Below, in pieces: positions 1 through 64,000 of a DNA stretch of 64,000 nucleotides. A program made the translations under genes and the position numbers. The stretch covers positions 83,779 to 147,778 of the forward strand of contig CAJTAK010000001.1 in the NCBI GenBank assembly GCA_910574255.1. Reading direction: 5' to 3'. The DNA comes from Clostridia bacterium. Its GTDB lineage: Bacteria > Bacillota > Clostridia > Lachnospirales > Lachnospiraceae. Positions within the stretch are counted from its first letter, which is position 1; the number at the start of each line of letters is the position of its first letter. The notes below the pieces were generated by a model, which was not told where the DNA came from, did no database searches, and saw only the letters and a list, made by a program, of their open reading frames with translations.

Positions 1-431
1 TACTGGTGGTACTTTTGGTATTGCTGATTAAGCATACGAAGATCGGCATGGCCATGCGTGCAGCTTCCAAGGATTTTGAAACATCACAGCTTATGGGAAT
101 CAAGATTAATTCCGTTATCAGCTTTACCTTTATTATCGGTACCTTTCTGGCGGCCATTGGAAGCCTTTTGTTCTTTACCAACTATACGGGCGTTACGCCT
201 ACAGCAGGAGCCATGCCGGGACTTAAGGCATTTGTGGCGGCTGTGTTCGGGGGGATCGGTTCCATCCCCGGTGCGGTCATCGGTGCGTTTATCATCGGCA
301 TCTGTGAAAATATCATCAAGGGTCTTGGATGGACAACTTTCTCGGATGCGTTTACGTTCGCCCTGTTAATTGTAATTTTAATCGCCAAGCCTACGGGTCT
401 GTTTGGTGAGAAAGCAACGGATAAAGTATAA
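1..431 (+). CDS. livH: Branched-chain amino acid ABC transporter permease (LivH-like), 5' end outside window
   Basis: Frame is open from the window edge. Hydrophobic permease C-terminus (…GVTPTAGAMPGLKAFVAAVFGGIGSIPGAVIGAFIIG…). Followed by livM/livG/livF homologues. Confidence 0.8.
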   Translation, partial: LVVLLVLLIKHTKIGMAMRAASKDFETSQLMGIKINSVISFTFIIGTFLAAIGSLLFFTNYTGVTPTAGAMPGLKAFVAAVFGGIGSIPGAVIGAFIIGICENIIKGLGWTTFSDAFTFALLIVILIAKPTGLFGEKATDKV

Positions 432-444
432 GGAGGCGTTCAGA

Positions 445-1533
445 ATGAGTACAAAGAAAAAAACGGCATGGAACGTGGGCCTTATTGCTGCACTGCTGAT
501 ACTGCTCTTTTTATTGGAGCAGGTGATGCCATCCAGCTCCATGCTTTTCACCGTATTAAAAAAAGGTGCTATCTATGCTTTGGTAGCAGTGTCTATGAAT
601 CTTTTAAATGGATTTACCGGTTTGTTTTCCCTGGGGCAGGCGGGCTTTATGCTGCTGGGTGCTTATACTTACGCCATCCTGACTATTCCGGTGGAGTCCA
701 GACACAGTGTATATCAGTATTTTGACGGAGGAATCATTCAGTTCACGCTTCCGGTACCGGTGGCTCTCATTGCGGGAGGAATTGTGGCGGCTGTCTTTGC
801 TTACCTCATCGGACTTCCGGTACTGCGTCTGAAGAGTGATTACCTGGCGATTGCGACTCTGGGATTTGCGGAGATCATCCGTGCGGTGTTCCAGTGGGAT
901 AAGCTGGGACCCATTACCAATGGTTCCAACCTGCTTCGGAACTTCCCGTCTTTTCGATCTGTAATCTTTCCCTTTGTGGTGGCGGGAATCTGCATTGCCC
1001 TGATTGTGATGCTGATCAATTCCACTTATGGACGGGCTTTTAAAGCTATTCGGGATGATGAAATTGCGGCGGAGGCTATGGGGATAAATCTGGCTCACCA
1101 TAAGCGGCTGGCATTTGTTATCAGTTCTTTCTTTGCGGGCGTTTCCGGAGGGCTTCTTGCCATGTATCAGACAACGATCCAGGCATCTATGTTTAAGTCG
1201 GCTATGACCTATGAGATTCTGCTGATTGTGGTTATCGGCGGCATCGGCTCCGTAACGGGAAGCTGTATCAGTTCCTTTTTGTTTATTGCATGTTCCGAGT
1301 GGTGGCTTCGTTTTCTGGATAATGAGAATCTCTATATTGGCAGTTTTCATGTGCCTTTCCTGCGTCCGGGATTCCGAAAAGTGGTATTTGCCGTTGTAAT
1401 TATGCTAATGGTGCTTTTCTACCGGCAGGGAATTATGGGAACCAGGGAGTTTTCCGTGGAGGGAATTGTCAATTTCTTCAGAAAGAAACCAGGCCGAAAA
1501 AAAGTAAAAAAGGGAGGTGTCTCCCATGAGTAA
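445..1533 (+). CDS. livM: Branched-chain amino acid ABC transporter permease (LivM-like)
   Basis: ATG at 445 behind RBS AAGGAGG (430-436); the track's 403 start is upstream and in frame. Polytopic membrane protein, 363 aa. Sits between a LivH-like and a LivG-like gene. Confidence 0.8.
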   Translation: MSTKKKTAWNVGLIAALLILLFLLEQVMPSSSMLFTVLKKGAIYALVAVSMNLLNGFTGLFSLGQAGFMLLGAYTYAILTIPVESRHSVYQYFDGGIIQFTLPVPVALIAGGIVAAVFAYLIGLPVLRLKSDYLAIATLGFAEIIRAVFQWDKLGPITNGSNLLRNFPSFRSVIFPFVVAGICIALIVMLINSTYGRAFKAIRDDEIAAEAMGINLAHHKRLAFVISSFFAGVSGGLLAMYQTTIQASMFKSAMTYEILLIVVIGGIGSVTGSCISSFLFIACSEWWLRFLDNENLYIGSFHVPFLRPGFRKVVFAVVIMLMVLFYRQGIMGTREFSVEGIVNFFRKKPGRKKVKKGGVSHE

Positions 1534-2377
1534 AGAAAATGTATTAAAAGTGGAAAATGTCACCATGCAGTTTGGCGGCGTTATCGCAGTGGACAATATG
1601 AACCTTGAGGTGGATAAGGGTGAGATCGTATCCCTCATTGGTCCCAACGGTGCGGGAAAGACGACTGCTTTTAACGTAATCACCGGCGTATATGCACCAA
1701 CCAATGGTGCGGTCTATTATAAGGGAAATAAGATTATACAGAACCATCCTCAGGGCAAGATGAAAAAGCTGTATCGGGGAGAGAACCCGGTGATGTACAC
1801 GGGACATCATCCAATCGCACCTACTCCTGATAAGATTACAAGGCTTGGGATCGCAAGAACGTTCCAGAACATCCGTCTCTTTAAGAGTCAGACCGTATTT
1901 GAGAACATACTGATTGCAAAGCATATGCTGCGTACCAGCAATATTTTTACGGCTGCTTTCAAGCTGAACGGCAAGGAGGAGGCCCAGATGCGAAGAGATT
2001 CCGAAAAGCTTTTAGAGTTGATGGAGCTTACGGATGTGCGGAATGAACTTGCCACCTCTCTTCCTTATGGAAAGCAGCGTCATCTGGAGATTGCCCGTGC
2101 CCTGGCCACCAAGCCGGAACTGCTGCTTCTGGATGAGCCGGCGGCGGGTATGAATCCACAGGAGACATTGGAATTGACGCAGTTTATCGGAAGAATTCGG
2201 GATGAATTTGGCCTGACGATCTTTATGATTGAGCATCACATGGATCTGGTTATGGAGATTTCCGATCGGATCTATGTACTGGATTTTGGAAAGCCCATTG
2301 CCGAGGGTACACCGGAGGAGATTCGGAACAATCCCCGGGTTATTGAGGCGTATCTGGGAGGTGCACAGGATGAGTAA
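1526..2377 (+). CDS. livG: Branched-chain amino acid ABC transporter ATP-binding protein (LivG-like)
   Basis: Walker A GPNGAGKTT, ABC signature LPYGKQRHLEIARAL, Walker B LLLLDEPAAGM. RBS GGGAGG upstream of the ATG at 1526. Confidence 0.85.
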   Translation: MSKENVLKVENVTMQFGGVIAVDNMNLEVDKGEIVSLIGPNGAGKTTAFNVITGVYAPTNGAVYYKGNKIIQNHPQGKMKKLYRGENPVMYTGHHPIAPTPDKITRLGIARTFQNIRLFKSQTVFENILIAKHMLRTSNIFTAAFKLNGKEEAQMRRDSEKLLELMELTDVRNELATSLPYGKQRHLEIARALATKPELLLLDEPAAGMNPQETLELTQFIGRIRDEFGLTIFMIEHHMDLVMEISDRIYVLDFGKPIAEGTPEEIRNNPRVIEAYLGGAQDE

Positions 2378-3089
2378 TATATTGGAAGTAAAGAATCTTC
2401 ACGTTGCTTATGGCGGAATCCAGGCGGTAAAGGACATTAGCTTTGATGTGCCAAAAGGCGAGGTTGTCACTCTGATTGGTGCCAACGGTGCCGGAAAGAG
2501 TTCCACCTTACGTTCCATTGTAGGACTGGTAAAGCCGGAGAGCGGCAGCATTCAGTTTGAAAGTACGGAGCTTGCGGGACTTTCCACGGATCAGATCGTG
2601 TCCAAGGGAATCACATTGGTGCCTGAGGGACGAAGAGTATTTCCGGATCTGACGGTTCTTGAGAACCTGAAGATTGGTGCTTATATGAGAAAGGATTCTC
2701 TGGATGAGGATTTGAAATGGGTTCACGATCTGTTCCCTCGTCTGAAAGAACGTTCCTGGCAGCTGGCGGGAACCCTGTCCGGCGGTGAACAGCAGATGCT
2801 TGCCATTGGCCGTGCCCTTATGTCCAAGCCGGATTTGATTATGATGGATGAGCCGTCTCTGGGCCTGGCTCCCATCATTGTTCAGGGTGTGTTTGACATT
2901 ATCCGTGAGATCAATAAGCAGGGAGTAACCATTCTTCTGGTAGAGCAGAATGCCAATATGGCTTTGAAAGCCGCCAACAAGGGCTATGTCATGGAGACCG
3001 GCCGGATTACCCTTACGGGCACGGGCATGGAACTTCTGGAGAATGAGGAAGTGAAAGCGGCTTATCTTGGCAAGGCTAAGGATAAGTAA
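2370..3089 (+). CDS. livF: Branched-chain amino acid ABC transporter ATP-binding protein (LivF-like)
   Basis: Internal ATG at 2370 (MSNILEVKNLHVAYGG…) overlaps the livG stop. Walker A GANGAGKSS, signature LSGGEQQMLAIGRAL, Walker B IMMDEPSLGL. Confidence 0.85.
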   Translation: MSNILEVKNLHVAYGGIQAVKDISFDVPKGEVVTLIGANGAGKSSTLRSIVGLVKPESGSIQFESTELAGLSTDQIVSKGITLVPEGRRVFPDLTVLENLKIGAYMRKDSLDEDLKWVHDLFPRLKERSWQLAGTLSGGEQQMLAIGRALMSKPDLIMMDEPSLGLAPIIVQGVFDIIREINKQGVTILLVEQNANMALKAANKGYVMETGRITLTGTGMELLENEEVKAAYLGKAKDK

Positions 3090-3173
3090 AAAAGGTTTAC
3101 AACAACTGAAAAAGCATGTATACTAGATAACGTTGGCGGCGGGTCACAGAGCCTTTGCAGCCAGCGTTATGTT

Positions 3174-3293
3174 TGCGGAACTGGAAACAGCAATACTCTT
3201 TCAGTACCCAGATGGATTTACGGACACATATTTTGGTGGCCGGAAATTCATCTATGTTGCTTGCGTGCTGAAAGAGTATTGCGGAACTGGGAA
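3174..3293 (+). promoter_or_regulatory. Structured 5' leader upstream of purA
   Basis: A perfect 15-bp long-range inverted repeat: gcaatactctttcag (3190-3204) pairs with ctgaaagagtattgc (3268-3282). A direct repeat tgcggaactgg (3174-3184 and 3281-3291) overlaps the 3' arm. The purA RBS AGGAGG (3295-3300) lies immediately downstream. Confidence 0.3.
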
Positions 3294-3310
3294 TAGGAGG
3301 AATTCAGACT

Positions 3311-4588
3311 ATGGTAAAAGCAGTCGTTGGAGCAAACTGGGGAGATGAGGGTAAGGGAAAGATCACGGATATGCTTGCCCGGGAATCAGACATTATTGTA
3401 CGCTTTCAGGGCGGAGCAAATGCGGGCCACACGATTGTAAACAATTATGGAAAGTTTGCACTGCACACGCTTCCCTCCGGAGTATTTTATGATCACACCA
3501 CAAGTATTATCGGCAATGGCGTAGCTCTTAATATTCCGGTTCTGTTTCGGGAGATCCAAAGTATTGTGGAACGTGGGGTTCCGACACCAAAGATTCTGGT
3601 GTCTGACCGGGCTCAGATGGTAATGTCCTATCACATTCTGTTTGATCAGTGTGAGGAAGAACGGCTGGGCGGAAAGTCCTTTGGCTCTACTAAGTCGGGA
3701 ATTGCCCCCTTTTATTCGGATAAATTTGCGAAGATCGGTTTTCAGGTAAGCGAGTTGTTTGCAGAGGAAAGCTATCTCCGTGAGAAGATTGCCAATGTCT
3801 GTATTCAGAAAAATACGATTCTTGAGCATCTGTACCATAAGCCTGTTCTTGATCAGGAGAAGCTTTATGAGGAACTGATGGAGTATAAGAGCATGGTGGA
3901 ACCTTATGTGTGTGACACCTCTGCATTTCTGTGGGATGCGATTCGCAATGGAAAGAATATTCTTCTGGAGGGCCAGCTGGGTTCTATGAAAGATCCGGAT
4001 CATGGGATCTATCCCATGGTGACTTCCTCCTCTACTTTGGCAGGTTATGGTGCTATCGGCGGAGGAATTCCGCCCTATGAGATCAAGGAGATCGTTACGG
4101 TGTGCAAGGCTTATTCCAGTGCGGTCGGTGCAGGGGCCTTTGTAAGTGAGATCTTTGGGGATGAGGCGGATGAGCTTCGTAAGAGAGGCGGAGACGGCGG
4201 TGAGTTTGGGGCGACTACGGGACGGCCCAGGAGAGTGGGATGGTTTGACTGTGTGGCTTCCCGATATGGATGCCGGATTCAGGGAACTACGGATGTGGCA
4301 TTTACGGTGCTGGATGTGCTTGGCTATCTGGAGGAGATTCCCGTTTGTGTTGGCTATGAGATTGACGGAGAAGTTACGAGAGACTTCCCGGTGACTCACC
4401 TCCTTGAGAAAGCAAAGCCGGTATTTGAGAAGCTTCCCGGTTGGAAATGCGATATCCGGGGAATTAAAAAGTATGAGGAACTGCCGGAGAACTGCCGGAA
4501 GTATATTGAGTTTATAGAGAAGCAGATAGAGTGTCCCATTACGATGATTTCTAACGGACCTGGACGAGAGGATATCATTTACCGATAA
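3311..4588 (+). CDS. purA: Adenylosuccinate synthetase
   Basis: N-terminal P-loop GANWGDEGKGKITD and GGANAGHT. 425 aa, the typical PurA length and motif pattern. Confidence 0.95.
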   Translation: MVKAVVGANWGDEGKGKITDMLARESDIIVRFQGGANAGHTIVNNYGKFALHTLPSGVFYDHTTSIIGNGVALNIPVLFREIQSIVERGVPTPKILVSDRAQMVMSYHILFDQCEEERLGGKSFGSTKSGIAPFYSDKFAKIGFQVSELFAEESYLREKIANVCIQKNTILEHLYHKPVLDQEKLYEELMEYKSMVEPYVCDTSAFLWDAIRNGKNILLEGQLGSMKDPDHGIYPMVTSSSTLAGYGAIGGGIPPYEIKEIVTVCKAYSSAVGAGAFVSEIFGDEADELRKRGGDGGEFGATTGRPRRVGWFDCVASRYGCRIQGTTDVAFTVLDVLGYLEEIPVCVGYEIDGEVTRDFPVTHLLEKAKPVFEKLPGWKCDIRGIKKYEELPENCRKYIEFIEKQIECPITMISNGPGREDIIYR

Positions 4589-4621
4589 CAGTTTAGACGG
4601 CGATATTGATTGGAGACAGCA

Positions 4622-5227
4622 ATGAAAATAACAACAATTATTTTTGATATCGGACGTGTGCTGAATGGGTATGGGTGGGAAACTTACCTGAAGAAAGTGG
4701 TGCCGGATCCGGTGGCATATAAGGCAGTAGAGAACGCCATTTTTAAGAATCCTGCGTGGGTGGAGCATGACAAGGGACTGCTGAGCGAGGAAGAAGAGAT
4801 TCGGGATTTTGTAGCGGCGGCTCCGGAGTATGAAAAAGAGATCCGTGCAGTCTATGAAAATCTGGGGGAATGTACCTGGACCCTGGATTATGCCATTCCC
4901 TGGATCCAGGAGTTGAAAGGGAATGGGTACAAGGTGTATGCTTTGTCTAACTGGCCCAAGCATATTTATGATCAGAGAGGGAAGAAGCTTGATTTCCTGG
5001 AACTGATGGACGGGTATTTTCTTTCCTTTCAGGAGCATTTGATTAAGCCGGACGAGAAAGCGTTTTTGCGGCTGATGGAGAAGTATGGAATCCGGCCGGA
5101 GGAGGCGGTATTTCTGGATGATACCAGGGAGAATGTTCTGGCGGCCAAGAGACTGGGGATACATGGGATTCTGTTTTCTTCTCAGGAGCAGGCCAGGGAG
5201 GAATTACAGGCTTTTGGGATAAAGTGA
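4622..5227 (+). CDS. HAD-superfamily hydrolase
   Basis: N-terminal IIFDIGRVL (DxD-like HAD motif I region), later SNWPK and FLDD. 201 aa from the ATG at 4622; the track's start at 4610 is a TTG. Confidence 0.65.
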   Translation: MKITTIIFDIGRVLNGYGWETYLKKVVPDPVAYKAVENAIFKNPAWVEHDKGLLSEEEEIRDFVAAAPEYEKEIRAVYENLGECTWTLDYAIPWIQELKGNGYKVYALSNWPKHIYDQRGKKLDFLELMDGYFLSFQEHLIKPDEKAFLRLMEKYGIRPEEAVFLDDTRENVLAAKRLGIHGILFSSQEQAREELQAFGIK

Positions 5228-5275
5228 AATTGAAAGCAGGCGAGAGGTCCTATGGCCACTCGCCTGTCAGTCTGT

Positions 5276-5743
5276 TCAGATATCGTTTGTGTGTAAGCCG
5301 CATTCCCGGGCTGTTTTTTCTATCTCTTCTTTGGGCAGCTTTAAGAGAAGAGCAGTTTGACTGATGCTGTGGGTGGAATCCAGTACATTTTTAATGAGGA
5401 GTTTGGTGCTTTGTTCAATTCCTTGTTCAATTCCTTGCTTAATCCCTCGCTCAATTCCTTCCTTAAACCCTTTTTCCAGCCCTTCCTTCCGGCCTTCTTC
5501 AATAGCTTCTTTCCGCAGATATTCCCGCTCCGCTTTTTCATCATACTCTTCCAGCAGCATACTTCGCACCTCCATTCGGCATTTGCTCAAAATATCCACC
5601 AGGATTCCGCATTCCATGCAATACTTCATGGCTTCCTCTACCGCATGATCCAGATCCAGTCCCTCTTGAAGCTTTTGCCGGATTTCTTCAATAAATTCCG
5701 CATATTCCCGCAGCCTTTGGCATTTTTCCAAAAGGGAATCCAT
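5276..5743 (-). CDS. Hypothetical protein with EGxxxG repeat tract resembling the C-terminal region of Rpn/YhgA-like proteins
   Basis: 155 aa. Repeat tract EGRKEGLEKGFKEGIERGIKQGIEQGIEQ, followed by LIKNVLDS.HSISQTALLLKLPKEEIEK. The DNA shows a degenerate tandem 12-15-bp repeat (ttgttcaattccttg…). No nuclease N-domain is present. Confidence 0.45.
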   Translation of the reverse strand: MDSLLEKCQRLREYAEFIEEIRQKLQEGLDLDHAVEEAMKYCMECGILVDILSKCRMEVRSMLLEEYDEKAEREYLRKEAIEEGRKEGLEKGFKEGIERGIKQGIEQGIEQSTKLLIKNVLDSTHSISQTALLLKLPKEEIEKTARECGLHTNDI

Positions 5744-5995
5744 AGTGTCTTTTCTTTTTCATATTTTCTCCTTTTATTATAGGGCTTTTCAATTGGTTCC
5801 GCAAGGATAAAGAATAACAATCATAGGCATCACACTCGCTTTTTATGGGTATGGAGGGGAAAGCTTAAAGATCTGTACCCATATTTGAATTTATGGTATT
5901 GGGAATTGGAAAGCGGAAGTGCTTTCTGTTAAGATTTCCATATTATGGTAGCATCATCCGGGGAAAAACGCAAGAGGTTCAAAAAAATATTATTC

Positions 5996-6047
5996 TTGAC
6001 ATACCTAGATTACAGAGGTATTCTATATACATAGGAAATCTATGTAT
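5996..6047 (+). promoter_or_regulatory. padR promoter with overlapping palindromic operator
   Basis: -35 TTGACA (5996-6001), 17-nt spacer, -10-like TATTCT (6019-6024). A perfect 8-bp inverted repeat ATACATAG-gaaat-CTATGTAT (6027-6047) sits at the predicted transcription start, consistent with PadR-family autoregulatory operators. Confidence 0.4.
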
Positions 6048-6100
6048 AAGATAGCCTGAGAAAAAGGTATTGTATGAGATGCAGAAAGAGAGGTGATTTC

Positions 6101-6439
6101 ATGGATAAGAAGATGATGGCTATGAGTACGGCCATGCTTCTTTTGAAGCTTCTGGAGGAAGAGGATATGTACGGGTATCAGATGATTCGAAAGCTGGAGG
6201 AACGGAGCAGCCAGGTCTTTTCTCTGAAAGAGGGGACTTTGTATCCCATTCTCCATTCTCTGGAGGAGCAGGAGGCGGTGGAGAGCTACGAACGGCAGGC
6301 GGAAACCGGGCGGATGCGGAAATATTACCGTCTGACGAAAAAAGGCGGAAAGCTTCTTCAAAAGAAAAGGGAAGAATGGAAGGTCTATGAGAAGGCGGTT
6401 CATGATGTCATGAGGGGAGGTATGTCCTTTGCGATCTGA
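6101..6439 (+). CDS. padR: PadR-family transcriptional regulator
   Basis: Winged-helix PadR motifs YGYQMIRKLEE…LKEGTLYPILHSLEEQ…RKYYRLTKKG. Likely start is the ATG at 6101 behind RBS GAGGTGA; the track ORF starts at 6074. Confidence 0.85.
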   Translation: MDKKMMAMSTAMLLLKLLEEEDMYGYQMIRKLEERSSQVFSLKEGTLYPILHSLEEQEAVESYERQAETGRMRKYYRLTKKGGKLLQKKREEWKVYEKAVHDVMRGGMSFAI

Positions 6440-7910
6440 ACAACAGGAAAGATTGGAACGTTTTCTGGAGGATGTGGATGAACAGATTTCTTATCGTCCC
6501 ATTCATGCGGCGGTGAATGAGGAGCTGCGGGCCCATGTGGAGGATAAGGCTGAGGTCTATATGGAATATGGTGTGGAGGAGGATGAAGCCTATGATAAAG
6601 CCATTCGTGACATGGGTGATGCTTCTGTGATTGGAATAGAGATGAATGCGACACATCATATTCGAATGGCGAAGCCATTGCTGTTTTCGCTGTTGGGACT
6701 TCTGTGCCTTGGCATAATCGGGAATTTTGTGGACAGAGGGTTTTCCCTGTGGGAGATATCCTATAATGGCTACTTTTTATGGGGATTGATTGTACTGATG
6801 CTTGTGGCTTTATATGGTTATCCGCTTTTGCTGAAGCATACGGGAAAGATATTGATACTTTTGGGAGCAGCAGGAGTACTCTTTGCAGTGGGCCGTATTC
6901 TGATTTTAGATACCGGGATGATAATGCCCTTTATCATAGGATTTGATCCAAATAGCCCCAGTGCGGTTTTTGGAATTCTACAGTTGGCGATTCCCGTCAG
7001 CGTGGTTCTTTTGTACCGCAGCCGCCATAAGGGAGTGTGTTCTCTTATATTGATTGGAGGGGTGCAGCTTCTTTTACTGGGCTTTATCAGTTACTGTTAT
7101 TTTTGGGGATATGCGGATGTGGCTTTTTTGACATTCCTGTTTTCCTGTCTGGGTGCGGAGCTTTATATGGTGGGAAAAGGATACCTGAATGCGGATAAGA
7201 AGAAAGGCTTTGGAACGGCAATTGCCTGCTTTCTTATTTTAATCACAGTCTGGGCAGGGGTTCAGAGAGAACAGGTTTACAAGGAATTGGAATTATTTAT
7301 AAATCCGGAAGCTCAGACGGAAAGTCCATGGGAGGATGGATACAATAATGTTTTGATTCGGGAACTTCTTGGACGGGCAAAAGGAATTGGAAAAATTGAA
7401 CTTAGTCAGGAAGAACTGGTTCGTTATAGGACGGCTCAGTGGTATTATGAGGATGGTCCCGGTGTGTGGGGTGGAAATGGTATAAACAGAACCCTGGAGG
7501 ACTATGTGGATTATCGGATGCAGTATCAGGGTCCATATGAACTGGAGCTTTTGGATATTCTGCCTCAGCATTATCACAATAATTATCGGATTGCAAGGTG
7601 GATTCTCCAATATGGCTGGCTTCCGGGCATAGTTTTGACGCTTTTTCTCTGCACAGCCTATGGATTTTTGTTTATCACAGCTTTTCGGATCAGGAACCGC
7701 CTGGGACGAATCGTAGCTTTGTCAGGAAGCCTGGCCATAGGGATTCAATTCCTGTTTTACCTGTTGGGAAACTTTGGATGTCAATTTGGAATGTTTGGAA
7801 ATCTGCCTTTTGTGTCGGAGGGACTTGCCAGTATTACAGGCAGTGCACTGATGTCAGGACTGATTCTCTCTGCCTATCGGTTTGATACGGTGGTGACAGA
7901 AACGGAATAA
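6429..7910 (+). CDS. PadR-associated membrane protein with DUF1700/HAAS-like N-terminus and polytopic domain carrying a SEDS-like C-terminal motif
   Basis: N-terminus ERLERFLEDVDEQISYRPIHAAVNEELRAHVEDKAEVYMEYGVEEDEAYDKAIRDMGDASVIGIEM resembles the PadR-partner HAAS domain. Then about 10 TM segments. The C-terminus GNLPFVSEGLASITGSALMSGLIL recalls the FtsW/RodA LPFISYGGSS motif. TTG start behind RBS GAGGGGAGG, overlapping the padR stop. Confidence 0.6.
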   Translation: MRSEQQERLERFLEDVDEQISYRPIHAAVNEELRAHVEDKAEVYMEYGVEEDEAYDKAIRDMGDASVIGIEMNATHHIRMAKPLLFSLLGLLCLGIIGNFVDRGFSLWEISYNGYFLWGLIVLMLVALYGYPLLLKHTGKILILLGAAGVLFAVGRILILDTGMIMPFIIGFDPNSPSAVFGILQLAIPVSVVLLYRSRHKGVCSLILIGGVQLLLLGFISYCYFWGYADVAFLTFLFSCLGAELYMVGKGYLNADKKKGFGTAIACFLILITVWAGVQREQVYKELELFINPEAQTESPWEDGYNNVLIRELLGRAKGIGKIELSQEELVRYRTAQWYYEDGPGVWGGNGINRTLEDYVDYRMQYQGPYELELLDILPQHYHNNYRIARWILQYGWLPGIVLTLFLCTAYGFLFITAFRIRNRLGRIVALSGSLAIGIQFLFYLLGNFGCQFGMFGNLPFVSEGLASITGSALMSGLILSAYRFDTVVTETE

Positions 7911-7926
7911 GAATAAGGTTAAATGG

Positions 7927-8124
7927 CTATTTTTTCAAATACCGATAGATCAGAATATAGGCATACAAAAAGCAGGGAATTACGATCGTGCAGATCACGG
8001 ATGCCATCAGCCAGTCTCTGGTGGCGGTGTGGTCCATAAAGGCCAGAACAATAGTGATAAGATACATGCCGGCTAAAAGAACAGCACCTAAAAGGGCCAG
8101 GATGCGTTTGAGCTTCCGAAACAT
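7927..8124 (-). CDS. Small hydrophobic membrane protein (65 aa)
   Basis: Two predicted TM helices. Convergent with the upstream gene. Called only from ORF and hydrophobicity. Confidence 0.3.
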   Translation of the reverse strand: MFRKLKRILALLGAVLLAGMYLITIVLAFMDHTATRDWLMASVICTIVIPCFLYAYILIYRYLKK

Positions 8125-8649
8125 AGGAAACCTCCTTTGAGTGGTATTTCATTTAACATAACACATCTTTAAAAAGAAGTATAGAAATTTTCAACTTTTT
8201 TTGTATAAAGCCGGAATATTGGGTCATACTAGAATTAGACAAAAGAGAAACGAATTACTTATATCCTCCCCTTTAGTGAAATCCTCGCCACAACGATGTG
8301 GCGGGGATTTTTTGCAGAAACTTACAAATAATAGCTTCCATAATATAAGCGTTATGCTGATTTATAAATGTGGTGCTGCCTGATACCAGTCTGCCGCATA
8401 GAATTATGAACTATGGAATAATCTGCGGGTGCTGGTGGATAAAATTGTAATTAAAGAGGAAAAAACGGAAAGTTGCTTCCATATAATTGAAAAGCAGGTA
8501 AAAATTATACCTTTTATATTATTTTTTTGTACAAAAAGTTGGAATTCGTTGGACTTCTACTTATTGTATGGTATAATTAACGAGTTGGTTTTAAAATAAA
8601 AATAAAATTTTTAAAACAAAAAACTTTTCCAAGAGAGGGAGGGACCGGC

Positions 8650-9975
8650 ATGGAGGGAGAGAATTGTCTGAAAGTCCAGATGCTGGGCGATTTTGTAATG
8701 ACCTATCAAGGAAAAATAATACAAACTGGGAGAAATCAGACCACAAAGGTTCTGCAGCTCTTGCAGTTACTTTTGTATGCCGGCTCCCAGGGACTTACCA
8801 GGCTTCAGTTAATCGAACGCTTATACAATGCGGATCTGGATGGCGATCGGTCAAATAACCTGCGTGTTACGGTTTTCCACCTGCGGAAGCTTCTGGAAAA
8901 GACGGGTTTGCCCAAGGAACAGTATATCAGTACAGAGAACGGACGTTATCGCTTTGTCTGTTCCTTTCCCATAGAGGTAGATGTGGTACACTTTGAGATG
9001 CTTCTGGGGCAGGCGGAGCAGACAGAGAATCCCGAACAAAGACTTGAGCTTTTGAAAGAAGCATGTTATTATTACAAAGGATATTTTTTGCCGGCTTTAA
9101 TGGGCGAGGAGTGGGTGGTGATTGCAGGTGCTCATTTCCAGAATCTGTATTTTGCCGCACTGGAGGAAGTCTGCCAGCGGATGCTGGAGCGTAGAGAATA
9201 CACAGAACTTCTGGAACTCAGCAGTTCAGCAGCCGCATTGTATCCCTTTGATGAATGGCAGATTTATCAGATAGAATGTCTGCTGGCTCTGGAACGGCCA
9301 AAAGAAGCCATGGCTCTCTATGAGAGAACCACAGAGATGTATTTTGATGAACTGGATATGCCTCCGTCAGAGCGGATGATCGAATGCTTCCGCCATATGA
9401 GCAGACAGATCCAATTGAATACGGGTGATTTCTATGAGATACAGGAGATGCTTAAAGAACATCCCCGGTTGAATGGTGCCTATTTTTGCACATATCCCAG
9501 CTTTATGGATATTTACCGTATTATCGTACGGACCATGGAACGATCCGGGCAGTCTGTCTATTTGCTGCTCTGTACCATATTGGATGAGAGACAGAAGCGG
9601 ATGGAGGATTCCGAGAGCCTGAAAAAGCTTTCTGAAAGCCTGGCGGAGGCGATTCAGGAGACCTTGCGTCGGGGAGATGCGTTTACCCGTTACAATTTGA
9701 GTCAATACCTGGTACTTCTTACGGGAACCCGCCGGGAAGATTGTCATATTGCGACCAGTCGTATTGATACGTGTTTTCGTAAAAAGATAAGCAGCCGTCG
9801 TGTTCATGTGAATTATCGGGTTGCGTCTATTGCTAATATACCGGGAGATTATGGAGAGAATTTTCCGGATTCTGATCAGGTGGCAGAGTGGGAGGAAAAG
9901 GATGGGTTTAAGAACCTTGATGGTGCTTCTGACAGTCCTGTGTCTTCTGACCGGCTGCGGGAAGAGAACCTCTGA
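8650..9975 (+). CDS. SARP/BTAD-like transcriptional activator (AfsR/DnrI/RedD family-like)
   Basis: N-terminal OmpR-type winged helix pattern LKVQMLGDFVMTYQGKII…KVLQLLQLLLYAGSQGLTRLQLIERLY…LRVTVFHLRKLLEK…GRYRF followed by a TPR-like BTAD region. Good RBS GAGGGAGGG. A 500-bp AT-rich upstream region. Confidence 0.6.
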   Translation: MEGENCLKVQMLGDFVMTYQGKIIQTGRNQTTKVLQLLQLLLYAGSQGLTRLQLIERLYNADLDGDRSNNLRVTVFHLRKLLEKTGLPKEQYISTENGRYRFVCSFPIEVDVVHFEMLLGQAEQTENPEQRLELLKEACYYYKGYFLPALMGEEWVVIAGAHFQNLYFAALEEVCQRMLERREYTELLELSSSAAALYPFDEWQIYQIECLLALERPKEAMALYERTTEMYFDELDMPPSERMIECFRHMSRQIQLNTGDFYEIQEMLKEHPRLNGAYFCTYPSFMDIYRIIVRTMERSGQSVYLLLCTILDERQKRMEDSESLKKLSESLAEAIQETLRRGDAFTRYNLSQYLVLLTGTRREDCHIATSRIDTCFRKKISSRRVHVNYRVASIANIPGDYGENFPDSDQVAEWEEKDGFKNLDGASDSPVSSDRLREENL

Positions 9976-10828
9976 GGAGCAGTTCCCAAAAGATAACATG
10001 CAATCAGTAGAAGCCAAAAGCCCTCTGTCGGATGCACAGGGGGATTTTCGGGTGGTTGAACCAGGCTCTGTTTATACAGGGCCTATTGACGTACCGCTTC
10101 CGGAGGCCTCGGGCGATATAGTATATGAGGGGAATGGTGTCACGGTAGATGCCAGTCATACAGAGGACGGCTACATTATGGTAAAAGGGATACCCTCTGA
10201 TACACGTTTAAAAGCCCAGGTCACACTGGGCGAGGAGACCTATACCTATGACCTGAACCAGCAAGAGGAGTACGAAGTATACCCTCTTCAAATGGGAAAT
10301 GGGTCCTATGAAGTTCAGGTATTTCAGCAAGTAGAGGGAACCTCCTACAGCCCGATTTATCAGACGGAGTTTGAAGTTGAGATGCCGGATACAGATCGGG
10401 TATTTTTGTACCCCAGCCAATATGTGTGGTATACCAATGACAAAAATGCAGTAAAGCTTTCTTACGATCTGTGTGCCGAATTAAGTTCTGATGCCGATAA
10501 GGCGGCCTGCATTTATGACTATATTGTGGCATACCTTACCTACGACAATGAGAAAGCGGCTACGGTGGAAAAGGGATATCTTCCGGATGTGGATGCAACA
10601 CTTCGGGAGCGAAAGGGGATTTGTTTTGATTACGCAGCACTCTTTGCGGCCATGCTCCGTGCCCAGGACATACCGGTACGGCTGGCTATAGGGTATGTAC
10701 AGCCTGAGAATATCTATCATGCCTGGAATCAGGTCTATATAGATGGAGAATGGGTATGGATGGATGCAACCTTTGGCCCATCCTCCTCCCATACGGAAGA
10801 TAATTACACACAGGAACGGCAGTATTAG
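9902..10828 (+). CDS. Transglutaminase-like lipoprotein (Cys-His-Asp papain-like)
   Basis: Lipobox LLTVLCLLTGCGK. Transglutaminase core KGICFDYAALFAAMLRAQDIPVRLAIGYV…YHAWNQVYIDGEWVWMDATF. The 5' end overlaps the regulator gene's 3' end. Confidence 0.75.
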   Translation: MGLRTLMVLLTVLCLLTGCGKRTSEEQFPKDNMQSVEAKSPLSDAQGDFRVVEPGSVYTGPIDVPLPEASGDIVYEGNGVTVDASHTEDGYIMVKGIPSDTRLKAQVTLGEETYTYDLNQQEEYEVYPLQMGNGSYEVQVFQQVEGTSYSPIYQTEFEVEMPDTDRVFLYPSQYVWYTNDKNAVKLSYDLCAELSSDADKAACIYDYIVAYLTYDNEKAATVEKGYLPDVDATLRERKGICFDYAALFAAMLRAQDIPVRLAIGYVQPENIYHAWNQVYIDGEWVWMDATFGPSSSHTEDNYTQERQY

Positions 10829-10846
10829 AGGGGAGTGGGAAATAAG

Positions 10847-11896
10847 ATGAAAGATAAAAAGTCAAAGAGCCTGCCTGCGGCAGAAGTATCTCTGTTTTGC
10901 CAGCAGGCGGCAATGATACTGAAAGCCGGAATTCCGCTGTATGACGGGATGGAGGTTCTGTACCGCAATTATAAAGAGACACCCTACGCAGGAGCCTTTC
11001 AGAAGATTTATGAGGGCGTTCGGGATGGGGGCACGCTGTATGAGGGTGTGAAAGCGGCGGGATTTTTCCCTAAATATATGGTACATATGGTACATGTGGG
11101 AGAGACATCAGGGGAGCTTGATCAAGTGCTGGAATCTCTGGGAGACTACTATGAACGCGAGAGCAGAATGCAGGCATCTATTCGAAGTGCCGTCGTCTAC
11201 CCCCTGATTTTGGTGGTGCTGATGACAGTGGTGATGGCAGTGCTGGTGATTCGGGTGCTGCCCATCTTCACGGAAGTATTTTTGAGCCTGGGAACGGGCC
11301 TGGCAGGGACAGAGGCGGCAGTCTTATCCGGCGGTCTGGCGGCGGGACGCATCGTATTGGCGGCAGCGGCCGTATTGCTGACCTTTGTGCTTCTGTTGTT
11401 TCTTATCTGGAGTGCCGGCGGAAAGCGGATCCTCCTGCGGGCCAGTCAGATTCTTCCGCCGGTCCGCCGGCTTTTGGACAATCAGACGGCTCAGCGGTTT
11501 GCGGAAGTGATTGCCATGGTTCTGGCAAGCGGCTATCATCTGGAACATGCCTTGGAGCTGTTACCGGATCTGCTGCCGGATAAGCGTAATATTCGAAAGG
11601 CCAAAAAGTGCCTGGCATACATGGAGCAAAACGGTGACTTTGCGGCAGCGGTGGAACAGGCAAGTATCTTTCACCCTCTTCATGAAAAGATGATCCGCGT
11701 GGGCGTGGAGTCCGGCCAGACAGATCGGGTGATGGAACGGATTGCCGGAATCTATGAGATAGAAGTAGACGAGGGCATCCACCGATTGGTCTCCTGGATC
11801 GAGCCGGCACTGGTGGCGGTGCTGACCCTGATCATTGGCGGAATCTTATTGTCTGTCATGCTGCCGCTGGTGAGTATTATGATGTCCATTAGTTGA
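10847..11896 (+). CDS. Type II secretion / type IV pilus platform protein (GspF/PilC/ComGB family)
   Basis: T2SSF-domain motifs (…LKAGIPLYDGMEVL… and a repeated second half) and 3 TM segments. ATG at 10847; the track's 10835 start is a GTG. Confidence 0.8.
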   Translation: MKDKKSKSLPAAEVSLFCQQAAMILKAGIPLYDGMEVLYRNYKETPYAGAFQKIYEGVRDGGTLYEGVKAAGFFPKYMVHMVHVGETSGELDQVLESLGDYYERESRMQASIRSAVVYPLILVVLMTVVMAVLVIRVLPIFTEVFLSLGTGLAGTEAAVLSGGLAAGRIVLAAAAVLLTFVLLLFLIWSAGGKRILLRASQILPPVRRLLDNQTAQRFAEVIAMVLASGYHLEHALELLPDLLPDKRNIRKAKKCLAYMEQNGDFAAAVEQASIFHPLHEKMIRVGVESGQTDRVMERIAGIYEIEVDEGIHRLVSWIEPALVAVLTLIIGGILLSVMLPLVSIMMSIS

Positions 11897-11919
11897 CCGA
11901 TGGGAACAGGAGGGAACCC

Positions 11920-12258
11920 ATGCACTTATATAAAAGAAAAAAGAAGCATTTTATACGCTGGGTGCTGGTCCTGGGAATCTTTTTCCTGGCAGTCCTTTTT
12001 CTGGCCGCAGGCAGCAAGCGGATGGAAGAGACAGCCTGGAATGAGCAGCAGGAACTCCTCTCGGATGCGATTAATCAGGCTGTGGTAAACTGCTATGCCA
12101 TGGAGGGCAGGTATCCGGAAAGCATACAGTACCTGATAGACAATTACGGGATACAGGTTGACTTTGACAAATATGCCGTCAGCTATGAGATATTTGCGGA
12201 AAATATAAAGCCTCGGGTGAAAGTGATTCGTTTAGGAGAGGCAGGGGATGGAGAATGA
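11920..12258 (+). CDS. Small single-TM protein, minor pilin/ComGF-like candidate
   Basis: MHLYKRKKKHFIRWVLVLGIFFLAVLFLAAG: basic N-terminus followed by a TM helix. RBS AGGAGGGA upstream of the ATG at 11920. First of four small overlapping genes between GspF and the ATPase. Confidence 0.5.
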   Translation: MHLYKRKKKHFIRWVLVLGIFFLAVLFLAAGSKRMEETAWNEQQELLSDAINQAVVNCYAMEGRYPESIQYLIDNYGIQVDFDKYAVSYEIFAENIKPRVKVIRLGEAGDGE

Positions 12259-12737
12259 GCATGAGAGAGAGAAGACATGGGGTGAACGGACTGCTCACAC
12301 TTCTGATTTACGGACTCTTTGCCCTGTTTTCGCTGCTTCTGGTGGTGGTTGGGGCGAGGGTTTACCGAAATATCGTCTCGGCAGGCAATGCCAATACCCA
12401 GGTACGCTCATCCCTGTCCTATGTGGCGAATAAGGTTCGGATGAGTACCCGGGCGGCGGGGACAGTCCGGCTTTGGGAGCAGGACGGAATAGAAGTGCTG
12501 GTTCTTGAGTCCGGAACAGAGGGGTATGAGACCCGGATCTATTACTGTGACGGCGTTCTCAGGGAAGTATATCAGGCGGCGGATCAGCCCTTTTCTCCGG
12601 AGATGGGTGAGAAGCTTATGGAGATCCCGGAGTTTCACATAGAGGAGACGGAAAACGGACATCTGGTTATGCATACAACGGATGCGGCAGGGAATCAGCA
12701 CAGCCTGCATCTGTATATAGAGGGGAAATCAGTATGA
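12255..12737 (+). CDS. Pseudopilin-like small protein (non-canonical prepilin signal)
   Basis: RRHGVNGLLTLLIYGLFALFSLLLVV: a basic residue followed by Gly then a hydrophobic helix, but no Glu at +5. The ATG overlaps the upstream stop (ATGA), suggesting translational coupling. Confidence 0.5.
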   Translation: MSMRERRHGVNGLLTLLIYGLFALFSLLLVVVGARVYRNIVSAGNANTQVRSSLSYVANKVRMSTRAAGTVRLWEQDGIEVLVLESGTEGYETRIYYCDGVLREVYQAADQPFSPEMGEKLMEIPEFHIEETENGHLVMHTTDAAGNQHSLHLYIEGKSV

Positions 12738-13186
12738 AAATAGCGGAAAAGAGAAATCCGGCACTGGTGGAACTGGTTCTGGTGATTCTGTTCTTTGCTC
12801 TATCCTCCGTAGTGCTGGTCCAGGTTTTTGTAAAAGCACATCAGGTGAGTCAGGAGAGCCAGGCCCAGACCCTGGGCTTAATCTTGTCTGAGGATCTGTT
12901 GGAGCAGTGGAAAGAGACACCGGCCAGTCCGGAACTGCTGTTTTCTCCGGAGAACGGCTGGAGAGAAGAAAAGACCAGAGGCAGCGTTCGGACTTTTCTG
13001 TCAGGCTGCACGGAAAGCATGGAGCTGTCTGCCCCGGAAGATGCGGCCTATGAGATTCGGACAGAGTTGTGGAATGAAGCGACAGAGGCGGGCGTGTTAT
13101 ACCATATCCGGGTATTGATTACCGGTGTGGGGGACGGAAAGCTTAAAACAGAGCTTGAGACGGCCAGGTATGTGCCGGAAGCATAA
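12734..13186 (+). CDS. Pseudopilin-like small protein
   Basis: KRNPALVELVLVILFFALSSVVLV: a class-III-like signal with Glu in the helix but Asn/Pro in place of Gly. Start overlaps the upstream stop (ATGA). Confidence 0.5.
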   Translation: MKIAEKRNPALVELVLVILFFALSSVVLVQVFVKAHQVSQESQAQTLGLILSEDLLEQWKETPASPELLFSPENGWREEKTRGSVRTFLSGCTESMELSAPEDAAYEIRTELWNEATEAGVLYHIRVLITGVGDGKLKTELETARYVPEA

Positions 13187-13207
13187 GCGGGACAGAAAGG
13201 ATCAGAT

Positions 13208-13672
13208 ATGAGAGCGAAGACAGACAGGTGGGAGGGACCGCCGGAACAAAAGGAGGGGGTTCGGGGTATATCCAGAGGGGCCGGGGTAGGAATGGCATCC
13301 ATTCTGCTGATAGTAATGGTGCTGGCCTTTACAACGTTCGGTGTGCTTTCCCTGGTATCCGCCATGACGGATGTGAGGATGAGCCGCAAGTCCCTTGCCA
13401 CAGCCGCCGCCTACTATCAGGCGGAGGAAGAGTTACAAGAGCAGCTGGCACAGCTTGATGCGGAACTTCTGGCGGGCACGGCGGAGATACCCCAGCAGGG
13501 ATTGTGGGAGCTTAAGGCGGACGTACAGGAGATTCAGCAGCTTCTTCTGATCGTAGAGTGTAAGGAACCGTCCGAGGGAGAGGGACGCTATCAGGTTCTC
13601 TGGCAGCGTCTTGTAAATACAGTGGAATGGAATCCGGGACCGGGAGTCAATATTTGGGATGGAGGAATGTGA
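13208..13672 (+). CDS. Small single-TM protein of the filament operon
   Basis: A TM helix ASILLIVMVLAFTTFGVLSLVSAMTDV followed by a coiled-coil-like region. The start is ambiguous: 13208 or an internal Met near 13292. Confidence 0.45.
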   Translation: MRAKTDRWEGPPEQKEGVRGISRGAGVGMASILLIVMVLAFTTFGVLSLVSAMTDVRMSRKSLATAAAYYQAEEELQEQLAQLDAELLAGTAEIPQQGLWELKADVQEIQQLLLIVECKEPSEGEGRYQVLWQRLVNTVEWNPGPGVNIWDGGM

Positions 13673-13673
13673 G

Positions 13674-14735
13674 ATGAGTATACAGATACAGGAGATCTTA
13701 AAGACGGGGTTGGAAATGGGAGGCTCGGATATCTTTGTGATTCCGGGGTCTCCGATAAGCCTGAAAAGGGGAGGAGAGATCTTTCCGATCACCTCAGATC
13801 GGGTGATGCCGGATTCTTCGAAAGAACTGTTGCAGCAGATCTATCAGCTTGCCAATCGTGATATTGAAGAGCTGGAAAGAAGAGGGGACGACGATTTCTC
13901 CTTTTCTGTAAAAGGTGCCGGACGGTTCCGGTGCAATGCCTATAAGCAGAGAAGCTCTCTGGCAGCCGTTCTTCGAATCGTAACATTTGGGCTGCCTGAC
14001 AGTGAACGGATGCATATTCCCCAGGCGGTCATTGATCTCTATCGCCAGAAGAACGGCATGATTCTGGTTACCGGCCCGGCCGGAAGCGGAAAAACTACGA
14101 CGCTGGCCTGCCTGATAGACCAGATTAATCAAAAGCGGAGCGGACATATTATCACCATCGAGGATCCCATCGAGTATATTCACTCCCATCAGAAATGCCT
14201 GGTAAGCCAGAGGGAGATTGACCTGGATACGGAGAGTTACGAGACTGCCCTGCGGGCGGCTCTTCGCCAGACACCTGATGTGATACTTTTAGGTGAGATG
14301 CGGGATTTTGAAACCATTCAGACTGCCCTGACGGCGGCGGAGACGGGACAGCTGCTCCTGTCAACCCTGCATACCATCGGTGCGGCGAAGACCATAGACC
14401 GGATTGTGGATGTATTTCCCGCAGGGCAGCAGGCCCAGGTGCGGGTACAGCTTTCCATGGTGCTGCGGGCAGTCGTATCCCAGCGGCTTTTGCCTGTAGT
14501 TGACGGCGGGCTGGAACCGGTATTCGAGATTATGATTGTAAACCCGGCCATTCAGAACATGATTCGGGAGGGCAAGATACACCAGATGGATAACGTGATA
14601 TATTCCGGAGGAGATGCGGGGATGCGGACCATGGACAGTGACATCCTCAGGCTTTACCGGGCGGGGAGAATTACAAAAGAGACTGCATTGACCTATGCGG
14701 TCAACCCGGAACTTCTGGGGCGGAAACTTTCTTAA
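13674..14735 (+). CDS. pilT: PilT-family type IV pilus ATPase (retraction-type, about 355 aa)
   Basis: PilT_N-like start (…GGSDIFVIPGSPISLKRGGEIFPI…). Walker A GPAGSGKTTTL, Asp box IITIEDPIEY, Walker B DVILLGEMRD, His box LSTLHT. The ATG at 13674 follows RBS GGAGGA; the track start is 13659. Confidence 0.85.
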   Translation: MSIQIQEILKTGLEMGGSDIFVIPGSPISLKRGGEIFPITSDRVMPDSSKELLQQIYQLANRDIEELERRGDDDFSFSVKGAGRFRCNAYKQRSSLAAVLRIVTFGLPDSERMHIPQAVIDLYRQKNGMILVTGPAGSGKTTTLACLIDQINQKRSGHIITIEDPIEYIHSHQKCLVSQREIDLDTESYETALRAALRQTPDVILLGEMRDFETIQTALTAAETGQLLLSTLHTIGAAKTIDRIVDVFPAGQQAQVRVQLSMVLRAVVSQRLLPVVDGGLEPVFEIMIVNPAIQNMIREGKIHQMDNVIYSGGDAGMRTMDSDILRLYRAGRITKETALTYAVNPELLGRKLS

Positions 14736-14753
14736 GTTTCCGCCCTATTTTTG
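14718..14753 (+). terminator. Rho-independent terminator after the pilT-like gene
   Basis: A 12-bp perfect stem GGGCGGAAACTT (14718-14729) pairs with AAGTTTCCGCCC (14734-14745) around loop TCTT, followed by TATTTTT. Confidence 0.7.
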
Positions 14754-14825
14754 CACAAAAACGGATGAATTTTAATGGGGCCATTAACAGTGCGTGAGGT
14801 ACAATAAGGTAGAATAAGTAGAGGT

Positions 14826-15341
14826 ATGCAGATGAGCAGTGAATATATCAGTATAGCAGCCTCCAGTGTTGTCCGGCTCTGCTGTGACAGATTTGAGAGC
14901 GGGGACTGGAGCGGCAGATTTTATACAAGGTATCAGGAGAAGCCGGTAAGCTTTCGGAATACGGGGGAGCTGCTGGAGCGATTGGACGGATTTTATAACT
15001 GGCTGGGGTATCCCCAGGCATCCATGGAAAACCGCAGTTTTCGGAAGAAACCCTCCGAAAGGAGAGTTCTCCAGGAGACGGCTTCCCCACAGGAAGCCAG
15101 AATAAAGCAAAAAGGAGAACGAAGCATAGTGGTAAATGAAGAAGCGATGAACAAACATCAGGGTGAAAAGGCAACTTTCGTGGTACGTATTCAATATCGT
15201 CAGAATGCAAGCTGGCAGGGCCAGGTGACCTGGGCAGAGAAGAATAAGACCGTTCCTTTCCGCAGTGCCCTTGAATTGCTGAAGCTGATAGACAGTACAC
15301 AAGAAGCACCGGAAGAGAGTTGGGATAGGGGTGACGAATAG
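14826..15341 (+). CDS. Hypothetical protein (171 aa)
   Basis: ORF only. Long antisense ORFs overlap it, but operon context with the downstream gene (a 2-nt gap) favours the + strand. Confidence 0.4.
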   Translation: MQMSSEYISIAASSVVRLCCDRFESGDWSGRFYTRYQEKPVSFRNTGELLERLDGFYNWLGYPQASMENRSFRKKPSERRVLQETASPQEARIKQKGERSIVVNEEAMNKHQGEKATFVVRIQYRQNASWQGQVTWAEKNKTVPFRSALELLKLIDSTQEAPEESWDRGDE

Positions 15342-15343
15342 CT

Positions 15344-15859
15344 ATGACAGGAAAAGATCTGAGAAAGCTGGGACGCTCCCAGCTGTTGGAGCTTTTGGTG
15401 GCTCAGGCGAAAGAGATGGAAAGCCTGAAAGAGCGTCTGGCGGAAGCGGAAGCACAGATGGAGAAGCGTCAGATCGCCATTGATGAAGCCGGTTCCATAG
15501 CAGAAGCTTCTCTGGCCTTAAGCGGGATTTTTGAGGCGGCCGAGGAGGCTGTGTCCCAGTATATGGAGAACATCAAGGACCTGAGCGACAGGCAGCAGAA
15601 AGTCTATGTGCAGAGAGAACAGGAAAACAGAAAAAAAGCAGATGAAATTTTGAAAAAGGCTCAAAGAGGAGCCGACCTGCTTCTGAACAGTGCCCGGGAG
15701 GAATGCCGGAGACTGGAGGAGGACACCCGTAAGCAGTGCCGGAGACTGGAAGAGGACACTCGTAAGCGGTGCGAGAATATGGTAAGTTCTGCAAAAAAAA
15801 AGGAAGCAACCAGTGATGTGATAAGCTTGCCGCTGCGGCAGGGAGGGTTTCGTTCGTAA
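15344..15859 (+). CDS. Coiled-coil protein with tandem CRRLEEDTRK repeat
   Basis: Highly charged helical sequence with an internal 11-aa tandem duplication (ECRRLEEDTRKQCRRLEEDTRKRC). Confidence 0.5.
   Translation: MTGKDLRKLGRSQLLELLVAQAKEMESLKERLAEAEAQMEKRQIAIDEAGSIAEASLALSGIFEAAEEAVSQYMENIKDLSDRQQKVYVQREQENRKKADEILKKAQRGADLLLNSAREECRRLEEDTRKQCRRLEEDTRKRCENMVSSAKKKEATSDVISLPLRQGGFRS
15704..15769 (+). repeat. 33-bp direct tandem repeat (2 copies) inside the coiled-coil gene
   Basis: tgccggagactggaggaggacacccgtaagcag and tgccggagactggaagaggacactcgtaagcgg. Confidence 0.8.
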
Positions 15860-15874
15860 GCTTCCGAAGATGCA

Positions 15875-16471
15875 GTGGGGATGATTATGAAAAAAAATAG
15901 TGCAGTCGAGGTGCCGGAGCTCTCCCAGTTGGAGAAAGAGCTGAATAGAGTAAAGTATAAGAAGCGTTACAAGAGCGTGCTGACAAGCACGATCAGTACA
16001 CTGATTGTAGTGGCGGCCATAGCCGTTCTGATTGCAACGCTGCTGATGCCGGTGCTGCAGATATATGGAACAAGTATGAGCCCTACGTTATATGACGGCG
16101 ATATCATCGCCACCATAAAAACCACAGAATTTGAACAGGGAGATGTGGTGGCGTTTTATTATAACAATAAGATTCTTGTGAAACGTGTAATAGCCATGTC
16201 CGGCGAATGGGTGGATATGGATGAGGATGGAAACGTATATGTGAATGATGTGCTGCTGGATGAACCCTATCTGGTGGAACGGGCCGTAGGCGAGTGTGAC
16301 ATTAAGCTTCCCTATCAGGTTCCGGAGAATCGCATCTTCGTCATGGGCGATCACAGAAGCGTTTCCGTGGACAGCCGGAGTACAACCGTAGGCTGTGTGG
16401 CTGAAGAGCAGTTGGTAGGAAGATTGTTATTCCGGGTGTGGCCCCTGAAAGATATAGGGCCGGTGGGATAA
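15875..16471 (+). CDS. lepB: Signal peptidase I (LepB/S26A type)
   Basis: An N-terminal TM segment, then the catalytic Ser box IYGTSMSPTL, GDHRSVSVDSR and the C-terminal GRLLFRVWP. Confidence 0.85.
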   Translation: MGMIMKKNSAVEVPELSQLEKELNRVKYKKRYKSVLTSTISTLIVVAAIAVLIATLLMPVLQIYGTSMSPTLYDGDIIATIKTTEFEQGDVVAFYYNNKILVKRVIAMSGEWVDMDEDGNVYVNDVLLDEPYLVERAVGECDIKLPYQVPENRIFVMGDHRSVSVDSRSTTVGCVAEEQLVGRLLFRVWPLKDIGPVG

Positions 16472-16502
16472 GGATTGTTGGTATCAAAAAGGAGGATTTC
16501 TG

Positions 16503-19500
16503 ATGGAGTCTTCGATTCTGAAGAAAGCGGGAAAGTTCCTGCGTGAACAAGGGAAAAATAATCGGTGGAGAAAGATCCTGACAGTACTGGGTGCGATCGT
16601 GGTGTTTGTGACAGCATATATACTGTTGATGCCTGCGGTTGCCCTAGAACATAAGAGTGTATGCGGACTGGAGGAACATACCCATACAGAAGAGTGTTAC
16701 GGCCAGGCAGCAGTCTGCGGTAAAGTGGGAGCCGGGGATGAGAGCGAAGAACCGGTAACCCTTGAATTTGTCTGCACATTTCCGGAGGAACTGCATGTTC
16801 ATACCAGAGAATGTTATGACGGAGAAGACAATCTGATCTGTGGTTATGCGGATTATGCGGTCCATGAGCATACGCAAGGCTGTTATGAGGATGGCAGGCT
16901 GGTATGTCCCCTTGAAGAGATCGAGGAACACGAGCATACGGAAAGCTGTTACCGGGTCAATGACAGCGGATATATCTGCGGCCAGGAAGAGGCGGAAGCC
17001 CATACTCACGCAGATGCCTGCTATACAGAGCATCGGGAGCTTACCTGTGAGGAAGAAGAAAGGGAGGGCCATACCCATACAGATGACTGTTACACAGAAG
17101 AATGGGTGACCGTCTGCGGCCTGGAGGATGATCCCGAACATGTCCATGACGAATATTCCTGCTATGAAGTCAGCAGGACACTTACCTGCCAGGAAGAGGA
17201 AAGGGAGGGACACCAGCATGGAGACTCCTGCTACCATGTGGAAAGTGAACTGACCTGCGGCAAAGAAGAGAACTTAAACGGCCATAAGCATACGGAAAGC
17301 TGCCGTGGAGTGGTGAAAGAACTGGTTTGCGGCAAGGATGAGGTCATCCTGCATGAGCATACGGCAGAAGACGGCTGTTATGAGGCAGTCATGGATAATG
17401 ACGGAAACCAGATGCAGGATGAGAACGGCGAGCTCCTTTGGAGACTGGTGTGCGATAAGTTAGAGGTGCTGGAGCACGTACACGACAACGGGTGCTATCA
17501 GGAGCATGCACATACGGAGGAATGCTTTGCGGAAGATTTGATCTGCGGCAAGGAAGAGCATGTACATACGGAGGAATGCTTTGAGGGAACGGTTTACTGC
17601 GGTCTGGAGACGCATACCCATACAGAGGAATGCTATGTAGTAAATGAAGCAGGGGAAAAGGTTCTGAACTGCGGCCTGGAGGAGCATGAACACAGCTTTG
17701 CCTGCTATATCGGACCGGAGGTTTCAGAGGAAGACAGAGAGCGGATTCTCTATGTGGATCAGTTGATTGATGAACTTCCCTCATATGAAGAGATTGGCAT
17801 GGAGCTGGCGGCCTATGAGGAAGCGGGGGATGATGAGGGATACGAGGAGTATTATCTTGATACTGCGTTCTGGGCAGAGATTAGCTATCGTTATTATGAA
17901 GATTTGGATGAATTACAGAAGTATGTGGTCAATGGACCAAAGCTTTTAGAAATGAGTTCATTGTGGGAAGCTTCAACCATGGCACTGGACAATACAGCCA
18001 GTGAATGGAAAGTGACATCTGTCAATCAGATGACAGCTAATAGCAATGATAATAAGTGTGCCTTATTTCATGGAGATAATAAATCAATAAGGGATATAAG
18101 CACGTCAACGTTTCTATATTGGAGCGGATGCGTAGTCGGCTGGCAGAATGAACGCTATGAAGTTATTAAGCTGTTGAAGAATGGTGAGAGCAAAGCCAAT
18201 GAGAAGATACCAGAGGGAGGATGTATACTTTTCTTCTATGGGGACGAGGTGAAAGCTTATAAAGTGGGGGACATTGTAGAATTTGCATTAACAAAACCCT
18301 TTAACGAATTGCCTCAAGGAGCCGTAAGAGGAGGATATGGCACGGTATTCATAGGCGATACTCTAATAGCCCCCAAAGAACCCAAGGATAATCAGGTGAC
18401 AACTGTTTCGGACAGGGCGAGCACAGCCGGGCTGATTAACATCAACCTCTACGATTATGGAAGCAATATCAATGATCTTTATAAAAGCGATCACCGGTAT
18501 CCGGGATTTCAGGATGACGGCGGAACGAAAACGATCGATTTAAATAGTGGCAGTCTATGGGGAGCGAAAGGTTCTTACAATTTTGGCGGAAATATTGTTG
18601 CTGATTTGAATACCGGGTTTAGTCTTATCAATCAGGGCGGGCTGATCAATGCCACAGTGGGCGGTGCAAATACCCCCCTTCATGGAGTGGATGAAAATCA
18701 CCCAAGTCCGATGAATCCCAATCTGGGAGAGGATGGCTATCCTGAACTGAAAGAGGGCGGGATATCCCTGGGCTACTTATTCAGTAATAGTGCTTATGCT
18801 ACACGGAAGAACCGTGACGGGCTGGATGGACTGTTCCGTTATGACGAGACTACAGGGGAATACAGCTTTGACAGCCGCAGCAATTTTGCGGAGTTTGATG
18901 CGGCCAGCAATCAGTTTATTGTATATGATGCATTGCTGTCGCCTAATTACATGATGTATCCCTTTGGAAACTTCCTGCCTTTCAGCAAGATTAATACAGA
19001 AACCACCCAGGCCAGTGAGATTAATCGGGATTACTTCCGAATCATTGCGGCGACTGCGTCAAAAAAAGCAAAAGAGACAACCGATGGGAATCTGAAGACG
19101 GCTTACGAAACCCTGAGCAGAAATCTGGAAACATTTGTGGTGCAGATGGACGAAAAATGCGGTTCCAAAGATTGGGGCGGTATAGAAGCAGTCAGTGCCT
19201 ACTTTGCCACATCCGGTATTCCCCGGACCTTTACGAAAGAGGAACTGGCGAAGATATACTCCGTTGACTATGACGAGGCAAAGAATTTCTTCTTTGGCAT
19301 GAGCATGGAGATGGATTTTTCACAGCCGGTAGAGGGCCTGACCGGTCTGACGAATGATATTCCCATGGAATTTAATTTTGCCGGTGATGATGATGTGTGG
19401 ATCTATATAGATGAGATGCTGTACCTGAATCTGTCCGGTATTCATCGTCATGTGGGTGGCAAGATTGATTTTGTAAATGGAAGAATTTACTATTATGATT

Positions 19501-21812
19501 TGACCGTAGAGGCAGGAGATATAACAACAAGTCCCGATCAGACAGATACTTTCGAGCAGGTTATCAGGAGGAGCATGAAAGCGGCCGGAAAGACGGAATC
19601 GGAGATTGTGGCGGCTCTGGATGCAACCCTGAAAAAGGAAAATGGAGTTTATACCACATTTAAGGATAACTCAGCTCATAATTTCAAGTTTTATTATATG
19701 GAGCGTGGTGCCGGTTCCGGTGTGTGCAAGATAAATTTCAACTTCCCATTGCTGGAGAAGAACGCCCTCGCTCTGGGTAAGTCTCTGAGTGTTGACAACG
19801 GGGAAGTGGAAGATCTGTTGGGCAATCCGGACTTCCTGTTCCAGGTATTGGCAGCAAACAGCAATAATCAGAAGCCGGGTGAAAATGAACCGGAAGAACT
19901 CTTCATCAAAAAGGGCACGGCGTACAACGTTTATCGTCCCCGCTGCGGAATGGACACTTCAGAGGAACACCGACACAATGGGGACTGTTATGTGCAGTGC
20001 AAAATGGCGGCATCCGATGAACATCGGCACAGCGGAAAGTGCTATGGAGATAATCCGGCAAGAACGGGTATCACAGGGGAAGGCGGCATTATTACCCTGA
20101 AAAAGGATGAATGTGCAGTGTTCCCGGAACTTTCGGTAATAAGCGGCGGATATTACATTCGGGAACTTTTTGACAGCAGTTCCATTGATCAGTATGCGGA
20201 TGTGCAGGGAGGAGGCAGTTCCACCACTGACCGTAATGATATTCATGTAGGAGATAAGACTTTCGTAGGAAAAGAGACGGAAATTTACCATATGCTGAAC
20301 GGCAGCACGTTCTTTGCTTTTGATAATAAAGTGAAAACTACAAAGCTGGGCAGACTGAAGATTACTAAGGAATTGGTAATAGGAGAGGTGGATGCAGAAA
20401 GTTCGGAAGAGACATTCCGCATAGAAGTGCAGTTAAGCGGCACGAAGCTTCCGGTAGGTACATCCTACACGGTAACAGGTGCCGACGGAACAGAAGAGAC
20501 AAGAACCGTAGAAGAGGAGGGTATTATTCTCTTAAAGGGCGGTGAGACGGCACTGATTGAGAAGATTCTGGCAGGTACTGAGTATACCATTCAGGAGGAT
20601 CCGGCATCCACAGAGGGGTATCAGGTAGATTATACGCCGCCCACTATGGGAACCAAGGTGGCAGGGGATGAAGCCCATTACGGAAAGCCCTATGTGAAAG
20701 GAATTGTCAGCATCTATGATGAGGATGAAACCAAAATTTCTACCACAATAACGAATACAACCAAAGGCACGGGACTGGCGATACCGGTTCATAAGGTGCT
20801 CAGTAATCCTGATGGTAACAGCCATGCATACAGATTCCAACTGGTAGAGTTGGACGGCATACGGGGTAATGCAGTAGAGGACGGAAGAAAGGGAGAGGTT
20901 TCCCTTGTGTTTGAAAAGGGCACGGCTGATAGGGCTTTAGAACAGGAAAAGAGATTTGCTCCGATTCTGTATCTGACCAAGAATCTGAAAGACGGAGAGA
21001 CGGCAACGTATTATTACCAGATCACTGAGCTTGCAGAGGAGACTGAGACTGAAAAAGATCCGACGGTACGATATGACGAGACAGCCTATACGGTGGAAGT
21101 TCGGGTTACCAGAAAGAATGAGACCGTGACTGTGGATGAGGTTCTCATTCATAAAGAGGGGATGGAACCGACGAAGGTTCCCCTTACTCCGGAAGAAAAC
21201 GGAATTGTCACATTCGCAGGCGATAAGAGTCCGCTGACATTTAAGAATACACTGCTCCATGATCTGACAGTGCGGAAGCTGGCATCCGGCGGAAACAGCA
21301 GCGAAGCCACATTCAAGTTCGACATAGAACTGACGGGAAGTAATAAAACGGTAATCGTAGACGGTACGTACCCCTATGAGATTGAAAGGGTTAATGACAA
21401 CCTGGAATCCGAGATACAGACAGGAGAGGTTGCATTCCAAAGTGGAAAGGCATCTATAGAGCTTCGTTCAAAAGATACCCTGACCATCAAGGGTCTGCCC
21501 TACGGAGTAAGCTGGAAAGTAGTGGAGACTACCATTGACGGATATTATGTGGGCCATATCACGGGAGAAGATCCGGTACTGGCAGTTGATGACAGGAAGC
21601 AGGATGAAAATGAGGGGGCCGAAGCCAGCGGTGAACTGACAGAGACCACAGACAGCGTAACGTTCATTAACCGAACCACCTATGAACTTCCGGAATCCGG
21701 AGGGCCGGGTACAAACTTATATACAATGGCAGGCATCAGCTTGTTGCTGATGGCGGGCCTGATGTATAGAAAAAAAATCAGGGAAAGGAGGGCGGGTTCC
21801 TCCAGGAACTGA
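16503..21812 (+). CDS. Giant LPXTG-anchored surface adhesin (1769 aa): Cys/His tandem-repeat region, PA14/fibro-slime-like domain and Cna-B/pilin-isopeptide-like domains; probable pilus tip protein
   Basis: RBS AAAGGAGG. An N-terminal TM/signal segment. About 15 repeats of C-x4-H-x-H-x3-C-Y. The motif GDDDVWIYIDEMLYLNLSGIHRHVGG (fibro-slime/PA14-like). Repeated beta-sandwich-like stretches. A C-terminal sorting signal LPESGG plus a hydrophobic segment plus RKKIRERR. Confidence 0.85.
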   Translation: MESSILKKAGKFLREQGKNNRWRKILTVLGAIVVFVTAYILLMPAVALEHKSVCGLEEHTHTEECYGQAAVCGKVGAGDESEEPVTLEFVCTFPEELHVHTRECYDGEDNLICGYADYAVHEHTQGCYEDGRLVCPLEEIEEHEHTESCYRVNDSGYICGQEEAEAHTHADACYTEHRELTCEEEEREGHTHTDDCYTEEWVTVCGLEDDPEHVHDEYSCYEVSRTLTCQEEEREGHQHGDSCYHVESELTCGKEENLNGHKHTESCRGVVKELVCGKDEVILHEHTAEDGCYEAVMDNDGNQMQDENGELLWRLVCDKLEVLEHVHDNGCYQEHAHTEECFAEDLICGKEEHVHTEECFEGTVYCGLETHTHTEECYVVNEAGEKVLNCGLEEHEHSFACYIGPEVSEEDRERILYVDQLIDELPSYEEIGMELAAYEEAGDDEGYEEYYLDTAFWAEISYRYYEDLDELQKYVVNGPKLLEMSSLWEASTMALDNTASEWKVTSVNQMTANSNDNKCALFHGDNKSIRDISTSTFLYWSGCVVGWQNERYEVIKLLKNGESKANEKIPEGGCILFFYGDEVKAYKVGDIVEFALTKPFNELPQGAVRGGYGTVFIGDTLIAPKEPKDNQVTTVSDRASTAGLININLYDYGSNINDLYKSDHRYPGFQDDGGTKTIDLNSGSLWGAKGSYNFGGNIVADLNTGFSLINQGGLINATVGGANTPLHGVDENHPSPMNPNLGEDGYPELKEGGISLGYLFSNSAYATRKNRDGLDGLFRYDETTGEYSFDSRSNFAEFDAASNQFIVYDALLSPNYMMYPFGNFLPFSKINTETTQASEINRDYFRIIAATASKKAKETTDGNLKTAYETLSRNLETFVVQMDEKCGSKDWGGIEAVSAYFATSGIPRTFTKEELAKIYSVDYDEAKNFFFGMSMEMDFSQPVEGLTGLTNDIPMEFNFAGDDDVWIYIDEMLYLNLSGIHRHVGGKIDFVNGRIYYYDLTVEAGDITTSPDQTDTFEQVIRRSMKAAGKTESEIVAALDATLKKENGVYTTFKDNSAHNFKFYYMERGAGSGVCKINFNFPLLEKNALALGKSLSVDNGEVEDLLGNPDFLFQVLAANSNNQKPGENEPEELFIKKGTAYNVYRPRCGMDTSEEHRHNGDCYVQCKMAASDEHRHSGKCYGDNPARTGITGEGGIITLKKDECAVFPELSVISGGYYIRELFDSSSIDQYADVQGGGSSTTDRNDIHVGDKTFVGKETEIYHMLNGSTFFAFDNKVKTTKLGRLKITKELVIGEVDAESSEETFRIEVQLSGTKLPVGTSYTVTGADGTEETRTVEEEGIILLKGGETALIEKILAGTEYTIQEDPASTEGYQVDYTPPTMGTKVAGDEAHYGKPYVKGIVSIYDEDETKISTTITNTTKGTGLAIPVHKVLSNPDGNSHAYRFQLVELDGIRGNAVEDGRKGEVSLVFEKGTADRALEQEKRFAPILYLTKNLKDGETATYYYQITELAEETETEKDPTVRYDETAYTVEVRVTRKNETVTVDEVLIHKEGMEPTKVPLTPEENGIVTFAGDKSPLTFKNTLLHDLTVRKLASGGNSSEATFKFDIELTGSNKTVIVDGTYPYEIERVNDNLESEIQTGEVAFQSGKASIELRSKDTLTIKGLPYGVSWKVVETTIDGYYVGHITGEDPVLAVDDRKQDENEGAEASGELTETTDSVTFINRTTYELPESGGPGTNLYTMAGISLLLMAGLMYRKKIRERRAGSSRN
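16656..17724 (+). repeat. Tandem array (about 15 units) of the Cys/His motif C-x4-H-x-H-x3-C-Y, encoded by imperfect 60-90-bp DNA repeats
   Basis: Units such as CGLEEHTHTEECY, CTFPEELHVHTRECY, CEEEEREGHTHTDDCY, CGKEEHVHTEECF and CGLETHTHTEECY. Two more units lie near 19940-20060 (CGMDTSEEHRHNGDCY, ASDEHRHSGKCY). Confidence 0.85.
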
Positions 21813-21880
21813 ATATGCGGCCCCTGGCCGTTGAAACTCATTGTTACAAAGTAGATATAAAGGGAAAAGGAGAATAAGTT

Positions 21881-23395
21881 ATGAAACGAGTGAAAAAGTT
21901 GTTGAGCCTTGTTCTGGCTATGATGCTGGTACTGGCGATGGGAAGCACGGTTATGGCTTCAGGTCCGAATGAAGAGGAGCCTGTTCCCACAAATGGAAGT
22001 ATTAAGATTGAGAATGCGATTCCGGGACAGAGCTACAGCATTTATCGGGTTTTTGATTTAAGCTATTCAGAAGAAAATAAGGCATATTCCTATACTGTAA
22101 ACAACGACTGGCTTGGTTTTGTTACAGGTGAGGGTGCAGCTTATGTAACAGTAGAGACAATCGGAACAAACAATTATGTAACCTGGAAAGCAGATAAGAA
22201 CACAGACAAAGATGCTGCAGATTTTGCAAAGCTTGCATTAGCATATGCAAAAGGTAATATGATATCTGCTGTTGGTACAGAAACGGCAGATGGAGAAGGC
22301 GAGACAACTACAGTCGAGTTTACAGGTCTGGGGCTTGGGTATTATTTGGTTGACTCTAGTACAGGTGCGTTATGTTCATTGAATACAGCAACGCCAGATG
22401 CAACAATTCAGGAAAAGAATGAAAAGACTACAGTTGAGAAAGAGGTTGAGGAACCTACGGCTTCTGTAGGAGATGAACTTCATTACACAGTAAAGATTAA
22501 CGTTAAGAGCGGTTCCGAAAAGTATATACTGCATGACAAAATGTCAGAAGGATTAACTTTTAATGCTGACTCTCTCAAGGTTACTCTGCTTGATCCTAAT
22601 GTGACAGATTTAACTGCGGGGGCGCCGGTAGATGCTGATAAGTATACATTATTAACCGAGACAGACGATGATGATACATTTGATGTTGTATTCAATGAAG
22701 CTTACTGTGAAACTTTAGCCCCCAACAGCACTCTTGTTATAACCTACACAGCTGAAATCAACGAGGGTGCGCTAATCGAAGATAAAGTAAATAATACTGT
22801 AAGACTTGATTTTGGTGAGAACAACCGTACGGAAGATAAGACCGTAGAAACGAAGCTTTTTGATTTGGGTATCCAAAAAGTTGATGGCAGAGATAATAAA
22901 GGATTGGCAGGTGCTGTCTTTACACTTTCAAAAGAACTGTCTCTGGCAGATGGAAGTGATACAGCAGAAAAAGTTGGAGTAACTTTTGCGTATAATGATG
23001 AGAGTAAATGTTACGCAGCTACCGGAACAGGTGCGGCAAGCGAAATTAATGTTGAATCGGACGGTTCTCTTAAATTAAAAGGGCTGGGTGCCGGAACTTA
23101 TTATTTACATGAGGTAAAGGCACCAGATGGATATAATGCTTTAAAAGAAGACATAAAAATCGTAATTAATGAGAATGGAAATGTTACTGTAGTATCTAAA
23201 AAGCTGGACGAAAATGGTGTTGAGATGGATGAAGTAGAGACGGTTACAACAGTTACCGTTCAGAATATGACCGGTGCAGAGCTTCCTTCCACCGGTGGTA
23301 TCGGTACTACTATCTTCTACGTACTGGGCGGTATCCTGGTAGTTGGAGCTGGTATCATGTTAGTGGTAAAGAAACGCATGAGCAGTGAGAAATAA
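21881..23395 (+). CDS. LPXTG-anchored major pilin / fimbrial subunit (SpaA-like isopeptide-forming)
   Basis: Signal peptide MKRVKKLLSLVLAMMLVLAMG. Thr-rich beta-sandwich sequence. A C-terminal LPSTGG plus TM plus KKRMSSEK. Immediately followed by a class C sortase. Confidence 0.8.
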   Translation: MKRVKKLLSLVLAMMLVLAMGSTVMASGPNEEEPVPTNGSIKIENAIPGQSYSIYRVFDLSYSEENKAYSYTVNNDWLGFVTGEGAAYVTVETIGTNNYVTWKADKNTDKDAADFAKLALAYAKGNMISAVGTETADGEGETTTVEFTGLGLGYYLVDSSTGALCSLNTATPDATIQEKNEKTTVEKEVEEPTASVGDELHYTVKINVKSGSEKYILHDKMSEGLTFNADSLKVTLLDPNVTDLTAGAPVDADKYTLLTETDDDDTFDVVFNEAYCETLAPNSTLVITYTAEINEGALIEDKVNNTVRLDFGENNRTEDKTVETKLFDLGIQKVDGRDNKGLAGAVFTLSKELSLADGSDTAEKVGVTFAYNDESKCYAATGTGAASEINVESDGSLKLKGLGAGTYYLHEVKAPDGYNALKEDIKIVINENGNVTVVSKKLDENGVEMDEVETVTTVTVQNMTGAELPSTGGIGTTIFYVLGGILVVGAGIMLVVKKRMSSEK

Positions 23396-23521
23396 GACTG
23401 TAAAAAATTTGAACAAAAAAGATTTGTCTGTTGTAGGTCATGTTCACAGTCAAAGACGGTGAACCATGGCAGCCGGAGAGGAATCTGCCTCTCCGGTATA
23501 CAACAGCAAGGAGAATCCTGC

Positions 23522-24337
23522 ATGAAGAAACACTTATCAAACATTATTTTAATAGTTATCCTGCTTGCAGGCTTGTCCTTGCTGCTGTACCCTACAGTCA
23601 GTGACTATTGGAACAAGTTTCACCAATCCCAGGCAATTGCCAGCTATGCGGAGGCCGTAGCGGATTTGGATGATGAGACCTATGAACAGTTGTGGAGTGA
23701 GGCTGTTGAGTACAATCAGTCTCTACGATCCAGGGCCAACCGATATCACCCCACAGAGGAAGAACATGCGGCATATGAAGCTTTGCTCAATGTTTCCGGT
23801 AATGGTATCATGGGTTACATTGAGATAGAGAGTATCAACTGCTATCTTCCCATTTATCATGGTGTGGAAGAGTCCGTGCTTCAGATTGCAGTGGGGCATA
23901 TAGAGGGAACCTCTCTGCCGGTAGGCGGACCGGGAAGTCACTGCGTATTGTCCGGTCATAGAGGTCTGCCATCCGCAAAGCTGTTTACGGATCTGGACCA
24001 GATGCGGGAGGGAGATGTTTTTGTCCTCCGGGTACTGGATGAGACTCTGACTTATGAAGTGGATCAGATCCGCATTGTTCTGCCGGAAGAGGTGAATGAT
24101 TTGGAACTGGTGGACGGGATGGATTACTGTACGCTGGTGACCTGTACGCCTTATGGCATCAACAGTCACCGTATGCTGGTGCGGGGACACCGGATTGACA
24201 ATCTGGCGGATGCGTCTTCCATTCGTGTAACGGCAGATGCCATGCAGTTAAGGCCGGTGCTTATCACGCCGATTTTAATGGTACCCATATTATTATTGTT
24301 GGTTATCTGGTTTCGAATTCGACGCCGAAGAAGATAG
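23522..24337 (+). CDS. srtC: Class C (pilus-polymerising) sortase
   Basis: An N-terminal TM segment, catalytic His in HIEGTSLPVG, the TLVTCTPYG active-site Cys motif, Arg in VRGHRI, and a C-terminal TM plus RIRRRRR lid/anchor. ATG at 23522 behind AAGGAGA. Confidence 0.85.
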   Translation: MKKHLSNIILIVILLAGLSLLLYPTVSDYWNKFHQSQAIASYAEAVADLDDETYEQLWSEAVEYNQSLRSRANRYHPTEEEHAAYEALLNVSGNGIMGYIEIESINCYLPIYHGVEESVLQIAVGHIEGTSLPVGGPGSHCVLSGHRGLPSAKLFTDLDQMREGDVFVLRVLDETLTYEVDQIRIVLPEEVNDLELVDGMDYCTLVTCTPYGINSHRMLVRGHRIDNLADASSIRVTADAMQLRPVLITPILMVPILLLLVIWFRIRRRRR

Positions 24338-24347
24338 AAAGAGAGGA

Positions 24348-25646
24348 ATGAGTATGAGAGGGAAATACAGAAAAAAAGTCTGGCTGTGTGCCGCACTGGC
24401 GGCTGTATTGTGTCTCACACTGATGCTGCCTCATAAGAACAGCCTAGCCAGAGTACTTCTTGATACAGAAAGAGAGAAAAACACTCTGAAAGTAAATAAA
24501 GAAAACTTAACCAGTGAAGATTTGCTGAAAGAAGATGCAAGTCTGGCCAACGCAGAGGTGCAGGTATATCTGTATAAACTGGCGACTGTGGATGAGTACG
24601 GACAATATACTCTGGTTGATGGATTCAAAGATCTGGCGGGTCAGCTTCCGGAGGGGGTGCTTGACATCGAGGCACTGAACAGGACAGTGTTTGAGGCAAC
24701 CTCCGACCAGTGGGAGACAACGGCACACTGGGTATCAGAGCTTTTAGGACTTCCCGCATTTACCAGTGAGAAGAATGAAAATAATGAAGATAGTGATGAT
24801 AAGGAAACTCCTCCGGAGGGAGAGCAGAAGTCAGACGGAAAGAAGTTTTACATCCCAGAGAATGAAACTTTAATCGGTCTGCCATGTTATGATAAAACCA
24901 TACTGGCAGGAGACGGGATAGACTATGATGTAGACCAGGGGCTCTATCTGGTCTGGGCAAAGCCTATTGTGACCGAAAAATATATGTACACATTTCTTCC
25001 TTACCTGGTATCCGTTCCGGACAATGCATATGGAAGAGAGGATGATCTCAATAAGGATTCCGATGATTGGAATTATAATGTCGTGGTAGATCTGAAGCCG
25101 GAACGTCAGGAACGCTATCTGGATCTGGAGATAGATAAGACCTTATTGAATTACCAGCCGACTTCCGGCAAGGCCATGTTTATATTTGAAATCAGGGCTG
25201 AGAAAGGGACGACGGAAGAGGGCGACCCAATCGTAGTGTTTCATGATGTGGTGGGTCTGGAATTCAACGGAGATGGCAACAAGAGTGTGCGGGTAAGGAA
25301 TATCCCGGCAGGCTCCAAAGTGACAATCACAGAGATCCGTACCGGTACAACTTACCGACTGGTTTCCAAAAAAGTAGTTCCGGCAGATGGGGTTACTCTG
25401 GGAACAACGGAGACGGCAGACGGTTTTGTGATAGACAGCCTGTCAGGCAAAGCGGACTGGATATCTTCCCAGGGAACCGAAGAGGGAGAGAATGAACTTG
25501 TAGCTAATGTATCATTTACCAATGATTACAGTGGAGAAGACGGGCCGAAGACAGATGGCATTGTAAATCAATTTACCCGGATTGACGGAGAGTGGAAGGG
25601 TGCACAGATTATAACAAATCAGGGAGGTGGAGCAGCCAATGAGTAA
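24348..25646 (+). CDS. Secreted protein of unknown function (432 aa) within the pilus/TasA locus
   Basis: An N-terminal signal peptide and no C-terminal sorting motif. Confidence 0.5.
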   Translation: MSMRGKYRKKVWLCAALAAVLCLTLMLPHKNSLARVLLDTEREKNTLKVNKENLTSEDLLKEDASLANAEVQVYLYKLATVDEYGQYTLVDGFKDLAGQLPEGVLDIEALNRTVFEATSDQWETTAHWVSELLGLPAFTSEKNENNEDSDDKETPPEGEQKSDGKKFYIPENETLIGLPCYDKTILAGDGIDYDVDQGLYLVWAKPIVTEKYMYTFLPYLVSVPDNAYGREDDLNKDSDDWNYNVVVDLKPERQERYLDLEIDKTLLNYQPTSGKAMFIFEIRAEKGTTEEGDPIVVFHDVVGLEFNGDGNKSVRVRNIPAGSKVTITEIRTGTTYRLVSKKVVPADGVTLGTTETADGFVIDSLSGKADWISSQGTEEGENELVANVSFTNDYSGEDGPKTDGIVNQFTRIDGEWKGAQIITNQGGGAANE

Positions 25647-26187
25647 AAAGCGATTATACCGCAGACGGACGGCTCTTCTGGCAGCCTTGGCCCTTGTGCT
25701 TCTGTTTGGTTCTACATTAAAGGATTCTCTGGCATACTTTACCACTTACACCAGGGTAAACGGCCACTGGCCGGTAACTTTCGGACCGGATACGGAGATT
25801 GAAGAAACGATCGAAGATCTGATTAAGAAGATCCAGATTGAAAATACAGGAGAGACAGACTGCTTTGTCCGGATAAGGGCGTATTTTGGAGAGGACATGG
25901 TTGTTCTTAAAAAGGTAGAGGAGGCGGATGCAAAGGATGGGGCTGCCCACTGGACACAGGACGGTGATTGGTGGTATTACAGTCAGGTCTTAAAGCCAGG
26001 GAAAAAGACATGTGAACTTGCTATGACCTTTGCACCACACCAAAATCTGCATCTCAATCCGGTTATTGATACATTCCATGTGGTGATTGTTCAGGAAACT
26101 GCACCGGTGCTTTACCGTACCAATCCGGACGGCACACGTACACCCTATGCGGAGTGGCCGGAACAGAATGAGGAGGCCGGATTATGA
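25639..26187 (+). CDS. TasA/camelysin (peptidase M73)-like secreted fibre protein with SipW-cognate-type signal peptide
   Basis: MSKKRLYRRRTALLAALALVLLFGSTLKDSLAYFTTYT resembles TasA/CalY signals (…GGGTFAFFSD). About 180 aa, as for camelysin. SipW is encoded 2.6 kb downstream. Confidence 0.55.
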   Translation: MSKKRLYRRRTALLAALALVLLFGSTLKDSLAYFTTYTRVNGHWPVTFGPDTEIEETIEDLIKKIQIENTGETDCFVRIRAYFGEDMVVLKKVEEADAKDGAAHWTQDGDWWYYSQVLKPGKKTCELAMTFAPHQNLHLNPVIDTFHVVIVQETAPVLYRTNPDGTRTPYAEWPEQNEEAGL

Positions 26188-27014
26188 AGAAGAAAAAGAA
26201 AAACAGATCCAGGGGTGCCTACACCACAGGAATTTTATTTGCGGTGGCAGTTCTTCTGCTCCTTGGAAGCGTAGCCGGCAGCAGTCAGGCGGCACTGACA
26301 TATTACAGCGAGAATTATTCGGCACAGCTTCAGACTTTCGATATTGGTGTCACCCTGGTGGAAAACGGCCGTGATGTGAGTTGGCGTAATTATACCCAGC
26401 GGGATGACAAATGGTATGAGGATGGCGTTGGTCTTCTGACTGATATGCTGTATGCCGGACCGAACGGAGAGCAGGAAGCACTTCAGTTGGAGACGTATTA
26501 TCCGGAGGTACTCTGTGTCAAAAACAGCGGAAATATCGACGAATATGTGAGAGTGTTGATTTACCGTTACTGGGTGGATGAAGAGGAGAGAGGCGATGGG
26601 ATCCCAGTTCCCATAGAGGATAGAAAGAAGAGAACGGATATTTCTCCGGGCTTTATTAAGCTGTCTCCCTGGAATGGCACGGAGACAGGGCAAAGCGGGA
26701 CCCTTTCTTACAATGGATGGGTGCTTGATGAGGCGGCCAGTACAAATGAGCGTATCGTTCTCTATTATACGGGGGTAGTAGGAACAGGAAAGACAACTCC
26801 CCCATTTATGGATGCACTGGCTATCAGTAAAGATGTAGAGAGTGAGTTCAGAATCTCGGATTCTGATGGAAAATATACTTACCAGAATGAAGAGTTTGTA
26901 TTAGAGGTTGAGGCGGATGCCGTGCAGACCCACAATGGGGCAGATGCTATCAAGAGTGCCTGGGGTGTTGACGTAATCGTAGACGCATCCGGCAATCTGA
27001 GTCTGAGGAGGTAG
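26184..27014 (+). CDS. Second TasA/camelysin-like protein with SipW-cognate-type signal peptide
   Basis: MKKKKKNRSRGAYTTGILFAVAVLLLLGSVAGSSQAALTYYSENY. Start overlaps the upstream stop. Confidence 0.5.
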   Translation: MKKKKKNRSRGAYTTGILFAVAVLLLLGSVAGSSQAALTYYSENYSAQLQTFDIGVTLVENGRDVSWRNYTQRDDKWYEDGVGLLTDMLYAGPNGEQEALQLETYYPEVLCVKNSGNIDEYVRVLIYRYWVDEEERGDGIPVPIEDRKKRTDISPGFIKLSPWNGTETGQSGTLSYNGWVLDEAASTNERIVLYYTGVVGTGKTTPPFMDALAISKDVESEFRISDSDGKYTYQNEEFVLEVEADAVQTHNGADAIKSAWGVDVIVDASGNLSLRR

Positions 27015-27019
27015 GGAAA

Positions 27020-27793
27020 ATGAAGAAAAAGTTTTGCAGCCTGTTTCTTATCCTGCTTCTTGCGGCAGGAAGTGTTTTGACTGTACATGCGGAGGAACTT
27101 ATAGGCGGAAAGGGCTGGTATGTCCGGTTTACCGGGGATAAGATGGAAAGTAACTTTAATTCGTCTGATGTTACAGAAGCTATTTCAAAAATGGAGCCCG
27201 GAGACAGTGTTACCTTTCATATCAGCCTGGAAAATAATGACACGTCATCTACAGATTGGTATATGACCAATGAGGTGCTCCAAAGCCTGGAGGATAGCCA
27301 GAATGTAGCAGAGGGCAGTGCGTATACTTATATATTGACTTATAAGAACAGCAGCGGACAGGAGGAAATCCTCTACAACAGCGAAAATGTAGGCGGTGAG
27401 ACTGTTACCAGAGCAGGGGAAGGACTTCACGAGGCTACAGACAGCCTGAAGGATTACTTTTATCTGGATAAGCTGGCAAGGAAGGAAAAGGCATCCATTT
27501 CCCTAAAAGTAGCCCTGGATGGAGAAACTCATGGAAATACTTATCAGAATACCATTGCAAAGCTTCAGATGAATTTTGCAGTGGAGAAGCTTAGAGATAC
27601 AAACACAGCCACATCATCCAATGCCAGAAGCGTCCGGGAGGACAATGAGATTTATAAGGTGGGAAATGATGTGCGGACAGGCGATCAGACCCGCATACTG
27701 CTTTGGTCACTGCTGGCGTTGGTGAGCGGTATTGGATTTATGGGACTGGCGACTGCAAGCCGCAGGCGAAAAGGGGGAGAGGAACATGAGTAG
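27020..27793 (+). CDS. Secreted surface protein with non-canonical C-terminal sorting signal (VRTGD + TM + RRRKG)
   Basis: Signal peptide MKKKFCSLFLILLLAAGSVLTVHA. C-terminus …VGNDVRTGDQTRILLWSLLALVSGIGFMGLATASRRRKGGEEHE has the tripartite architecture of a cell-wall sorting signal. Confidence 0.55.
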   Translation: MKKKFCSLFLILLLAAGSVLTVHAEELIGGKGWYVRFTGDKMESNFNSSDVTEAISKMEPGDSVTFHISLENNDTSSTDWYMTNEVLQSLEDSQNVAEGSAYTYILTYKNSSGQEEILYNSENVGGETVTRAGEGLHEATDSLKDYFYLDKLARKEKASISLKVALDGETHGNTYQNTIAKLQMNFAVEKLRDTNTATSSNARSVREDNEIYKVGNDVRTGDQTRILLWSLLALVSGIGFMGLATASRRRKGGEEHE

Positions 27794-28838
27794 ATGTCGT
27801 AAAATCTGGTTTATTGTTCTGTCCTTATGCATGTTTTTTTCGGCGGCTCCTTTAGAAAGCAGCGCAGCACAAGGAGATTCCTATACCTATACTCTGACCT
27901 TTTATGCAGGCAATCAGGGGGAGTTCTCAGGTATTGGAGACTTGTCCGGCCTTTCTTCCGGATATATGATTACAAGCAGTCAGGACAGAATCACCATCAG
28001 CGGCTTAAGCTATCGGGATCGAGTAAGCTTTAATGCAGTATCCCTTATAAAGCTTCCGGAGGACAGTAAGTATTATGTAAAGGGAATCCGTCAGAGCGGC
28101 CGTGATAACAATACAGTAGATCAGGTGAGGAGCAATTCTATCCTTGTGGAAAGTGATCGGGATTATGTGGTAGCTTATGGCATCAAAGGAGATATGGTAG
28201 CTTACCATGTAAATTACAGGGATGAGGCAGGCAATACGCTGGCACCCAGCGAAACCTATTATGGCAATGTGGGAGATAAGCCTGTGATGGCATTTCTTTA
28301 CATTGAAGGCTATGAGCCTCAGGCATACAATCTGACCCGGACACTGGTAAGTGATGAGTCGAAAAATGAGTTCAACTTTGTGTATCGCAGGGCAGCAGCC
28401 GGAGCGAATACTGCAACCGTGACAGGAGGCGGCAATACCTCAACGGCTGTTCCTGGCAGCGTTACGGTAATTTCCGGCGAGGGCAATGCAAGCGGAGGAA
28501 ATGGCACAGGAACAGGCGGCGGGGCAAATGCCAATGCCAATGCAGACACGGACGGAGAGGCAGCAGAGGGTGAAAACGCTGAAAATGCAGAAGCTGAAAC
28601 AACGACCATTCAGGATGACCCAGTGCCTCAGGCGCCGGGAGAGCTGGTGGATCTGGATGACGAGGAAGTGCCTCTGGCAAATCTAAAGGATCTCATTATC
28701 AATTCAGAGGGACGCTTTGTCTATGGTGCATCTATTTTGATAGGCGTATCTGCTGCTGCGGCATTGATTGGAATGGGAATTATGTTCTGGAAAAAGAAAC
28801 ATGTGAATGAGGAAATAGACAATTGGGAGATCAATTAA
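27786..28838 (+). CDS. Surface protein with low-complexity Gly/Asn/Ala/Glu tract and C-terminal TM anchor
   Basis: Signal peptide MSRCRKIWFIVLSLCMFFSAAPLESSAAQG. The tract GGNGTGTGGGANANANADTDGEAAEGENAENAEAE. A C-terminal TM segment ILIGVSAAAALIGMGIMFWKKKH. Confidence 0.5.
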   Translation: MSRCRKIWFIVLSLCMFFSAAPLESSAAQGDSYTYTLTFYAGNQGEFSGIGDLSGLSSGYMITSSQDRITISGLSYRDRVSFNAVSLIKLPEDSKYYVKGIRQSGRDNNTVDQVRSNSILVESDRDYVVAYGIKGDMVAYHVNYRDEAGNTLAPSETYYGNVGDKPVMAFLYIEGYEPQAYNLTRTLVSDESKNEFNFVYRRAAAGANTATVTGGGNTSTAVPGSVTVISGEGNASGGNGTGTGGGANANANADTDGEAAEGENAENAEAETTTIQDDPVPQAPGELVDLDDEEVPLANLKDLIINSEGRFVYGASILIGVSAAAALIGMGIMFWKKKHVNEEIDNWEIN

Positions 28839-29359
28839 AGAAAAAGGAAAAGCATTTTGAGCTGTCTTCTATATGCAGCGGTTTTGGATTGATTTTACTC
28901 CTGTTGGTTGTAGCTCTTTGCCTGCCGCTGACGGTGCCCCGTTTGCTGGGGTATGAGCTTTACGCTATTGTCAGCGGCAGTATGGAGCCGGCGATTTCCG
29001 TCGGCAGTGTAGTTTATGCCAAGCGGATTAATCCGCAGGAGATAGAAGCCGGCGATGTGATCGTATTTTATGGCGGTCATGATTCTTCCGCAGTCATTAC
29101 ACATCGGGCTGTGGAGAATCATAAGGAAGAGCAGGAACTTCTCACCAAAGGCGATGCAAATGCGGGAAACGATATGCTTCCCATTGCATACAATAATGTT
29201 ATCGGCAGGGTAGGACTGTCCGTTCCGATTCTGGGTATTCTGCTGCCATTGGTGACAGAGACTTCAGGAAAGCTTTACCTGGTGGGGATCCTTGGAGCAG
29301 GGGTTCTTTTCCGCATTCTGGGAAGCCGTCTGCGAGATGGAAGTGAGTCAGAAGGATAA
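28823..29359 (+). CDS. sipW: SipW-type signal peptidase (S26B, ER/archaeal type)
   Basis: An N-terminal TM segment, the catalytic motif AIVSGSMEP characteristic of SipW/Sec11-type peptidases, and a C-terminal TM segment. TTG start; no in-frame ATG. Confidence 0.8.
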   Translation: MGDQLKKKEKHFELSSICSGFGLILLLLVVALCLPLTVPRLLGYELYAIVSGSMEPAISVGSVVYAKRINPQEIEAGDVIVFYGGHDSSAVITHRAVENHKEEQELLTKGDANAGNDMLPIAYNNVIGRVGLSVPILGILLPLVTETSGKLYLVGILGAGVLFRILGSRLRDGSESEG

Positions 29360-29398
29360 TTTGTGATGAATTATTTTCATGAGAGAGAAATTTGGACC

Positions 29399-29427
29399 TT
29401 GACAGAGACATACTGGTGTGGTATAAA
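29399..29427 (+). promoter_or_regulatory. Near-consensus sigma-A promoter driving tRNA-Trp
   Basis: -35 TTGACA (29399-29404), 17-nt spacer, extended -10 TGgTATAAA (29419-29427). About 19 nt upstream of the tRNA 5' end. Confidence 0.7.
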
Positions 29428-29446
29428 TAATAAGTACGTTTTAGTT

Positions 29447-29517
29447 AGGGGATTGGTCAAATGGCATGACAGGGGTCTCCAAAACCCTTAGTGGGAGTTC
29501 GATTCTCTCATCCCCTG
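29447..29517 (+). tRNA. trnW: tRNA-Trp (anticodon CCA)
   Basis: Manually folded cloverleaf. Acceptor AGGGGAT/ATCCCCT, D-stem GTCA/TGAC, anticodon stem GGGGT/ACCCT with loop CTCCAAA (anticodon CCA), T-stem GGGAG/CTCTC with loop TTCGATT, discriminator G. No CCA is encoded. Confidence 0.8.
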
Positions 29518-29524
29518 TAGAAAA

Positions 29525-29571
29525 AGCACAGGAAACCTGTAAGACAACAGGTTCCTGTGCTTTTTCTTTTT
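29525..29571 (+). terminator. Rho-independent terminator after tRNA-Trp
   Basis: A 14-bp stem with a 1-nt bulge: GCACAGGAAACCTGT (29525-29539) pairs with ACAGGTTCCTGTGC (29546-29559) around loop AAGACA, followed by TTTTTCTTTTTT (29560-29571). Confidence 0.8.
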
Positions 29572-29701
29572 TGGAAAATAAAAAGAATGACAGGACTTTT
29601 GAGATGTATTATAATAGGAATGAAACCTGTAGAACTCAAAATAATAACCCTTTTTGCAATGCCAATAGGGTTAGGGAACTGAAATTAGGAGGATACATAA
29701 A

Positions 29702-30382
29702 ATGGCTAATATTTTAAAAAGATTTGGCGATATCATGTCAGCAAATATCAATGCACTTCTGGATAAGGCAGAAGATCCGGAAAAGATGATTGACAAATAC
29801 ATTCGGGATATAGAAGAAGACATGCGGGGCGTAAAGGCAGAGACTGCGGCAGTGATGGCGGCGGAGACCAAGGCAAAGCGGGAACTTGCCGAATGTCAGG
29901 ATGAGATTGCCAAGATGCAGAAGTATGCAGAGAAAGCACTGATGGCAGGCAATGAGAGTGATGCCCGCAGATTCCTGGAGAAAAAGGGCGAGTTGACCAA
30001 CAAACAGGCAGGCTTGCAGCAGGCTTACGATCTGGCGGCAGCAAATGCAGCCAAGATGAAGGAAATGCACGACAAGCTGGCCAAGGATCTGGAAGGACTT
30101 CAGGCAAAACGTGATGCGATCAAGGCTAAAGCAGCCGTAGCCAAAACCCAGGAAAAGCTCAACAAGATGGGCACAAATGTATCTGGCGCAGGGGAAGCTA
30201 TGGCAGCCTTTGACCGCATGGAGGCAAAGGTGGATCGGATGCTGGATGAGGCTAACGCTATGGCGGAATTGAATTCTGAGGCAGACAGCATTGACGCTTT
30301 GGCAGCAAAATATGACGGGGATGAGGATACTTCTTCTGTAGATGATGAGCTGGCAGCTCTAAAGGCGAAGATGGGACTGTAA
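29702..30382 (+). CDS. pspA: PspA/IM30 family protein (phage-shock protein A / LiaH-like)
   Basis: MANILKRFGDIMSANINALLDKAEDPEKMIDKYIRDIEEDM… a canonical PspA N-terminus, with a coiled-coil throughout. RBS AGGAGG. Confidence 0.9.
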   Translation: MANILKRFGDIMSANINALLDKAEDPEKMIDKYIRDIEEDMRGVKAETAAVMAAETKAKRELAECQDEIAKMQKYAEKALMAGNESDARRFLEKKGELTNKQAGLQQAYDLAAANAAKMKEMHDKLAKDLEGLQAKRDAIKAKAAVAKTQEKLNKMGTNVSGAGEAMAAFDRMEAKVDRMLDEANAMAELNSEADSIDALAAKYDGDEDTSSVDDELAALKAKMGL

Positions 30383-30386
30383 AAGC

Positions 30387-31553
30387 ATGGAAGAAAAAAT
30401 CTATTACTGCGAGGGCTGCGGCGGTGTCATGGAGTTTGACGTAGCTACGCAGAGCCTTAAATGCCTCAACTGTGACAGAGTGGTTCCCATTGCTCATGAT
30501 GAGCGTAAATTGGTAGAGCACAGTCTTACTCATCATGCCATGAGGACAATTCGGGCCAGCGAGAAGACAACACATACTATGGAATGTAAGGGCTGCGGTG
30601 CCAGGATAGAAGTAGAGGGTACCAGCAGGGCTGCTGAGTGCCCTTATTGCGGTTCGGACTATGTGCTGGCAGAACGGGAGGCGGATGCGGTACTTCCCGA
30701 TGGAGTTCTGCCCTTTCAGGTAGATAAGAATCGGGTAGGAGAATTGTTTCGTCAGTGGATGAAAGGCCGGTGGCTTGCTCCTGGCGAGTTGAAGCATCTC
30801 TATCAGAAGGACCGGCTTCAGGGGATCTACGTGCCCTATTGGACTTTTGATGCAAAGGTAAATGCCCGTTATACGGCCATGGGAGGACGGCACCGGACTG
30901 TGACCCGAAAAGGACCGGACGGAAAGGAAGTGCGGGAGGTAGTTACGGATTGGTACCCTACCTCCGGAAGCATCCGTCATTTTTTTGATGATGTTCTTGT
31001 ACCGGCTTCAGAGAAAATGGATTCAAAGCTGCTGCGGCGTACCGGATATTTTGGCACGAAGCAAGTAGTTTCTTATGCGCCGGAATATCTGTCCGGCTAT
31101 AGTGCAGAGTGTTACACGGTGGATCTGGATGACGCCCACCGGGAAGCAGTGGGAACCATGGAGCGGGAGCTTGAGAGCATGGCCCGCAGTGAGGTCCTTG
31201 GCAGATATGATGAAGTAAGCAATATCCATGTTCAGGCAGACTATCGGGATGAGACCTACAAGCATGTGCTGCTTCCCATGTATTCAACTGCTTATACCTA
31301 TAAAGGGAAGCGCTACCGGGTGCTGATTAATGGACAGAGCGGAAGGGTGGAGGGAGATTACCCCAAAAGCCCGGTGCGGATTGGTGCCATTGTGCTGCTG
31401 GTTCTGCTTATTGTGGCACTGGTATATTGGTTCAGCAGCGGCCCTGATATGAGGGCAGATACTTTGCCTGCCTGGGAAGAAGGGCAAACATATGATTATG
31501 AGATAGAGGAGGATGCAGCATGGGCTTATTTGGAGGACAATTTGCCAATGTAG
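30387..31553 (+). CDS. PspA-associated zinc-ribbon/membrane protein (YdjG/YdjH-like)
   Basis: N-terminal CxxC…CxxC zinc ribbon (CEGCGG…CLNCD) with a further CKGCG…CPYCG. A C-terminal TM segment IGAIVLLVLLIVALVYWF. Positioned as in the B. subtilis pspA-ydjGHI operon. Confidence 0.55.
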   Translation: MEEKIYYCEGCGGVMEFDVATQSLKCLNCDRVVPIAHDERKLVEHSLTHHAMRTIRASEKTTHTMECKGCGARIEVEGTSRAAECPYCGSDYVLAEREADAVLPDGVLPFQVDKNRVGELFRQWMKGRWLAPGELKHLYQKDRLQGIYVPYWTFDAKVNARYTAMGGRHRTVTRKGPDGKEVREVVTDWYPTSGSIRHFFDDVLVPASEKMDSKLLRRTGYFGTKQVVSYAPEYLSGYSAECYTVDLDDAHREAVGTMERELESMARSEVLGRYDEVSNIHVQADYRDETYKHVLLPMYSTAYTYKGKRYRVLINGQSGRVEGDYPKSPVRIGAIVLLVLLIVALVYWFSSGPDMRADTLPAWEEGQTYDYEIEEDAAWAYLEDNLPM

Positions 31554-32482
31554 TGGAGTGGCAGGAATTTCGGGACGATATACTTTTCTGGAAATGGAGC
31601 AATAAAGAGATAAAAAAGGGCAGCCGCCTGATTATCCGTCCGGGGCAGGATGCCATTTTCCTGTATAACGGTAAAGTGGAGGGACTGTTTAGGGATGATG
31701 GAAGCTATGATATTGAGTCCCAGATCATTCCTTTTTTGTCCACATTGAAGGGCTTTAAGTTCGGCTTTAACAGCGGCCTTCGGGCAGAGGTACTGTTTAT
31801 CAACACAAAAGAAGTTCTGGTAAAATGGGGTACCAAGAATCCCGTGCTGATTCCGGCGCCGGGGCTTCCGGGCGGCATGCCCATTCGTTCCTTTGGGACC
31901 TTTAGCTGTAAGGTGGCGGACTATGATGTCTTTATTGAGCGTATAGCCGGAATCCGCCAGCAGTATACGATGGATGAGGTAAAGGAGCGCATTACCTCTA
32001 TGCTGGATCAGCTTCTGATGAAATGGATTGCAAAAGAAGGCAGGGATATGTTTAACCTTCAGGTCAATGCTTCCGAGATAGGAAAGGGCATTCAGGAGGA
32101 TCTGGATATGGAGATGATGAAAATCGGAATCAGCATCACAAGCTTTGCTATTTCCAGCTTTAATTATCCCCAGGAAGTACAGAAGATGGCAGAAAAGGCA
32201 GCGGCCCAGAGTATGATCGGCGATGTGGGACGTTTTCAGCAGGTAGCCATGGGTGAGTCAATCGCTGCCGGGAAGGGCGGCGGTGCAGCTTCTGACATGG
32301 CAGGTATTGCTATGGGAATGGCAATGGGGCAGCAGATGGCAGCTCAGATGCAGCAGAATCAGGCAGCAGCTTCGCAGCCGCAGGCAGCCGTGGGGGGAAC
32401 GGCTCCCAATTTCTGTCCGGACTGCGGGACTAAGACAAACGGAGCGAATTTCTGCCCAAATTGCGGAAGAAAGCTGGTATAA
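31520..32482 (+). CDS. SPFH/Band-7-like protein with C-terminal zinc ribbon (YdjI-like)
   Basis: MGLFGGQFANVVEWQEF…LIIRPGQDAIFLYNGKV… followed by a Q/A/M-rich linker and a C-terminal CPDCG…CPNCG. Third gene of the pspA module. Confidence 0.6.
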   Translation: MGLFGGQFANVVEWQEFRDDILFWKWSNKEIKKGSRLIIRPGQDAIFLYNGKVEGLFRDDGSYDIESQIIPFLSTLKGFKFGFNSGLRAEVLFINTKEVLVKWGTKNPVLIPAPGLPGGMPIRSFGTFSCKVADYDVFIERIAGIRQQYTMDEVKERITSMLDQLLMKWIAKEGRDMFNLQVNASEIGKGIQEDLDMEMMKIGISITSFAISSFNYPQEVQKMAEKAAAQSMIGDVGRFQQVAMGESIAAGKGGGAASDMAGIAMGMAMGQQMAAQMQQNQAAASQPQAAVGGTAPNFCPDCGTKTNGANFCPNCGRKLV

Positions 32483-32539
32483 TCCACATAAATTGGTTTT
32501 GTGACCGGACATTTAATCACAAAGATACAGGAGACTTCA

Positions 32540-34753
32540 ATGAGTATATATGATACTTTAAATCCGGAGCAGAAGGAAGCGGTGCTTCACACAGAAGGAC
32601 CGCTTCTGATTTTGGCAGGAGCCGGTTCCGGAAAGACAAGAGTTCTGATCCATCGGATTGCATGGATGATGGAGCAGGGGGTAAGTCCATGGAATATTAT
32701 GGCGATTACCTTTACCAACAAGGCGGCAGGAGAAATGCGGCAGCGTGTAAACAATTTGGTGGGCCAGGGAGCTGACAGTGTATGGGTGGCTACTTTCCAT
32801 TCTACCTGTGTGCGGATTCTGCGCCGTTATATCGGGCATCTGGGCTTTGACACTGCATTTTCCATCTATGATGCGGATGATCAGAAGACAGTTATGAAGG
32901 ATGTGTGCAAGCGTCTGAATATCGACACAAAGATTTTTAAGGAGCGTTACCTGTTAAGTGTTATTTCCAGAGCAAAGGATGAAATGATTAGCCCTCTGGA
33001 AATGGAGATGGCGGCACAAAATGATTTTCAGAAAAAACGGGTGGCAGAAGCCTACCGGGAATATCAGGCCCAGCTTCGAAGAAATAACGCTCTGGATTTT
33101 GATGATTTGATTGTAAAGACGGTAGAACTGTTTCAGAACTGTCCGGAAATTCTGAACTCCTATCAGGAGCGGTTTCGCTATTTGATGGTGGACGAGTATC
33201 AGGATACAAATACAGTACAATTTAAGCTGATCAGCCTTCTAGCAGGAAAATACCGAAACCTCTGTGTGGTGGGCGACGACGATCAGTCCATTTACAGGTT
33301 CCGCGGGGCGAATATTTATAATATACTGAATTTTGAGCAGGTATTTCCCGATGCGAAGGTAATTAAGCTGGAGCAGAATTACCGTTCTACTCAAAATATC
33401 CTGAATACTGCAAATGAGGTGATCCGCAACAACTATGGGCGGAAAGAAAAGCGGCTTTGGACAGAAAACGAGGAGGGAAGGCCCATAGGGTTCCACCTGC
33501 TTCTCAATGCATTTGAGGAGGCGGAGCATATCATAGGAGATATCAGCAGCCGTGTACGAAAAGGTGAAGCGGATTATCAGGATCATGCTGTTTTGTACCG
33601 AACAAATGCCCAATCCCGTTTGTTTGAGGAAAAGCTGATTATAGCAGGGATTCCTTATAAACTGATAGGCGGTGTAAACTTCTATGCCCGAAAGGAAATC
33701 AAGGATGTGCTGGCATACCTCAAAACCATTGACAATGGAAAGGATGAGGTGGCTGTCCGCCGAATTATCAATGTACCGAAGCGGGGGATTGGAGCTGCCA
33801 CCCTGAACCGGGTGCAGGATTATGCAGGAGCTTATGGCATCAGCTTTTATGATGCTCTTCTTCGGGCTGAGGAGATTCCCAATCTTGGGCGAAGCGGCGG
33901 GAAGATTAAGCCTTTTACCACATTGATTCAGAATATGCGAAGCCAGCTTAAGGAGATGTCCCTGACTGAACTGACGAAAGCACTTTTGGGTGAGACAGGT
34001 TATATTAAGGATCTGGAAAATGAGGGGACAGATGAAGCCAAGGGCAGGATTGAGAATATTGATGAACTGCTCAATAAGCTGGCAGCCTATGAGGAGACAG
34101 CCGATGAGCCTACTTTAAGCGGATTCTTAGAAGAGGTTGCGCTGGTGGCTGACATTGACAGTCTGGAAGAAAGCAGTAATTATGTGGTGCTGATGACCCT
34201 GCACAGCGCTAAGGGACTGGAATTTCCTTATGTATATATGGCAGGTATGGAGGAAGGGATATTTCCAAGCTACATGTCTCTCAATGGGGACAATCCGGAG
34301 GAAGAATTGGAAGAAGAACGGCGGCTCTGTTATGTAGGGATTACCCGGGCGAAAAGAGAACTGATGCTGACGGCGGCCCGTCAGAGAATGGTCCGGGGAG
34401 AAACCATGTTCAATGCTGTTTCCCGTTTTATTCGTGAGATTCCGGAGGAATATTTGGAATCCAAGAAGAAAAAGGAAGGCCCCGCAAAGCCTGTGAATGT
34501 TCCGAAGCAGGCTGCCTGGATACAGTCAAAAGAGAGCTTTCGGGCCAAGCCCTATGAATCTCAGAGCCTTACTGTGAAAAAAGCCTCCGGACTGGAATAT
34601 GGGGTGGGTGATCGGGTACGCCACATTAAGTTTGGAGAGGGAACCGTATTGGAGATTACGGAGGGAAAGAAAGATTACGAGGTCAAGGTGGAATTTGACA
34701 CAGCCGGGATTAAGCGGTTGTTTGCTTCTTTTGCCAAGTTAAGGAAATTGTGA
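32540..34753 (+). CDS. pcrA: ATP-dependent DNA helicase PcrA (UvrD family)
   Basis: MSIYDTLNPEQKEAVLHTEGPLLILAGAGSGKTRVL (helicase motif I), plus DEYQDTN, VGDDDQSIYRFRGA and the C-terminal UvrD domains. The ATG at 32540 follows RBS AGGAGA. Confidence 0.9.
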   Translation: MSIYDTLNPEQKEAVLHTEGPLLILAGAGSGKTRVLIHRIAWMMEQGVSPWNIMAITFTNKAAGEMRQRVNNLVGQGADSVWVATFHSTCVRILRRYIGHLGFDTAFSIYDADDQKTVMKDVCKRLNIDTKIFKERYLLSVISRAKDEMISPLEMEMAAQNDFQKKRVAEAYREYQAQLRRNNALDFDDLIVKTVELFQNCPEILNSYQERFRYLMVDEYQDTNTVQFKLISLLAGKYRNLCVVGDDDQSIYRFRGANIYNILNFEQVFPDAKVIKLEQNYRSTQNILNTANEVIRNNYGRKEKRLWTENEEGRPIGFHLLLNAFEEAEHIIGDISSRVRKGEADYQDHAVLYRTNAQSRLFEEKLIIAGIPYKLIGGVNFYARKEIKDVLAYLKTIDNGKDEVAVRRIINVPKRGIGAATLNRVQDYAGAYGISFYDALLRAEEIPNLGRSGGKIKPFTTLIQNMRSQLKEMSLTELTKALLGETGYIKDLENEGTDEAKGRIENIDELLNKLAAYEETADEPTLSGFLEEVALVADIDSLEESSNYVVLMTLHSAKGLEFPYVYMAGMEEGIFPSYMSLNGDNPEEELEEERRLCYVGITRAKRELMLTAARQRMVRGETMFNAVSRFIREIPEEYLESKKKKEGPAKPVNVPKQAAWIQSKESFRAKPYESQSLTVKKASGLEYGVGDRVRHIKFGEGTVLEITEGKKDYEVKVEFDTAGIKRLFASFAKLRKL

Positions 34754-34794
34754 GAATAAATTTTTCGGAAATGATAGTAATTTGAATGTAGTTG

Positions 34795-34803
34795 TGGTAT
34801 AAT
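34795..34803 (+). promoter_or_regulatory. Extended -10 promoter (TGgTATAAT) upstream of the small acidic protein gene
   Basis: tggtataat at 34795-34803 with no good -35. Followed by a roughly 70-nt leader containing a CACTTA-gta-AGTG hairpin. Confidence 0.35.
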
Positions 34804-34875
34804 ATGAACACTTAGTAAGTGTGAGCCAAGGGCGAAGCATGAATTGCAATTAACGATTAGGAAAGGGTGCGTGCA

Positions 34876-35127
34876 ATGAATAAGATGGAAGATTTTCTGA
34901 CAGCAACAAAGTTGAATGAGCTGATTCATAAGAGAGAGGTAGATGAGAAGAATAAAAATACGGTTCTTTGGATTCTGGCAATCATCGGAGCGGTTGCAGC
35001 CGTAGCGGCTATCGCTTATGCCGTGTATCGTTTCTTTACTCCGGATTATCTGGAAGACTTTGAAGATGATTTCGATGACGATTTTGACGATGACTTCTTT
35101 GAGGACGGAGACGACGAGGAAGAATAA
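34876..35127 (+). CDS. Small membrane-anchored protein with poly-acidic C-terminus
   Basis: One TM segment ILAIIGAVAAVAAIAYAVY, then FEDDFDDDFDDDFFEDGDDEEE. Confidence 0.4.
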   Translation: MNKMEDFLTATKLNELIHKREVDEKNKNTVLWILAIIGAVAAVAAIAYAVYRFFTPDYLEDFEDDFDDDFDDDFFEDGDDEEE

Positions 35128-35308
35128 GAGAGTATGGAAGGGGTTGCAGCAGAGGCGGCAACCCTTTTTCTTATCGCAATAGGAAGACCCTACAATTTTT
35201 TCTGGGATAAAATATATTTACCGCACTGGGGCGGAGAGGAATCAGGTTGATAAAGTGACTCAAGATTCTTTCTTAATTGTATACTGATCTATGAGGGAGG
35301 TACATTTG

Positions 35309-35701
35309 ATGAAGAAAAGGAGAAATCCATTGGGGCAGTTTGTAATTGGGATGATTATGCTGGCGTTGGGGCTATATTGGTTTTTGTCTAATGTGACTGT
35401 GAGCACCTATTTCGGACTTCGGTTTATGGGCATTCGATTTGGCGGCGGTTTGATTGTGATTCCCTTTATTGCAGGGATTATTTGGCTGTTTTTGAATGTG
35501 GACTTAGTGGGGGCAAAACTGTTAACCGGAATCGGGATTGTAATTATTTTGGCATCTATTATTTCCAATATGCAGTTTATATTTCGGGCAACAAGCTTGT
35601 ATGTTTACTTGCTGATGCTCATCCTCTTATTCGGCGGCGGAGCGCTGGTGGGACAGGTCCTGTTTCAATGGCCGAAGGATGATGGAGAGAAAAAGAAATA
35701 G
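35309..35701 (+). CDS. Small polytopic membrane protein (about 130 aa)
   Basis: 4 predicted TM helices. ATG at 35309 behind RBS GAGGGAGG. Confidence 0.5.
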   Translation: MKKRRNPLGQFVIGMIMLALGLYWFLSNVTVSTYFGLRFMGIRFGGGLIVIPFIAGIIWLFLNVDLVGAKLLTGIGIVIILASIISNMQFIFRATSLYVYLLMLILLFGGGALVGQVLFQWPKDDGEKKK

Positions 35702-35746
35702 AAGTAGTATAGGACTATGAAATATAAAAATTATGAGGAGAACGGG

Positions 35747-37381
35747 ATGAAAAAAGGACAGATTTATGAAGGTATGGTAGAGAAAGTGGACTTCCCCAAT
35801 AAAGGGATTGTGACCTGTGAGGAGCGGAATGTTGTTGTAAAGCATACGGTCCCTGGGCAGAAGGTTCGTTTTCAGGTAAACAAGATCCGCAAGGGCAAAT
35901 GTGAGGGCCGGCTCCTGGAGGTCCTGGAGCGGTCTCCTCTGGAAATAGAACCAGCGTGTCCTCATTTTGCGGTTTGCGGCGGATGTACCTATCAGAATCT
36001 GGCTTATGAGGAGCAGATTCGGCTGAAAAGCAATCAGCTGAAGGAGCTTCTGGACAGTGCCATTGGGGAACCTTATCTGTTTGAAGGGGTGAAGGAGAGT
36101 CCGCATGGTGAGATGTACCGGAATAAGATGGAATTTTCCTTTGGTGACGAGGAGAAGGATGGGCCGCTTGCCCTTGGTATGCATAAGAGAGGGAGCTTTT
36201 ATGATATTGTGACGGTGAAACAGTGCCGGATTGTGGATGAAGATTATCGGAAGATTCTTTCCTGTGTGCTGGACTATTTTAAAGAGGAGAAGGTGCCTTT
36301 TTATCATAAGCTGCGTCATATGGGGTATCTGCGTCATTTGCTGGTGCGCAAGGGCGCCAAGACGGGGGAGATTCTGGTGGTGCTTGTGACCAGCAGTCAA
36401 ATGGAGGTTCCGGATGTGCCCTGGCTGGAACGGCTTTTGGAGCTTCCCCTTGACGGGAAGCTTGTGGGGGTTCTTCATACTTATAATGACAGCTTGGCGG
36501 ATGTGGTTCAAAGTGACAGGACAGAGCTTCTTTATGGCAGAGATTATTTTTATGAGGAGCTTTTGGGGCTTAAGTTCCGGATTTCGCCCTTTTCTTTCTT
36601 TCAGACCAATTCTCTGGGGGCGGAGGTGCTCTATGAGACGGCAAGAGCTTATATTGGAGATACGAAAGATAAGGTGATCTTTGACTTATATAGTGGGACC
36701 GGGACCATTGCTCAGATGCTTGCGCCGGTGGCGGAGCAGGTTGTGGGAGTGGAGATCGTGGAGGAGGCTGTGGAGGCGGCCAAGGTGAATGCGGAGCTTA
36801 ATGGGCTTTCGAATTGTAGGTTTATTGCCGGGGATGTTTTGAAGGTAGTGGATGGATTGAGGGAGAAGCCGGATCTTATTGTACTTGACCCGCCCAGGGA
36901 TGGAGTGCATCCGAAGGCGCTTCAAAAGATTATTGACTTTGGGGTGGAGAGGATTGTTTATATTAGCTGTAAGCCGACTAGTTTGGCGAGAGATTTGGAA
37001 CTGCTGCAGGGATGCGGGTATAGGGTGGAACGGGCTTGTGGGGTGGATATGTTTCCTTCGACTGTTCATTGTGAGACGGTTGTGCTTTTGTCCCAACTAA
37101 AGCCAGATGATTATATTGATGTAGAACTGGATTTATGTGAGTTGGATGTTACTGCATCAGAGAAAGCGGCTACTTATCAGCAAATTAAAGATTATGTTAT
37201 GGAGAAACATGGTGTAAAGGTACATACAGCTTATATCGCACAGGTGAAGAAAAAATATGGTTTAGATATGCGGAAGAACTACCATCAGTCGAAAAATGAA
37301 AAATATATTGCAAAACAATGCACGGAAGAAAAGGAGTTGTATATTAAGGAGGCACTGGAGCATTTTGCAATGCTTGGTTAA
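35747..37381 (+). CDS. rlmD: 23S rRNA (uracil-5)-methyltransferase RlmD/RumA with about 95-aa low-GC C-terminal extension
   Basis: N-terminal TRAM domain, a 4-Cys cluster (CPHFAVCGGCTYQ), the SAM-binding fold (DLYSGTGTI) and the catalytic C-terminus …CGVDMFPSTVHCETVVLL. The ORF then continues about 95 codons into AT-rich sequence (…LKPDDYIDVELD…EALEHFAMLG). Confidence 0.8.
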   Translation: MKKGQIYEGMVEKVDFPNKGIVTCEERNVVVKHTVPGQKVRFQVNKIRKGKCEGRLLEVLERSPLEIEPACPHFAVCGGCTYQNLAYEEQIRLKSNQLKELLDSAIGEPYLFEGVKESPHGEMYRNKMEFSFGDEEKDGPLALGMHKRGSFYDIVTVKQCRIVDEDYRKILSCVLDYFKEEKVPFYHKLRHMGYLRHLLVRKGAKTGEILVVLVTSSQMEVPDVPWLERLLELPLDGKLVGVLHTYNDSLADVVQSDRTELLYGRDYFYEELLGLKFRISPFSFFQTNSLGAEVLYETARAYIGDTKDKVIFDLYSGTGTIAQMLAPVAEQVVGVEIVEEAVEAAKVNAELNGLSNCRFIAGDVLKVVDGLREKPDLIVLDPPRDGVHPKALQKIIDFGVERIVYISCKPTSLARDLELLQGCGYRVERACGVDMFPSTVHCETVVLLSQLKPDDYIDVELDLCELDVTASEKAATYQQIKDYVMEKHGVKVHTAYIAQVKKKYGLDMRKNYHQSKNEKYIAKQCTEEKELYIKEALEHFAMLG

Positions 37382-37534
37382 AAGAGATTGTACATCATGC
37401 AGAAAAAATAAATATATTTTTTAAAGTTATCTATTATTATATTAGGTGAGCGAGACACCCTGTTCATAAACAGGGCTGTTTCGCCCACTATCTCCTAAAA
37501 AAATAAATTTATTTTACCAAGAGCAGCCTTAGTT

Positions 37535-38626
37535 TTAAGGTTGCTTTTTCGTCTTTGCTGCACATTTTGAGGAAGAGTGCTTTCTGACTTCTCTCTTTTG
37601 CAGTTCAAGCCCGCAGATTTCATTGATTAGGTTGTAGTCGATGCCAGCATCAATCCATCTGCATAAATCCCTGTGAAGAATGTGATACTTTTCACCGCTT
37701 ACATCGTGAAAAAGTGTCATAGGGCTTTTGATGGAATATCCATGCAGATTCATAAATTTTTCAATCTCAGCAGAAGATGGAATAGTCAGGTAAAATGCAA
37801 GCTGTAGATAAAATTCGGGAATTTTAGGCAGTATTCCTTTCGTGTAATGTTTCCAGTTTTTTCTGTCTATCCATTTCCCTTGGATGTAATTGCTTGCAAG
37901 AACCTTTTCAAATCCGTTAAATGAAAAACAGTCATTTATCGTAAATCTGTTCCTGTTTTTAGCAGGATCGTACAGGTTGTCAAATACTTCTATCAGATAT
38001 TTCATCTTTTTAGGAATATCCAATTCCCTTAAATGTTTATTATCAATGATGTTCATGCCATTCATAGGAAGACTGGTAAAATCAAATGTTGTGTAGAACT
38101 TGTTTCGTGCGAAGGCAAGCTCTGTTATTCTATTGATATAGACCATCTTATGCTTCTCGTAATCGTCAATAAGCGGGGCTGAAAATGCCCTTTGGGGAGA
38201 AGGATCTTTATATAGATTTTTATACAATTTTTTATATTCTTCTAATGCATCAATCCGCTTGCTTGCAAGTTTGCTGTCCTCTGGCTTTGTTTCTATCTGT
38301 TCTGTTAGGTAGGTATAGACAGGCTGCACATCCCTTTTATTTAATTCCCAAATAGGTAATCCAGAAAAATCCATGATTGGTTTATCAAGTGGGTTACGGG
38401 AATCTACACTAATCCACATGCCATCCAGAGTAAAAGGCATGGAAGAGTAGCGGTATGCTTCCCTTGCAGATGCAAATTTTTCTTGCTCCATAATATCGGA
38501 ACTGATGAATTCATCAATGGTATTTTGGAAGCCCTCAAAATCTCCCTGTAACAAAGAATCATATGCAGATGTATTTAGTGCCTCTAATTCTGCATATAAT
38601 TGGCTGTAAGATAATTTATCCTTCAT
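37535..38626 (-). CDS. Hypothetical protein (363 aa)
   Basis: ORF with a good coding look and no recognisable motifs. AT-rich. Confidence 0.45.
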   Translation of the reverse strand: MKDKLSYSQLYAELEALNTSAYDSLLQGDFEGFQNTIDEFISSDIMEQEKFASAREAYRYSSMPFTLDGMWISVDSRNPLDKPIMDFSGLPIWELNKRDVQPVYTYLTEQIETKPEDSKLASKRIDALEEYKKLYKNLYKDPSPQRAFSAPLIDDYEKHKMVYINRITELAFARNKFYTTFDFTSLPMNGMNIIDNKHLRELDIPKKMKYLIEVFDNLYDPAKNRNRFTINDCFSFNGFEKVLASNYIQGKWIDRKNWKHYTKGILPKIPEFYLQLAFYLTIPSSAEIEKFMNLHGYSIKSPMTLFHDVSGEKYHILHRDLCRWIDAGIDYNLINEICGLELQKREVRKHSSSKCAAKTKKQP

Positions 38627-38859
38627 TATGAGACTACTCCTTTCAAGGAGAAAAAATCAATCTATTGCTTCAAAAAACTGCTTTTAAGCTGGAATTGCTT
38701 GGAAATCCTTTAGGGTTTCCGCTTAATAATATACCACATGTCATGGAAAAATGAAATGTTGTTTCTTGTTGTAAAATTAATTTGGGAATGATGAAGGCTT
38801 CTACGGATTACAGCAGAGTACAGAAAAAGTTGCTCAAACAGAAAAAGCTCGTATTTTTC

Positions 38860-38869
38860 GGGGGGGGGG
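38860..38869. repeat. Homopolymeric G10 tract in the promoter region of the downstream surface-protein gene
   Basis: cgggggggggg at 38860-38869, about 70 nt upstream of the ATG at 38941. The surrounding DNA is about 33% GC, so a G10 run is conspicuous. Confidence 0.9.
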
Positions 38870-38940
38870 TAACAAAAATTTGATAGCAACTTATATTGCA
38901 GAAATTATGACTCGTAATTTTCTGCATAGAGACAACAAAT

Positions 38941-40668
38941 ATGAAAAAGAAGATTTTATCTGTTTTGGTTAGTGTTTCTTTGATAATGGGAATCATAGGT
39001 GTGAATGCCTCCAACATTGTTTATGAAGAATCCATTGATGAAGAAACGGCTGTAAATGAAATGGATATAACCCCCTTAATGGCAACAAATGATGCAGTAG
39101 CTTATGCGGATTCAAATGGTACATTGGAATTTGTAAAGACGATACAAGGTTATGGCTATACGGCTTTTATTCGATATGATAATTCAAGTATGTATTGGAG
39201 TAACAATACAAGTTATGATGCTAGATATGAACCATATATAAATGTGCCTGAAATTAACAATGCAAATTGTCCATATTCAAGTTATGGTTCCAGAACCGCA
39301 GAGAAAGTACCTATTTATAAGAATGTCTATCTTTCAAAAGGAAGTATCCTTTATTTTCACTTAAATGGTTCTTCTTGCTCTCATAGTGGTTCAACTGCTA
39401 CTCTTTATTTATCTGATGCATATTCAAGTCCTGTTGCTTATAATTCAAATAATCAGAAATACAATATTGGTACAATGGTAGTCACTTCAGGACAAAATGC
39501 AAGTGGAACAGATTTTTATTACACAATACATAAAAGTGGTTATTATACAGTTGATGCAATGGGGCAAGCTACGGCATGTAGTGTAAGTTATGGTCATGGA
39601 ATTTATATGAATCAGACTTACTATATTTATCGTTATAAATATGATATTTCATACAATTTAAATGGTGGTAATTTATCCAAAATTAATCCAACTTATTATT
39701 ATGAAGAAAACGATGACATTGTTTTAAATAATCCTACTAAAACAGGCTATACATTTATTGGATGGACTAGTCCTGACTTAACTTCTCCAACTACTAGTGC
39801 TATTATTACGAGTGGTTCAGCAGGTGACAAATCTTATATAGCTAATTGGTAGATTAACCAATATCCTGTTATTTACATTGATGCAGATGAAAATGGCAAT
39901 GAAATAGGAAGAACAACCAAGTTAGTAGACTATGATGCACTTGTAAAAGGTTCTGATATTGGAGATGAAAAAACGGATAATGCTTATTACAATCAATATA
40001 GGTATGTTTTCGATACAAGTGCAAAAGTTACTACGGACGGAGCCATTGTTTATCGTGTATTTGAATTTTGTGAGACAGAAGCAGTATCAAACCTCCAATG
40101 GAATGATAACAATAATGCAGATGGTTTCAGACCTGAGAAATATAAATTAAAGCTCAAACAGAACGGAAAGATTATTGATGAAGTAGAATTGCCTTCTGAT
40201 ACTACCAATTATACATTCCTTGATTTACCCAAATATGATTTAGATGGAAATGCTTATAACTATTCCTTTGATGTAGATGCAGGAAGCCGTTATCAGATTA
40301 ATTTTGGAGAAGATGGGAACCTGATTGTAGAAGATTATCTCCCTGCTAATTTTACTGTTGTCATACCAAAAACAATCATCCTTGATGGAAATACAGGCAA
40401 AGCAGATTATCAGATTGCGGTAAATGGAACATTTTATTACAATGATACTCTGACTGTAGAACCTGAAAGCAATTTTACCCTAACTGACAGGAGCAAGATT
40501 TCGACTATGCAGGCCAATGTTAATCAAAACAAAACAGGCTTTACAAAAGAGGATGATATGTCCAGAGGATGCAATACAAAAGGCAGTATTCAGACCGATA
40601 GGGTATTATTCCCAGGTAGCTGGTCAGGAACTTTTAATTTTGATATTAAATTTAAGATGCAGAACTAA
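38941..40668 (+). pseudogene. Secreted Listeria-Bacteroides-repeat (flg_new) surface protein gene interrupted by an in-frame amber codon
   Basis: Signal peptide MKKKILSVLVSVSLIMGIIGVNA. Repeat end …GYTFIGW…KSYIANW, then TAG at 39850-39852. The same frame stays open for 272 more codons to the TAA at 40666-40668. The track's ORF 40189..40668 is the tail of this frame. Confidence 0.6.
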
Positions 40669-40829
40669 ATTTTTGATATATAAATTTTTACTACATGCAA
40701 TCTGTCACAATGGCAGATTGCTTTTTGTATGAGGATATTTCGCTGAGCATTATAAGACGAATAAAGCTGCCTGCATAACACAAACAGCTTATTCATATAC
40801 ATAAGAGGTTGCTATTATTGAAAACACGT

Positions 40830-41966
40830 TTATAAATTATATTTTTCCCTTAACGGGTAATAGATGTAATCTACATGGATATCATCCCAATTCTGCCTTG
40901 GTATTCGCATATTCTGGAAAAAGCATTCCCTTTTGGTAAGGGACTGTTTTTCACATCTGGAATAATCGAAGCCCTGTTCCATTTCTTTTTCACGTAAAGA
41001 TATGATTCTGTCTGCATCTGACATATATACTTGCAAAGTGATTTGTGGGTAAAAACCCAAATACCTTTCCAGCATAAGATAAATGCAGATGATGTTTTCA
41101 TAAATCTTTTTTAAGTACATATTGTTGCATTTATCGAAAGTGCCGATTGTGATTTTTCCGTCAACAGGCTTCCCGATGAAGAAGAATCCTGCGGCTGTCA
41201 TATTGAAAAGGGAATAGTAATTTCTCCTGTATTCCTTTGGGGAAGATAGCAGGTCTTTCTCCCTTTGCAGTTTGTTTTTGATGCCAAGATATGCAGAGTA
41301 GTCATCATCAATCTTATATCCAAGGAAATTACATTGATGATGGTATAGGTCTGCGGTGATTTTATAGTAATCATCCATGAAATCAGATACACGTGGGAAT
41401 CCAGAAGAGATAAGTTCCTTGTCCTTGATGGGGAAGCTTTCATACAGGCTGCCATATAGCTGATAGACGGCCATTTGGTTTTCCGTTGTGAAGATTGAGA
41501 TGCAGTAGTCCGTTAAAAAGTTTAAAAGATTCTGCAGAGTCAGCTCTATGCCAAGCTGCTCCATAAAAAGTACAGCCTGCCTGATAATGAATTCAGCCCT
41601 GTAGACGTTGTTCCATATTTTTCTGTTATTCAGCTTAATGGAACAGGAGTCCCTCGTACTGCATTCGTGGTACATGGCAAGGGGGAATTTGGTCATAATA
41701 TAGATACAGGTTTTTGTGTCCGTGGCCTGTTTCTTAATCAACAAACCGTAGGAGAGCAGGTCTGCAACCATATCGTTAGCCCTGTGTTCATTTATCTGAT
41801 AGAAAATCCTTGCCAGTGTAACCATCTGCTTTTTCAGCATGAATCCATTTCCAATGTAGAAGAGTATATTTAATATGGGAATATTCCTGTTAAAGCATTC
41901 TTCCTTTGCCAGTCTGTTTTTGGTCCTGGCAGAAATATTTTCGTTCCTGTACATATGTGATTTCAC
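40830..41966 (-). CDS. Hypothetical protein (378 aa)
   Basis: ORF only. Confidence 0.45.
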   Translation of the reverse strand: MKSHMYRNENISARTKNRLAKEECFNRNIPILNILFYIGNGFMLKKQMVTLARIFYQINEHRANDMVADLLSYGLLIKKQATDTKTCIYIMTKFPLAMYHECSTRDSCSIKLNNRKIWNNVYRAEFIIRQAVLFMEQLGIELTLQNLLNFLTDYCISIFTTENQMAVYQLYGSLYESFPIKDKELISSGFPRVSDFMDDYYKITADLYHHQCNFLGYKIDDDYSAYLGIKNKLQREKDLLSSPKEYRRNYYSLFNMTAAGFFFIGKPVDGKITIGTFDKCNNMYLKKIYENIICIYLMLERYLGFYPQITLQVYMSDADRIISLREKEMEQGFDYSRCEKQSLTKRECFFQNMRIPRQNWDDIHVDYIYYPLREKYNL

Positions 41967-42145
41967 ACTCCTTTTTCTATTGTAAGTCTTAAAAAGGCTT
42001 ACCTTATATCATAAATAAAAGAAAAGGATCAATAACCAGACAGGAAAATAGGATGCTGTGGCAGAGTATGCGATTGGAATTCCAAACAAACAGCCCCACT
42101 GGAAAGGCGGGGCTGTCTGCATATAAATCTACAGTTTGTTAATTT

Positions 42146-42415
42146 TTAGGCTTCATAGTAGAACGCTTCAAAAAGCCTTTCACAATCTTCAACGGACTGC
42201 AAGTTATAATGCCCGTGGTTAAGTGTCTGCAGTCGTTCATTCCATGAAGACCAGAAAGCATATGAGCCATCTTCTTTTTTTGCAGAAACCATATATAGAT
42301 AATTGTCCGCTGGATGATAGGATTTCTGCCTGATTTCCAATACTGTATACTTAGGAAGATGCTTCTTAAAATAAAGCTCTATATGCTTCCTTACTTCGTT
42401 TAAATTAATCGCCAT
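42146..42415 (-). CDS. Small hypothetical protein (89 aa), last gene of the minus-strand ssb operon
   Basis: ORF, 15-nt gap to the upstream gene. Confidence 0.4.
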   Translation of the reverse strand: MAINLNEVRKHIELYFKKHLPKYTVLEIRQKSYHPADNYLYMVSAKKEDGSYAFWSSWNERLQTLNHGHYNLQSVEDCERLFEAFYYEA

Positions 42416-42430
42416 AAAATGATTCTCCTT

Positions 42431-42892
42431 TCAAATCAATGGTAACTTATAAAAGGAATCCCCCATAACTTTGATTAATGTTTGGGCTTCCCTTTTATTA
42501 CAGGATTGCAGAAAATGGTAGAATATAAGTCCTGAAAATGCCTGCTGTAAAGTTCTGTGGTCTATCGCCATCTCCTTTGCCACTTTTTCCATCTTCACAT
42601 TGCTGACAGATTCCATCTTCTTCTGGACAAAGGGAATCTCCGCAAGCTGTCTGCCTGTTTTGGCGGATGCTTCATTCCTAAAATCTGTCCTGTATCCGCT
42701 GTCAGATATTACCTTTATCCAGCAGATATCCAAATCCTCCATCTGCTTGGAATCCCTCTGTTCCTCTGCTATCTTATCAGGCTTGAAGAACATGTTGTTT
42801 ACCTCATGGGAAAAATACTTCGCAATCTCCTGTGGATTTGCAGTCTTTAAATCCATCATAATATCTACCTCTTTTCCTTTATGCTTTTGCAA
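42431..42892 (-). CDS. Hypothetical protein (153 aa)
   Basis: ORF overlapping the J-domain gene by 14 nt. Confidence 0.4.
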   Translation of the reverse strand: MQKHKGKEVDIMMDLKTANPQEIAKYFSHEVNNMFFKPDKIAEEQRDSKQMEDLDICWIKVISDSGYRTDFRNEASAKTGRQLAEIPFVQKKMESVSNVKMEKVAKEMAIDHRTLQQAFSGLIFYHFLQSCNKREAQTLIKVMGDSFYKLPLI

Positions 42893-43409
42893 GCTTCTTC
42901 TTTTCCTCTGTGTCTTTTTTAAACCTGACTTCTACACAGCCATATTTTTCCCTGATATAACTCATGGAAGCAGATTTTGAACTGAACTTATGGAAATCAT
43001 CAAAATGCAGATACCACATCTGCTTCTGACTTGCCCAATGGAAGCCCAGTTCTTTCAGTTCCTTTCGGTAAGCATAACAGTTTGACACCCATATCCAGAC
43101 ACCAATAATCTCAACCTTGATTCCTTCAAACCTTGCAAGCTGCATGACCTTTTCCCTGATCAGCTTGTCTTTCTGCCAGTCATAGGCCTGCTTCTGCTTG
43201 TCGGTTGCATCTTTGTATGTATCCTTATGCTCAAAGTCACTTTTCAGTCTCTTGAACAAAATGTCATACTCTGCATTGACTTCCTTGATGATTTCTTCGG
43301 AACCGCCGTTATCAGGATGATGCTTCACAACAAGCTTCCTGTACAGCTTCCGCAGTTCTTCAAGCGACTTCACATCTTTGAACCATTTCATGCGTATCTC
43401 TCCCTTCAC
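42879..43409 (-). CDS. J-domain (DnaJ-like) protein
   Basis: LRKLYRKLVVKHHPDNGGSEEIIKEVNAEYDILFKRL: the HPD tripeptide in a typical J-domain helix II/III context. No DnaJ Zn-finger or C-terminal domains. Confidence 0.7.
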   Translation of the reverse strand: MKGEIRMKWFKDVKSLEELRKLYRKLVVKHHPDNGGSEEIIKEVNAEYDILFKRLKSDFEHKDTYKDATDKQKQAYDWQKDKLIREKVMQLARFEGIKVEIIGVWIWVSNCYAYRKELKELGFHWASQKQMWYLHFDDFHKFSSKSASMSYIREKYGCVEVRFKKDTEEKKKLAKA

Positions 43410-43870
43410 AATAAATCTGCTTCCTTAAAACTCAGGTAACTGTTTCCGCCGATAATGATGTGGTCTGCTAAAGCGATATGTAACAGAGCACCTGATTCCT
43501 GAACCTTTTTGGTTAATTTTATATCCGTGTCTGTCGGCGTCGGGTTTCCAGAGGGATGGTTATGGCAGAGTACAATCTGCACCGCCCCAATAAGCAGAGC
43601 CCGTATGAACACTTCCCTTGGGCTTACAAGGCTTGCATATACAGTCCCTTTGGAAAGAAAAAATATTCCCAATATCCTGCAGGAACTGTTAAGGGCGATC
43701 AGGTAACAGTGTTCTTCCGCCAGTTCGCCTATATGCAGGAGGGACTGCAGCATTAAAACGATATTTTCAGGGTGTTTTATATTTGCCCCCTCATAATTGA
43801 TCCCTTTCTCTTTTACTAAAATGGTTGTGCCGTCATTGGCAATCCTCGTGTCATAGAAATTAATCCTCAT
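43406..43870 (-). CDS. radC: RadC-like JAB/MPN+ domain protein
   Basis: The JAMM motif HNHPSGNPTPTDTD plus upstream Glu and the Ser of the JAB domain. 154 aa, as in the short mobile-element RadC versions. Confidence 0.8.
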   Translation of the reverse strand: MRINFYDTRIANDGTTILVKEKGINYEGANIKHPENIVLMLQSLLHIGELAEEHCYLIALNSSCRILGIFFLSKGTVYASLVSPREVFIRALLIGAVQIVLCHNHPSGNPTPTDTDIKLTKKVQESGALLHIALADHIIIGGNSYLSFKEADLL

Positions 43871-43929
43871 GATGCGTTCCTTTCATAAACAAGGGATACC
43901 GCAGAAGCGGCATCCCTGTTGAAATAACA

Positions 43930-45255
43930 TTATTCTGTGTCAGGGTTTATTTCTTCGGGAGGCTTATCTTCCTCTGTCCGTGTGCCATGTTCCAAATCAT
44001 CAGACACGGCATTGGGGAATATGCCCTCGATTGTGGGAGCAGGAGCAGATTCTTCTTCCAGGATTGGACTTTCTTCTGTATTTTCTGCAGGCAATCCATT
44101 TTCTGTTCTGTCCGTATCCGTAGGCATACTGCCATCTGGGAGGGATTCTCCGTCAGGGGAGCTTTCTTCCGATAAAGGAATATCCTGTCCATTCTGTTCT
44201 GATTTTTCAGTCTCTTCCAGCTCAAAATACTTTTTCAAGGAGCTTTCCATAACCTCAATCCTTTTTAAAGTCTTTTCTTTTTTGATGCTGCCCGAAGAAC
44301 AGTACTGCTTATAGTCCTCATAGCATTCATCAAAAAAGTAGGAAAACCACTGCCTGAAATACATGGGGCCTACCCGATAGATGCCTTTTGTGGAATCATA
44401 ATCTGTTCCCATCGCAGTATCAGCCACAAGGAAAACAATTGGAATATTGATTTTTTTAAGCATCTTGTCTTTTTCAGGAAATACCTTTTCCAGATAGTCA
44501 ATGATGTCATAAAGACGTTCTTTCTGTTCTTCCGAATAATTATTTTTGATATGTGCGGCATACCGCATAATTTCATCCGCAGAAATGGAGGAAAATTCAT
44601 AACCCTCATGTCTGCTGTCCAGAAGCATCATGGACTGTAGCAGGGTACACATATCATCAGATTTCCTCCGCTGCAGGGCAGAGAACTGGCAGATATCCGA
44701 AAAGAACCTGTCAGCAAGGAGCGACTTGATGAACTTCGCATTTTCAACACCGCATAAAGGCATTGCCTTTTGGGGCTTCGACAATGGGGCACTGTTATTC
44801 AGACGGAAGAAAATCTCTTCTATTAGGTCATCGTCCGCATCTTCAAAGCCATAGATTGTGAACTTAAAACGAAGTATTTCCTGCTGGCATTCTGCATCAA
44901 GGTCAGTGAAATATCTGCCGCCCAGTTCATAAGTAACTTCGTCAATGACAACGGATGGGGTTTCCTCATCCAACGGGTATCTCCCGTCTATGTAATCAAA
45001 AATCGTTGTCAGACGCTGTTTCCCGTCAAGGATTGAATAGGAATAATCCTTTTCACTGACTGCTTCTTTCAGACAGTAGACAGGGGGAACAGGGTAGTTT
45101 GCAAGGATGCTGTGGATCAGCAGGCTCTTTTTCAGTTTGTCACCGTCCCACTGTCCGCTTTGGCGTTGGATTACGTGATCCATTTGAAGGGTATTTTTCC
45201 CATCATACATGTTCTTTAGATTTTTTACTGTCCAGTTTAAAGTTGTCTTAATCAT
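43930..45255 (-). CDS. DUF262 (ParB/Srx-like nuclease-NTPase fold) domain protein with acidic C-terminal tail
   Basis: DGQQR-type motif SILDGKQRLTTI and an upstream HVIQRQ motif. The C-terminal 100 aa are Glu/Asp/Pro-rich low complexity. No DUF1524/HNH partner domain. Confidence 0.7.
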   Translation of the reverse strand: MIKTTLNWTVKNLKNMYDGKNTLQMDHVIQRQSGQWDGDKLKKSLLIHSILANYPVPPVYCLKEAVSEKDYSYSILDGKQRLTTIFDYIDGRYPLDEETPSVVIDEVTYELGGRYFTDLDAECQQEILRFKFTIYGFEDADDDLIEEIFFRLNNSAPLSKPQKAMPLCGVENAKFIKSLLADRFFSDICQFSALQRRKSDDMCTLLQSMMLLDSRHEGYEFSSISADEIMRYAAHIKNNYSEEQKERLYDIIDYLEKVFPEKDKMLKKINIPIVFLVADTAMGTDYDSTKGIYRVGPMYFRQWFSYFFDECYEDYKQYCSSGSIKKEKTLKRIEVMESSLKKYFELEETEKSEQNGQDIPLSEESSPDGESLPDGSMPTDTDRTENGLPAENTEESPILEEESAPAPTIEGIFPNAVSDDLEHGTRTEEDKPPEEINPDTE

Positions 45256-45572
45256 ACTGATTTCTCCTTTGCGAAATGGATTTTTATATCCATAAAAATG
45301 GAAAGTTTCAATTAGGTTATTGGGATGCCGTATTCACGGGCTGCATCGCTTATTATCTCGATGCAGTCCTGTATGACAGATGCTGAATCAACAAACAGCA
45401 GCCTTAAAATATAATCGCCTGTATCATCCAGACTTCCCAAAGCAGAAAGATAATCCCTCCGCTTATCCGTCAGTGCAGATACGGCCTTTTTGAAAAGTCC
45501 CTCTGCATCAAGGTTTTGGGATTCTGTATTGATGCAGTCTGTTTTCTCTCTGCCATTCCATGTAACTGGCCT

Positions 45573-45911
45573 TCAAACGTCCTGCTTTTTGGTTTCCAGA
45601 AATTCCAGTGAATCAATTACGATTTCATTGGAATATACTTTCTTCCCGTTTTTCTCATAATTATTATTTTTCAGCTTTCCAGAAATGAGGAGTTTTGTGC
45701 CTTTAGAGCAATGCATTTCTACAATCTCTGCCAGTATGTTCCAGCAGGTACATCTGAAAAAGTCAGTAGGGTAGTTTCCCTGTTCGTCCCTTTTCATGGA
45801 CATATCTGGTACGGCAAAATTAAATATGGCATGTGCCACGGGTTCAGTACCCATGCGGTACTTTACTGTTGGATCTTCCGTTAGCCGCCCTGTCAATATG
45901 ATTTTGTTCAT
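45573..45911 (-). CDS. ssb: Single-stranded DNA-binding protein (short, no acidic tail)
   Basis: OB-fold start MNKIILTGRLTEDPTVKY…, 112 aa. Confidence 0.85.
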   Translation of the reverse strand: MNKIILTGRLTEDPTVKYRMGTEPVAHAIFNFAVPDMSMKRDEQGNYPTDFFRCTCWNILAEIVEMHCSKGTKLLISGKLKNNNYEKNGKKVYSNEIVIDSLEFLETKKQDV

Positions 45912-46019
45912 GCTTCATTCCTGCACTTTGAAAGTGCTTATCCTTTCTTATAAATTTTGTTTTTATAAAATTTCTTGAATCTTCCTATAGGGAACTTTTC
46001 GATACTGCCATGTAGAATC

Positions 46020-46916
46020 TTAAAAGACAAATCCCTTGTCTTTGTTGTAGTAATAGGCCTTAGTTCCTAAAATCTCGTTTGCCTGTACCTGCATCATATT
46101 TACTTCCAGATTCATTTTGGTAAGGGAAATGGCATCAAGCCCGCAGGATTCAGGAAGCAGCAAGGCTTCATGTACGGAAGAAAAGATTACATAGAAACTG
46201 CCATACTTTCGAGTAAAATCTTTCAATATATCATCGAATAGTATCGTAACAGCTCCTGCAACCCTTTTCTTGTTTGACAGTACCCAAAAGGGGCAGTCAG
46301 AAGCCTCAACTTCTTTAAAATCCTGAGCTATGCTTTGCAGGACATTTCCCATGTTCTGCAGGCTGGCTCCCATCATAGCCCTTGTATTATGTATTGCATG
46401 AGATATCAGTGATTCCTGATCTACACCCCAAAGGTTTAAGTGATAGTTGTGTACCAGAAAACTTGCCGTTTCGTTTTCTGTTGCACTGACCATGCAGCGG
46501 ACAATAACCGCAAAGTCATCAAGGAACTGACGGTGGGGTACATCCTGCAGTAATTCCTTGTTAAGATGCCTGTTGACCAGTTCCACATAAATCTTTTTAC
46601 GGGGCAGATCGTAAGTTAAAAATGGGGCAGTATCAAAATGGCGGGGATAAACCTTTGAATCAGAATAAATCTGCAGGATTCTATCCATAACATCATCAAT
46701 AGATACACCATTATCAAGTGCTTCATAAAAAGATTCCAGATAAATGGTGGGGGAGATGTTTTCGTTGCCATGCCTGATTGTCAGTCCATCCAGCTTCTCA
46801 TTTGTCTTTAAGACTTTCTGGATGGAAAGGTGGAAGCTATCTCCTAATTTCTTAGAAAGTGCCTCCAAAATCTGTTGTTTCATTGCTTCTTTGTTCATGT
46901 ATTTTTCTCCTTTCAA
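46020..46916 (-). CDS. Hypothetical protein (298 aa), first gene of the minus-strand operon
   Basis: ORF only. Confidence 0.45.
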   Translation of the reverse strand: MKGEKYMNKEAMKQQILEALSKKLGDSFHLSIQKVLKTNEKLDGLTIRHGNENISPTIYLESFYEALDNGVSIDDVMDRILQIYSDSKVYPRHFDTAPFLTYDLPRKKIYVELVNRHLNKELLQDVPHRQFLDDFAVIVRCMVSATENETASFLVHNYHLNLWGVDQESLISHAIHNTRAMMGASLQNMGNVLQSIAQDFKEVEASDCPFWVLSNKKRVAGAVTILFDDILKDFTRKYGSFYVIFSSVHEALLLPESCGLDAISLTKMNLEVNMMQVQANEILGTKAYYYNKDKGFVF

Positions 46917-47534
46917 GGTTGTCTGGACAAAAAAGCAAACATCACTTTATGATGTCTGCCAGTCCATAAGTTACAGTTATCATATTTCACAAAACCTGCT
47001 ATTCGCCAAAATAGTCTTACACTGTATATTGTAGAAGGATATGCATATAAAATAAGAAAGCAGAAAGATAGGATGCTGTCTGTCGGGATGCTATCCAGTC
47101 GTGGAGTTATTCATTGAAGACCATTTTTTATAATGAAAGTGTATAGAGAAAAGGAAGTCATTTTTGACTGTTTGAAAAGGGGCCTTAACATAAGGCATTC
47201 ATCCATAATCTATACTTCTTATAAATATATCAGGGTGCTGTTTAGCATTGTTTAAAAGGGGATGTTTCGGCAGTTCCATACAGGGTACAGGATATATGAT
47301 ATTCCTGCGGACCTGACTACCGCCAACTTAGTTGACATCAGGGTGCCTTGCTTACAGGGTAATGTTATGAGGAAAATGGATGAACAGGGAAAGCGGTAAA
47401 AAGGAAGAATGATATACAGGGTTCATCGGATAAGATGAAGAGCAAAAACTTTTGTTTTTGGGTGGGAATGTCTTTTTGGGATGTTCCCGCTTTTTTATAT
47501 ACATAAAAATGTTCTGGAACAGGAGGTGAAATTG

Positions 47535-48140
47535 ATGAAGGAACATATCAAGCATTGGTATCCAAAGGACGAGAGATTTTTCAAAGTGTTATCCATAGCA
47601 GGGAATATCAGGCAGGAGGATGCCGCAAAGATAGATATTTCGACAAGCAGGCTCAAAAACATGGAGAAAGATAAGCTGATTGAGAAAGTGACTTATCCAT
47701 CCAGATATAATAAGAACCCAAGAAGCAATGTAAGTTATGCATTGACAAAGAAGGGGAAAGATTTTGTCTGTCAAAAGTATGGGATAAGCAGATGCCAGAA
47801 TGCACATGCAGCAGAACATAACTGCAAAGTTGCCGAGGTGATATGCAGTCTGGATAAAAAAGAGATTGAGACAGTGCAGGCAGAATGGCAGACAAGGGAT
47901 CAGATGGAAGAAGCACTGGAGCAGATGAGGCAGGAGGGTGATTATGACCAATATGACTATTACATGGATTTGTGGAAAGCAGGGCTTATCAGTGCGGTGG
48001 ATGTGGCATATATTTCCGTAAAGACAGGGGAGATGGTGTGCTGTGAGGTAGTAACAAACAGTTATAAAGATTCAGATAAACAGGCAAAGGAATACTGTGG
48101 GGAGATTTTGCAGATGGAGGTTGAGTATGTGAGGGTGTGA
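47535..48140 (+). CDS. Hypothetical protein whose 3' end is the recurrent junction of the downstream cassette array
   Basis: ATG at 47535 behind RBS AGGAGGTGA; the track start 47481 is in frame. The last 180 bp recur at 49212-49390 and the last 16 bp at 50935-50950. Confidence 0.5.
   Translation: MKEHIKHWYPKDERFFKVLSIAGNIRQEDAAKIDISTSRLKNMEKDKLIEKVTYPSRYNKNPRSNVSYALTKKGKDFVCQKYGISRCQNAHAAEHNCKVAEVICSLDKKEIETVQAEWQTRDQMEEALEQMRQEGDYDQYDYYMDLWKAGLISAVDVAYISVKTGEMVCCEVVTNSYKDSDKQAKEYCGEILQMEVEYVRV
47962..48140 (+). repeat. Cassette-junction repeat copy 1 (intact 3' end of gene 47535..48140)
   Basis: About 179 bp, about 85-88% identical to copy 2. Ends with ttgagtatgtgagggtg TGA. Confidence 0.85.
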
Positions 48141-48331
48141 TTGAAAAAGATAGTATTTTATATAAAATATTAGTATACAGATAATAAAAATAACAAAAAG
48201 CAGTTCATTAGTATTGTCAATTATGTGGGTATGTGATATAGTTCAATGGTAATATGTTGTGTAAAGGAAATGATTTTAGTGTGCACAAAGACGGGGAATG
48301 TGTAATATAATATATTTACAAAGGAGAAATA

Positions 48332-48967
48332 ATGCGATTTTCTAAAGTAAAAGAGAAACATATATATAATGTTATGTTCGACCCTGTTCGTCAATGTGAA
48401 TTTAATTTAACACATCCTGCAGTTGTCTTAAAAAAGAATAATGATAGTAAAACATGTGTTGTTATGCCCCTGACAACAGAACCTAATGGAGTTGGTGAAA
48501 ATAAAATTGATATTGGATGTATTTCTACTTTGCCAAGTTCGTTAAGGGGCAATAATACATATGCAGTGTTCAATCAAGTAAGAACAGTGAATGTCAACCG
48601 TTTTATAGCATTTAAAGAAGTGATTGACGGGCAAAATACACCTATAGATTGCTCAATGGATGATTTTACTTTTGGAATTTTGTTGCAAAAAGCATTATCA
48701 GATTTGACTTTTGCATACACAATTGACGAAAAAATGGATTTATATCAAAAATTGTATAATGAAGAAAAATTGAATAAGTGCATTAGTATTGCATATAATA
48801 TTAAAAGATTGGATGCAGAATTTGAGGCAATGAATAGCCAGCGGATTCTTTTAAACAATGAGCTTGGGCAGTTGCTTGATAATTTTGATTATGAATTATC
48901 TCAAACTGAACTAGAAAATGGAATTCAACAGGTCTTTGAAAATGCGAAAAAGTCTGTTGACAGTTGA
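48332..48967 (+). CDS. MazF/PemK-like toxin-fold domain fused to a roughly 100-aa helical C-terminal domain (cassette 1 cargo)
   Basis: N-terminus IYNVMFDPVRQCEFNLTHPAVVLKKNNDSKTCVVMPLTTEP matches the MazF/PemK signature (Y.P.RGDI…FDP..G.E…RPAVVLS….vVvPlTS). No antitoxin ORF upstream. Confidence 0.55.
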   Translation: MRFSKVKEKHIYNVMFDPVRQCEFNLTHPAVVLKKNNDSKTCVVMPLTTEPNGVGENKIDIGCISTLPSSLRGNNTYAVFNQVRTVNVNRFIAFKEVIDGQNTPIDCSMDDFTFGILLQKALSDLTFAYTIDEKMDLYQKLYNEEKLNKCISIAYNIKRLDAEFEAMNSQRILLNNELGQLLDNFDYELSQTELENGIQQVFENAKKSVDS

Positions 48968-49211
48968 TTGTTTATGTGTTATCCTAACTATTAAGAAGAG
49001 AGTTGATAACTCGGACAAAAAGTAGTATCGGGTATGAAATCCCAACAAAAAAGAAAATTCTAAATACAAAAAAGCATTGGATTTTAGTATTCAATGCTTT
49101 TTTGTTGTAAAACTTCTGATTGTACAAGAAATCTACTGTAAGCATAAAACAGGTTTGCTAATGTATAAGGATACAAATAAAGTGGATGCGAGCAACATCT
49201 GTCTGTAAGAT

Positions 49212-49390
49212 ATATGGATCTGTGGAAATCAGGGCTTATCAGTGCGGTGGATGTGGCATATATTTCTGCAAATACAGGGGAGAGGGTGTGCTGTGAGGTG
49301 GTGACGAACAGCTATAAAGATTCAGATATACAGGCAAAAGAGTATTGTGGGGAAATCCTGCAGACGGAGATTGAGTATGTGAGGGTGTAG
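49212..49390 (+). repeat. Cassette-junction repeat copy 2 (decayed duplicate of the gene 3' end)
   Basis: Aligns base-for-base with 47962-48140 (…cagggcttatcagtgcggtggatgtggcatatatttc…ttgagtatgtgagggtg TAG). It retains an open frame encoding …YMDLWKSGLISAVDVAYISANTGERVCCEVVTNSYKDSD…EYVRV*. Confidence 0.85.
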
Positions 49391-49702
49391 GGTAGGGAGA
49401 AACTACATTTAGATTTCAGAACAAAGAATGAAAAAAGGTATACTTATATTTTTATTGCAGTGAAAATATTCTTGTTTTAGAAAGTAGGAAATAGGTATAT
49501 GTAATCAAAAAAGATACATAAAAAGAGATAATAATATGATAGTAGTCTCTATATTACACATAATTTAACATGATAATATGTAAGTGTTTTTGTGTGGCAA
49601 TACAAAAAAAGTATTGTGTAAAAAGAGTCATTATAATTATGTGGAAAAATCTGAAAAATCGTGATATACTATACAAATCAAACTTAGAAAGAAGAAAAGT
49701 GT

Positions 49703-50521
49703 ATGGGGAAAAAGCGGTATACATTATATTTGGATGAAAGCAGGACTACCCAGGCACATCAAGGAACCCCTTTTTTTAGTATGGCGGGCATTGTTATACT
49801 GGATAAGCATTATCCAGTCATTCAAACAGAAATTGATGTGTTAAAGCAGAAAACATGGGGAGATTTACCTAATTACAAAGACATCATACTGCACCAGATG
49901 AATATTTCTAATGCGGCTAAGGATAAATTAGATTTTGTGAAATATCCTGAATATGAAAGATTCAAAAGCAAGCCATTTAGAAGGGAATTTAATAGAAATC
50001 TTGCGAATATATATGATTGTAAGAAAATTACGATTATTGGAAGCAGTATTAATGAATCATATTTGAAAAAGTGTTTTGAGGTATCCGTTGTTCAGGAAGG
50101 AAACAGGATTTATAGAAATGTACCTGATGAGAAATTGATTGCATTACAACTCTTATTGGAAAATTACTGTCAATTTTTATGTGAACATAATGGTCTTGGG
50201 AAAGTGATATATGAGTCTGTTGGAGATATACAGGATGAGGCTTTGCGGTGCAGGTTTTATAATATTAAACTTATGGGCTCAATGTATATTACACAAGATG
50301 CAATGGCAAACCATTTGCTTGGAATTGATTTTATCCCTAAGTGCCAGAATAATGCGGGGTTACAAATTGCAGATTTTGTACCTAATGCTTTTGCAAGAGA
50401 CCATGCGGGGTTTTATCAGATTGACAGGGATGAAATCTTATTTAATAAAATGAAATATTATAGATATGATGGTATGGTTGCAAGGGATAAGGATAGGTTT
50501 GGTGTTAAATATATGCCTTAA
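49703..50521 (+). CDS. DUF3800 family protein (cassette 2 cargo)
   Basis: N-terminal YTLYLDESR and C-terminal GLQIADFVPNAF match the DUF3800 signature. Confidence 0.65.
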   Translation: MGKKRYTLYLDESRTTQAHQGTPFFSMAGIVILDKHYPVIQTEIDVLKQKTWGDLPNYKDIILHQMNISNAAKDKLDFVKYPEYERFKSKPFRREFNRNLANIYDCKKITIIGSSINESYLKKCFEVSVVQEGNRIYRNVPDEKLIALQLLLENYCQFLCEHNGLGKVIYESVGDIQDEALRCRFYNIKLMGSMYITQDAMANHLLGIDFIPKCQNNAGLQIADFVPNAFARDHAGFYQIDRDEILFNKMKYYRYDGMVARDKDRFGVKYMP

Positions 50522-50766
50522 TATCCTATAAAAATGAAGTTTATATTAGTTTTTTCATTGTAAACAGATTTTTAATAGATTGTCTACATAAAATTAGAAA
50601 AATTGAATATTGACAAGCAGTGCTGCATATAGTAATATGGATATAGGGATTGGGAAGCAGTCTTGTCATATGCCAAGAACTAGTGTATTGGTATATGTAT
50701 CAGGAATAGAGTCCAAAGCTTGAGTATGCTAATAAGCATACAGCCGTAATCGAACCCTATATCGAA

Positions 50767-50797
50767 AGAGCTACCGTGCTAGGTGGCTCTTTTGTGT
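50767..50797 (+). terminator. Terminator-like hairpin downstream of cassette 2
   Basis: AGAGCTACC (50767-50775) pairs with GGTGGCTCT (50782-50790, one G·U) around loop GTGCTA, followed by TTTTGTGTT. Preceded by the small hairpin GTATGCT-aata-AGCATAC. Confidence 0.45.
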
Positions 50798-50934
50798 TGC
50801 AGAAACACTGTTTTTTAGGGTATCACGTTAAAAGATTTGCTGTGCTGGCTGTTAAAGTGTATGCATATGAAAATTATAATATCACGGTAGTGATTGACTT
50901 TATGGAAAGATGGTATAATGGAAAATATCACTAA

Positions 50935-50950
50935 TGAGTATGTGAGGGTG
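50935..50950 (+). repeat. Cassette-junction repeat copy 3 (16-bp core only)
   Basis: tgagtatgtgagggtg is identical to the last 16 bp of copies 1 and 2 (48122-48137, 49372-49387). Confidence 0.7.
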
Positions 50951-51274
50951 CAAAAATTATAAAGAAAAAAATTAGAATAGATTTACGGAGTACCGCTTGT
51001 GAGTAAAAAACTTCTGCTTGTGCATAAAATCTATTGTAATCCAGAAAATAGCCTGTATAATAAGTAAAAATATGATATTTAGCGATAAAAAGGCAGATGC
51101 TGGTAACATCTGCCTGTAAAATCCAGTGTGCAATCATTCGTCCACACACACTTGATTTCTGTATTATTATAACGTAAAAAGACAGAAAAACAATAGATTT
51201 ACTGTATGATAAACAGTATTTGAATGATAGATAGAATGATTGCTCCTGACATCTGTGATGAAGGGAGTATTTTT

Positions 51275-52912
51275 ATGGAATTTAGAACAATAGAGCAGGA
51301 TGCACAGCTTAAGACATTAGATGATTATTTTGAAGTGAGGAATCCATATCTTTTATCAGAATTTTTTAAGCGGGAAAATATCTATGATGATGACCTGCTG
51401 GCAGATGAAGGATGTTATACATTTTTTCAGGAAATCCATGCACATAACCTTAAAAGTATGCTTGTCAATTTTACCTGTATCTATGCACCGCCGATAGACA
51501 GGGATGCTTATGGGGCGAAGGATGCAATGGACATCCTTGAAGAAAAGCAGAAAGAGGATACTTTTGTTTTTGAGGTATTGATACCAAAAGGAAAAGTAAC
51601 GGAAAGAAAACTTAGGTCAATGGTGGCATTTGCGAACCATCTTGGAATGAGCATTTATATGAGCGTGGCAGATTATGTCAGGATGAAAAGGGTGTCGGAT
51701 AACTTGTATGGGGTAAGTTCCATTGTCCTTGATCTGGATACATACCATTCGATTTATGAGTATGATACGGATGAAGAAATGATGCAGGAGATGCGGCCAG
51801 TGATTGACAGGATTGGCATAGAGCCTAATATGTATATCAATTCAGGACGTGGCAGGTATCTTGTCTATTCTTTCAATAATATCAATTTAAGTGTCCCAGA
51901 AATGAGGAAGCTGTATCAGGAGACAGTAAAGAAGCTGATTTTCCAGTTTAAGGAGTTTGGAGCAGATGCGAAATGCTCCGATATCACAAGGGTATTCAGG
52001 GTTCCTGGCAATACCAACCCAAAGACAGGGGAGAAGGCATATATTGTGGAATGCGTTGAAAGCAGGGGAACCTTATCAGAACTTGCTGCGGCAGTCGGCA
52101 TATGCAAAGGGAAGACTGTATCTGAGAAGAAGAACAGGAGCAGGCAGAGAAAATATGAGATGTATCATCTCTCTTTAGGGAAGAGCAGGTATACAAAGGT
52201 CAATATGCAGAGGGATGATGATTTTAATACCCTGTTGGAGCTTCGGGGCTATGATATGGAGGGTTATAGGAATATTTTGTTTCATTTAATGTCGGTGAAC
52301 TGCTTTTATCTTGGCATGGATGAAGATTCCGTAAGGGATTATCTGGATGAAATAAACAGGTCATTAATTGTACCATATGATTCCCTTGATGCAGTCATCC
52401 GTTATGCAAAGTCTAACCATGAGAGGTATGAAGATGATTATGAGGGAGCTGTCAAATATACAAACCGCACGATTGTGGGGCTTCTTGATATCACAGAGGA
52501 AGAACAGAAGTATATGAAACAATTAATCGGGCAGGAAGAAGCCGACAAAAGGATAGAAGAATCTGGTAAAAAGAAAATAGATAACCAGATGAAGAAAAAG
52601 CGGGAAGGCACGGAGAAAAAAGCTGTCAAGTTAAAAGAAGAGATGCTTGCACTTAGATATGGCAAATTGCTTGACAATAAGCAGATTGCTCAGGAAGTCG
52701 GCAAAAATGAGAAGACAGTGGACAGGCAGATTGGGCTGACACCAAAGTTTGTGCTAGTTGGAAGGATGAGCAGGGAACAGGCAGTCTATTACTATTGCCA
52801 TTGGGAGCATAAAACAAATGTTGAGATTGCAGAGATTATGGGTATATCTGTAAGCAGCGTACATAATGCAAAGAGGAAATTGAAGGATATGGAACAGTAT
52901 GCTGACATGTAA
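51275..52912 (+). CDS. Replication initiator / primase-like protein (prim-pol-like N-domain, PriCT-like region, C-terminal HTH)
   Basis: …RVFRVPGNTNPKTGEKAYIV… resembles plasmid/phage primase-Rep catalytic regions. …YRNILFHLMSVNCFYLGMDEDSVRDYLDEIN… resembles the PriCT_1 motif. C-terminal sigma70-r4/LuxR-like HTH VEIAEIMGISVSSVHNAKRKL. ATG at 51275 behind RBS GAAGGGAG; the track ORF starts at 51224. Confidence 0.55.
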   Translation: MEFRTIEQDAQLKTLDDYFEVRNPYLLSEFFKRENIYDDDLLADEGCYTFFQEIHAHNLKSMLVNFTCIYAPPIDRDAYGAKDAMDILEEKQKEDTFVFEVLIPKGKVTERKLRSMVAFANHLGMSIYMSVADYVRMKRVSDNLYGVSSIVLDLDTYHSIYEYDTDEEMMQEMRPVIDRIGIEPNMYINSGRGRYLVYSFNNINLSVPEMRKLYQETVKKLIFQFKEFGADAKCSDITRVFRVPGNTNPKTGEKAYIVECVESRGTLSELAAAVGICKGKTVSEKKNRSRQRKYEMYHLSLGKSRYTKVNMQRDDDFNTLLELRGYDMEGYRNILFHLMSVNCFYLGMDEDSVRDYLDEINRSLIVPYDSLDAVIRYAKSNHERYEDDYEGAVKYTNRTIVGLLDITEEEQKYMKQLIGQEEADKRIEESGKKKIDNQMKKKREGTEKKAVKLKEEMLALRYGKLLDNKQIAQEVGKNEKTVDRQIGLTPKFVLVGRMSREQAVYYYCHWEHKTNVEIAEIMGISVSSVHNAKRKLKDMEQYADM

Positions 52913-52925
52913 GGGTATGGAGGAA

Positions 52926-52952
52926 TCCATATCCTATTTTTTGTTGTGGTGT
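52926..52952 (+). terminator. Putative terminator after the primase/Rep gene
   Basis: TATGGA-ggaa-TCCATA followed by tcctATTTTTTG. Confidence 0.4.
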
Positions 52953-53436
52953 AATGCAAAGTGATTTCTTAATCAAATACATAAATTTGAAACGGCTATT
53001 TTAAGACAATTTCTTTAAAAGGCATAAGGCTACCTAAAATACTAAAAACTCGCTCTACGAGGCTCACGGAAGCTCATAGAGACATAATACTATATCCTAA
53101 TTGTTAAAAAATTAAGAATAAATGAATTGTAAATATGGTTGTTGAGATAGAGATTATTCAAAATAGGAATAACATTAAAAACAAGAAAAAGCATCATTTT
53201 CATCAAATTTTTGAAATTTTAAACGGACAAAGATTTTTGGTCCGCTCGAAAGAGTATATGTTTGGTGGTATCAGTTTTTTTCTCAATTTTGCACACTTAT
53301 TATAAAAAGTATCATATGTGGATGTAGGACAATATGGGAGTATTGTGGGGAGATATTTCAGACATAGGAAGAGTATGTGAGAGCATAGTAAAGAGGGGGA
53401 TACCATATGGCCTCCCCCTTTTGATGATATAGAAAA

Positions 53437-54279
53437 TCATGCAACTATGTCTATATTGAAGTAATATCCAAGGACTTCCAAAGCCTTCTGGTCACGGTAC
53501 ATTTTCAAAACCACATCTTCTGGGAAACAGCATCTTTTTTTCACGATTGGCTCAAAATTGCCTATTAGGGAAATTTCCTTTAGGCAGGTGTCTTGAAATC
53601 CGTCAGGAGGGAAATACAAGGATTCTGCATTACTCCATAATGACAAGGATTCTAAACCATCTGCACCTGAAAAAGTGCGTTCTTCCAGCTTGTCAAAGCT
53701 GCCCTTTATTTCAAGAGATTTAAGGGAATGGCAGCCACTAAATAGATCGTTTCCTAATTGCTTAATCTGGTATCCTAAGTCCAGGGTTTCCAGACTGGTA
53801 CACCCTGCAAAAGCCCCATCTCTGACAGTCTTTAAAATGTAAAAATGTGCTTCTTTCAGGCTTTTACATCCTTTAAAGGCATTATAGGAGATTGTGTTTA
53901 GACCAGACTGTGCCCGAATAGATTGCAGGTTTTTGCAGTTTAAGAAGGTTTCTTCCTTAATAATATGCAGGCACCTTGGAAGCAGTATCTCTTCAAGTTC
54001 ACTGCCTGCAAAGCATCTCTTGCCAATTTTAAGACCTCTTGGCAGTTTTACATTTAGAACGTGTGCATTTTCCAAAGCACAGTCATCCAGATATTTTACA
54101 CCTTCCTCTATGCAGAGGAGGTTGATCCTCAGATAATCAAAACAATGGGGGCTGATGCGGTCAATCTGCTTTCCCTTATATTGATGTGGGATGATAAGAT
54201 AATCCAGCCTCTCCCACATCATGCTATGATTACATTTAACTAATGTGTTGGTTGTTTCGTCTATAACGAATCTTTCCAT
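53437..54279 (-). CDS. Leucine-rich repeat (BspA-type, LRR_5) protein, no signal peptide
   Basis: Repeated …F.gC.sL..i.l… units: CFAGSELEEILLP, FLNCKNLQSI, AFKGCKSLKEAHF, AFAGCTSLETLDL, FSGCHSLKSLEI. Confidence 0.65.
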   Translation of the reverse strand: MERFVIDETTNTLVKCNHSMMWERLDYLIIPHQYKGKQIDRISPHCFDYLRINLLCIEEGVKYLDDCALENAHVLNVKLPRGLKIGKRCFAGSELEEILLPRCLHIIKEETFLNCKNLQSIRAQSGLNTISYNAFKGCKSLKEAHFYILKTVRDGAFAGCTSLETLDLGYQIKQLGNDLFSGCHSLKSLEIKGSFDKLEERTFSGADGLESLSLWSNAESLYFPPDGFQDTCLKEISLIGNFEPIVKKRCCFPEDVVLKMYRDQKALEVLGYYFNIDIVA

Positions 54280-54587
54280 ATAAATTTCCTCCTTTTTGAT
54301 TTTCTAGTGTTATTGTCTCATATGGAAAAAGGGAAATCCAGAGATAGGAGAATTGGGACGTGCTGATTGAGCACGAAAGGAATATATTGATTAAAGAGTA
54401 AAAAGGGATGCTAAATTGATAATGGTTATTGGGAAATAGGTAGATGGATATAGGGGAAATGTTTTTTTTGTACAGATATGTTTTGTAAAACTGGTTGACT
54501 GATATGAACGAAAAATATAAAATAAATATAGAAAAATTTGTCAAAGTAATGGTTATTTGAAAAAATAAGATTGGGGATAAAGGGCTT

Positions 54588-55802
54588 ATGAATATACTTG
54601 TGATTGGGAATGGGTTTGATTTGGCTCATGGATTGCCTACAAAATATGAGAATTTTTTGGAGTTTTGTGAAAGAGTCAAAGGAATTTATGATTTTCCTAA
54701 AAATGCATCCTTAGGTGATTACAGAGCTAAATATATTGATAATTGGAAAATGAATGATTATATAAAGACTGCATTATTGGAGGATTTTGAGAGAAAGCAT
54801 AGCCAAGGTGTTAAGATTAGTAATAAAGCATTGGAGGAACTGTATAAGCATATTAGACAAAACACGTGGCTAGAATATTTTTTGAAATGTCATAGTTTTG
54901 TGGGGGAAAATTGGATAGATTTTGAGATGGAAATTTCGAGAGTTATTCAAAGTCTGGATCAATTAAGAGAGGTGACAAAAAAGAATTTAGATATTCAGCA
55001 AGTAGATCAAGAAAAGCAAGAAATATTAATGTCTTTGTTAAAAGCATCAAAAGGAAGTACGAAAACAGATTATGGGAGTATTAAAGGAATAGATAACTAT
55101 GTCCAATTTCTAAATGTAGAATTAGAAAGATTAATCAGAGCATTAGAAATATATATTGCAGAATTTATTGCTAAAATTTCGACATCTCTAAGAAATAGTG
55201 ATATAGGACAACTTGCCATAGGGCATGTGCTGTCATTTAATTATTCTGATACATATAAAAAATTATATGGAGCAAATAAAAAAATTAGATATGATTATAT
55301 TCACGGCATAGCCAACATTAATAATACATTACAATCTAACAATATGGTTTTAGGTATTGATGAATATCTTTCTATTGAAAAAAGAGATAAAGAAATAGAA
55401 TTTATTGCATTTAAAAAATATTATCAAAGGATATTTAAAGGAACAGGTTGCAAGTATAAAGAATGGTTTTTTGATATGAAAGAAAAAAGTAAAACTATAG
55501 AGTCTGAACTAAGGCATCAATATCCTGTACAAATTCCATTTGAAAAGTTTACAAATGATACAAAAAATTATCTTTATATCTTTGGCCATTCATTGGATAT
55601 AACAGATAAAGATATATTTAGAGATTTGATTTTAAACGATAATGTGTATACAACAATTTTTTATTATAACAAGAATGATTTAAGTTCAAAGATTGCAAAT
55701 CTTGTTAAAGTACTAGGGCAAGATGAATTAATAAAAAGAACTGGTGGCAGTACAAAAACAATTGAGTTTAAGTTACAACAGGATATGATGGAGAAAAAAT
55801 AA
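54588..55802 (+). CDS. abiH: AbiH-family abortive-infection protein
   Basis: N-terminus MNILVIGNGFDLAHGLPTKYENFLEF matches the conserved AbiH start (…IGNGFDL.HGL.T.Y.DF). 404 aa. Confidence 0.7.
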   Translation: MNILVIGNGFDLAHGLPTKYENFLEFCERVKGIYDFPKNASLGDYRAKYIDNWKMNDYIKTALLEDFERKHSQGVKISNKALEELYKHIRQNTWLEYFLKCHSFVGENWIDFEMEISRVIQSLDQLREVTKKNLDIQQVDQEKQEILMSLLKASKGSTKTDYGSIKGIDNYVQFLNVELERLIRALEIYIAEFIAKISTSLRNSDIGQLAIGHVLSFNYSDTYKKLYGANKKIRYDYIHGIANINNTLQSNNMVLGIDEYLSIEKRDKEIEFIAFKKYYQRIFKGTGCKYKEWFFDMKEKSKTIESELRHQYPVQIPFEKFTNDTKNYLYIFGHSLDITDKDIFRDLILNDNVYTTIFYYNKNDLSSKIANLVKVLGQDELIKRTGGSTKTIEFKLQQDMMEKK

Positions 55803-55858
55803 TTTTATGGAATTGTATTAAAAAATGATAAAATTTATTATAGGAGGGATAATTTAAA

Positions 55859-57982
55859 ATGTATCAAAGTCCAAATGGAAATAAGACAATCAAAATGAAT
55901 CAACGAAATAACCCATTTTCATTGGGGAATAATAATTTATATGCTAGGTTTAAAAAAGCATTATCTATTCTGTTATCTGTAGAGTATTACGAGGGGTCTG
56001 AATATGGGATGTTTTATAATAAATGTGGAGAAGATGGCAGAAGTCAGATATATGTTGCTCAACCTGTGCTTGAAAAAAAGCTTAAAAAAGAATTTATTGA
56101 TGTAGAAGGTGACATGGTTAAATTTTTAGTAGGGCCAACAGGAACAGGAAAAACTACACTTATTAGAAATATGTTCCACGTTTTTGGAAGAGATGTTGTC
56201 GTTGTAGATAATAATTTAGTAATATATGTGTCATTTTATTCTATGGTCTCATATTCAGGTAATATAGAAGATGCAAATTATCTTATACGAGATGCCTTGA
56301 TTGGATCAATTAATGAGGCCGTTTCGTATTTAAATGACAAAGATTATATTGATAGATTATCTGGCTATGATGATGCATATTATAATGATTTTTATAATTT
56401 TTTGAAATCTAATAATAAACATTTGATTGAAACAGTTCCTAGTACTTCGGATAATGTGGAACAGATAAGAAATGGTAATGGTAAAAAGTTTGTTTTGGAC
56501 TGGATTGCTAAAAATAAACCAGTTGACTACTATATGTGTCAGTTAAAGTATGAACTTTATTTATATAAGAACCGTACAAACAATATGTTTGATAATATAA
56601 TATTGATTTTTGATGATTTAGAGTCATTAGCTTCTAAATATACAAACAATATAGTAGGATATGCATATCATTGTAAAAAGTGCTTACAGGCTAACTTTAA
56701 CAGAAACTATCATTTTAAAGTTTTAGTAACAATGAGAAATTATTCATATCGTATTGGACAAAACAGAAAGAAAGAAGCATTTCGTGAGATATCGTGGGAT
56801 GACATAATAAAAAAAGATACGGCCCCAACATTAAGTGCGATACTAGATAAAAGGGTAGCATATGTGATGGATTTAGATGAAGTGATAAATTCAGTAGATG
56901 ATAAAATGGCCTTTCAGAGTGCTAGTGTTAGCTTGAAAGTAATATTACAAAGGATGTATGGCCAATACGATAATATGCTTCTTTCGTTGAATCATAATAA
57001 TATTTTTAAAAGTATGACACTTATTTTTAGAATTCTTACAAATAAAGCACATATGGGAAAATATGAAACTGATAGAAGGGAGCGAAGTGGTGCTTTTGAG
57101 GTTTCCATAAAAGATTATCGTGTGGAAAATCGTAGTAATAATTCTAAGATACCTGGAAACGATGAAGTATTTTATGCCTTAGCATATGGTGAAGAAAAAC
57201 TTTATTTTGATAGTGAAGATTATTATTTAACTAATATTATGCATTATAAGAACTCTGAGGGTGAAAACACAGAACTGCTTGGGATTTATATTATTCAGTA
57301 CTTTATTCATAAAGGCGTTAATATGGATGATCCTGATTATGATGGTTTCGAGAGTCTTTCGTGTACTAATACTATTAAAGAAATAATGTCTCTTTATTCA
57401 TTTCCTACAGACGCAAAAGCTGATTCTATACATAGAGGATTTGAAATTATGATGGAGCATTTATATAAAGGAGGGGTATTACTACAAAGTATTATCGAGC
57501 CAATAATAGAAAATGATGATGTTACTCATAGAGTATATAGGCCTAAAATGAAAGTGTTTCTGTCATTAAGAGGAAATCAACTTTATAACATGCTTTCATA
57601 TAATGCTCTGTTATTTACAACTTATAGGGATGATATTGTTACTGATATAGAAGACAACGATATTCCTACATTAGATATGTCTATGGGTGATCGAATATGT
57701 TATTGTCTTACATATATTGATTATTTAGCAAGTAAAGAGATTGAGCTGTTTCGATGTGTATTAAATTATAAGAATTATAAAAATGTATTGGGGAATGAGT
57801 TGGTAGTTGTAATACTCATGAAAGGGATGAAAGAGACGATTAAAACATATTTTAAAGATTCTACTCCAGAACAGCAAGAAATCATGCAACGGTATAGAAT
57901 AATACAGCAAAAATTTAACGATTTTCTTGATTCGATTTATGATGAGGTGCAAATTGAATTTGTTCATATCGAGCCGATCTAA
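55859..57982 (+). CDS. Large P-loop NTPase of unknown family (707 aa)
   Basis: Walker A VGPTGTGKTTLI (about aa 90). A KAP-like Walker B NIILIFDDLESL about 160 aa downstream. 56-nt gap after abiH, 15-nt gap before the next gene. Confidence 0.6.
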   Translation: MYQSPNGNKTIKMNQRNNPFSLGNNNLYARFKKALSILLSVEYYEGSEYGMFYNKCGEDGRSQIYVAQPVLEKKLKKEFIDVEGDMVKFLVGPTGTGKTTLIRNMFHVFGRDVVVVDNNLVIYVSFYSMVSYSGNIEDANYLIRDALIGSINEAVSYLNDKDYIDRLSGYDDAYYNDFYNFLKSNNKHLIETVPSTSDNVEQIRNGNGKKFVLDWIAKNKPVDYYMCQLKYELYLYKNRTNNMFDNIILIFDDLESLASKYTNNIVGYAYHCKKCLQANFNRNYHFKVLVTMRNYSYRIGQNRKKEAFREISWDDIIKKDTAPTLSAILDKRVAYVMDLDEVINSVDDKMAFQSASVSLKVILQRMYGQYDNMLLSLNHNNIFKSMTLIFRILTNKAHMGKYETDRRERSGAFEVSIKDYRVENRSNNSKIPGNDEVFYALAYGEEKLYFDSEDYYLTNIMHYKNSEGENTELLGIYIIQYFIHKGVNMDDPDYDGFESLSCTNTIKEIMSLYSFPTDAKADSIHRGFEIMMEHLYKGGVLLQSIIEPIIENDDVTHRVYRPKMKVFLSLRGNQLYNMLSYNALLFTTYRDDIVTDIEDNDIPTLDMSMGDRICYCLTYIDYLASKEIELFRCVLNYKNYKNVLGNELVVVILMKGMKETIKTYFKDSTPEQQEIMQRYRIIQQKFNDFLDSIYDEVQIEFVHIEPI

Positions 57983-57997
57983 TTTAAGGAGGAAAAT

Positions 57998-59236
57998 ATG
58001 GTTCCTAAATATACTTTTGAGCAAGATAAATTAAATAGGAAATTTATATCAGAAAATATTGAAGAATATTTAGAACTTATACAAAAGAAGAATTCTGGAC
58101 ATGCTGTTTCTTTCGCCATTAATGCAAAGTGGGGAGAGGGTAAGACATATTTTATTAGTATGTGGAAAACTCAGATTGAGGAGAATGAAAAAGATGTTGC
58201 AGTTTACTATAACGCATGGGAAAATGACGATTGTGATTCTGCAATCCTTCCTTTGTTATATAATATTGTTTCTAACGAAGAGGATAGAGATTCCGATAGA
58301 TTTCTTGAATATATAAAAATCTTTATGAAAACTTTGGGGATTAATACTATAAAATTTGGTGTTAATAAAGTGTTTGGTGATAATAAGGAAATAGCAAAGA
58401 TAATTTCAGAAAGTATAGGTGAGAAAAAGGACTATTCGATTAGTGATATCTTTTCGGAATTTGATGAGTACTATGGTAAGAGGAAAAAACTTCAAGAATC
58501 ATTAAGGAGTTTTGTTCCAAATGGGGGGAATCTTTGGATTTTTGTTGATGATTTGGATCGCTGTAACCCAACATTTGCTATTAATACTTTGGAATGTATA
58601 AAACATTTTTTTAATATCGAGCATATAATATTTATTTTTGCAATAGACTATCACCATCTTACAAAATCTGCTGAACAAATTTATGGGAGAGAAATAGATT
58701 CAGAGTCTTATATGAAAAAATTTTTTGATGTTATATACCAATTACCATCCCCAGATATACAAAAGTATATAGATTATAAAATAAGTAACATTCAAAATAA
58801 TAATATACAAAAATATATAAAGAAGAATGTGCTGGTTTTTTATTTTAAGCACTTTGATTATTCGCTTAGGGATATTGATTTGACTATGATTCACATAGAA
58901 ATATTTCTTTTGAGGCATATAGAAAAACTAAAAGAATGTTCAGATATTAATAGAGCTCTTGATGTTTATTTTTATTTTATGGTTATTAAAGATAAGTACA
59001 ATAAGCAATATTTTGATATTATACATGGTCATTTTTTGATTGGTAAATCAAAAGTTAAAAGGTGGCCAATCATTGAAAGAAAATTTGTTATTAATGATGA
59101 TATTAAAGGTTTATTGGAGAAAATTTCAAATGGGCAGGCAGAGAGACATACAAAAGATATTATGGCAAGTTATTCATTGATTAACATTTCATCATTAAAT
59201 AAATTTTGTGAGCATATGGAGTATGTTTTGGGATAA
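57998..59236 (+). CDS. KAP-family P-loop NTPase
   Basis: Walker A AKWGEGKTYF (KAP G.WG.GKT.F) and Walker B LWIFVDDLDRCNP (KAP DDLDRC). RBS AGGAGG upstream of the ATG at 57998. Confidence 0.8.
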   Translation: MVPKYTFEQDKLNRKFISENIEEYLELIQKKNSGHAVSFAINAKWGEGKTYFISMWKTQIEENEKDVAVYYNAWENDDCDSAILPLLYNIVSNEEDRDSDRFLEYIKIFMKTLGINTIKFGVNKVFGDNKEIAKIISESIGEKKDYSISDIFSEFDEYYGKRKKLQESLRSFVPNGGNLWIFVDDLDRCNPTFAINTLECIKHFFNIEHIIFIFAIDYHHLTKSAEQIYGREIDSESYMKKFFDVIYQLPSPDIQKYIDYKISNIQNNNIQKYIKKNVLVFYFKHFDYSLRDIDLTMIHIEIFLLRHIEKLKECSDINRALDVYFYFMVIKDKYNKQYFDIIHGHFLIGKSKVKRWPIIERKFVINDDIKGLLEKISNGQAERHTKDIMASYSLINISSLNKFCEHMEYVLG

Positions 59237-59242
59237 TTCTAA

Positions 59243-60343
59243 TTATGTTTCATAAGGCACAAATTCAATTATAGACATAAAATTAATGATTTTTTTACTC
59301 ATTTCAATTAGCTGACTTTTCCCAAAAGGAACAAAAGCAAAATTATTGCCATAAGGTTTAGTGTTCCAAAAAGCTCCTTGCATATCAAAATTAGGAATTT
59401 CTGTACCAGAATCTTCACAAGATTTATAAAATTTCTTAGGAGATTCTGATTGAGTAGGCAGAGGGAAAACAGCGAATACTGGTCCATCTTTATAATCTGA
59501 ATCAGATACTATTAACACATTTTTTGAGGGAGAAGCATAAATACTGGCAATTTCATGTTCGGAATCATCCTTTTGCATAGTAAACATACCATACATAAAT
59601 TCAGCGTCGAATGTTGTTCCGAAATCGGCGCTGATATTTTTTTCTAGCAGATAAGAGGTTATTTCATCGCTATGAAATACACTATCAATTTGGTCGCAGA
59701 TACACTTAATTTTAGATTTATTGACCTTTCGCCATATGCTGTCTTCCAATGTAGTAAAGGTAAATTCGATATCTATGATATTACATCTAACTTTGTTGAG
59801 ATGCTCTTCATCATAATCTAATCCATACAAAATATTGAAATGTACATAATTTAAAATATTAGCAATCCTGCCTGCCAAAACAAAATATTCATCTTTAGAA
59901 CTGATACCTAAATGGGTCAGTTTATTTCGTATATTGTTCAGTATCATAAATTCTTCTTTGTAACCTTGTGGAACAGAATAAAGAGTACAATAAAGCTCAA
60001 TGCACTTTGAGTAATCTATTGTATGAATGTCGGAATTTTCGATTATATAGTTATACAAAGGCTCACCTGTTGGATAGCTTGTCTCTTGTATATAATAATC
60101 CATTATTTCTTTTGGAAGTGAATCGGTAGAAACATGTTCATAAATGAACAAAGGATTAATAAGACTTATCTTTGCTTTAAAGAAAAGCTCTAAGGAAGCA
60201 TTTAGAGATAATATTCCCTGTTTTAAATAGGTAGTGCTTATATCAGGTGTTTCAAAATAGCCATCCAACTCTAAAAATGTTCTGAAATGTCTTAATGACC
60301 ATTCAAAAGAATCTATTGCATTGTCCAAAAGTAATATTCTCAT
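59243..60343 (-). CDS. Hypothetical protein with HEPN-like R-x4-H motif
   Basis: …EEFMILNNIRNKLTHLGISS… fits the HEPN RNxxxH signature in a helical context. 366 aa. Convergent with the KAP gene (6-nt gap). Confidence 0.35.
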   Translation of the reverse strand: MRILLLDNAIDSFEWSLRHFRTFLELDGYFETPDISTTYLKQGILSLNASLELFFKAKISLINPLFIYEHVSTDSLPKEIMDYYIQETSYPTGEPLYNYIIENSDIHTIDYSKCIELYCTLYSVPQGYKEEFMILNNIRNKLTHLGISSKDEYFVLAGRIANILNYVHFNILYGLDYDEEHLNKVRCNIIDIEFTFTTLEDSIWRKVNKSKIKCICDQIDSVFHSDEITSYLLEKNISADFGTTFDAEFMYGMFTMQKDDSEHEIASIYASPSKNVLIVSDSDYKDGPVFAVFPLPTQSESPKKFYKSCEDSGTEIPNFDMQGAFWNTKPYGNNFAFVPFGKSQLIEMSKKIINFMSIIEFVPYET

Positions 60344-61024
60344 AAAGCCTCCATAAATGTTGATAAAATATATTATACATTAAATTCCATAAAGAGTATA
60401 GGACTGTATTTTTGATTCGTGCATAAAAACAAAATATTGTCCAACAGTGGAATCTATACTAAAGCAAATAGGATTTAAACAGACAGGATTCTATCAAAAA
60501 CAGAAATGAATTAAGAATTATAAATGGCATGAAGAAAACTATTCAGATAAAGAAAACCACGTAGAAAACTGAAAAGTATGTAGAATACCTATAAAATAAA
60601 GTTTTCTATATGAAGAAAATAAATAGAAATACTAATAACAACCATTATTCTACCATTGGTAAAGAAAATACATATATTTACCTTTAATGGCTATCCTGTA
60701 TCAATAAATATTAAGTTCTGTTTAATTTGAATTAATTTTTATATATGAAATGCTTAGAATACATGAGTTTACTTCACTTTTAAGAGATATTTCCATTCAG
60801 GGTTGTATGGTATTCTATGAAGAATAGAGAAAAGTTCAATCTATAAAAGAGAAAATTAGAAAAGAGCTTTAAACCTGCTTAAAATGGAGTTTTCTCTGGC
60901 TGCTCTTTATGAAGAAAATATATGTATAATTTTATTTCTATTTTAATGATTCGTGTCTATAATTCAATGTTAAATAAAGAATAGCAGGTCATATGTCTGA
61001 ATGGCCAGAAAGGAGATAAAAGGT

Positions 61025-62188
61025 ATGGCAAGTTTAAAATGGAAAAAGCTGATCATGAAAGAAAAGGTCCAGAGAGCAGACGGGGAACACATACTTCACA
61101 GGATATACATTACCCAATATAATACAGAAACAAATGAATATTTGATTTCGCCGTTTTCAGATTTTCTGAATGAATTTACACTCAATAAAGCAACAAGTGC
61201 GAATATGGCGGCTGACATTGTGGCCAGATTTTTAAATTATCTCTATTTTACGGCAGATAAGGATATTTATAGTATCACCATTCAGGATACAGTGGATTTT
61301 ATAGAGACACGGAACATACAGCAGGATACACAACGCTCCTATACGAGTTATCTGACAAAATTCTATCATTTTGTTGCTGAGAGGCTTCCTCTACAATACA
61401 TTTCCCTGGATAATTTCACTTTCGATAAAGATAGAAAAGGCCACATGGTTATGAGAAACCTGTTTACAGACCATATGAATATTAAGAAAAAGATAAATCC
61501 AGAAATCATCCACAATATTAAGAAGGAATATATTTATACCTTTATCAAGACAGCGATGGATGTTACACCTGACATTGCTTTTGGGATATATCTGCAGTGT
61601 TTCGGCGGTTTAAGGAAGTCGGAAGTGATTTCTTTGGAATATAAAAATATTGCGACAGCGGTGATGGGTGGAAGGAAGACAATGCAGATTACTTTGGAAG
61701 ATAAAGATTTAAGGGAAGACATCCCGACAGCATTTATTTCAAAATGCAAGCGGAACAGGACCCAGACAATCATACCTGTGTTTGATGACATGCTGTGTAT
61801 GCTGTATGAAAAACATAAGGAAAGATATAAAAAGAATGGATGCTCCGCTGTGTTTGTCAATTCCAACGGCAAGGCAATGACGGATGCTACATACTATAAG
61901 CGATTTAGGAAGCTGAAAGAAGCATTTATCAAAAGATTAGAAGAAGCAGATGATTTTGAAGTGAAAAGCTATGGCTTCTTTTTAAGGAGCTATAAATGGT
62001 CCACCCACATATGCCGAGGGATATTCAGCAACCTCATTGCAGAAAATACAGACAATATCATGGAGATTGCAACATGGAGGGGAGACAGAAGTTTGTCGGC
62101 AGCTTTAAGCTATCTTACGGACAGGCAGCAGACAGGTGAGAAAGTCGTGCAGTCTATGAATGAACTATACAGGAAGGAGGGTACATAG
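61025..62188 (+). CDS. Tyrosine-type site-specific recombinase (Tn554 TnpA-like)
   Basis: Catalytic residues in conserved contexts: GGLRKSEV (Arg), HICRGIFSNL (His-x-x-Arg), WRGDRSLSAALSYL (Tyr). The ATG at 61025 follows RBS AGGAGA; the track start is 61001. Confidence 0.8.
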   Translation: MASLKWKKLIMKEKVQRADGEHILHRIYITQYNTETNEYLISPFSDFLNEFTLNKATSANMAADIVARFLNYLYFTADKDIYSITIQDTVDFIETRNIQQDTQRSYTSYLTKFYHFVAERLPLQYISLDNFTFDKDRKGHMVMRNLFTDHMNIKKKINPEIIHNIKKEYIYTFIKTAMDVTPDIAFGIYLQCFGGLRKSEVISLEYKNIATAVMGGRKTMQITLEDKDLREDIPTAFISKCKRNRTQTIIPVFDDMLCMLYEKHKERYKKNGCSAVFVNSNGKAMTDATYYKRFRKLKEAFIKRLEEADDFEVKSYGFFLRSYKWSTHICRGIFSNLIAENTDNIMEIATWRGDRSLSAALSYLTDRQQTGEKVVQSMNELYRKEGT

Positions 62189-62190
62189 AC

Positions 62191-64000
62191 ATGGAGGAAC
62201 TTTCCTTTAAAGAGATTAGGAAACAGTATTATAAAAAAGAAAAGAAGTGGCTTAGTTCTGATGACCAGAATTTAATGAAACGATTGACAGGATTTCAAAT
62301 AGCGGAAAGAAACGGGGATTATTATATTATGGCACAGGACAAAGAGCAGGAATGCGAAGAGATTATAAAGATTCTGTGGCTGCAGAAAATAGTTTTAAAA
62401 GAAAAGGATATATGGAAGAAGTATGATCTTCTAATCCAGACATTACCCCAAAGGCAGAGAGAGGCTTTCCCTAAGACAATTGCACTGCATCAAAAGTATA
62501 TTAGGATATTTGTTGATGGCAGGAAGGAGCAGATGACACGAATGAGACATTCTTTTACGGCATTATCAGTGATGCTGTCATTGATGGATAAAGAGATTAT
62601 GGATTATTCTGACATGGAGCTTGTGGCATTGATGAAGGATAAGACATTTTCCAGTACACAAAAGCAGTATGCAGTCTGGTTCTTGAAATATATTTACGAG
62701 CAGATGCCAGAAAGGTGCCGCTTTAATGTGGAAGTGTCCTTACTTAGAAAAGAACGGATCAAAGAGGACAGTGATTTTTATTCCCCCAAAGAATGGGTTT
62801 CTTTTATCAATCTATTCTGCGATGTTGACAGGAATATTGACTATGCCTATGAAAGCCATATCTTTGCGAAATACTGGCTGTATGTAGTTTTGCATTTATC
62901 GCTTGCATGGAGGAAGGCCGATATCCTGAATATTCCTGCATTGGATATACTTGGAAATGTGGAAATGTATACCCAGGAATGGTTTGACAATCATACTTTC
63001 ACCCTTGCGGATGCACAGCGGATTATTAACTGTGTAAAACTGACCGTGGAGCAGTATTGTGTCCAGAAAACAGGGGCAAGGAAGCACTTCAATATCCACA
63101 AAATCGCTCTGATACCAACAGCCATTGCTTTTATTATCTGTGAACAGTGGCGAAGAAAAAGTGGCGATATAATACTATTTGGAAGATTTAATGTTCTTAC
63201 ACAAAGAATTACATACTTCTTTCATCTGGAAACATCTTTTTACAGTTTGAAGGCTAACAGGACATTATTATCTTTCTTCAATGAAAAAACAAGCGAAATA
63301 AATGCATTGTCTGGACAGGCAGCCTTTCTCACTTCTTATATCAGATCCCACAAGACAACCGTGATGGGAAATGGCGATACTACAACGGTTTATCTTCGTT
63401 CTACCTATGATGAAAGGGAAACCCTTAGTATAGGGAAACAGATTATCGACAGGGGAGCTTTTGGAGAGGTGTACCACAGGCTTCTTATTGCGGCAGGGGA
63501 AGAAAAGCCTACTTTTAGGGAAAATACAAGCCTGATTGCAGAGATGAGAAAGAATATCCCTTTGCAGAAAGCGGAAGGCATTTCAGAAGTGCTGGAATCC
63601 ATTGCTGTTGAGAGGGACGCATTATTTGAAGAAATTTATTCATGGCATGAAGATGAGATAAAAGAAAAAGCAGGGAAGCTCCTTAGTGGGGAACTTTTGA
63701 GCAAAACGGATGATGTTTATTGTCTGATGAACGGCAAATGTCCAAATCCTGTTGAAAATAACTGTATCCTATGCAGGTATTCTATCCCTACCACATTTTC
63801 GTTGATGCTGGTGGGAGGGGAACTGAAAAGGCTGCTGACAGAGCTTGGCAGGACTGCGGAGGAATACAGGATGGACCGCATCAGGCTGACCTACCAGATC
63901 GGCAAACTTATCCTGCTTGTAAAGGAGGCGATTGCAGAGATGGGATATGAATATATAGAGGCTTATATCAATCAGGAAGAAATCAACGGACTGATACGGA
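62191..64000 (+). CDS. Second, larger tyrosine-recombinase-like protein (Tn554 TnpB-like), 3' end beyond window
   Basis: Frame checked codon by codon: open from the ATG at 62191 to the window end (over 600 codons). It is absent from the ORF track because it has no stop. Starts 3 nt after the upstream recombinase stop. Contains …LAWRKADILNIP…, …SYIRSHKTTVMGNG…VYLRSTYDE…. Confidence 0.5.
   Translation, partial: MEELSFKEIRKQYYKKEKKWLSSDDQNLMKRLTGFQIAERNGDYYIMAQDKEQECEEIIKILWLQKIVLKEKDIWKKYDLLIQTLPQRQREAFPKTIALHQKYIRIFVDGRKEQMTRMRHSFTALSVMLSLMDKEIMDYSDMELVALMKDKTFSSTQKQYAVWFLKYIYEQMPERCRFNVEVSLLRKERIKEDSDFYSPKEWVSFINLFCDVDRNIDYAYESHIFAKYWLYVVLHLSLAWRKADILNIPALDILGNVEMYTQEWFDNHTFTLADAQRIINCVKLTVEQYCVQKTGARKHFNIHKIALIPTAIAFIICEQWRRKSGDIILFGRFNVLTQRITYFFHLETSFYSLKANRTLLSFFNEKTSEINALSGQAAFLTSYIRSHKTTVMGNGDTTTVYLRSTYDERETLSIGKQIIDRGAFGEVYHRLLIAAGEEKPTFRENTSLIAEMRKNIPLQKAEGISEVLESIAVERDALFEEIYSWHEDEIKEKAGKLLSGELLSKTDDVYCLMNGKCPNPVENNCILCRYSIPTTFSLMLVGGELKRLLTELGRTAEEYRMDRIRLTYQIGKLILLVKEAIAEMGYEYIEAYINQEEINGLIR

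Follow-up and report, generated by a model that had tools for sequence, protein, structure and literature searches.

A putative surface-fiber cassette in gut Lachnospiraceae that pairs sortase-pilus genes with SipW-cognate, BsaA-like proteins

Results

The window that we analyzed, a stretch of 64,000 nucleotides from a Lachnospiraceae genome, holds ten tightly packed genes (g01 to g10) on the + strand, as are all other genes described below. An ORF check of the window recovered every one of them where an earlier sequence-only reading had placed them, and gene calls on near-identical contigs supplied better start codons for g04 (23522), g05 (24354), g06 (25639), and g09 (27786). Neighboring genes are 5 to 126 bp apart (68 bp 3' of g02 and up to 126 bp 3' of g03) or overlap by 4 to 16 bp, as is the case for the four pairs g05/g06, g06/g07, g08/g09, and g09/g10. 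A strong terminator is located at 14716-14747, just 5' of the gene u1, and a scan of the window found no convincing terminator between 14747 and 29359. The 3' boundary of the cassette is a tRNA-Trp (CCA) gene at 29446..29518 (ARAGORN; Rfam RF00005, 60.3 bits). The unit probably extends from 14826, the start of two further conserved genes (u1 and u2), to this tRNA gene, and the gene spacing suggests co-transcription across the cassette. A promoter scan of the window was uninformative, with 23 sites versus 24.3 expected.

The first of the leading genes, u1 (14826..15341), encodes a 171-aa protein of unknown function that has no signal peptide and no Pfam or NCBIfam match. Its homologues are found 5' of u2/g01 or 3' of a BTAD gene in many loci, most often beside a BTAD regulator that opens such clusters. 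The product of u2 (15344..15859), also of 171 aa, is a coiled-coil, DivIVA-like cytoplasmic protein (NF050102 DivIVA_Wag31, E 2.8e-7, under the cut-off), and its pairing with g01 is kept even where the two genes have moved between the sortase gene and g05 (L042, L070, and L082). g01 (15875..16471, with a possible alternative start at 15887) is a bacterial LepB/P-type signal peptidase I that scored 119.5 bits against TIGR02227 (cut-off, 47) and 6.4e-34 against PF10502. Its catalytic boxes GTSMSPT, VKRVIA, and GDHRSVSVDSR are intact, and the Ser box is present in every full-length homologue.

The three genes that follow encode an adhesin, a pilin, and a sortase. In the 1,769-aa tip adhesin g02 (16503..21812), a signal anchor is accompanied by 15 Cys/His-rich repeats, a segment of the fibro-slime-like kind, and stalk domains of the Cna-B type (DUF7601, 5.4e-27; FctA, 8.9e-7; and DUF5979), and the protein ends in LPESGG, a transmembrane segment, and a basic tail; an LPx[TAS]G C terminus was found in 43 of 44 adhesins of related loci. 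g03 (21881..23395) is the major (shaft) pilin, 504 aa in length and bearing the sorting signal LPSTGG (NF033902 SpaH/EbpB major pilin, 120.6 bits versus a cut-off of 95) and further matches to TIGR04226, SpaA, and GramPos_pilinBB. All 74 g03-like proteins examined end in LPxTG, AG, or SG variants of this signal. g04 (23522..24337), with a product of 271 aa in the gene calls on near-identical contigs, is a class C (pilus-polymerizing) sortase with a C-terminal transmembrane segment, the catalytic motifs LSGHRG, TLVTCTPYG, and LVRGHR, and a score of 275 bits against NF033745 (cut-off, 160). Together, g01 to g04 make up a complete sortase-pilus toolkit.

The 432-aa product of g05 (24354..25646) is a secreted two-domain protein with a pilin fold, and its sequence has neither an LPXTG motif nor a transmembrane segment. 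The AF2 model (pLDDT 73) gave the pilins CppA, Spy0128, PitB, and GBS52 as top Foldseek matches (E 5e-7 to 1e-3), and DUF5979 was matched by 32 of 34 family members. A pilin-motif-like sequence, WxYDVxVxLK(250)PE, is invariant, as are K264, E329, and N392 of the Cna-B domain, and a conserved C-terminal tail, GxGVVN(407)HF(409)xYD..GWxW, occupies the place where a sorting signal would be. In the alignment, all 72 of 72 members share K250, W241, K264, E329, N392, and N407, and the N-domain holds no other invariant Asn, Asp, or Glu that would place K250 in an internal isopeptide bond.

Both g06 (25639..26187; 182 to 186 aa) and g07 (26184..27014; 276 aa), the candidate small and major subunits, show a significant but distant relationship to TIGR04090, the "BsaA family SipW-dependent biofilm matrix protein" model. 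The window's own proteins scored under the cut-off (g06, E 4.3e-5 and 23 bits versus 60; g07, E 4.1e-7), and the model was matched by 30 of 34 g06 family members (best E, 3.7e-11) and 39 of 40 g07 family members (best E, 1.7e-9). The two families are related to each other (hhalign probability, 97.6%). An invariant A-Y-F-T motif directly follows the hydrophobic core of the g06 signal peptide, and K67 and E157 are also invariant in that family. In g07, the signal peptide is followed by AALTY[YF]S, which is disordered in the monomer model, and the C terminus carries the motif DAVQTHN..DAIKSAWG. The g07 family comprises 1,937 clusters at 90% identity and 1,521 representatives at 50%, from 440 GTDB species, with no member having a Pfam domain. 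The AF2 model of g07 (pLDDT 78.5; residues 31 to 49 below 50) is a beta-sandwich. The family has no invariant Lys and no conserved isopeptide triad, and since no Lys is invariant, g07 shows no conserved isopeptide lock of the BsaA type.

The sequence-only reading had called these two proteins TasA/CalY-like. Membership in the TasA/camelysin family was rejected here, by a test that this reading itself had named: neither protein matched PF12389 (Peptidase_M73) at E≤0.1, the two hhalign probabilities against 36 true TasA/CalY proteins were 5.7% and 18.6%, and fold searches failed to recover TasA for either protein, with those of g07 yielding nothing beyond generic domains of the Ig or beta-sandwich kind, pilin and cohesin modules among them. 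What stands of the label is the distant resemblance to the BsaA family, itself described in the literature as remotely related to TasA (PMC11580942), and "SipW-cognate, BsaA-like" (distantly TasA-like) is a defensible description on the basis of these profiles. An amyloid fiber, also proposed earlier, is supported by no result of our analysis.

The two surface proteins encoded next do have hydrophobic C termini, as previously described, but the end of g08 (27020..27793; 257 aa) is a sortase sorting signal and not just a membrane anchor. g08 has an ordinary Sec signal peptide, a beta-rich domain, and a C terminus consisting of VRTGD, a transmembrane segment, and RRRK. The signal has the form [VP]xT[GS]D; of the 80 loci, 79 have xxT[GS]D, and T220 and D222 do not vary. 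Members of the family matched NF053819 sortase-dependent surface protein (22 of 39), srtB_target (8), and LPXTG_anchor (4). The signal is of a clostridial housekeeping or SrtB type, unlike those of the pilus, so that the loci contain two classes: adhesins and pilins carry LPx[TAS]G, and g08, the proposed cell wall anchor, carries xxT[GS]D. The beta-rich domain is distantly akin to g06 (hhalign, 76 to 88%) and to the TasA family (85% over 80 columns), and the alignment shows no invariant Lys in the g08 family. The idea that g08 has no donor segment was contradicted by the alignment and dropped. g09 (27786..28838; 350 aa) combines a Sec signal, a g08-related N-terminal domain (hhalign g08 versus g09, 91.8%), a MucBP-like domain (22.9 bits versus a cut-off of 23; 28 of 36 family members match), a linker rich in Gly, the motif DLDDEEVPLA, and a transmembrane segment at the C terminus and is proposed to be a membrane-tethered assembly or adhesion factor. 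g10 (28823..29359) is a signal peptidase I of the SipW-like (archaeal/ER) type, in which SGSMEP supplies the Ser, ITHRAV the His, and KGDAN the Asp. It scored 96.5 bits against TIGR02228 (cut-off, 51.85) and 81 against the Bacillus SipW equivalog NF046067, short of the cut-off of 190, and was found in 66 of 80 loci. The profile matches agree with the earlier assignments of both peptidases, the giant adhesin, the LPSTGG pilin, and the class C sortase.

Upstream of u1 lie a BTAD/OmpR-type (SARP-like) gene at 8650..9975 (BTAD, 1.3e-14; Trans_reg_C, 7e-8), the probable regulator of the cluster, and a type IV pilus (T4P)/T2SS-like cassette at 9821..14735 (T2SSF, 1.3e-46; TIGR01420 PilT, 423 bits versus 319). 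In addition to a PilT-family ATPase and a GspF/PilC-like platform, the latter encodes a transglutaminase-like protein and four small proteins with hydrophobic N termini, one of them DUF4860. The BTAD gene adjoins g-clusters or T-clusters in >20 loci, usually with u1. The T4P-like cassette adjoins the g-cluster in 10 of 80 g07-centered loci (9 fetched loci plus the layout of the window itself), and in L106 and L115, T2 lies directly 3' of g10, with an overlap of ~30 bp in L106. Most T3-centered metagenome loci have no g genes. This T4P-like cassette is possibly an export helper that is recurrently but not always linked.

Gene order was compared in 80 g07-centered loci, the closest from the 440 species, and the organization in more distant relatives may differ. 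The sequence upstream of g07 reached 4 kb or more in 69 loci, of which 65 had one or two sortase copies and 63 a g03-like pilin. In 65 of the 69, all from other species, the pilin and sortase genes were followed by the five middle genes (g05 to g09) in the same order, and g05 to g09 were in order in nearly all loci compared. The order pilin-sortase-g05-g06-g07-g08-g09-SipW is common to Blautia, Roseburia, Agathobacter, Acetatifactor, Dorea, and others, and conservation does not extend to the housekeeping genes on its flanks. Identity of g07 among these loci is only 41 to 60%, which makes a recently transferred single element unlikely. Four loci without a sortase or pilin (L016, L036, L055, and L081) still carry g06 to g10, with a g08 that retains its sorting signal, plus a 1,558- to 1,953-aa adhesin fusion in which a g02-like N terminus is joined to residues 257 to 422 of g05. 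The fused segment excludes the lysine motif and keeps the C-terminal domain and tail.

Discussion

Our results are best explained by a single self-contained surface-fiber cassette of 12 genes at 14826-29359, so far unannotated. The arrangement is conserved in many gut Lachnospiraceae, and the recurring gene order argues that the pairing of a pilus with BsaA-like proteins is not accidental. This supports and strengthens the earlier suggestion of one coordinated adhesion module, with the sortase pilus and the SipW/BsaA-like genes not being chance neighbors.

The reading that we prefer, at a probability of roughly one-half, is that of one composite fiber made of the adhesin, a pilin shaft, g05 as the adaptor, the BsaA-like subunits, and g08 as the wall anchor. 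g01 and the general Sec pathway would export g02, g03, g05, g08, and g09, while g10 would cleave g06 and g07 just before AYFT and ALTYYS, exposing N-terminal donor strands. Sortase C would then build g02-(g03)n and end the shaft on K250 of g05, a basal pilin unable to be wall anchored itself, whose C-terminal domain and tail would dock, through strand complementation of the kind known from TasA and BsaA, onto g06 and then the g07 polymer. The BsaA-like chain would end on g08, to be joined to peptidoglycan by a housekeeping sortase, with the membrane-tethered g09 as a candidate nucleator or platform. g05 is thus probably an anchorless pilin-like adaptor that links the two modules. Such a base is no absolute requirement, since the shaft pilin of a two-component sortase pilus can itself provide the wall anchor. 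Donor-strand polymerization of g06 and g07 is an extrapolation from distant relatives, since the TIGR04090 matches are under the cut-off and the TasA profile-profile and fold tests failed.

A less probable but serious alternative is that the locus encodes two separate fibers under common control, a g02/g03 pilus anchored by a housekeeping sortase via the LPSTGG signal of g03 and a g06/g07 fiber with g05 at the tip and g08 in the wall, with co-inheritance reflecting a joint role in adhesion or biofilm and not physical joining. Each toolkit looks complete alone, some pili, such as BcpA/BcpB of B. cereus, do without a dedicated basal pilin, and the sortase-less loci imply that the half running from the g05 C-terminal domain through g06 to g10 can work without pilin or sortase. 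Polymerization of the C. perfringens Bsa proteins does not need a sortase either (PMC7395162). However, two fibers leave unexplained why a pilin without LPXTG has an invariant pilin-motif lysine (72/72), why the fusions lack exactly this region where sortase and pilin have been lost together, and why, across genera, 65 of 69 loci have pilin and sortase immediately 5' of g05.

It is unlikely that g05 to g09 form no fiber at all and constitute a base or assembly complex of the sortase pilus, with Ig-like accessories, a wall platform (g08), and a membrane platform (g09), where the SipW-type peptidase would do no more than process g06 and g07 and the BsaA likeness would reflect distant ancestry without shared polymerization. 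The generic folds returned for g07, the failed TasA profiles, TIGR04090 scores at half of the cut-off, and the missing isopeptide triad would all fit such a complex. The TIGR04090 matches are nevertheless consistent and significant, the conserved disordered N termini right after the SipW-type cleavage site resemble donor strands (PMC11580942), and the retention of g06 to g10 with an adhesin fusion in sortase-less, pilin-less loci implies a function independent of the sortase pilus. Accidental adjacency of unrelated transcription units, for which an internal promoter could fit into the gap after g02 or g03 and against which the promoter scan says nothing, is effectively refuted by an order repeated across genera with differing flanks, and the four gene overlaps and the adhesin-g05 fusion speak against it too.

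The proposed composite fiber has partial parallels in known systems. In C. perfringens, sipW-bsaA-bsaB-bsaC adjoins srtB, BsaA polymerizes through donor-strand exchange, some strains carry a BsaB-like protein with LPXTG, and T4P genes aid Bsa secretion (PMC11580942, PMC7395162). The T4P-like cassette upstream may similarly help to push the folded assembly through the wall. A LepB-type peptidase within a pilus operon also has precedent in SipA/LepA (PMC7900414), a point that the sequence-only reading had missed, along with the nature of the 432-aa protein as a pilin without a sorting signal and of g08 as a sortase substrate.

Gene content of the cassette

Blautia, Roseburia, Agathobacter, and their relatives among the Lachnospiraceae are dominant commensals of the human gut, and their mechanisms of adhesion are little understood. 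The ten co-directional plus-strand genes at 15875-29359 (here g01 to g10), which are arranged as a sequence-only reading had described them, combine a sortase-dependent pilus with a pair of secreted proteins whose N termini suit a SipW-type signal peptidase. Each half is of a known kind; the novelty lies in their obligate pairing, an anchorless pilin adaptor, and a fusion variant, and full-text literature searches found no description of this Lachnospiraceae cluster.

Profile searches identified g01 as a bacterial signal peptidase I (TIGR02227, 119.5 bits against a cut-off of 47), and the 1769-aa adhesin g02 carries DUF7601, FctA, and DUF5979 stalk domains and ends in LPESGG, a transmembrane (TM) segment, and a basic tail. 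The LPSTGG pilin and the pilus sortase claimed from the sequence were both borne out: g03 is a SpaH/EbpB-type major pilin with isopeptide domains (NF033902, 120.6 bits against 95, and also TIGR04226), and g04 is a class C sortase (NF033745, 275 bits against 160) with the catalytic His, Cys (TLVTC), and Arg present. The peptidase g10, proposed to be of the SipW type, does match the archaeal/ER-type model TIGR02228 (96.5 bits against 51.85) and has the motifs SGSMEP, ITHRAV, and KGDAN, but its score of 81 against 190 with the Bacillus SipW equivalog NF046067 makes it SipW-like rather than an orthologue. For g05 to g09, the profile searches gave essentially no annotation above threshold, and these five central proteins are annotated merely as hypothetical, without a Pfam family. 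The N-terminal part of g02 (residues 50-405, about 16650-17720) consists of 15 copies of C-x(2-8)-E-x-H-x-H-x(2-4)-C-[YF], about 20 to 24 aa apart and with 30 Cys and 15 HxH; this array has no Pfam match and may be a metal-binding one.

The genes are tightly spaced, with starts refined by gene calls on near-identical contigs to 23522 (g04), 24354 (g05), 25639 (g06), and 27786 (g09). The pairs g05/g06, g06/g07 (4 bp), g08/g09, and g09/g10 overlap, and nowhere is the spacing wider than behind g02 (68 bp) and g03 (up to 126 bp). Two more small genes upstream, u1 (14826-15341) and u2 (15344-15859), are part of the conserved unit, and the sole convincing terminator (14716-14747) is upstream of both. 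A tRNA-Trp (CCA) gene (29446-29518) directly 3' of g10 closes the block and was all that a search for riboswitches and other regulatory RNAs returned; a promoter scan was uninformative (23 sites against 24.3 expected). An 83-aa ORF at 29466-29717, which overlaps the tRNA gene, was discarded as spurious.

Family relationships of g06 and g07

The sequence-only reading took the proteins encoded by g06 (186 aa) and g07 (276 aa) as TasA/camelysin-like subunits of an amyloid fiber, and this part of it did not stand. Neither matches PF12389 (Peptidase_M73) at an E value of ≤0.1, and hhalign against a TasA profile built from 36 genuine PF12389 proteins gave probabilities of 5.7% (g07 family) and 18.6% (g06 family), with single-sequence TasA comparisons likewise negative for both. 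TasA was absent among the listed fold-search matches for the two proteins, searches of PDB sequences, whether by g06, by g07, or by the g07 profile, returned nothing relevant, the TIGR04088 model of SipW-cognate signals gave no report at an E value of ≤0.1, and nothing in this analysis supports the word amyloid.

What the two proteins do match is TIGR04090, the model of BsaA family SipW-dependent biofilm matrix proteins (g07, 30 bits, E value of 4.1e-7; g06, 23.4 bits, E value of 4.3e-5). The same model is matched by 39 of 40 relatives of g07 (best E value, 1.7e-9) and 30 of 34 relatives of g06 (best E value, 3.7e-11), with every score in both families below the curated cut-off of 60 bits. The two are homologous to each other (hhalign, 97.6%), and they have the context of TasA/CalY proteins, with a SipW-type peptidase alongside and N termini of the cognate kind: A-Y-F-T is invariant in the g06 family directly after the hydrophobic core of the signal peptide, and A-A-L-T-Y-[YF]-S follows the signal peptide in the g07 family. 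BsaA is a remote TasA homologue that polymerizes by donor-strand exchange (PMC11580942, PMC7395162), and residues 31-49 of g07, the segment after the signal peptide, are disordered in the monomer model, as is the donor strand of BsaA in such models (PMC11580942). From the TIGR04090 matches, the N-terminal motifs, and the published kinship of BsaA and TasA, "SipW-cognate, distant BsaA-family relatives" is the defensible label for g06 and g07, which are remote homologues rather than members of that family. The best 150 matches of an exhaustive profile search with g07 were all close relatives and so did not connect the family with genuine BsaA or TasA proteins.

In a subset of the BsaA family, a donor-strand Asn, an acceptor Lys, and a catalytic Glu give an intermolecular isopeptide bond (PMC11580942). 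We rejected such a lock within g07, since no Lys is invariant in its family and the Asn of SENY varies. In g06, K67 and E157 are invariant, and its own N-terminal segment contains no Asn or Asp.

Conservation of the pairing

The g07 family comprises 1937 clusters at 90% identity, of which those listed are all without a Pfam domain, and 1521 representatives at 50% identity in an exhaustive profile search, with relatives in 440 GTDB species. Synteny was assessed in the best 80 g07-centered loci with 10-kb flanks, whose ORFs were searched with the proteins of the window. The sequence upstream of g07 reached at least 4 kb in 69 loci, and of these, 65 had a sortase (32 of them two) and 63 a g03-like pilin. 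The genes g05-g06-g07-g08-g09 come after the sortase and pilin in related loci, g10 was found in 66 of the 80, and u2-g01 and a large LPXTG adhesin stand at the head wherever the sequence extends far enough. The hosts include Blautia producta DSM 2950, Roseburia amylophila, and Acetatifactor aquisgranensis as well as Agathobacter, Dorea, Muricomes, and Sellimonas, and g07 identity is as low as 41% among the sampled loci. This gene order is kept while the downstream housekeeping genes (PspA, Band7, and PcrA) are syntenic in same-species contigs only, which indicates that the cassette moves as a unit; several genomes have at least two copies. Cassette contigs were also seen in MAGs labeled Muribaculaceae, Slackia, Odoribacter, Bacteroidaceae, Duodenibacillus, and Bifidobacteriaceae (loci L018, L027, L029, L031, L035, and L059), and these labels likely reflect mis-binning rather than true hosts.

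An anchorless pilin and its fusion variant

The AF2 model of g05 (432 aa), made from 13 database homologues, has two beta domains (pLDDT of 73), and its closest structures are sortase-dependent pilins, namely, Clostridium perfringens CppA, Streptococcus pyogenes Spy0128, PitB, and GBS52 (E values of 5e-7 to 1e-3); DUF5979 is matched by 32 of 34 family members. Three groups of residues are invariant (72 of 72): W241 and K250 in WxYDVxVxLKPE, where the lysine resembles that of a pilin motif; K264, E329, and N392, the Cna-B isopeptide triad; and N407 in the C-terminal tail GxGVVNHFxYD..GWxW. These are counts from alignment columns, used instead of a strict regular expression that under-counted the lysine motif (47 of 77). 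The N-terminal domain has no further invariant Asn, Asp, or Glu able to pair internally with K250. Both LPXTG and a TM segment are absent from g05, with a conserved tail of about 35 aa at the position of the sorting signal, and lacking that signal g05 would not be transferable to lipid II.

Four loci (L016, L036, L055, and L081) have neither sortase nor pilin and encode one protein of 1558 to 1953 aa each. The N terminus of these fusion proteins is g02-like, with g02's Cys/His repeats in L036, L055, and L081 (blastp E values of about 1e-7 to 1e-14), and the last ~165 residues correspond to residues 257-422 of g05 (E values of 2e-9 to 2e-13), so that the Cna-B domain and tail of g05 are kept without the lysine motif. 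Both locus types, fusion and standard, occur in genome B90_2.

Anchoring candidates g08 and g09

The 257-aa protein g08 has a normal Sec signal peptide and, in 79 of 80 loci, a C terminus made up of [VP][KQR]T[GS]D, a TM segment, and a basic tail. Sortase sorting-domain models were matched by 22 (NF053819), 8 (srtB_target), and 4 (LPXTG_anchor) of 39 members. The signal is unlike the LPx[TAS]G of the adhesins and pilins, and it is retained in the loci without a sortase. Motifs of the NVQTG/PPKTG type are substrates of the clostridial housekeeping sortase SrtB. An invariant lysine is absent from g08. The protein is distantly related to g06 (hhalign, 76-88%), and a TasA-like signal was found in g08 only (hhalign, 85% over 80 columns including the signal peptide), along with weak PF12389 matches in 2 of 39 members. 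The idea that g08 has no N-terminal donor segment was dropped, as hhalign pairs its short mature N terminus with the AYFTTY region of g06. The N-terminal domain of g09 (350 aa) is common to g08 (hhalign, 91.8%) and is accompanied by a MucBP-like domain (28 of 36 members) and a C-terminal TM segment.

A proposed composite fiber and its alternatives

From the gene content, motifs, folds, synteny, and fusion proteins we infer a composite fiber, with a probability of about 0.5, in which a shaft of adhesin and pilin is joined via g05 to a g06/g07 chain that is anchored by g08. The class C sortase would build g02-(g03)n and end the shaft on K250 of g05, the C-terminal domain and tail of g05 would dock onto the SipW-matured g06/g07 chain, and this chain would end on g08, which a housekeeping sortase would fix to the wall. 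The fusion proteins would then be the one-polypeptide equivalent of g02-(g03)n-g05, which would explain why sortase, pilin, and lysine motif are lost jointly. We hold more tentatively to a fully specified chimeric fiber, outside the textbook classes, in which the covalent shaft with its giant adhesin ends on the g05 lysine, the g05 tail strand-complements g06/g07 subunits that polymerize by donor-strand exchange, an isopeptide possibly links N407 with K67/E157, g08 is sortase anchored, and export possibly goes through a type IV pilus-like machine. Within it, the BsaA-style covalent lock of g05 N407 with K67 and E157 of g06 is speculative.

The main rival is that the cassette encodes two separate but co-regulated fibers. 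The shaft pilin of a two-component pilus can itself serve for anchoring, which favors this reading, and we nevertheless consider it rather unlikely, the joint losses in the fusion loci being what the composite fiber would explain. That the conserved proteins form a "base complex" and no fiber at all seems improbable to us, and a chance adjacency of the two halves, whose order is kept across genera, is essentially excluded.

If the composite fiber is real, it would link sortase transpeptidation and donor-strand exchange, the two main Gram-positive routes to a fiber, it would present a pilin whose sorting signal gave way to a docking tail, and it would provide independent genomic support for type IV pilus-aided export of Bsa-type matrix proteins. 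The model is testable at K250, N407, K67, and E157, and B. producta DSM 2950, R. amylophila, and A. aquisgranensis are cultured hosts.

Comparison with known systems

The bsa locus of C. perfringens (sipW-bsaA-bsaB-bsaC with srtB adjacent; PMC7395162, PMC11580942), described by Obana 2020 and Kivimaki 2024/25, has in common with the window a SipW-type peptidase, two paralogous, remotely TasA-like secreted proteins, a larger adhesin-like protein, an adjoining sortase, and a link to type IV pilus genes. The BsaB-like protein with LPXTG of some C. perfringens strains parallels g08. In contrast to the bsa locus, the N-E-K isopeptide triad of BsaA is not kept in g07 and the TIGR04090 scores are sub-cut-off, and g05, a pilin, differs in kind from BsaC, a vWA protein; the C. 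perfringens sortase is divergent, and BsaA can polymerize without it. A class C sortase, a shaft pilin, an LPXTG adhesin, the LPXTG-less pilin adaptor, a LepB-type peptidase, and g09 are what the window has beyond bsa.

With Bacillus tapA-sipW-tasA and Bacillus cereus sipW-tasA-calY, the window shares a dedicated ER-type signal peptidase encoded with its substrates, a cleavage-site motif (A-[YA]-F-[TN]) resembling the A/AFND of TasA, and a division of labor among a major subunit, minor ones, and a protein with an anchoring or accessory role. The differences are that g06 and g07 fall outside PF12389 and that the Bacillus TasA systems are sortase independent (PMC13082335).

A signal peptidase I homologue is found in the pilus operons FCT-2/3/4 of S. 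pyogenes (SipA/LepA), PI-2 of Streptococcus pneumoniae, and PI-2b of GBS (PMC7900414), where, as in the window, it lies beside a tip adhesin, a shaft pilin, and a pilus sortase. The peptidase gene g01 is directly upstream of the adhesin, and has the same position in 27 loci where the region is visible. The FctA domain of g02 is another likeness to FCT pili, and Spy0128 and PitB, among the best structural matches of g05, are shaft pilins of FCT/PI-2-type systems. SipA/LepA is needed for pilus polymerization though its catalytic Ser/Lys are lost (PMC7900414), whereas g01 has the catalytic Ser/Lys boxes, with GTSMSPT, VKRVIA, and GDHRSVSVDSR kept and the SM box in all full-length homologues. Because these boxes are kept, g01 may be active as the peptidase of g02, g03, g05, g08, and g09, and it may be a chaperone instead or as well. 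The window further differs from the FCT/PI-2 systems in the class C type of its sortase, the SpaH/EbpB type of g03, and the lack of an FctB-like LPXTG basal pilin.

Three-component SpaA-SpaB-SpaC pili likewise have a tip adhesin, a shaft pilin, and a class C sortase, and g05 is like their basal pilin in being small and pilin-like, with a conserved lysine at which polymerization could stop. Unlike in those pili, the candidate terminator has no sorting signal. The cassette contains no basal pilin with its own LPXTG, as g05 has the lysine without the signal and g08 the signal without an invariant lysine.

A type IV pilus-like neighbor and other surroundings

A type IV pilus (T4P)/T2SS-like cassette occupies 9821-14735 and is preceded by a BTAD/OmpR-type regulator (8650-9975). 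It encodes a transglutaminase-like protein, a GspF/PilC-like platform, a PilT-family ATPase (TIGR01420, 423 bits against 319), and four small, N-terminally hydrophobic, pseudopilin-like proteins, one of them DUF4860. Such a cassette adjoins the g cluster, on either side, in at least 10 of the 80 g07-centered loci (9 fetched loci plus the layout of the window), which is a lower bound because the window-type layout puts it beyond the 10-kb flank. A scan with the PilC-like protein as the query (the DUF4860 alignment was too divergent) showed that most PilC-centered cassettes have no neighboring g genes, so that the link is recurrent but not obligatory. Secretion of BsaC and BsaA in C. perfringens reportedly depends on T4P genes (PMC11580942), which the T4P-like neighbor of the g cluster echoes, and a dedicated machine of this kind might aid export of the fiber.

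Loci with the T4P-like cassette beside the sortase/SipW cassette are L010, L032, L033, L052, L057, L062, L072, L083, L106, and L115; the cassette gene T2 directly follows g10 in L106, with an overlap of ~30 bp, and in L115. Very divergent g07-g08-g09-like trios (28-44 bits; ~6.2-8.8 kb in L142) were seen in L142, L143, and L147, with g05, g06, and g10 undetected; each lies divergently beside a T4P-like cassette and is followed by a BTAD regulator, u1, and an adhesin. In some metagenome contigs (L102, 7986-8882; L152, 8006-8728), a divergent sortase-like gene is directly upstream of, and co-directional with, the transglutaminase-like gene. The BTAD regulator and the 171-aa u1, which has no family match, co-travel at the head of both g clusters and T4P-like cassettes in many loci and are likely a regulatory pair. 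At 38000-64000 the G+C content falls from ~0.47 to 0.29-0.41, and the genes there (GmrSD-like, AbiH, a KAP-family NTPase, DUF5688, sigma-70 region 4, and a phage-type integrase at 61001-62188) look like a defense island or integrative element unrelated to the cassette.

Follow-up and report, generated by a model that had tools for sequence, protein, structure and literature searches.

The protein of 1769 amino acids (aa) encoded at nt 16503..21812 of the window (the whole stretch of 64,000 nucleotides that was analysed; all features described here lie on the + strand) is well supported, by its predicted domains and its gene neighbourhood, as the tip adhesin of a sortase-assembled pilus. We favour, with modest confidence, the reading that this tip subunit of a gut Lachnospiraceae pilus combines an array of metal-folded Cys-His-His-Cys (CHHC) units with a leader cut by a signal peptidase and a PA14-like lectin head. 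The pilus is of a known sort, and the repeat module and the leader are new within it. The leader and the adjacent peptidase, which were overlooked in the first-pass annotation of this DNA, may be a more informative feature than the array that the annotation emphasized.

The reading frame is open and translates to 1769 aa, as claimed previously, and an identical protein was found in public assemblies (Lachnospiraceae / Candidatus Merdisoma sp. JLR.KK006), where it is labelled ‘FctA domain-containing protein’ or ‘hypothetical protein’. The C-terminal part of the protein consists of pilin-type Ig-like domains (nt 20454..21674), for which Pfam reports FctA and DUF7601, both above their cut-offs, and a weak DUF5979. 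In NCBIfam, NF033396 (pilus_ancill_1) and TIGR03786 match the C-terminal domains partially, and the C-terminal domain of Cpa/AP1, the tip pilin of S. pyogenes (PDB 2xi9/4bug), matches this region with E = 2e-4. The pilin-like beta-sandwich domains that had been proposed for the C-terminus agree with both the Pfam and the PDB matches. A predicted cell-wall sorting signal (nt 21687..21809) follows, with the tripartite layout of a YELPESGG motif, a hydrophobic segment and an RKKIRERR tail. The label ‘LPXTG’ adhesin given earlier is not accurate, because the sorting motif is LPESG, which scores 15.3 bits against TIGR01167, just under the cut-off of 15.9; orthologues carry LPxTG at this place.

Three genes lie downstream of the adhesin gene. 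The major (backbone) pilin with an LPSTG motif (nt 21881..23395) matches the Pfam families SpaA, GramPos_pilinBB and Gram_pos_anchor, as well as the SpaH/EbpB major pilin model NF033902 (120.6 bits, cut-off 95). It is followed by a class C, that is, pilus-polymerising, sortase (nt 23522..24337; Pfam Sortase) with a TLVTC motif and a C-terminal transmembrane segment, which scores 275 bits against NF033745 (class_C_sortase; cut-off 160). A secreted protein of 430 aa (nt 24354..25646), with a weak DUF5979 match (Pfam, 24 bits, cut-off 25) and no LPXTG-like motif or other sorting signal at its end, is a possible accessory component. The order of adhesin, major pilin and class C sortase recurs: a backbone pilin is located downstream in 23 of the 29 related loci with enough DNA on that side, and a class C sortase in 10 of 11 such loci. 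The earlier proposal of a tip adhesin is therefore supported by the Cpa/AP1-type and FctA-type domains, by the adjoining major pilin and class C sortase, and by the recurrence of the order.

Next to the leader, at aa 54-402 (nt 16662..17708), the adhesin carries a tandem array with the unit pattern C-x(4-8)-H-x-H-x(3-5)-C-[YF]. By regular expression, we identified 15 units of the form H-x-H-x(3-5)-C-[YF/R] at aa 59-402, 14 of which have the upstream Cys and are complete; in the partial unit HAHTEECF (aa 335-342), the unit's own first Cys is missing. Of the 40 Cys in the protein, 30 are located within aa 54-401. The pattern H.H.{3,5}C[YF] has 16 non-overlapping matches in the protein, compared to a mean of 0.008 in shuffles of the whole protein and 0.04 in shuffles of the Cys/His-rich region alone, and is absent from the other open reading frames of the window except for one isolated match. 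The count of about 15 tandem repeats thus agrees with the regular expression and is far above the shuffles, whereas the unit previously given as C-x4-H-x-H-x3-C-Y stands only in part: the motif is present, with a distance from the first Cys to H-x-H that is not always 4 but ranges from 4 to 8. The two further units noted at about 19.95-20.06 kb were located at nt 19944..20045 (aa 1148-1181; regex count), in a loop of the next beta-sandwich domain, where they are separated by 3 residues only and appear as a gap of ~35 residues in the alignment with the orthologue P0125. Because two units are inserted in a loop of another domain, the CHHC unit appears to be self-contained.

The repeat region resembles no described domain. 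It matched no family in Pfam or NCBIfam at permissive thresholds and no PDB sequence at E<=10; a Foldseek comparison of the repeat model to the PDB yielded a best E of 0.6, for a meaningless match to 23-28 residues of heparinase; and a literature search returned nothing relevant on the motif, on zinc or Cys-His repeats in tip pilins, or on LPXTG zinc-binding repeats. In the AF2 model of the array, pLDDT is ~85 and each unit contains short strands and one-turn helices. The array had been called unusual, which holds with respect to described domains and does not hold with respect to abundance: the CHHC repeat family comprises 3,295 clusters at 50% identity, and the module is common yet undescribed in gut Clostridia.

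Across this family, the ligand spacing of the units is strongly conserved. In 2,312 units, the four Cys/His ligands are spaced as C-x(4|7)-H-x-H-x3-C, with a distance of 3 from the His to the second Cys in 98% of the units and of 4 or 7 from the first Cys to the His, and the four ligand positions account for 94% of the Cys, and likewise for 94% of the His, that the arrays contain. The mean unit length is 23.7 residues, with a net charge of -4 and very few hydrophobic positions. We also considered a shifted unit that would join H-x-H-x3-C to the next Cys, and rejected it because 81 of 82 arrays open with a first Cys and 75 of 82 close on a second Cys that no other Cys follows, and because only 3 residues separate the two units of the internal pair at aa 1148-1181. 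The number of units per protein varies from 0 to 45 in the wider family, and among orthologues with the same head it is 0, 2, 3 or 5. In most family members, the array starts 6-8 residues past the conserved leader, and the heads of array-bearing relatives are swappable, including PA14, VWA, CHAP, collagen-binding and CBM26 domains.

Three possible origins of the array or of its variation were discarded. A recent expansion at the DNA level is not apparent, given that no repeat was detected in the gene by Tandem Repeats Finder. Nor does copy number change among strains, as all 12 of the full-length members listed for the 90%-identity cluster have 1769 aa. For an origin in a mobile element, we found no plasmid match, and one weak match only, to an unannotated ‘phage’ bin.

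Since the stoichiometry of 2 Cys to 2 His is strict, metal binding is the favoured explanation of the array, and each unit would contain one structural metal site, probably occupied by Zn; Ni, Co, Cu or Fe could take its place. Under this interpretation, the units, 15 of ~24 residues each, starting ~6 residues past the predicted leader cleavage site, would each fold around a single metal ion, most likely Zn(II). Strung together as mini-domains, they would make up the outermost part of the pilus tip, an extension that varies in length. Metal would thereby give a strict anaerobe the stabilisation that disulfides or isopeptide bonds provide elsewhere. Because the array is at the N-terminus of a tip pilin, it is expected to occupy the distal end of the pilus; the earlier description of the array as a ‘stalk’ has to be abandoned, since the array would be the most distal part rather than a connection between the adhesive head and the shaft. 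Two considerations count against the proposal: an N-terminal extension past the adhesive head serves no evident mechanical purpose, and the gut lumen contains little free Zn and much sulfide, which counts against a Zn site.

The same regularities could be read differently. Exactly two Cys are present in each unit, 69 of 82 arrays have an even number of Cys, and the leader and sorting signal make the protein extracellular, all of which would suit disulfide-stapled loops in which H-x-H has another task, such as sensing pH or making weak contacts with metal or ligand. We consider such loops unlikely, however, because H-x-H shows the same invariance as the Cys and is held at its fixed distance from the second Cys, which a plain loop does not need; moreover, extracellular disulfides are uncommon in strict gut anaerobes, and no thiol-disulfide oxidoreductase gene was found among the neighbours scanned (9.8-30.4 kb). 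If the array instead served mainly to capture or buffer metal, as a surface zincophore or as a sponge or detoxifier for Ni, Co or Cu, and not primarily as a structural element, then the 15-17 potential sites per protein, the strong acidity of the units and the wide range of copy numbers would be readily explained. That function would, however, leave unexplained the fusion of the array to pilin domains and to a wide range of heads, adhesive or enzymatic, that are unrelated to one another, the orthologues that work with the same head and 0 units, and the rigid spacing and high AF2 confidence, which suggest a defined fold; with no metal transporter or metalloregulator gene among the same neighbours, we regard it as quite unlikely.

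Two further explanations involve the position of the array in the protein. At the distal position implied by tip-pilin topology, the array would meet other cells first; Cys2His2 sites are oxidation-sensitive, and the G5-E repeats of Aap/SasG are known for zinc-dependent self-association. All of this would be compatible with an interaction module at the tip that is switched by metal or by redox state: Zn could bridge units of two arrays, as a zipper for auto-aggregation, or exposure to oxygen could oxidise the Cys, release the metal and alter adhesion. Such a switch is nonetheless improbable, because the opening of arrays on a first Cys and their closing on a second fits sites that are closed within the unit, and the completeness of the two inserted units likewise fits closed sites better than intermolecular ones. 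The short distance from the leader to the array, together with the location of both next to a dedicated peptidase gene, would also be accounted for if the array were part of the export signal, acting as a pro-region for export competence or for docking of the peptidase or sortase and removed or idle in the mature pilus. The occurrence of the leader and peptidase with zero units at three loci (L010, L069 and L075), and of arrays behind ordinary signal peptides and inside another domain, makes this explanation very improbable. Because the leader and the array each occur without the other, they appear to be separable modules.

The leader (nt 16503..16649) has the layout of a secretion signal, with a long basic n-region (..NNRWRK), a transmembrane helix at aa ~25-47 (AF2 models a helix at aa 3-47) and then Ala-Val-Ala, within the sequence LLMPAVALE. 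In the family, the corresponding motif is TxYALILPAITME, of which the adhesin version reads as a canonical Ala-Val-Ala site. Conservation of the family leader is high at W-22 (71%), T-7 (98%), Y-5 (91%), P0 (100%), A+1 (96%), T+3 (97%) and E+5 (95%), and no NCBIfam model matched the leader. We infer that cleavage would take place after Ala47 in this protein and at A-I-T | M-E in the family. Scanning GTDB species contigs with a degenerate DNA pattern, we found the exact string FCTTYALILPA in at least 120 of them. The strict leader motif is missing in about half of the best array-bearing representatives, and those shown have variant leaders or ordinary-looking signal peptides. In favour of a leader particular to the tip protein, the backbone pilin of the window has an ordinary signal peptide. 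The LPAIT within the family leader was also considered as a sortase site and dismissed by reasoning, as both its spacing and its side of the transmembrane helix are wrong.

Directly upstream of the adhesin gene, at nt 15887..16471 (start coordinate taken from the gene call at locus L001), we identified a type I signal peptidase of the S26, Ser-Lys type (Pfam Peptidase_S26, E = 6e-34; TIGR02227, 119.5 bits, cut-off 47). Among solved structures, S. aureus SpsB (4wvg) is the closest, and the peptidase also matches SipA (4n31, E = 6e-9) and LepA (4k8w, E = 2e-8). In 86 of 98 related loci, a homologue of this peptidase (55-70% identity) immediately precedes the counterpart of the adhesin gene on the same strand, at a median distance of ~25 nt; the remaining 12 loci have no peptidase upstream. 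The catalytic Ser is kept in 89 of 89 homologues and the Lys in 90 of 91, box E is invariant, and this peptidase contains both the Ser of SMSPT and the Lys of KRV. By the conservation of these residues, the peptidase appears to be of the active type. In the proposed pathway, the precursor would enter the Sec pathway through its unusually long, sequence-conserved leader, which would be removed by the peptidase encoded directly upstream, likely after Ala-Val-Ala47; the class C sortase would then cut the LPESG signal and link the adhesin to the first major pilin, which would place it at the distal end of the fibre. A broader generalization is possible, and we put it forward tentatively: the units would constitute a new family of extracellular, 24-residue, metal-folded CHHC mini-domains, as many as 45 in a row at the distal end of the pilus, and the leader TxYALILPAITME, cut by a dedicated active peptidase, would mark one tip subunit per cluster for the pilus sortase.

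Between the array and the pilin-type domains lies the putative adhesive part of the protein. A helical linker at aa 421-490 (nt 17763..17972), seen as helices at model residues 8-69 in an AF2 model of aa 421-1146, leads to a conserved central head region at aa ~500-914 (nt 18000..19244), which is modelled with pLDDT mostly between 80 and 97 and has 47 homologues, with many invariant residues, in LPXTG proteins of 1000-1240 aa. The adjoining segment, aa ~915-1082 (nt 19245..19748), has a PA14/fibro-slime-like beta-sandwich fold, as judged by fold similarity, and includes the motif GDDDVWIYIDEMLYLNLSGIH at aa 961-981 (nt 19383-19445); a GDDD motif of this domain is invariant in 39 homologues. 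Pfam PA14 has no match in the 1769-aa protein and matches 3 of 33 relatives, and Fibro_Slime matches 13 of 33 family members, with a best E of 3.5e-17; the fibro-slime model TIGR02148 scores 34.8 bits in the adhesin, below its curated cut-off of 45, and covers just 35 residues. The PA14-type fold agrees with the fibro-slime/PA14-like domain suggested earlier. PA14 lectins hold Ca for sugar binding with an acidic motif of consecutive Asp, to which the GDDD may correspond. By analogy with PA14 lectins, such as Flo5, Epa and Cea1 of yeasts, MpIBP and Lap-type RTX adhesins, this head most likely binds carbohydrate in a Ca-dependent way. It differs from these lectins and from TIGR02148 domains in that its score is below the curated HMM cut-off and in that the domain is embedded in a far larger conserved head of ~650 aa.

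The closest known counterparts of this locus are the FCT pilus islands of S. pyogenes (Cpa/AP1, SipA/LepA, FctA/Spy0128 and SrtC). Both clusters contain a signal-peptidase-family gene, a backbone pilin and a pilus sortase, and in both the tip adhesin has C-terminal Cpa-like and FctA-like domains of the isopeptide type. The hosts differ, being streptococci in one case and gut Clostridia in the other, and Cpa, which carries a thioester head, lacks a Cys/His array like that of the adhesin described here. The pilus-associated SipA/LepA proteins, which have an S26 fold and are encoded within the sortase-pilus cluster as is the peptidase here, have lost the catalytic Ser and Lys, and their function was not known in 2014, when a binding role was merely proposed (PMC4049620). 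This loss is not shared by the peptidase described here, with Ser, Lys and box E kept in nearly all homologues, and this peptidase, unlike SipA, pairs with a conserved leader that is found on the tip protein only.

With respect to the units, CHHC zinc fingers (of the U11-48K, TRM13 and GTSF1 type) share the ligand order Cys, His, His, Cys and the size of the mini-domain, ~20-25 residues. No HMM or structural match connects these fingers to the units, however, and compared to them and to small zinc knuckles, the ligands of the units are spaced differently and very closely (H-x-H, then x3-Cys), and the units are extracellular, bacterial and arranged in tandem in up to 45 copies. The Pht (polyhistidine-triad) proteins and the G5-E repeats of Aap/SasG are surface-exposed repeated modules with a Zn-dependent function. 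Neither is related in sequence to the units: Pht proteins have HxxHxH without Cys, and G5-E repeats bind Zn between molecules, also without Cys.

Sortase pili are among the main colonisation organelles of Gram-positive bacteria, and in the dominant gut Clostridia they have hardly been studied. The locus described here stands for a cassette present in at least 120 GTDB species, and its repeat module, which occurs in over 3,000 protein clusters, is covered by neither domain databases nor solved structures. If the units bind zinc, they would be rare zinc-finger-like domains outside the cell and an anaerobe's way of stabilising surface fibres, and they would link adhesion to metal availability and oxygen exposure in the gut. 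If the leader and the peptidase are cognate, the pair would, for the first time, suggest a clear substrate logic for the homologues of signal peptidases long recognised in Gram-positive pilus islands and would make the role of SipA/LepA-like proteins directly testable, with an active peptidase and an obvious substrate signal. The swappable heads (PA14, VWA, CHAP, CBM26 and collagen-binding) amount to a catalogue of attachment targets of gut Clostridia.

A signal peptidase gene tied to substrates with a recognisable conserved N-terminal signal is also known from SipW with TasA/BsaA. Compared to those systems, the peptidase described here is of the bacterial Ser-Lys type (TIGR02227) and not of the SipW/archaeal type, and its leader motif differs from the TIGR04088-type signals. 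A separate SipW/BsaA-like cluster is located further downstream in the same window.

The locus encodes a sortase pilus of a known kind, in which both the repeat family and the pairing of leader and signal peptidase are undescribed. The tip-adhesin gene (16503-21812, plus strand) is open throughout and encodes the 1769 aa proposed in the first-pass annotation. A regular-expression count found 15 H-x-H-x(3-5)-C-[Y/F/R] matches at aa 59-402, in line with the estimate of about 15 tandem units, with a Cys 4-8 residues upstream in 14 of the 15; the two further units that had been noticed are both complete (aa 1148-1181, nt 19944-20045). The proposed constant C-x4-H spacing did not hold, as the distance from the first Cys to His varies from 4 to 8. 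The stretch aa 54-401 holds 30 of the 40 Cys in the protein. Shuffles of the whole protein gave a mean of 0.008 motif matches vs. 16 observed, and shuffles of the Cys/His-rich region alone gave 0.04 vs. 14 observed. In all six frames of the window, the motif occurred elsewhere only as one isolated match.

The ligand stoichiometry of the unit holds across the family. Among 2,312 units, the consensus is L-[IV]-C-G-x-x-E-x-E-[EG]-H-[TV]-H-[TSD]-[ED]-x-C-[YF], with a spacing of 3 between His and the second Cys in 98%, a bimodal spacing (4 or 7) between the first Cys and His, and a most frequent gap of 8 to the next first Cys. Across 82 arrays with 654 units in total (23.7 residues and a net charge of about -4 per unit), the four Cys-His-His-Cys (CHHC) positions account for 94% of the Cys and likewise 94% of the His; a first Cys opens 81 of the 82 arrays, 75 close on a second Cys with none after it, and 69 have an even number of Cys. 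Because the internal pair at aa 1148-1181 is an insertion of about 35 residues in a beta-sandwich loop relative to an orthologue (P0125), with a spacer of only three residues between its two units, the unit is self-contained. Each 24-residue unit has only about three conserved hydrophobic positions in addition to the strict CHHC set, a combination that is the signature of a metal-stabilised mini-domain, and we infer one tetrahedral metal site per unit, most likely occupied by Zn(II). The AF2 model of the array (pLDDT about 85) has short strands and one-turn helices in each unit. At the DNA level the repeats have diverged and are old, and a strain comparison showed a constant copy number across the listed members of the 90% cluster. 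No relatives of the unit were detectable; CHHC zinc fingers have only the ligand order in common with it.

A word-indexed search with aa 1-420 returned 589 homologues, and the array by itself, run with HMMER against the full set of 1.84 billion cluster representatives, matched 3,295 clusters at E ≤ 1e-3, 2,094 at 1e-10 and 586 at 1e-30. The best 144 representatives contain 9-45 units per protein and reach 5,603 aa, and 111 of them have an LPXTG-like end; the proteins with arrays include giants of 4,000-5,600 aa (P0216, P0230 and P0224). Homologues of the head (query aa 421-1146) are LPXTG proteins of 1000-1240 aa, and those with an intact N-terminus mostly have the same kind of leader and carry only 0, 2, 3 or 5 units, which indicates that the array is an optional add-on of variable length. 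Both the extracellular array of Cys2His2 units and the pair of leader and peptidase are widespread and uncharacterised.

The leader is marked by the family motif TxYALILPAITME. Counting from the invariant Pro (P0, 100%), its conserved positions are W-22 (71%), T-7 (98%), Y-5 (91%), L-1 (92%), A+1 (96%), T+3 (97%) and E+5 (95%), a degree of conservation far above what a Sec signal peptide needs. The tip-adhesin leader reads LLMP-A-V-A-L-E, so that the A-I-T of the family becomes a canonical Ala-X-Ala, and cleavage is accordingly predicted after position +3 (Ala47). A degenerate DNA pattern for FCTTYALILPA matched at least 120 contigs of GTDB species genomes; those listed include Lachnospiraceae, Oscillospiraceae, Faecalibacterium, Ruminococcus, Dorea acetigenes, Dubosiella muris and others. 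Leader-bearing ORFs among the listed loci have 0-21 units, and most complete ones have an LPxTG end. The heads of 33 complete leader-bearing, pilin-like proteins from these loci vary: SpaA (16), DUF7601 (10), CHAP (7), FctA (5), Cna_B (4), VWA (3), PA14 (3), NlpC/P60 (3), collagen-binding (2), and thioester domain, CBM26 and ricin-B lectin (one each). CHAP and NlpC/P60 are peptidoglycan-hydrolase heads on apparent pilus tip proteins (loci L002-L121), and such pili could attack or remodel the walls of other cells. A leader-plus-array query had no match in the plasmid collection, and its sole match in the phage collection (MT835974.1, 8184-8873, 28% identity) is on a 14-kb human faecal contig that is labelled 'Bacteriophage sp.', has no annotation and probably represents a piece of bacterial DNA.

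Directly upstream of the tip-adhesin gene lies a bacterial-type S26 signal peptidase gene (15887-16471, plus strand; TIGR02227, 119.5 bits), whose product has SpsB as its closest structure and is also related to SipA and LepA. This linkage recurs: a peptidase homologue (55-70% identity) directly precedes the leader gene on the same strand in 86 of the 98 listed loci with at least 650 nt upstream, at a median gap of about 25 nt. The catalytic Ser is kept in 89 of 89 homologues and the Lys in 90 of 91, and box E is invariant. By contrast, both catalytic residues have been lost from S. pyogenes SipA, although pilus polymerisation requires this protein (PMC4049620). The peptidase also precedes zero-unit orthologues (3/4), and arrays also follow other signal peptides, some of them ordinary in appearance, in place of the conserved leader; each of the two modules, leader and array, can therefore occur without the other.

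The pilin and the class C sortase that the first-pass annotation had placed downstream are there, on the plus strand: the pilin is a SpaH/EbpB-type major pilin that has LPSTG and an ordinary signal peptide, and the sortase scores 275 bits as class C vs. a cut-off of 160. Where enough sequence was present, related loci had a backbone-pilin homologue downstream in 23 of 29 cases and a class C sortase in 10 of 11. After the sortase, on the same strand, comes a 430-aa secreted protein (24354-25646) with a weak DUF5979 match, in which inspection of the sequence found no LPXTG-like sorting signal; such a signal is expected in a basal pilin. The FCT-type islands of S. pyogenes have the same cassette parts (tip adhesin, Sip, backbone, SrtC), but, unlike them, the cassette in the window has a peptidase with active-type motifs and a conserved leader that looks cognate to it.

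The tip-adhesin protein runs from a long, basic n-region and transmembrane helix (aa 1-49; AF2 helix 3-47) through the array (aa 54-402) and a helical linker (aa ~421-490) to the conserved head (aa ~500-1082), followed by DUF5979 (weak), FctA and DUF7601 pilin-type domains, the last of which resembles the C-terminal domain of the S. pyogenes tip pilin Cpa/AP1 (PDB 2xi9/4bug, E 2e-4). The fibro-slime motif GDDDVWIYIDEMLYLNLSGIH is at aa 961-981, as first placed. Formal membership fails, since the Fibro_Slime HMM covers only 35 residues with a score under the cut-off, but the proposed reading is valid at the level of the fold, because G-D-D-D is invariant in an alignment with 38 homologues and 13 of 33 family members among the listed loci match Fibro_Slime (best E 3.5e-17); the head has a PA14-like lectin fold. 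The C-terminus (YELPESGG, a hydrophobic segment, RKKIRERR) is located as described, but its motif is LPESG rather than the claimed LPXTG, and TIGR01167 scores 15.3 bits vs. a cut-off of 15.9. This LPESG (21687-21701) has Ser for Thr; orthologues and the adjoining backbone pilin have LPxTG. The exact protein is present in public Lachnospiraceae assemblies (Candidatus Merdisoma sp. JLR.KK006), where its annotation goes no further than 'FctA domain-containing', 'DUF7601 domain-containing' or hypothetical.

The general role of the protein is ordinary. The leader would target the precursor and be removed by the adjacent S26 peptidase, and the class C sortase would couple LPESG to the first major pilin, placing the protein at the tip. 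The PA14-like head may bind glycan with Ca, and one structural metal per unit would make the array a string of mini-domains. An N-terminal array in a tip pilin would form the outermost portion of the fibre, an extension beyond the head and not the stalk below it that had been suggested. There it could give reach or shielding, make contacts that depend on metal or redox state, or capture metal.

A second fibre-like cluster (25627-29359), which lies next to the pilus genes on their downstream side, comprises two proteins with weak BsaA-family matches (TIGR04090, SipW-dependent biofilm matrix protein), a 257-aa secreted protein, a MucBP-containing membrane protein and a SipW/archaeal-type signal peptidase (TIGR02228, 96.5 bits), so that two different peptidase-plus-fibre systems adjoin in the window. 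Directly upstream, a type IV pilus/type II secretion-like set (9821-14735) comprises a transglutaminase-like protein, a T2SSF platform protein, small pseudopilin-like proteins (DUF4860) and a T2SSE ATPase. A C. perfringens preprint links type IV pilus genes to secretion of the SipW-dependent matrix protein BsaA (10.1101/2024.11.04.621531), and the window has the same pairing. The T2SSE ATPase gene is separated from that of the pilus signal peptidase by two 171-aa ORFs (14826-15859), neither with a Pfam match, the second of which looks coiled-coil-like. The fibre clusters are followed by a PspA/IM30 family protein (29702-30382, E 6e-44).

What the first reader, a model, noticed from the sequence alone, without database searches (positions are those of the whole stretch)
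47535..50950. Tandem cassette array in which each cargo gene is preceded by a decaying copy of the 3' end of the same upstream gene
The last about 180 bp of gene 47535..48140 recur at 49212-49390 (about 85-88% identity, with their own in-frame stop). The terminal 16 bp tgagtatgtgagggtg recur a third time at 50935-50950. Each copy is followed by a separate single-gene unit: the MazF-like fusion, then DUF3800, then the primase/Rep region. This is the footprint expected from serial site-specific integrations into the 3' end of one target gene. In that model each incoming unit brings a replacement 3' end and pushes the older junction downstream. An alternative reading is a recombination hotspot exchanging small defence cassettes. 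The 16-bp core is a candidate att site for the recombinases at 61-64 kb.
Basis: seen in the sequence. Interest (0 to 1): 0.7.

Follow-up and report, generated by a model that had tools for sequence, protein, structure and literature searches.

The report
Stacked defence cassettes with gene-end scars
Downstream of a conserved DNA-binding-protein gene in a mobile island of a gut Lachnospiraceae bacterium, cargo genes (several defence-type) have been stacked one before another, each older unit keeping a leftover piece of that gene's end; related genomes show this comes from ordinary homologous and illegitimate recombination, not from a dedicated attachment site.

Summary
The last 178 nt of gene 47535..48140 recur at 49211-49388 (89%). 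The 16-mer TGAGTATGTGAGGGTG occurs exactly three times.

Ninety related loci from gut Lachnospiraceae explain the array. The gene is the conserved left anchor of a variable cargo region in an island next to rumA. Relatives exist with each unit placed directly behind an intact anchor. Ten contigs match the window exactly but lack the 1,250-bp MazF unit. Their intact gene end is the window's copy 2 (98.9%).

The MazF unit (1,070 bp) is identical in elements whose backbones are only 79-93% identical, so it moved recently. Two filled/empty pairs show reciprocal chimeric repeats. Their exchange points differ (47971-47978 versus 48019-48078), and a third lies at 48093-48136. Remnant lengths also vary: 178, 16 and 51 nt here, and 89-111 and 15-17 nt elsewhere.

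This pattern fits illegitimate joins that create the scars, followed by homologous exchange through them. It does not fit site-specific integration at the 16-mer, which simply encodes the conserved C-terminus EYVRV. The closest analogues are T6SS immunity arrays and Rhs/CDI orphan arrays. This is a new example of a known process and is of moderate interest.

The parts
35717..37381 (+). rumA/rlmD-like 23S rRNA (uracil-5)-methyltransferase gene with a C-terminal extension. It is the probable chromosomal target next to which the island lies.
   Evidence: Pfam tRNA_U5-meth_tr 1.5e-22. GC falls from about 0.48 to 0.35 at about 37.3 kb. Window 1-37 kb carries chromosomal genes. That this is the integration site is an inference.
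37400..47534 (.). Conserved left backbone of the island: DUF5688, SSB, GmrSD_N/DUF262, RadC and DnaJ-like genes on the minus strand.
   Evidence: Pfam. Collinear at 66-90% identity in L001-L015 and identical in L016 (3535/3535 for 44000-47534).
47535..48140 (+). Anchor gene: a 201-aa protein with a winged-helix DNA-binding domain. It is the conserved left border of the variable cargo region. In this window it is a hybrid: up to 47978 it equals the L016-type allele, and from 47979 it is the allele that travels with the MazF unit.
47961..48140 (+). Copy 1: the functional 3' end of the anchor. Over 48019-48136 it is identical to the intact L042 gene.
48141..49210 (+). Unit M1: promoter-like site 48214-48242, MazF/PemK-like fusion gene 48332..48967, terminator hairpin at about 49067-49104, and a truncated leader of a primase gene (49060-49210).
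   Evidence: Pfam PemK_toxin 1.2e-07. 1070/1070 identical in L026, L002, L029 and L035, and 2 mismatches in L027/L030, although flanking backbones are 79-93% identical. Leader homology. Promoter scan.
49211..49390 (+). Copy 2: the displaced resident 3' end of the anchor (codons 143-201 plus TAG). It is 98.9% identical to the intact gene end of L016-L025. The two differences (49213, 49220) are the donor state.
49391..50934 (+). Unit M2: DUF3800 gene 49703..50521 plus a 413-nt non-coding tail that holds a candidate structured RNA (50640-50795).
   Evidence: Pfam DUF3800 5.6e-12. In L016-L025 this unit follows the intact anchor directly with identical spacing. RNA fold z = -6.65.
50935..50950 (+). 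Copy 3: a 16-nt remnant of the anchor end (codons for EYVRV, with no stop codon after it).
   Evidence: Exact match. No significant extension upstream. L043 shows the native arrangement, with the intact anchor followed within 89 nt by the primase leader.
50951..53337 (+). Unit M3: leader and promoter (TTGTAA-16-TATAAT at 51034-51061, hairpin 51091-51115), primase/Rep-like gene with sigma-70 r4 HTH 51224..52912, terminator 52912-52935, and a trailing non-coding segment.
   Evidence: Pfam. Homologous leader in L001, L006, L012, L026 and L043. Promoter/terminator scan.
53338..53388 (+). Copy 4: a decayed remnant of the last 17 codons of the anchor (EYCGEIFQT*EEYVRA*). It may extend back to about 53323.
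   Evidence: 76-82% to copies 1 and 2. In L009 the intact gene end occupies this exact position relative to the LRR gene (window 53337-54382 = L009 2899-3946). In L053 the LRR gene starts 51 nt after the anchor. A similar remnant is present in L001.
53389..60415 (.). Unit M4 and the rest of the variable cargo: bidirectional terminator 53391-53422, LRR_5 gene (minus strand) 53437..54279, AbiH 54588..55802, 707-aa P-loop protein, KAP NTPase (PADLOC PDC-S20) 57998..59236, and a 366-aa gene on the minus strand.
   Evidence: Pfam and PADLOC. Content differs among relatives.
60416..64000 (+). Conserved right border: the recombinase operon (395-aa tyrosine recombinase 61001..62188 and a second gene from 62191, which is 620 aa in relatives and is followed there by 551-aa and 192-aa genes). 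It is not linked to the cassettes by any evidence.
   Evidence: Pfam Phage_integrase 5.7e-07 for the first gene only. Homology with L018 and L008 resumes at 60416-60453. Operon structure.

Best explanation
The region after the anchor gene is the cargo hotspot of a family of integrative elements in gut Lachnospiraceae. New cargo arrives on DNA from a related element that carries the anchor gene followed by a different cargo.

Step 1 (inferred) creates the scar. The incoming DNA pairs with the resident anchor gene on its left. Its non-homologous right end is joined illegitimately inside the last 180 nt or so of the resident anchor. An equivalent route is an internal deletion in two tandem elements that ends there. 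The result is an intact hybrid anchor, the new cargo, a leftover 3' fragment of the resident anchor of arbitrary length, and then the old cargo with its own promoter. Repeating this stacks units, newest first. Here the order is MazF, then DUF3800, then primase/Rep, then LRR/AbiH and the rest.

Step 2 is shown for the MazF unit. Once a unit is bracketed by the anchor end and a long remnant (178 nt), the two direct repeats act as portable homology arms. The 1,250-bp unit can loop out and re-enter, or be lost, by ordinary homologous recombination with the anchor end of any related element. Crossovers fall wherever the alleles are identical enough.

The 16-mer is shared only because every remnant runs to the last codon of a gene whose C-terminus is conserved.
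For: (1) Every unit is found directly behind an intact anchor in other elements. DUF3800 is so placed in L016-L025, the primase leader in L043, and the LRR gene in L009/L053. The 218-aa cargo is so placed in L010/L012, whereas in L051 and L056 it sits behind remnants of 89-111 nt and 15-17 nt.

(2) Remnants start at different codons (143, about 166, about 185, about 196). The junction 49210|49211 joins a truncated promoter leader to mid-gene with 3 nt or less of microhomology.

(3) The copies are different alleles, not in-situ duplicates. Copy 2 is 98.9% identical to the intact L016 gene end. Copy 1 over 48019-48136 is identical to the intact L042 gene.

(4) M1 has 0 mismatches in 1,070 bp between the window and L026-type elements. 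Their anchor 5' parts are 93.2% identical and their backbones 79-85%. L016 equals the window over 3535/3535, 426/426 and 1544/1544 nt on both sides of the missing unit.

(5) Chimeric repeats are reciprocal in two filled/empty pairs, with different exchange intervals. The L016 allele equals window copy 1 up to 47978 plus copy 2 from 49221, giving an exchange within 47971-47978. The L042 allele equals L026 copy 1 up to idx 147 plus L026 copy 2 from idx 88, giving an exchange within 48019-48078 in window-equivalent coordinates. Window copy 1 switches from L026-copy-2-like to L026-copy-1-like within 48093-48136.

(6) Copy 2 of L027/L030 is a patchwork of alleles.

(7) The same kind of scar exists at the primase gene end in L012.

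(8) 7 of 20 distinct downstream arrangements carry at least one remnant.

(9) The mechanism has precedent: homology-facilitated illegitimate recombination and sequential displacement arrays (PMC5361080, PMC3240628, PMC3967940).
Against: No experiment was done and all steps are inferred from comparisons. Within each filled/empty pair the direction (insertion or deletion) cannot be read from the pair itself. Only the identity contrast requires at least one insertion into a diverged background. The window's particular combination (MazF unit in front of DUF3800) was found in no other contig, and its hybrid anchor protein is not on record. One site (G at 47979) matches neither sampled parent at that position. 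The exchange at 47971-47978 sits close to the left edge of the repeat, which a site-specific event could also produce. For copy 3 only a similar native arrangement was found, not an identical one. Whether the primary joins arose from one-sided homologous capture or from deletion within tandem elements cannot be told.
Confidence: 0.72

Rival explanations
1. Small integrase-less cassettes integrate site-specifically into a 16-bp att core at the end of the anchor gene, catalysed in trans by the tyrosine recombinases at 61-64 kb. This would resemble tandem accretion of integrative elements or CIMEs at the 3' end of a gene.
For: There are three exact copies of the 16-mer. DUF3800 unit M2 is bracketed by two of them (49372 and 50935). 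Recombinase genes lie 10 kb downstream. Empty sites exist.
Against: Repeat lengths are 178, 16 and 51 nt here, and 89-111 and 15-17 nt elsewhere. Mapped exchanges lie 45-150 nt upstream of the 16-mer, in different intervals. There is no dyad symmetry or hairpin at the 16-mer. The 16-mer encodes the conserved EYVRV end. The right end of M1 is a randomly truncated promoter leader. No 16-mer-like site occurs near the recombinase module in six relatives. The recombinase module is itself the conserved right border of the hotspot in diverged elements.
Confidence: 0.07
2. Tandem whole-element accretion followed by internal deletion. Two related islands sat head to tail at the same chromosomal site. 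A deletion from just after the cargo of the first into the anchor 3' end of the second fused them, and this happened repeatedly. This is an alternative route only for the primary scar-forming step of the best explanation.
For: It gives the same products: variable remnant lengths, illegitimate junctions, and a single intact anchor. Tandem accretion of integrative elements is documented (reviews PMC5704250 and PMC5812530, listed; not read in detail).
Against: No tandem pair of whole elements was seen among 90 loci. Each event needs a deletion of about 20 kb or more. It does not by itself explain the reciprocal chimeras or the transfer of the 1,250-bp unit between diverged backbones.
Confidence: 0.15
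3. The window-specific junction (MazF unit in a DUF3800-type element) is an assembly chimera of two co-occurring strains, joined through the identical tracts of 37-44 nt in the repeat.
For: This combination was found in no other contig, and the hybrid protein is not on record. The switch points coincide with the longest tracts of identity between alleles.
Against: The two-copy arrangement around M1 is real. It was assembled independently in at least 10 samples and in an isolate genome (L002). G at 47979 next to T at 47987 is a combination absent from both putative parents. Shared tracts under 50 nt would not mislead assemblers at their final k-mer sizes (inference). Copies 3 and 4 are unaffected, being identical in L016-L025.
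Confidence: 0.05
4. Ancient in-situ duplication of the gene end, with later decay, unrelated to cargo insertion.
For: Copy 4 is decayed and has an internal stop codon.
Against: Copies 1 and 2 each match intact alleles of other elements at 98.9-100% but match each other at only 89%. Relatives have 0, 1, 2 or 3 remnants with different cargo.
Confidence: 0.01

Closest known systems
Immunity-gene arrays of Vibrio cholerae type VI secretion clusters, built by sequential displacement of effector-immunity modules (Kirchberger et al. 2017, PMC5361080)
   Same: A conserved upstream gene serves as the homologous anchor. Incoming modules insert next to it and push older units downstream. Remnants of the 3' end of the displaced gene are left behind. 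The proposed mechanism is homology-facilitated illegitimate recombination plus frequent homologous exchange, without specific integration sites.
   Different: There the displaced gene is the variable effector and the retained cargo is its immunity gene, on a chromosome. Here the anchor is a conserved winged-helix protein whose end does not vary. The cargo is made of independent genes: defence, toxin-like or replication genes. The locus lies inside an integrative element of Gram-positive anaerobes.
Orphan toxin-immunity modules downstream of rhs and cdiA genes (e.g. Koskiniemi et al. 2014, PMC3967940)
   Same: Each unit of the array starts with a fragment homologous to the 3' core of the main gene. 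These fragments serve as substrates for homologous recombination that swaps or deletes units.
   Different: In Rhs/CDI the recombination changes the toxic tip of the main protein. Here the main protein is unchanged, and recombination only adds, removes or moves separate genes.
Tandem accretion of integrative elements and CIMEs at the 3' end of a target gene by site-specific recombination (reviews PMC5704250, PMC5812530; details from general knowledge)
   Same: Repeated partial copies of a gene end separate successive units, and the newest unit lies next to the intact gene.
   Different: There the repeats are att sites of constant extent with a fixed crossover, made by an integrase. Here extents and crossovers vary and no integrase involvement is indicated.
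Integron cassette arrays
   Same: Single-gene units are stacked next to a fixed point, with the newest unit nearest to it.
   Different: There are no attC-like imperfect palindromes and no adjacent intI/attI. The units have their own promoters and terminators. The boundaries are coding-sequence fragments.
Variable-region hotspots of mobile elements that collect defence genes (SXT/R391 ICE hotspots, P2/P4 hotspots; from general knowledge, not tested here)
   Same: Conserved core genes flank a region whose content differs among otherwise collinear elements and is rich in Abi, TA, TIR and NTPase genes.
   Different: This is a different element family and host. The scars of anchor-gene ends document how units were added.

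Membership tests
Site-specific integration / att-flanked accretion (tyrosine-recombinase type) | Direct repeats of constant extent (the att core) at every junction | tested here: not met
   Remnants are 178, 16 and 51 nt in the window, and 89-111 nt (L051) and 15-17 nt (L056) elsewhere.
Site-specific integration / att-flanked accretion (tyrosine-recombinase type) | Strand exchange at one fixed position within the core | tested here: not met
   Exchange intervals are 47971-47978 (window/L016), 48019-48078 (L026/L042) and 48093-48136 (window copy 1 versus the L026 copies).
Site-specific integration / att-flanked accretion (tyrosine-recombinase type) | Inverted recombinase-binding half-sites around the core | tested here: not met
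   No inverted repeat spans the 16-mer in any copy. ssDNA folds are no better than shuffles.
Site-specific integration / att-flanked accretion (tyrosine-recombinase type) | A cognate recombinase that acts on the site | not testable with these tools
   Recombinase genes are present at 61-64 kb. No 16-mer-like site lies near them in relatives. Activity cannot be assayed.
Integron-like cassette array | An attC (imperfect palindrome) at the end of each cassette and an adjacent intI/attI | tested here: not met
   No palindromic structure at the boundaries. The nearest recombinase is 10 kb away. The cassettes have their own promoters and terminators.
Sequential-displacement / orphan-module arrays (T6SS E-I, Rhs, CDI) | An intact conserved gene heads the array, and each downstream unit is preceded by a 3' fragment of that gene | tested here: met
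Sequential-displacement / orphan-module arrays (T6SS E-I, Rhs, CDI) | The same units occur directly behind the intact gene in other genomes | tested here: met
   L016-L025 (DUF3800), L043 (primase leader), L009/L053 (LRR gene), L010/L012 (218-aa gene).
Sequential-displacement / orphan-module arrays (T6SS E-I, Rhs, CDI) | The fragments are foreign alleles rather than in-genome duplicates | tested here: met
   Copy 2 is 98.9% identical to the L016 allele but 89% to copy 1. Copy 1 is 100% identical to the L042 allele over 118 nt.
Sequential-displacement / orphan-module arrays (T6SS E-I, Rhs, CDI) | The displaced gene is a polymorphic toxin and the retained cargo is its immunity gene | tested here: not met
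   The anchor is a winged-helix protein with a conserved C-terminus. The cargo is MazF-like, DUF3800, primase/Rep, Abi and similar genes. So this works like these arrays but is not a toxin-immunity locus.
Cargo/defence hotspot of a mobile element | Conserved flanking core genes with variable content among collinear relatives | tested here: met
   The left flank is conserved up to the last codon of the anchor, and the right flank from 60416. There are 20 distinct arrangements among 41 loci.
Cargo/defence hotspot of a mobile element | The content is anti-phage defence | tested here: inconclusive
   Family matches only: AbiH, Abi_2, AbiJ, KAP/PDC-S20, TIR, OLD-like ATPase and DNA methylase. The MazF-like and DUF3800 proteins have no PADLOC hit. 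There is no functional test.

The most novel reading that the evidence does not exclude
The 1,250-bp MazF unit, and by extension any cargo that has acquired a long anchor-end remnant, may be a recombinase-less mobile cassette. It would spread among diverged members of an element family by carrying a copy of the conserved end of a core gene as a portable homology arm, looping out as a small circle and re-entering by host homologous recombination. If this is frequent and selected for, rather than an occasional by-product, it would be a general way for defence genes to hitch rides between mobile elements without any dedicated enzyme or site.
Probability: 0.25. Interest if true: 0.55.

Novelty: new member of a known kind. 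Interest (0 to 1): 0.35.

Why it matters
This locus gives a nucleotide-level record of how a mobile element in gut anaerobes accumulates and exchanges small defence or toxin genes. Arbitrary end-joins leave fragments of a conserved gene, and those fragments then serve as homology arms for further exchange. It shows that repeated gene-end fragments in cargo arrays need not mark att sites, which matters when genomic islands are annotated automatically. It also defines a conserved anchor gene and border that can be used to harvest cargo genes (MazF fusion, DUF3800 with an associated RNA, and unknown 218-aa and 240-aa proteins) from Lachnospiraceae metagenomes.

Tried and rejected
(1) Plasmid and phage collections: megablast of 47400-53500 found no match.

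(2) Rfam: nothing in 47-54.6 kb apart from a chance miRNA hit (E = 0.64). The only hit in the whole window is a tRNA-Trp at 29447.

(3) Extended homology upstream of copy 3: a gapped local alignment scored about 3.4 sd above the shuffle mean but below the best shuffle (75 versus 47 +/- 8, max 77). It was rejected.

(4) The 170-nt match between window 37378-37549 and L013 19135-19297 was considered as the att repeat of the whole island. It also occurs inside the elements (L013 about 1830, L004 3087-3150) and looks like a small promoter-RNA-terminator unit. It was therefore not used as an att site.

(5) Sequence search of the anchor, the MazF fusion and the 620-aa recombinase-like protein against PDB gave no meaningful hit. 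NCBIfam gave nothing useful.

(6) Independent confirmation of the window's MazF+DUF3800 arrangement failed. The exact hybrid protein is not on record in either the 201-aa or the 219-aa form. The hybrid 63-mer is absent from viral contigs. The seven 16-mer hits in viral contigs were not examined; a hit count of this order could arise by chance in a collection that size.

(7) The truncated anchor P0066 seemed to break at the same codon as copy 4. Its contig shows a small deletion/frameshift allele, not an insertion.

(8) A double crossover from a linear L026-type donor does not fit as the source of the window's unit. Window copy 1 is L026-copy-2-like at 48017-48092, so a circular or tandemly amplified intermediate, or an unsampled donor, is needed.

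Full report
OBSERVATION. The sequence is as described. Positions 47961-48138 and 49211-49388 are 89% identical over 178 nt without gaps. The second copy ends in its own TAG and forms a 58-aa ORF. The 16-mer TGAGTATGTGAGGGTG occurs exactly at 48122, 49372 and 50935, and nowhere else in 64 kb with fewer than 3 mismatches. First, a fourth, degenerate copy lies at 53338-53388. It is 76-82% identical over 51 nt, reads EYCGEIFQT*EEYVRA*, and sits just before the terminator of the LRR gene. Second, 49060-49210, immediately upstream of copy 2, is a truncated copy of the terminator, promoter and leader that precede the primase gene at about 51000-51140. Around copy 3 nothing beyond the 16 nt is significantly similar to the gene.

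CONTEXT. Window 1-37 kb is host chromosome: purA, pilus and secretion genes, PcrA, and a rumA/rlmD-type methyltransferase at 35717..37381. GC content drops at about 37.3 kb, and a low-GC island follows. Its minus-strand backbone carries DUF5688, SSB, GmrSD_N/DUF262, RadC and DnaJ-like genes. Then comes the 201-aa gene 47535..48140, followed by the cargo:
- a PemK/MazF-like fusion;
- DUF3800;
- a primase/Rep-like protein with a sigma-70 region 4 HTH;
- an LRR_5 gene on the minus strand;
- AbiH;
- a 707-aa P-loop protein;
- a KAP NTPase (PADLOC PDC-S20);
- an unknown 366-aa gene.

COMPARATIVE ANATOMY. Ninety related loci were collected from mouse and other gut Lachnospiraceae genomes and metagenomes. 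The backbone is collinear up to the last codon of the 201-aa 'anchor' gene. Homology resumes at about 60416, before the recombinase operon. Between these borders the content varies. The slot right after the anchor holds one of the following:
- an unknown 240-aa gene;
- an N6/N4 DNA methylase;
- a ParA-like ATPase;
- Abi_2;
- an M48/M78 peptidase-like gene;
- an unknown 218-aa gene;
- an ankyrin-repeat protein;
- the MazF fusion;
- DUF3800;
- nothing.
Further cargo includes AbiJ, TIR, helicase and OLD-like ATPase genes. Among 41 loci with at least 2.5 kb downstream there are 20 distinct arrangements, and 7 of them carry at least one anchor-end remnant.

EACH UNIT HAS A 'NATIVE' POSITION BEHIND AN INTACT ANCHOR.
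(i) L016-L025 are identical to the window over the backbone (3535/3535), the anchor 5' part (426/426), and DUF3800 and everything downstream. They lack 1,250 bp. Their intact anchor end is the window's copy 2 (178/180), and DUF3800 follows with the same 313-nt spacing.
(ii) In L043 the intact anchor is followed within 89 nt by the primase leader and a primase-like gene. This is the arrangement implied by copy 3.
(iii) In L009 and L053 the intact anchor is followed directly by the terminator and the LRR gene. Window 53337-54382 aligns with L009 2899-3946, so copy 4 occupies the place of the L009 gene end.
(iv) The 218-aa gene follows the intact anchor in L010 and L012. In L051 and L056 it lies 2.4-2.7 kb downstream, behind remnants of 89-111 nt and 15-17 nt, with an identical distal flank.
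Remnants therefore begin at codons 143, about 166, about 185 and about 196. The primase gene end shows the same kind of scar in L012.

THE MAZF UNIT. M1 (48141-49210) is identical (0 of 1,070 mismatches) in L026, L002, L029 and L035, with 2 mismatches in L027/L030. It always ends at the same junction with a 178-nt anchor fragment. In those elements the anchor 5' part is only 89-93% identical to the window and the backbone only 79-85%. The unit has therefore moved recently between diverged elements.

Site-by-site comparison gives two filled/empty pairs with reciprocal chimeras. The L016 allele equals window copy 1 up to 47978 and window copy 2 from 49221, so the exchange lies within 47971-47978. 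The L042 allele, an intact anchor whose downstream flank is that of L026 copy 2, equals L026 copy 1 up to index 147 and L026 copy 2 from index 88. That exchange lies within 48019-48078 in window-equivalent coordinates. In addition, window copy 1 is like L026 copy 2 at 48017-48092 but like L026 copy 1 at 48137 and beyond. An exchange between the two repeats within 48093-48136 must therefore have preceded transfer. This requires a looped-out circle or a tandem amplification as intermediate, or else an unsampled donor. A double crossover from a linear L026-type donor does not fit. Copy 2 of L027/L030 is a patchwork of alleles.

Three different exchange intervals, each lying in a tract of allele identity, are the signature of homologous recombination and not of site-specific recombination. 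Within each pair the direction (gain or loss) cannot be read from the pair itself. The identity contrast nevertheless requires at least one gain in a foreign background.

HOW THE SCARS ARISE (inferred). The junction 49210|49211 joins a promoter leader, cut at an arbitrary point, to codon 143 of an anchor with 3 nt or less of microhomology. Variable breakpoints and arbitrary left partners indicate illegitimate joining. Two routes give this product. One is one-sided homologous capture of DNA from a related element: homology in the anchor on the left, and an illegitimate join inside the resident anchor end on the right. This has been described for natural transformation and conjugation (PMC3240628) and proposed for T6SS arrays (PMC5361080). 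The other is deletion within two tandem elements. The data do not separate them. Only events whose right join falls inside the anchor end both keep the old cargo intact and leave a remnant. That is why arrays show gene-end fragments.

THE ATT HYPOTHESIS. Several results speak against it. Repeat extents and crossover points vary. The 16-mer has no dyad symmetry or hairpin and encodes a conserved peptide end. Stop codons after it differ (TGA, TAG, TAA), so the module border is the end of the coding sequence. No similar site occurs within 8-10 kb downstream of the recombinase genes in six relatives. The two 16-mers that bracket DUF3800 are the only feature that still looks att-like. With L056 showing a 15-17-nt remnant from an independent event, short remnants are part of the same spectrum.

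CAVEATS. The window's own combination (MazF unit in front of DUF3800) was not found elsewhere. An assembly chimera is unlikely. The two-copy structure is well attested, including in an isolate (L002). G47979 next to T47987 is absent from both putative parents. This has not been excluded without reads. The cargo functions are family assignments only.

COMPARISON AND VERDICT. The architecture and the inferred mechanism match sequential-displacement arrays: V. cholerae T6SS effector-immunity clusters (PMC5361080) and Rhs/CDI orphan modules (PMC3967940). The differences are that the anchor is a conserved winged-helix gene, the cargo consists of independent defence, toxin or replication genes, and the locus is the cargo hotspot of an integrative element. 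It is not an integron-like or att-based system. This is a well-documented new example of a known evolutionary process. It is useful for annotation and as a source of cargo genes, and is of moderate interest.

Noticed in passing
window 50610-50795 (+): A promoter-like site (TTGACA-17-TAATAT) is followed by a strongly structured RNA candidate of about 155 nt: a multi-branch fold closed by a 9-bp stem, then an intrinsic terminator. MFE is -63.7 kcal/mol and z = -6.65 against shuffles. It has no Rfam match. It lies just downstream of DUF3800 and accompanies it in all L016-type loci.
   Followed up: partly
window 37400-37550; L013 about 1750-1870 and 19135-19297; L004 3087-3150: A conserved small unit (promoter-like AT-rich stretch, about 60-nt core AGGTGAG...CTATCTCCT, terminator hairpin) lies right after the rumA stop. 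It recurs at two places in L013 and inside L004. It could be a small RNA of the element family. It was first mistaken for an att repeat.
   Followed up: partly
window 61001-64000 and L036 10001-15270: An operon of four genes (395, 620, 551 and 192 aa). Only the first matches Pfam Phage_integrase. The 551-aa protein has a faint NCBIfam integrase hit, and the 620-aa protein matches nothing in Pfam, NCBIfam or PDB sequences. The layout recalls multi-recombinase modules such as Tn554 tnpA/B/C or 'recombinase in trio' elements (from memory, not tested).
   Followed up: partly
L012 13465-13591 and 14815-15330: The 3' end of the primase gene and its downstream segment are duplicated around an insert of about 1.2 kb. 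L005, L007 and L056 retain only a primase 3' remnant. This is the same scar type at a second gene of the hotspot.
   Followed up: partly
window 48332-48967 (+): The MazF/PemK-like domain (aa 9-97) is fused to a C-terminal extension of about 110 aa. There is no adjacent antitoxin-sized ORF and no PADLOC hit. It has its own promoter-like site (48214-48242) and terminator (about 49067-49104).
   Followed up: no
window 51034-51223; L001, L006, L012, L026, L043: A conserved leader of about 190 nt precedes the primase/Rep-like genes. It has a promoter (TTGTAA-16-TATAAT) and a conserved hairpin GGCAGATG...CATCTGCC (51091-51115). It could be a regulatory leader or an origin-related structure.
   Followed up: no
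L037 1-3300: An IS66-family element is inserted in the homologue of the 366-aa minus-strand gene (window 59243..60343), with window 59568-59644 present on both sides of it.
   Followed up: no
window 37180-37381: The rumA-like ORF carries a C-terminal extension of about 90 aa beyond the methyltransferase domain (Pfam match ends at aa 460 of 554), adjacent to the island border. In streptococcal ICEs, integration into rumA exchanges the gene's 3' part (PMC4701971), so this tail may be element-derived.
   Followed up: no
L026 8368-9134: The 97-aa and 122-aa ORFs behind copy 2 of the L026-type elements are fragments of an Abi_2 gene (the 122-aa ORF matches only the last 23 positions of the Pfam model). 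The older cargo there is therefore a pseudogene.
   Followed up: no
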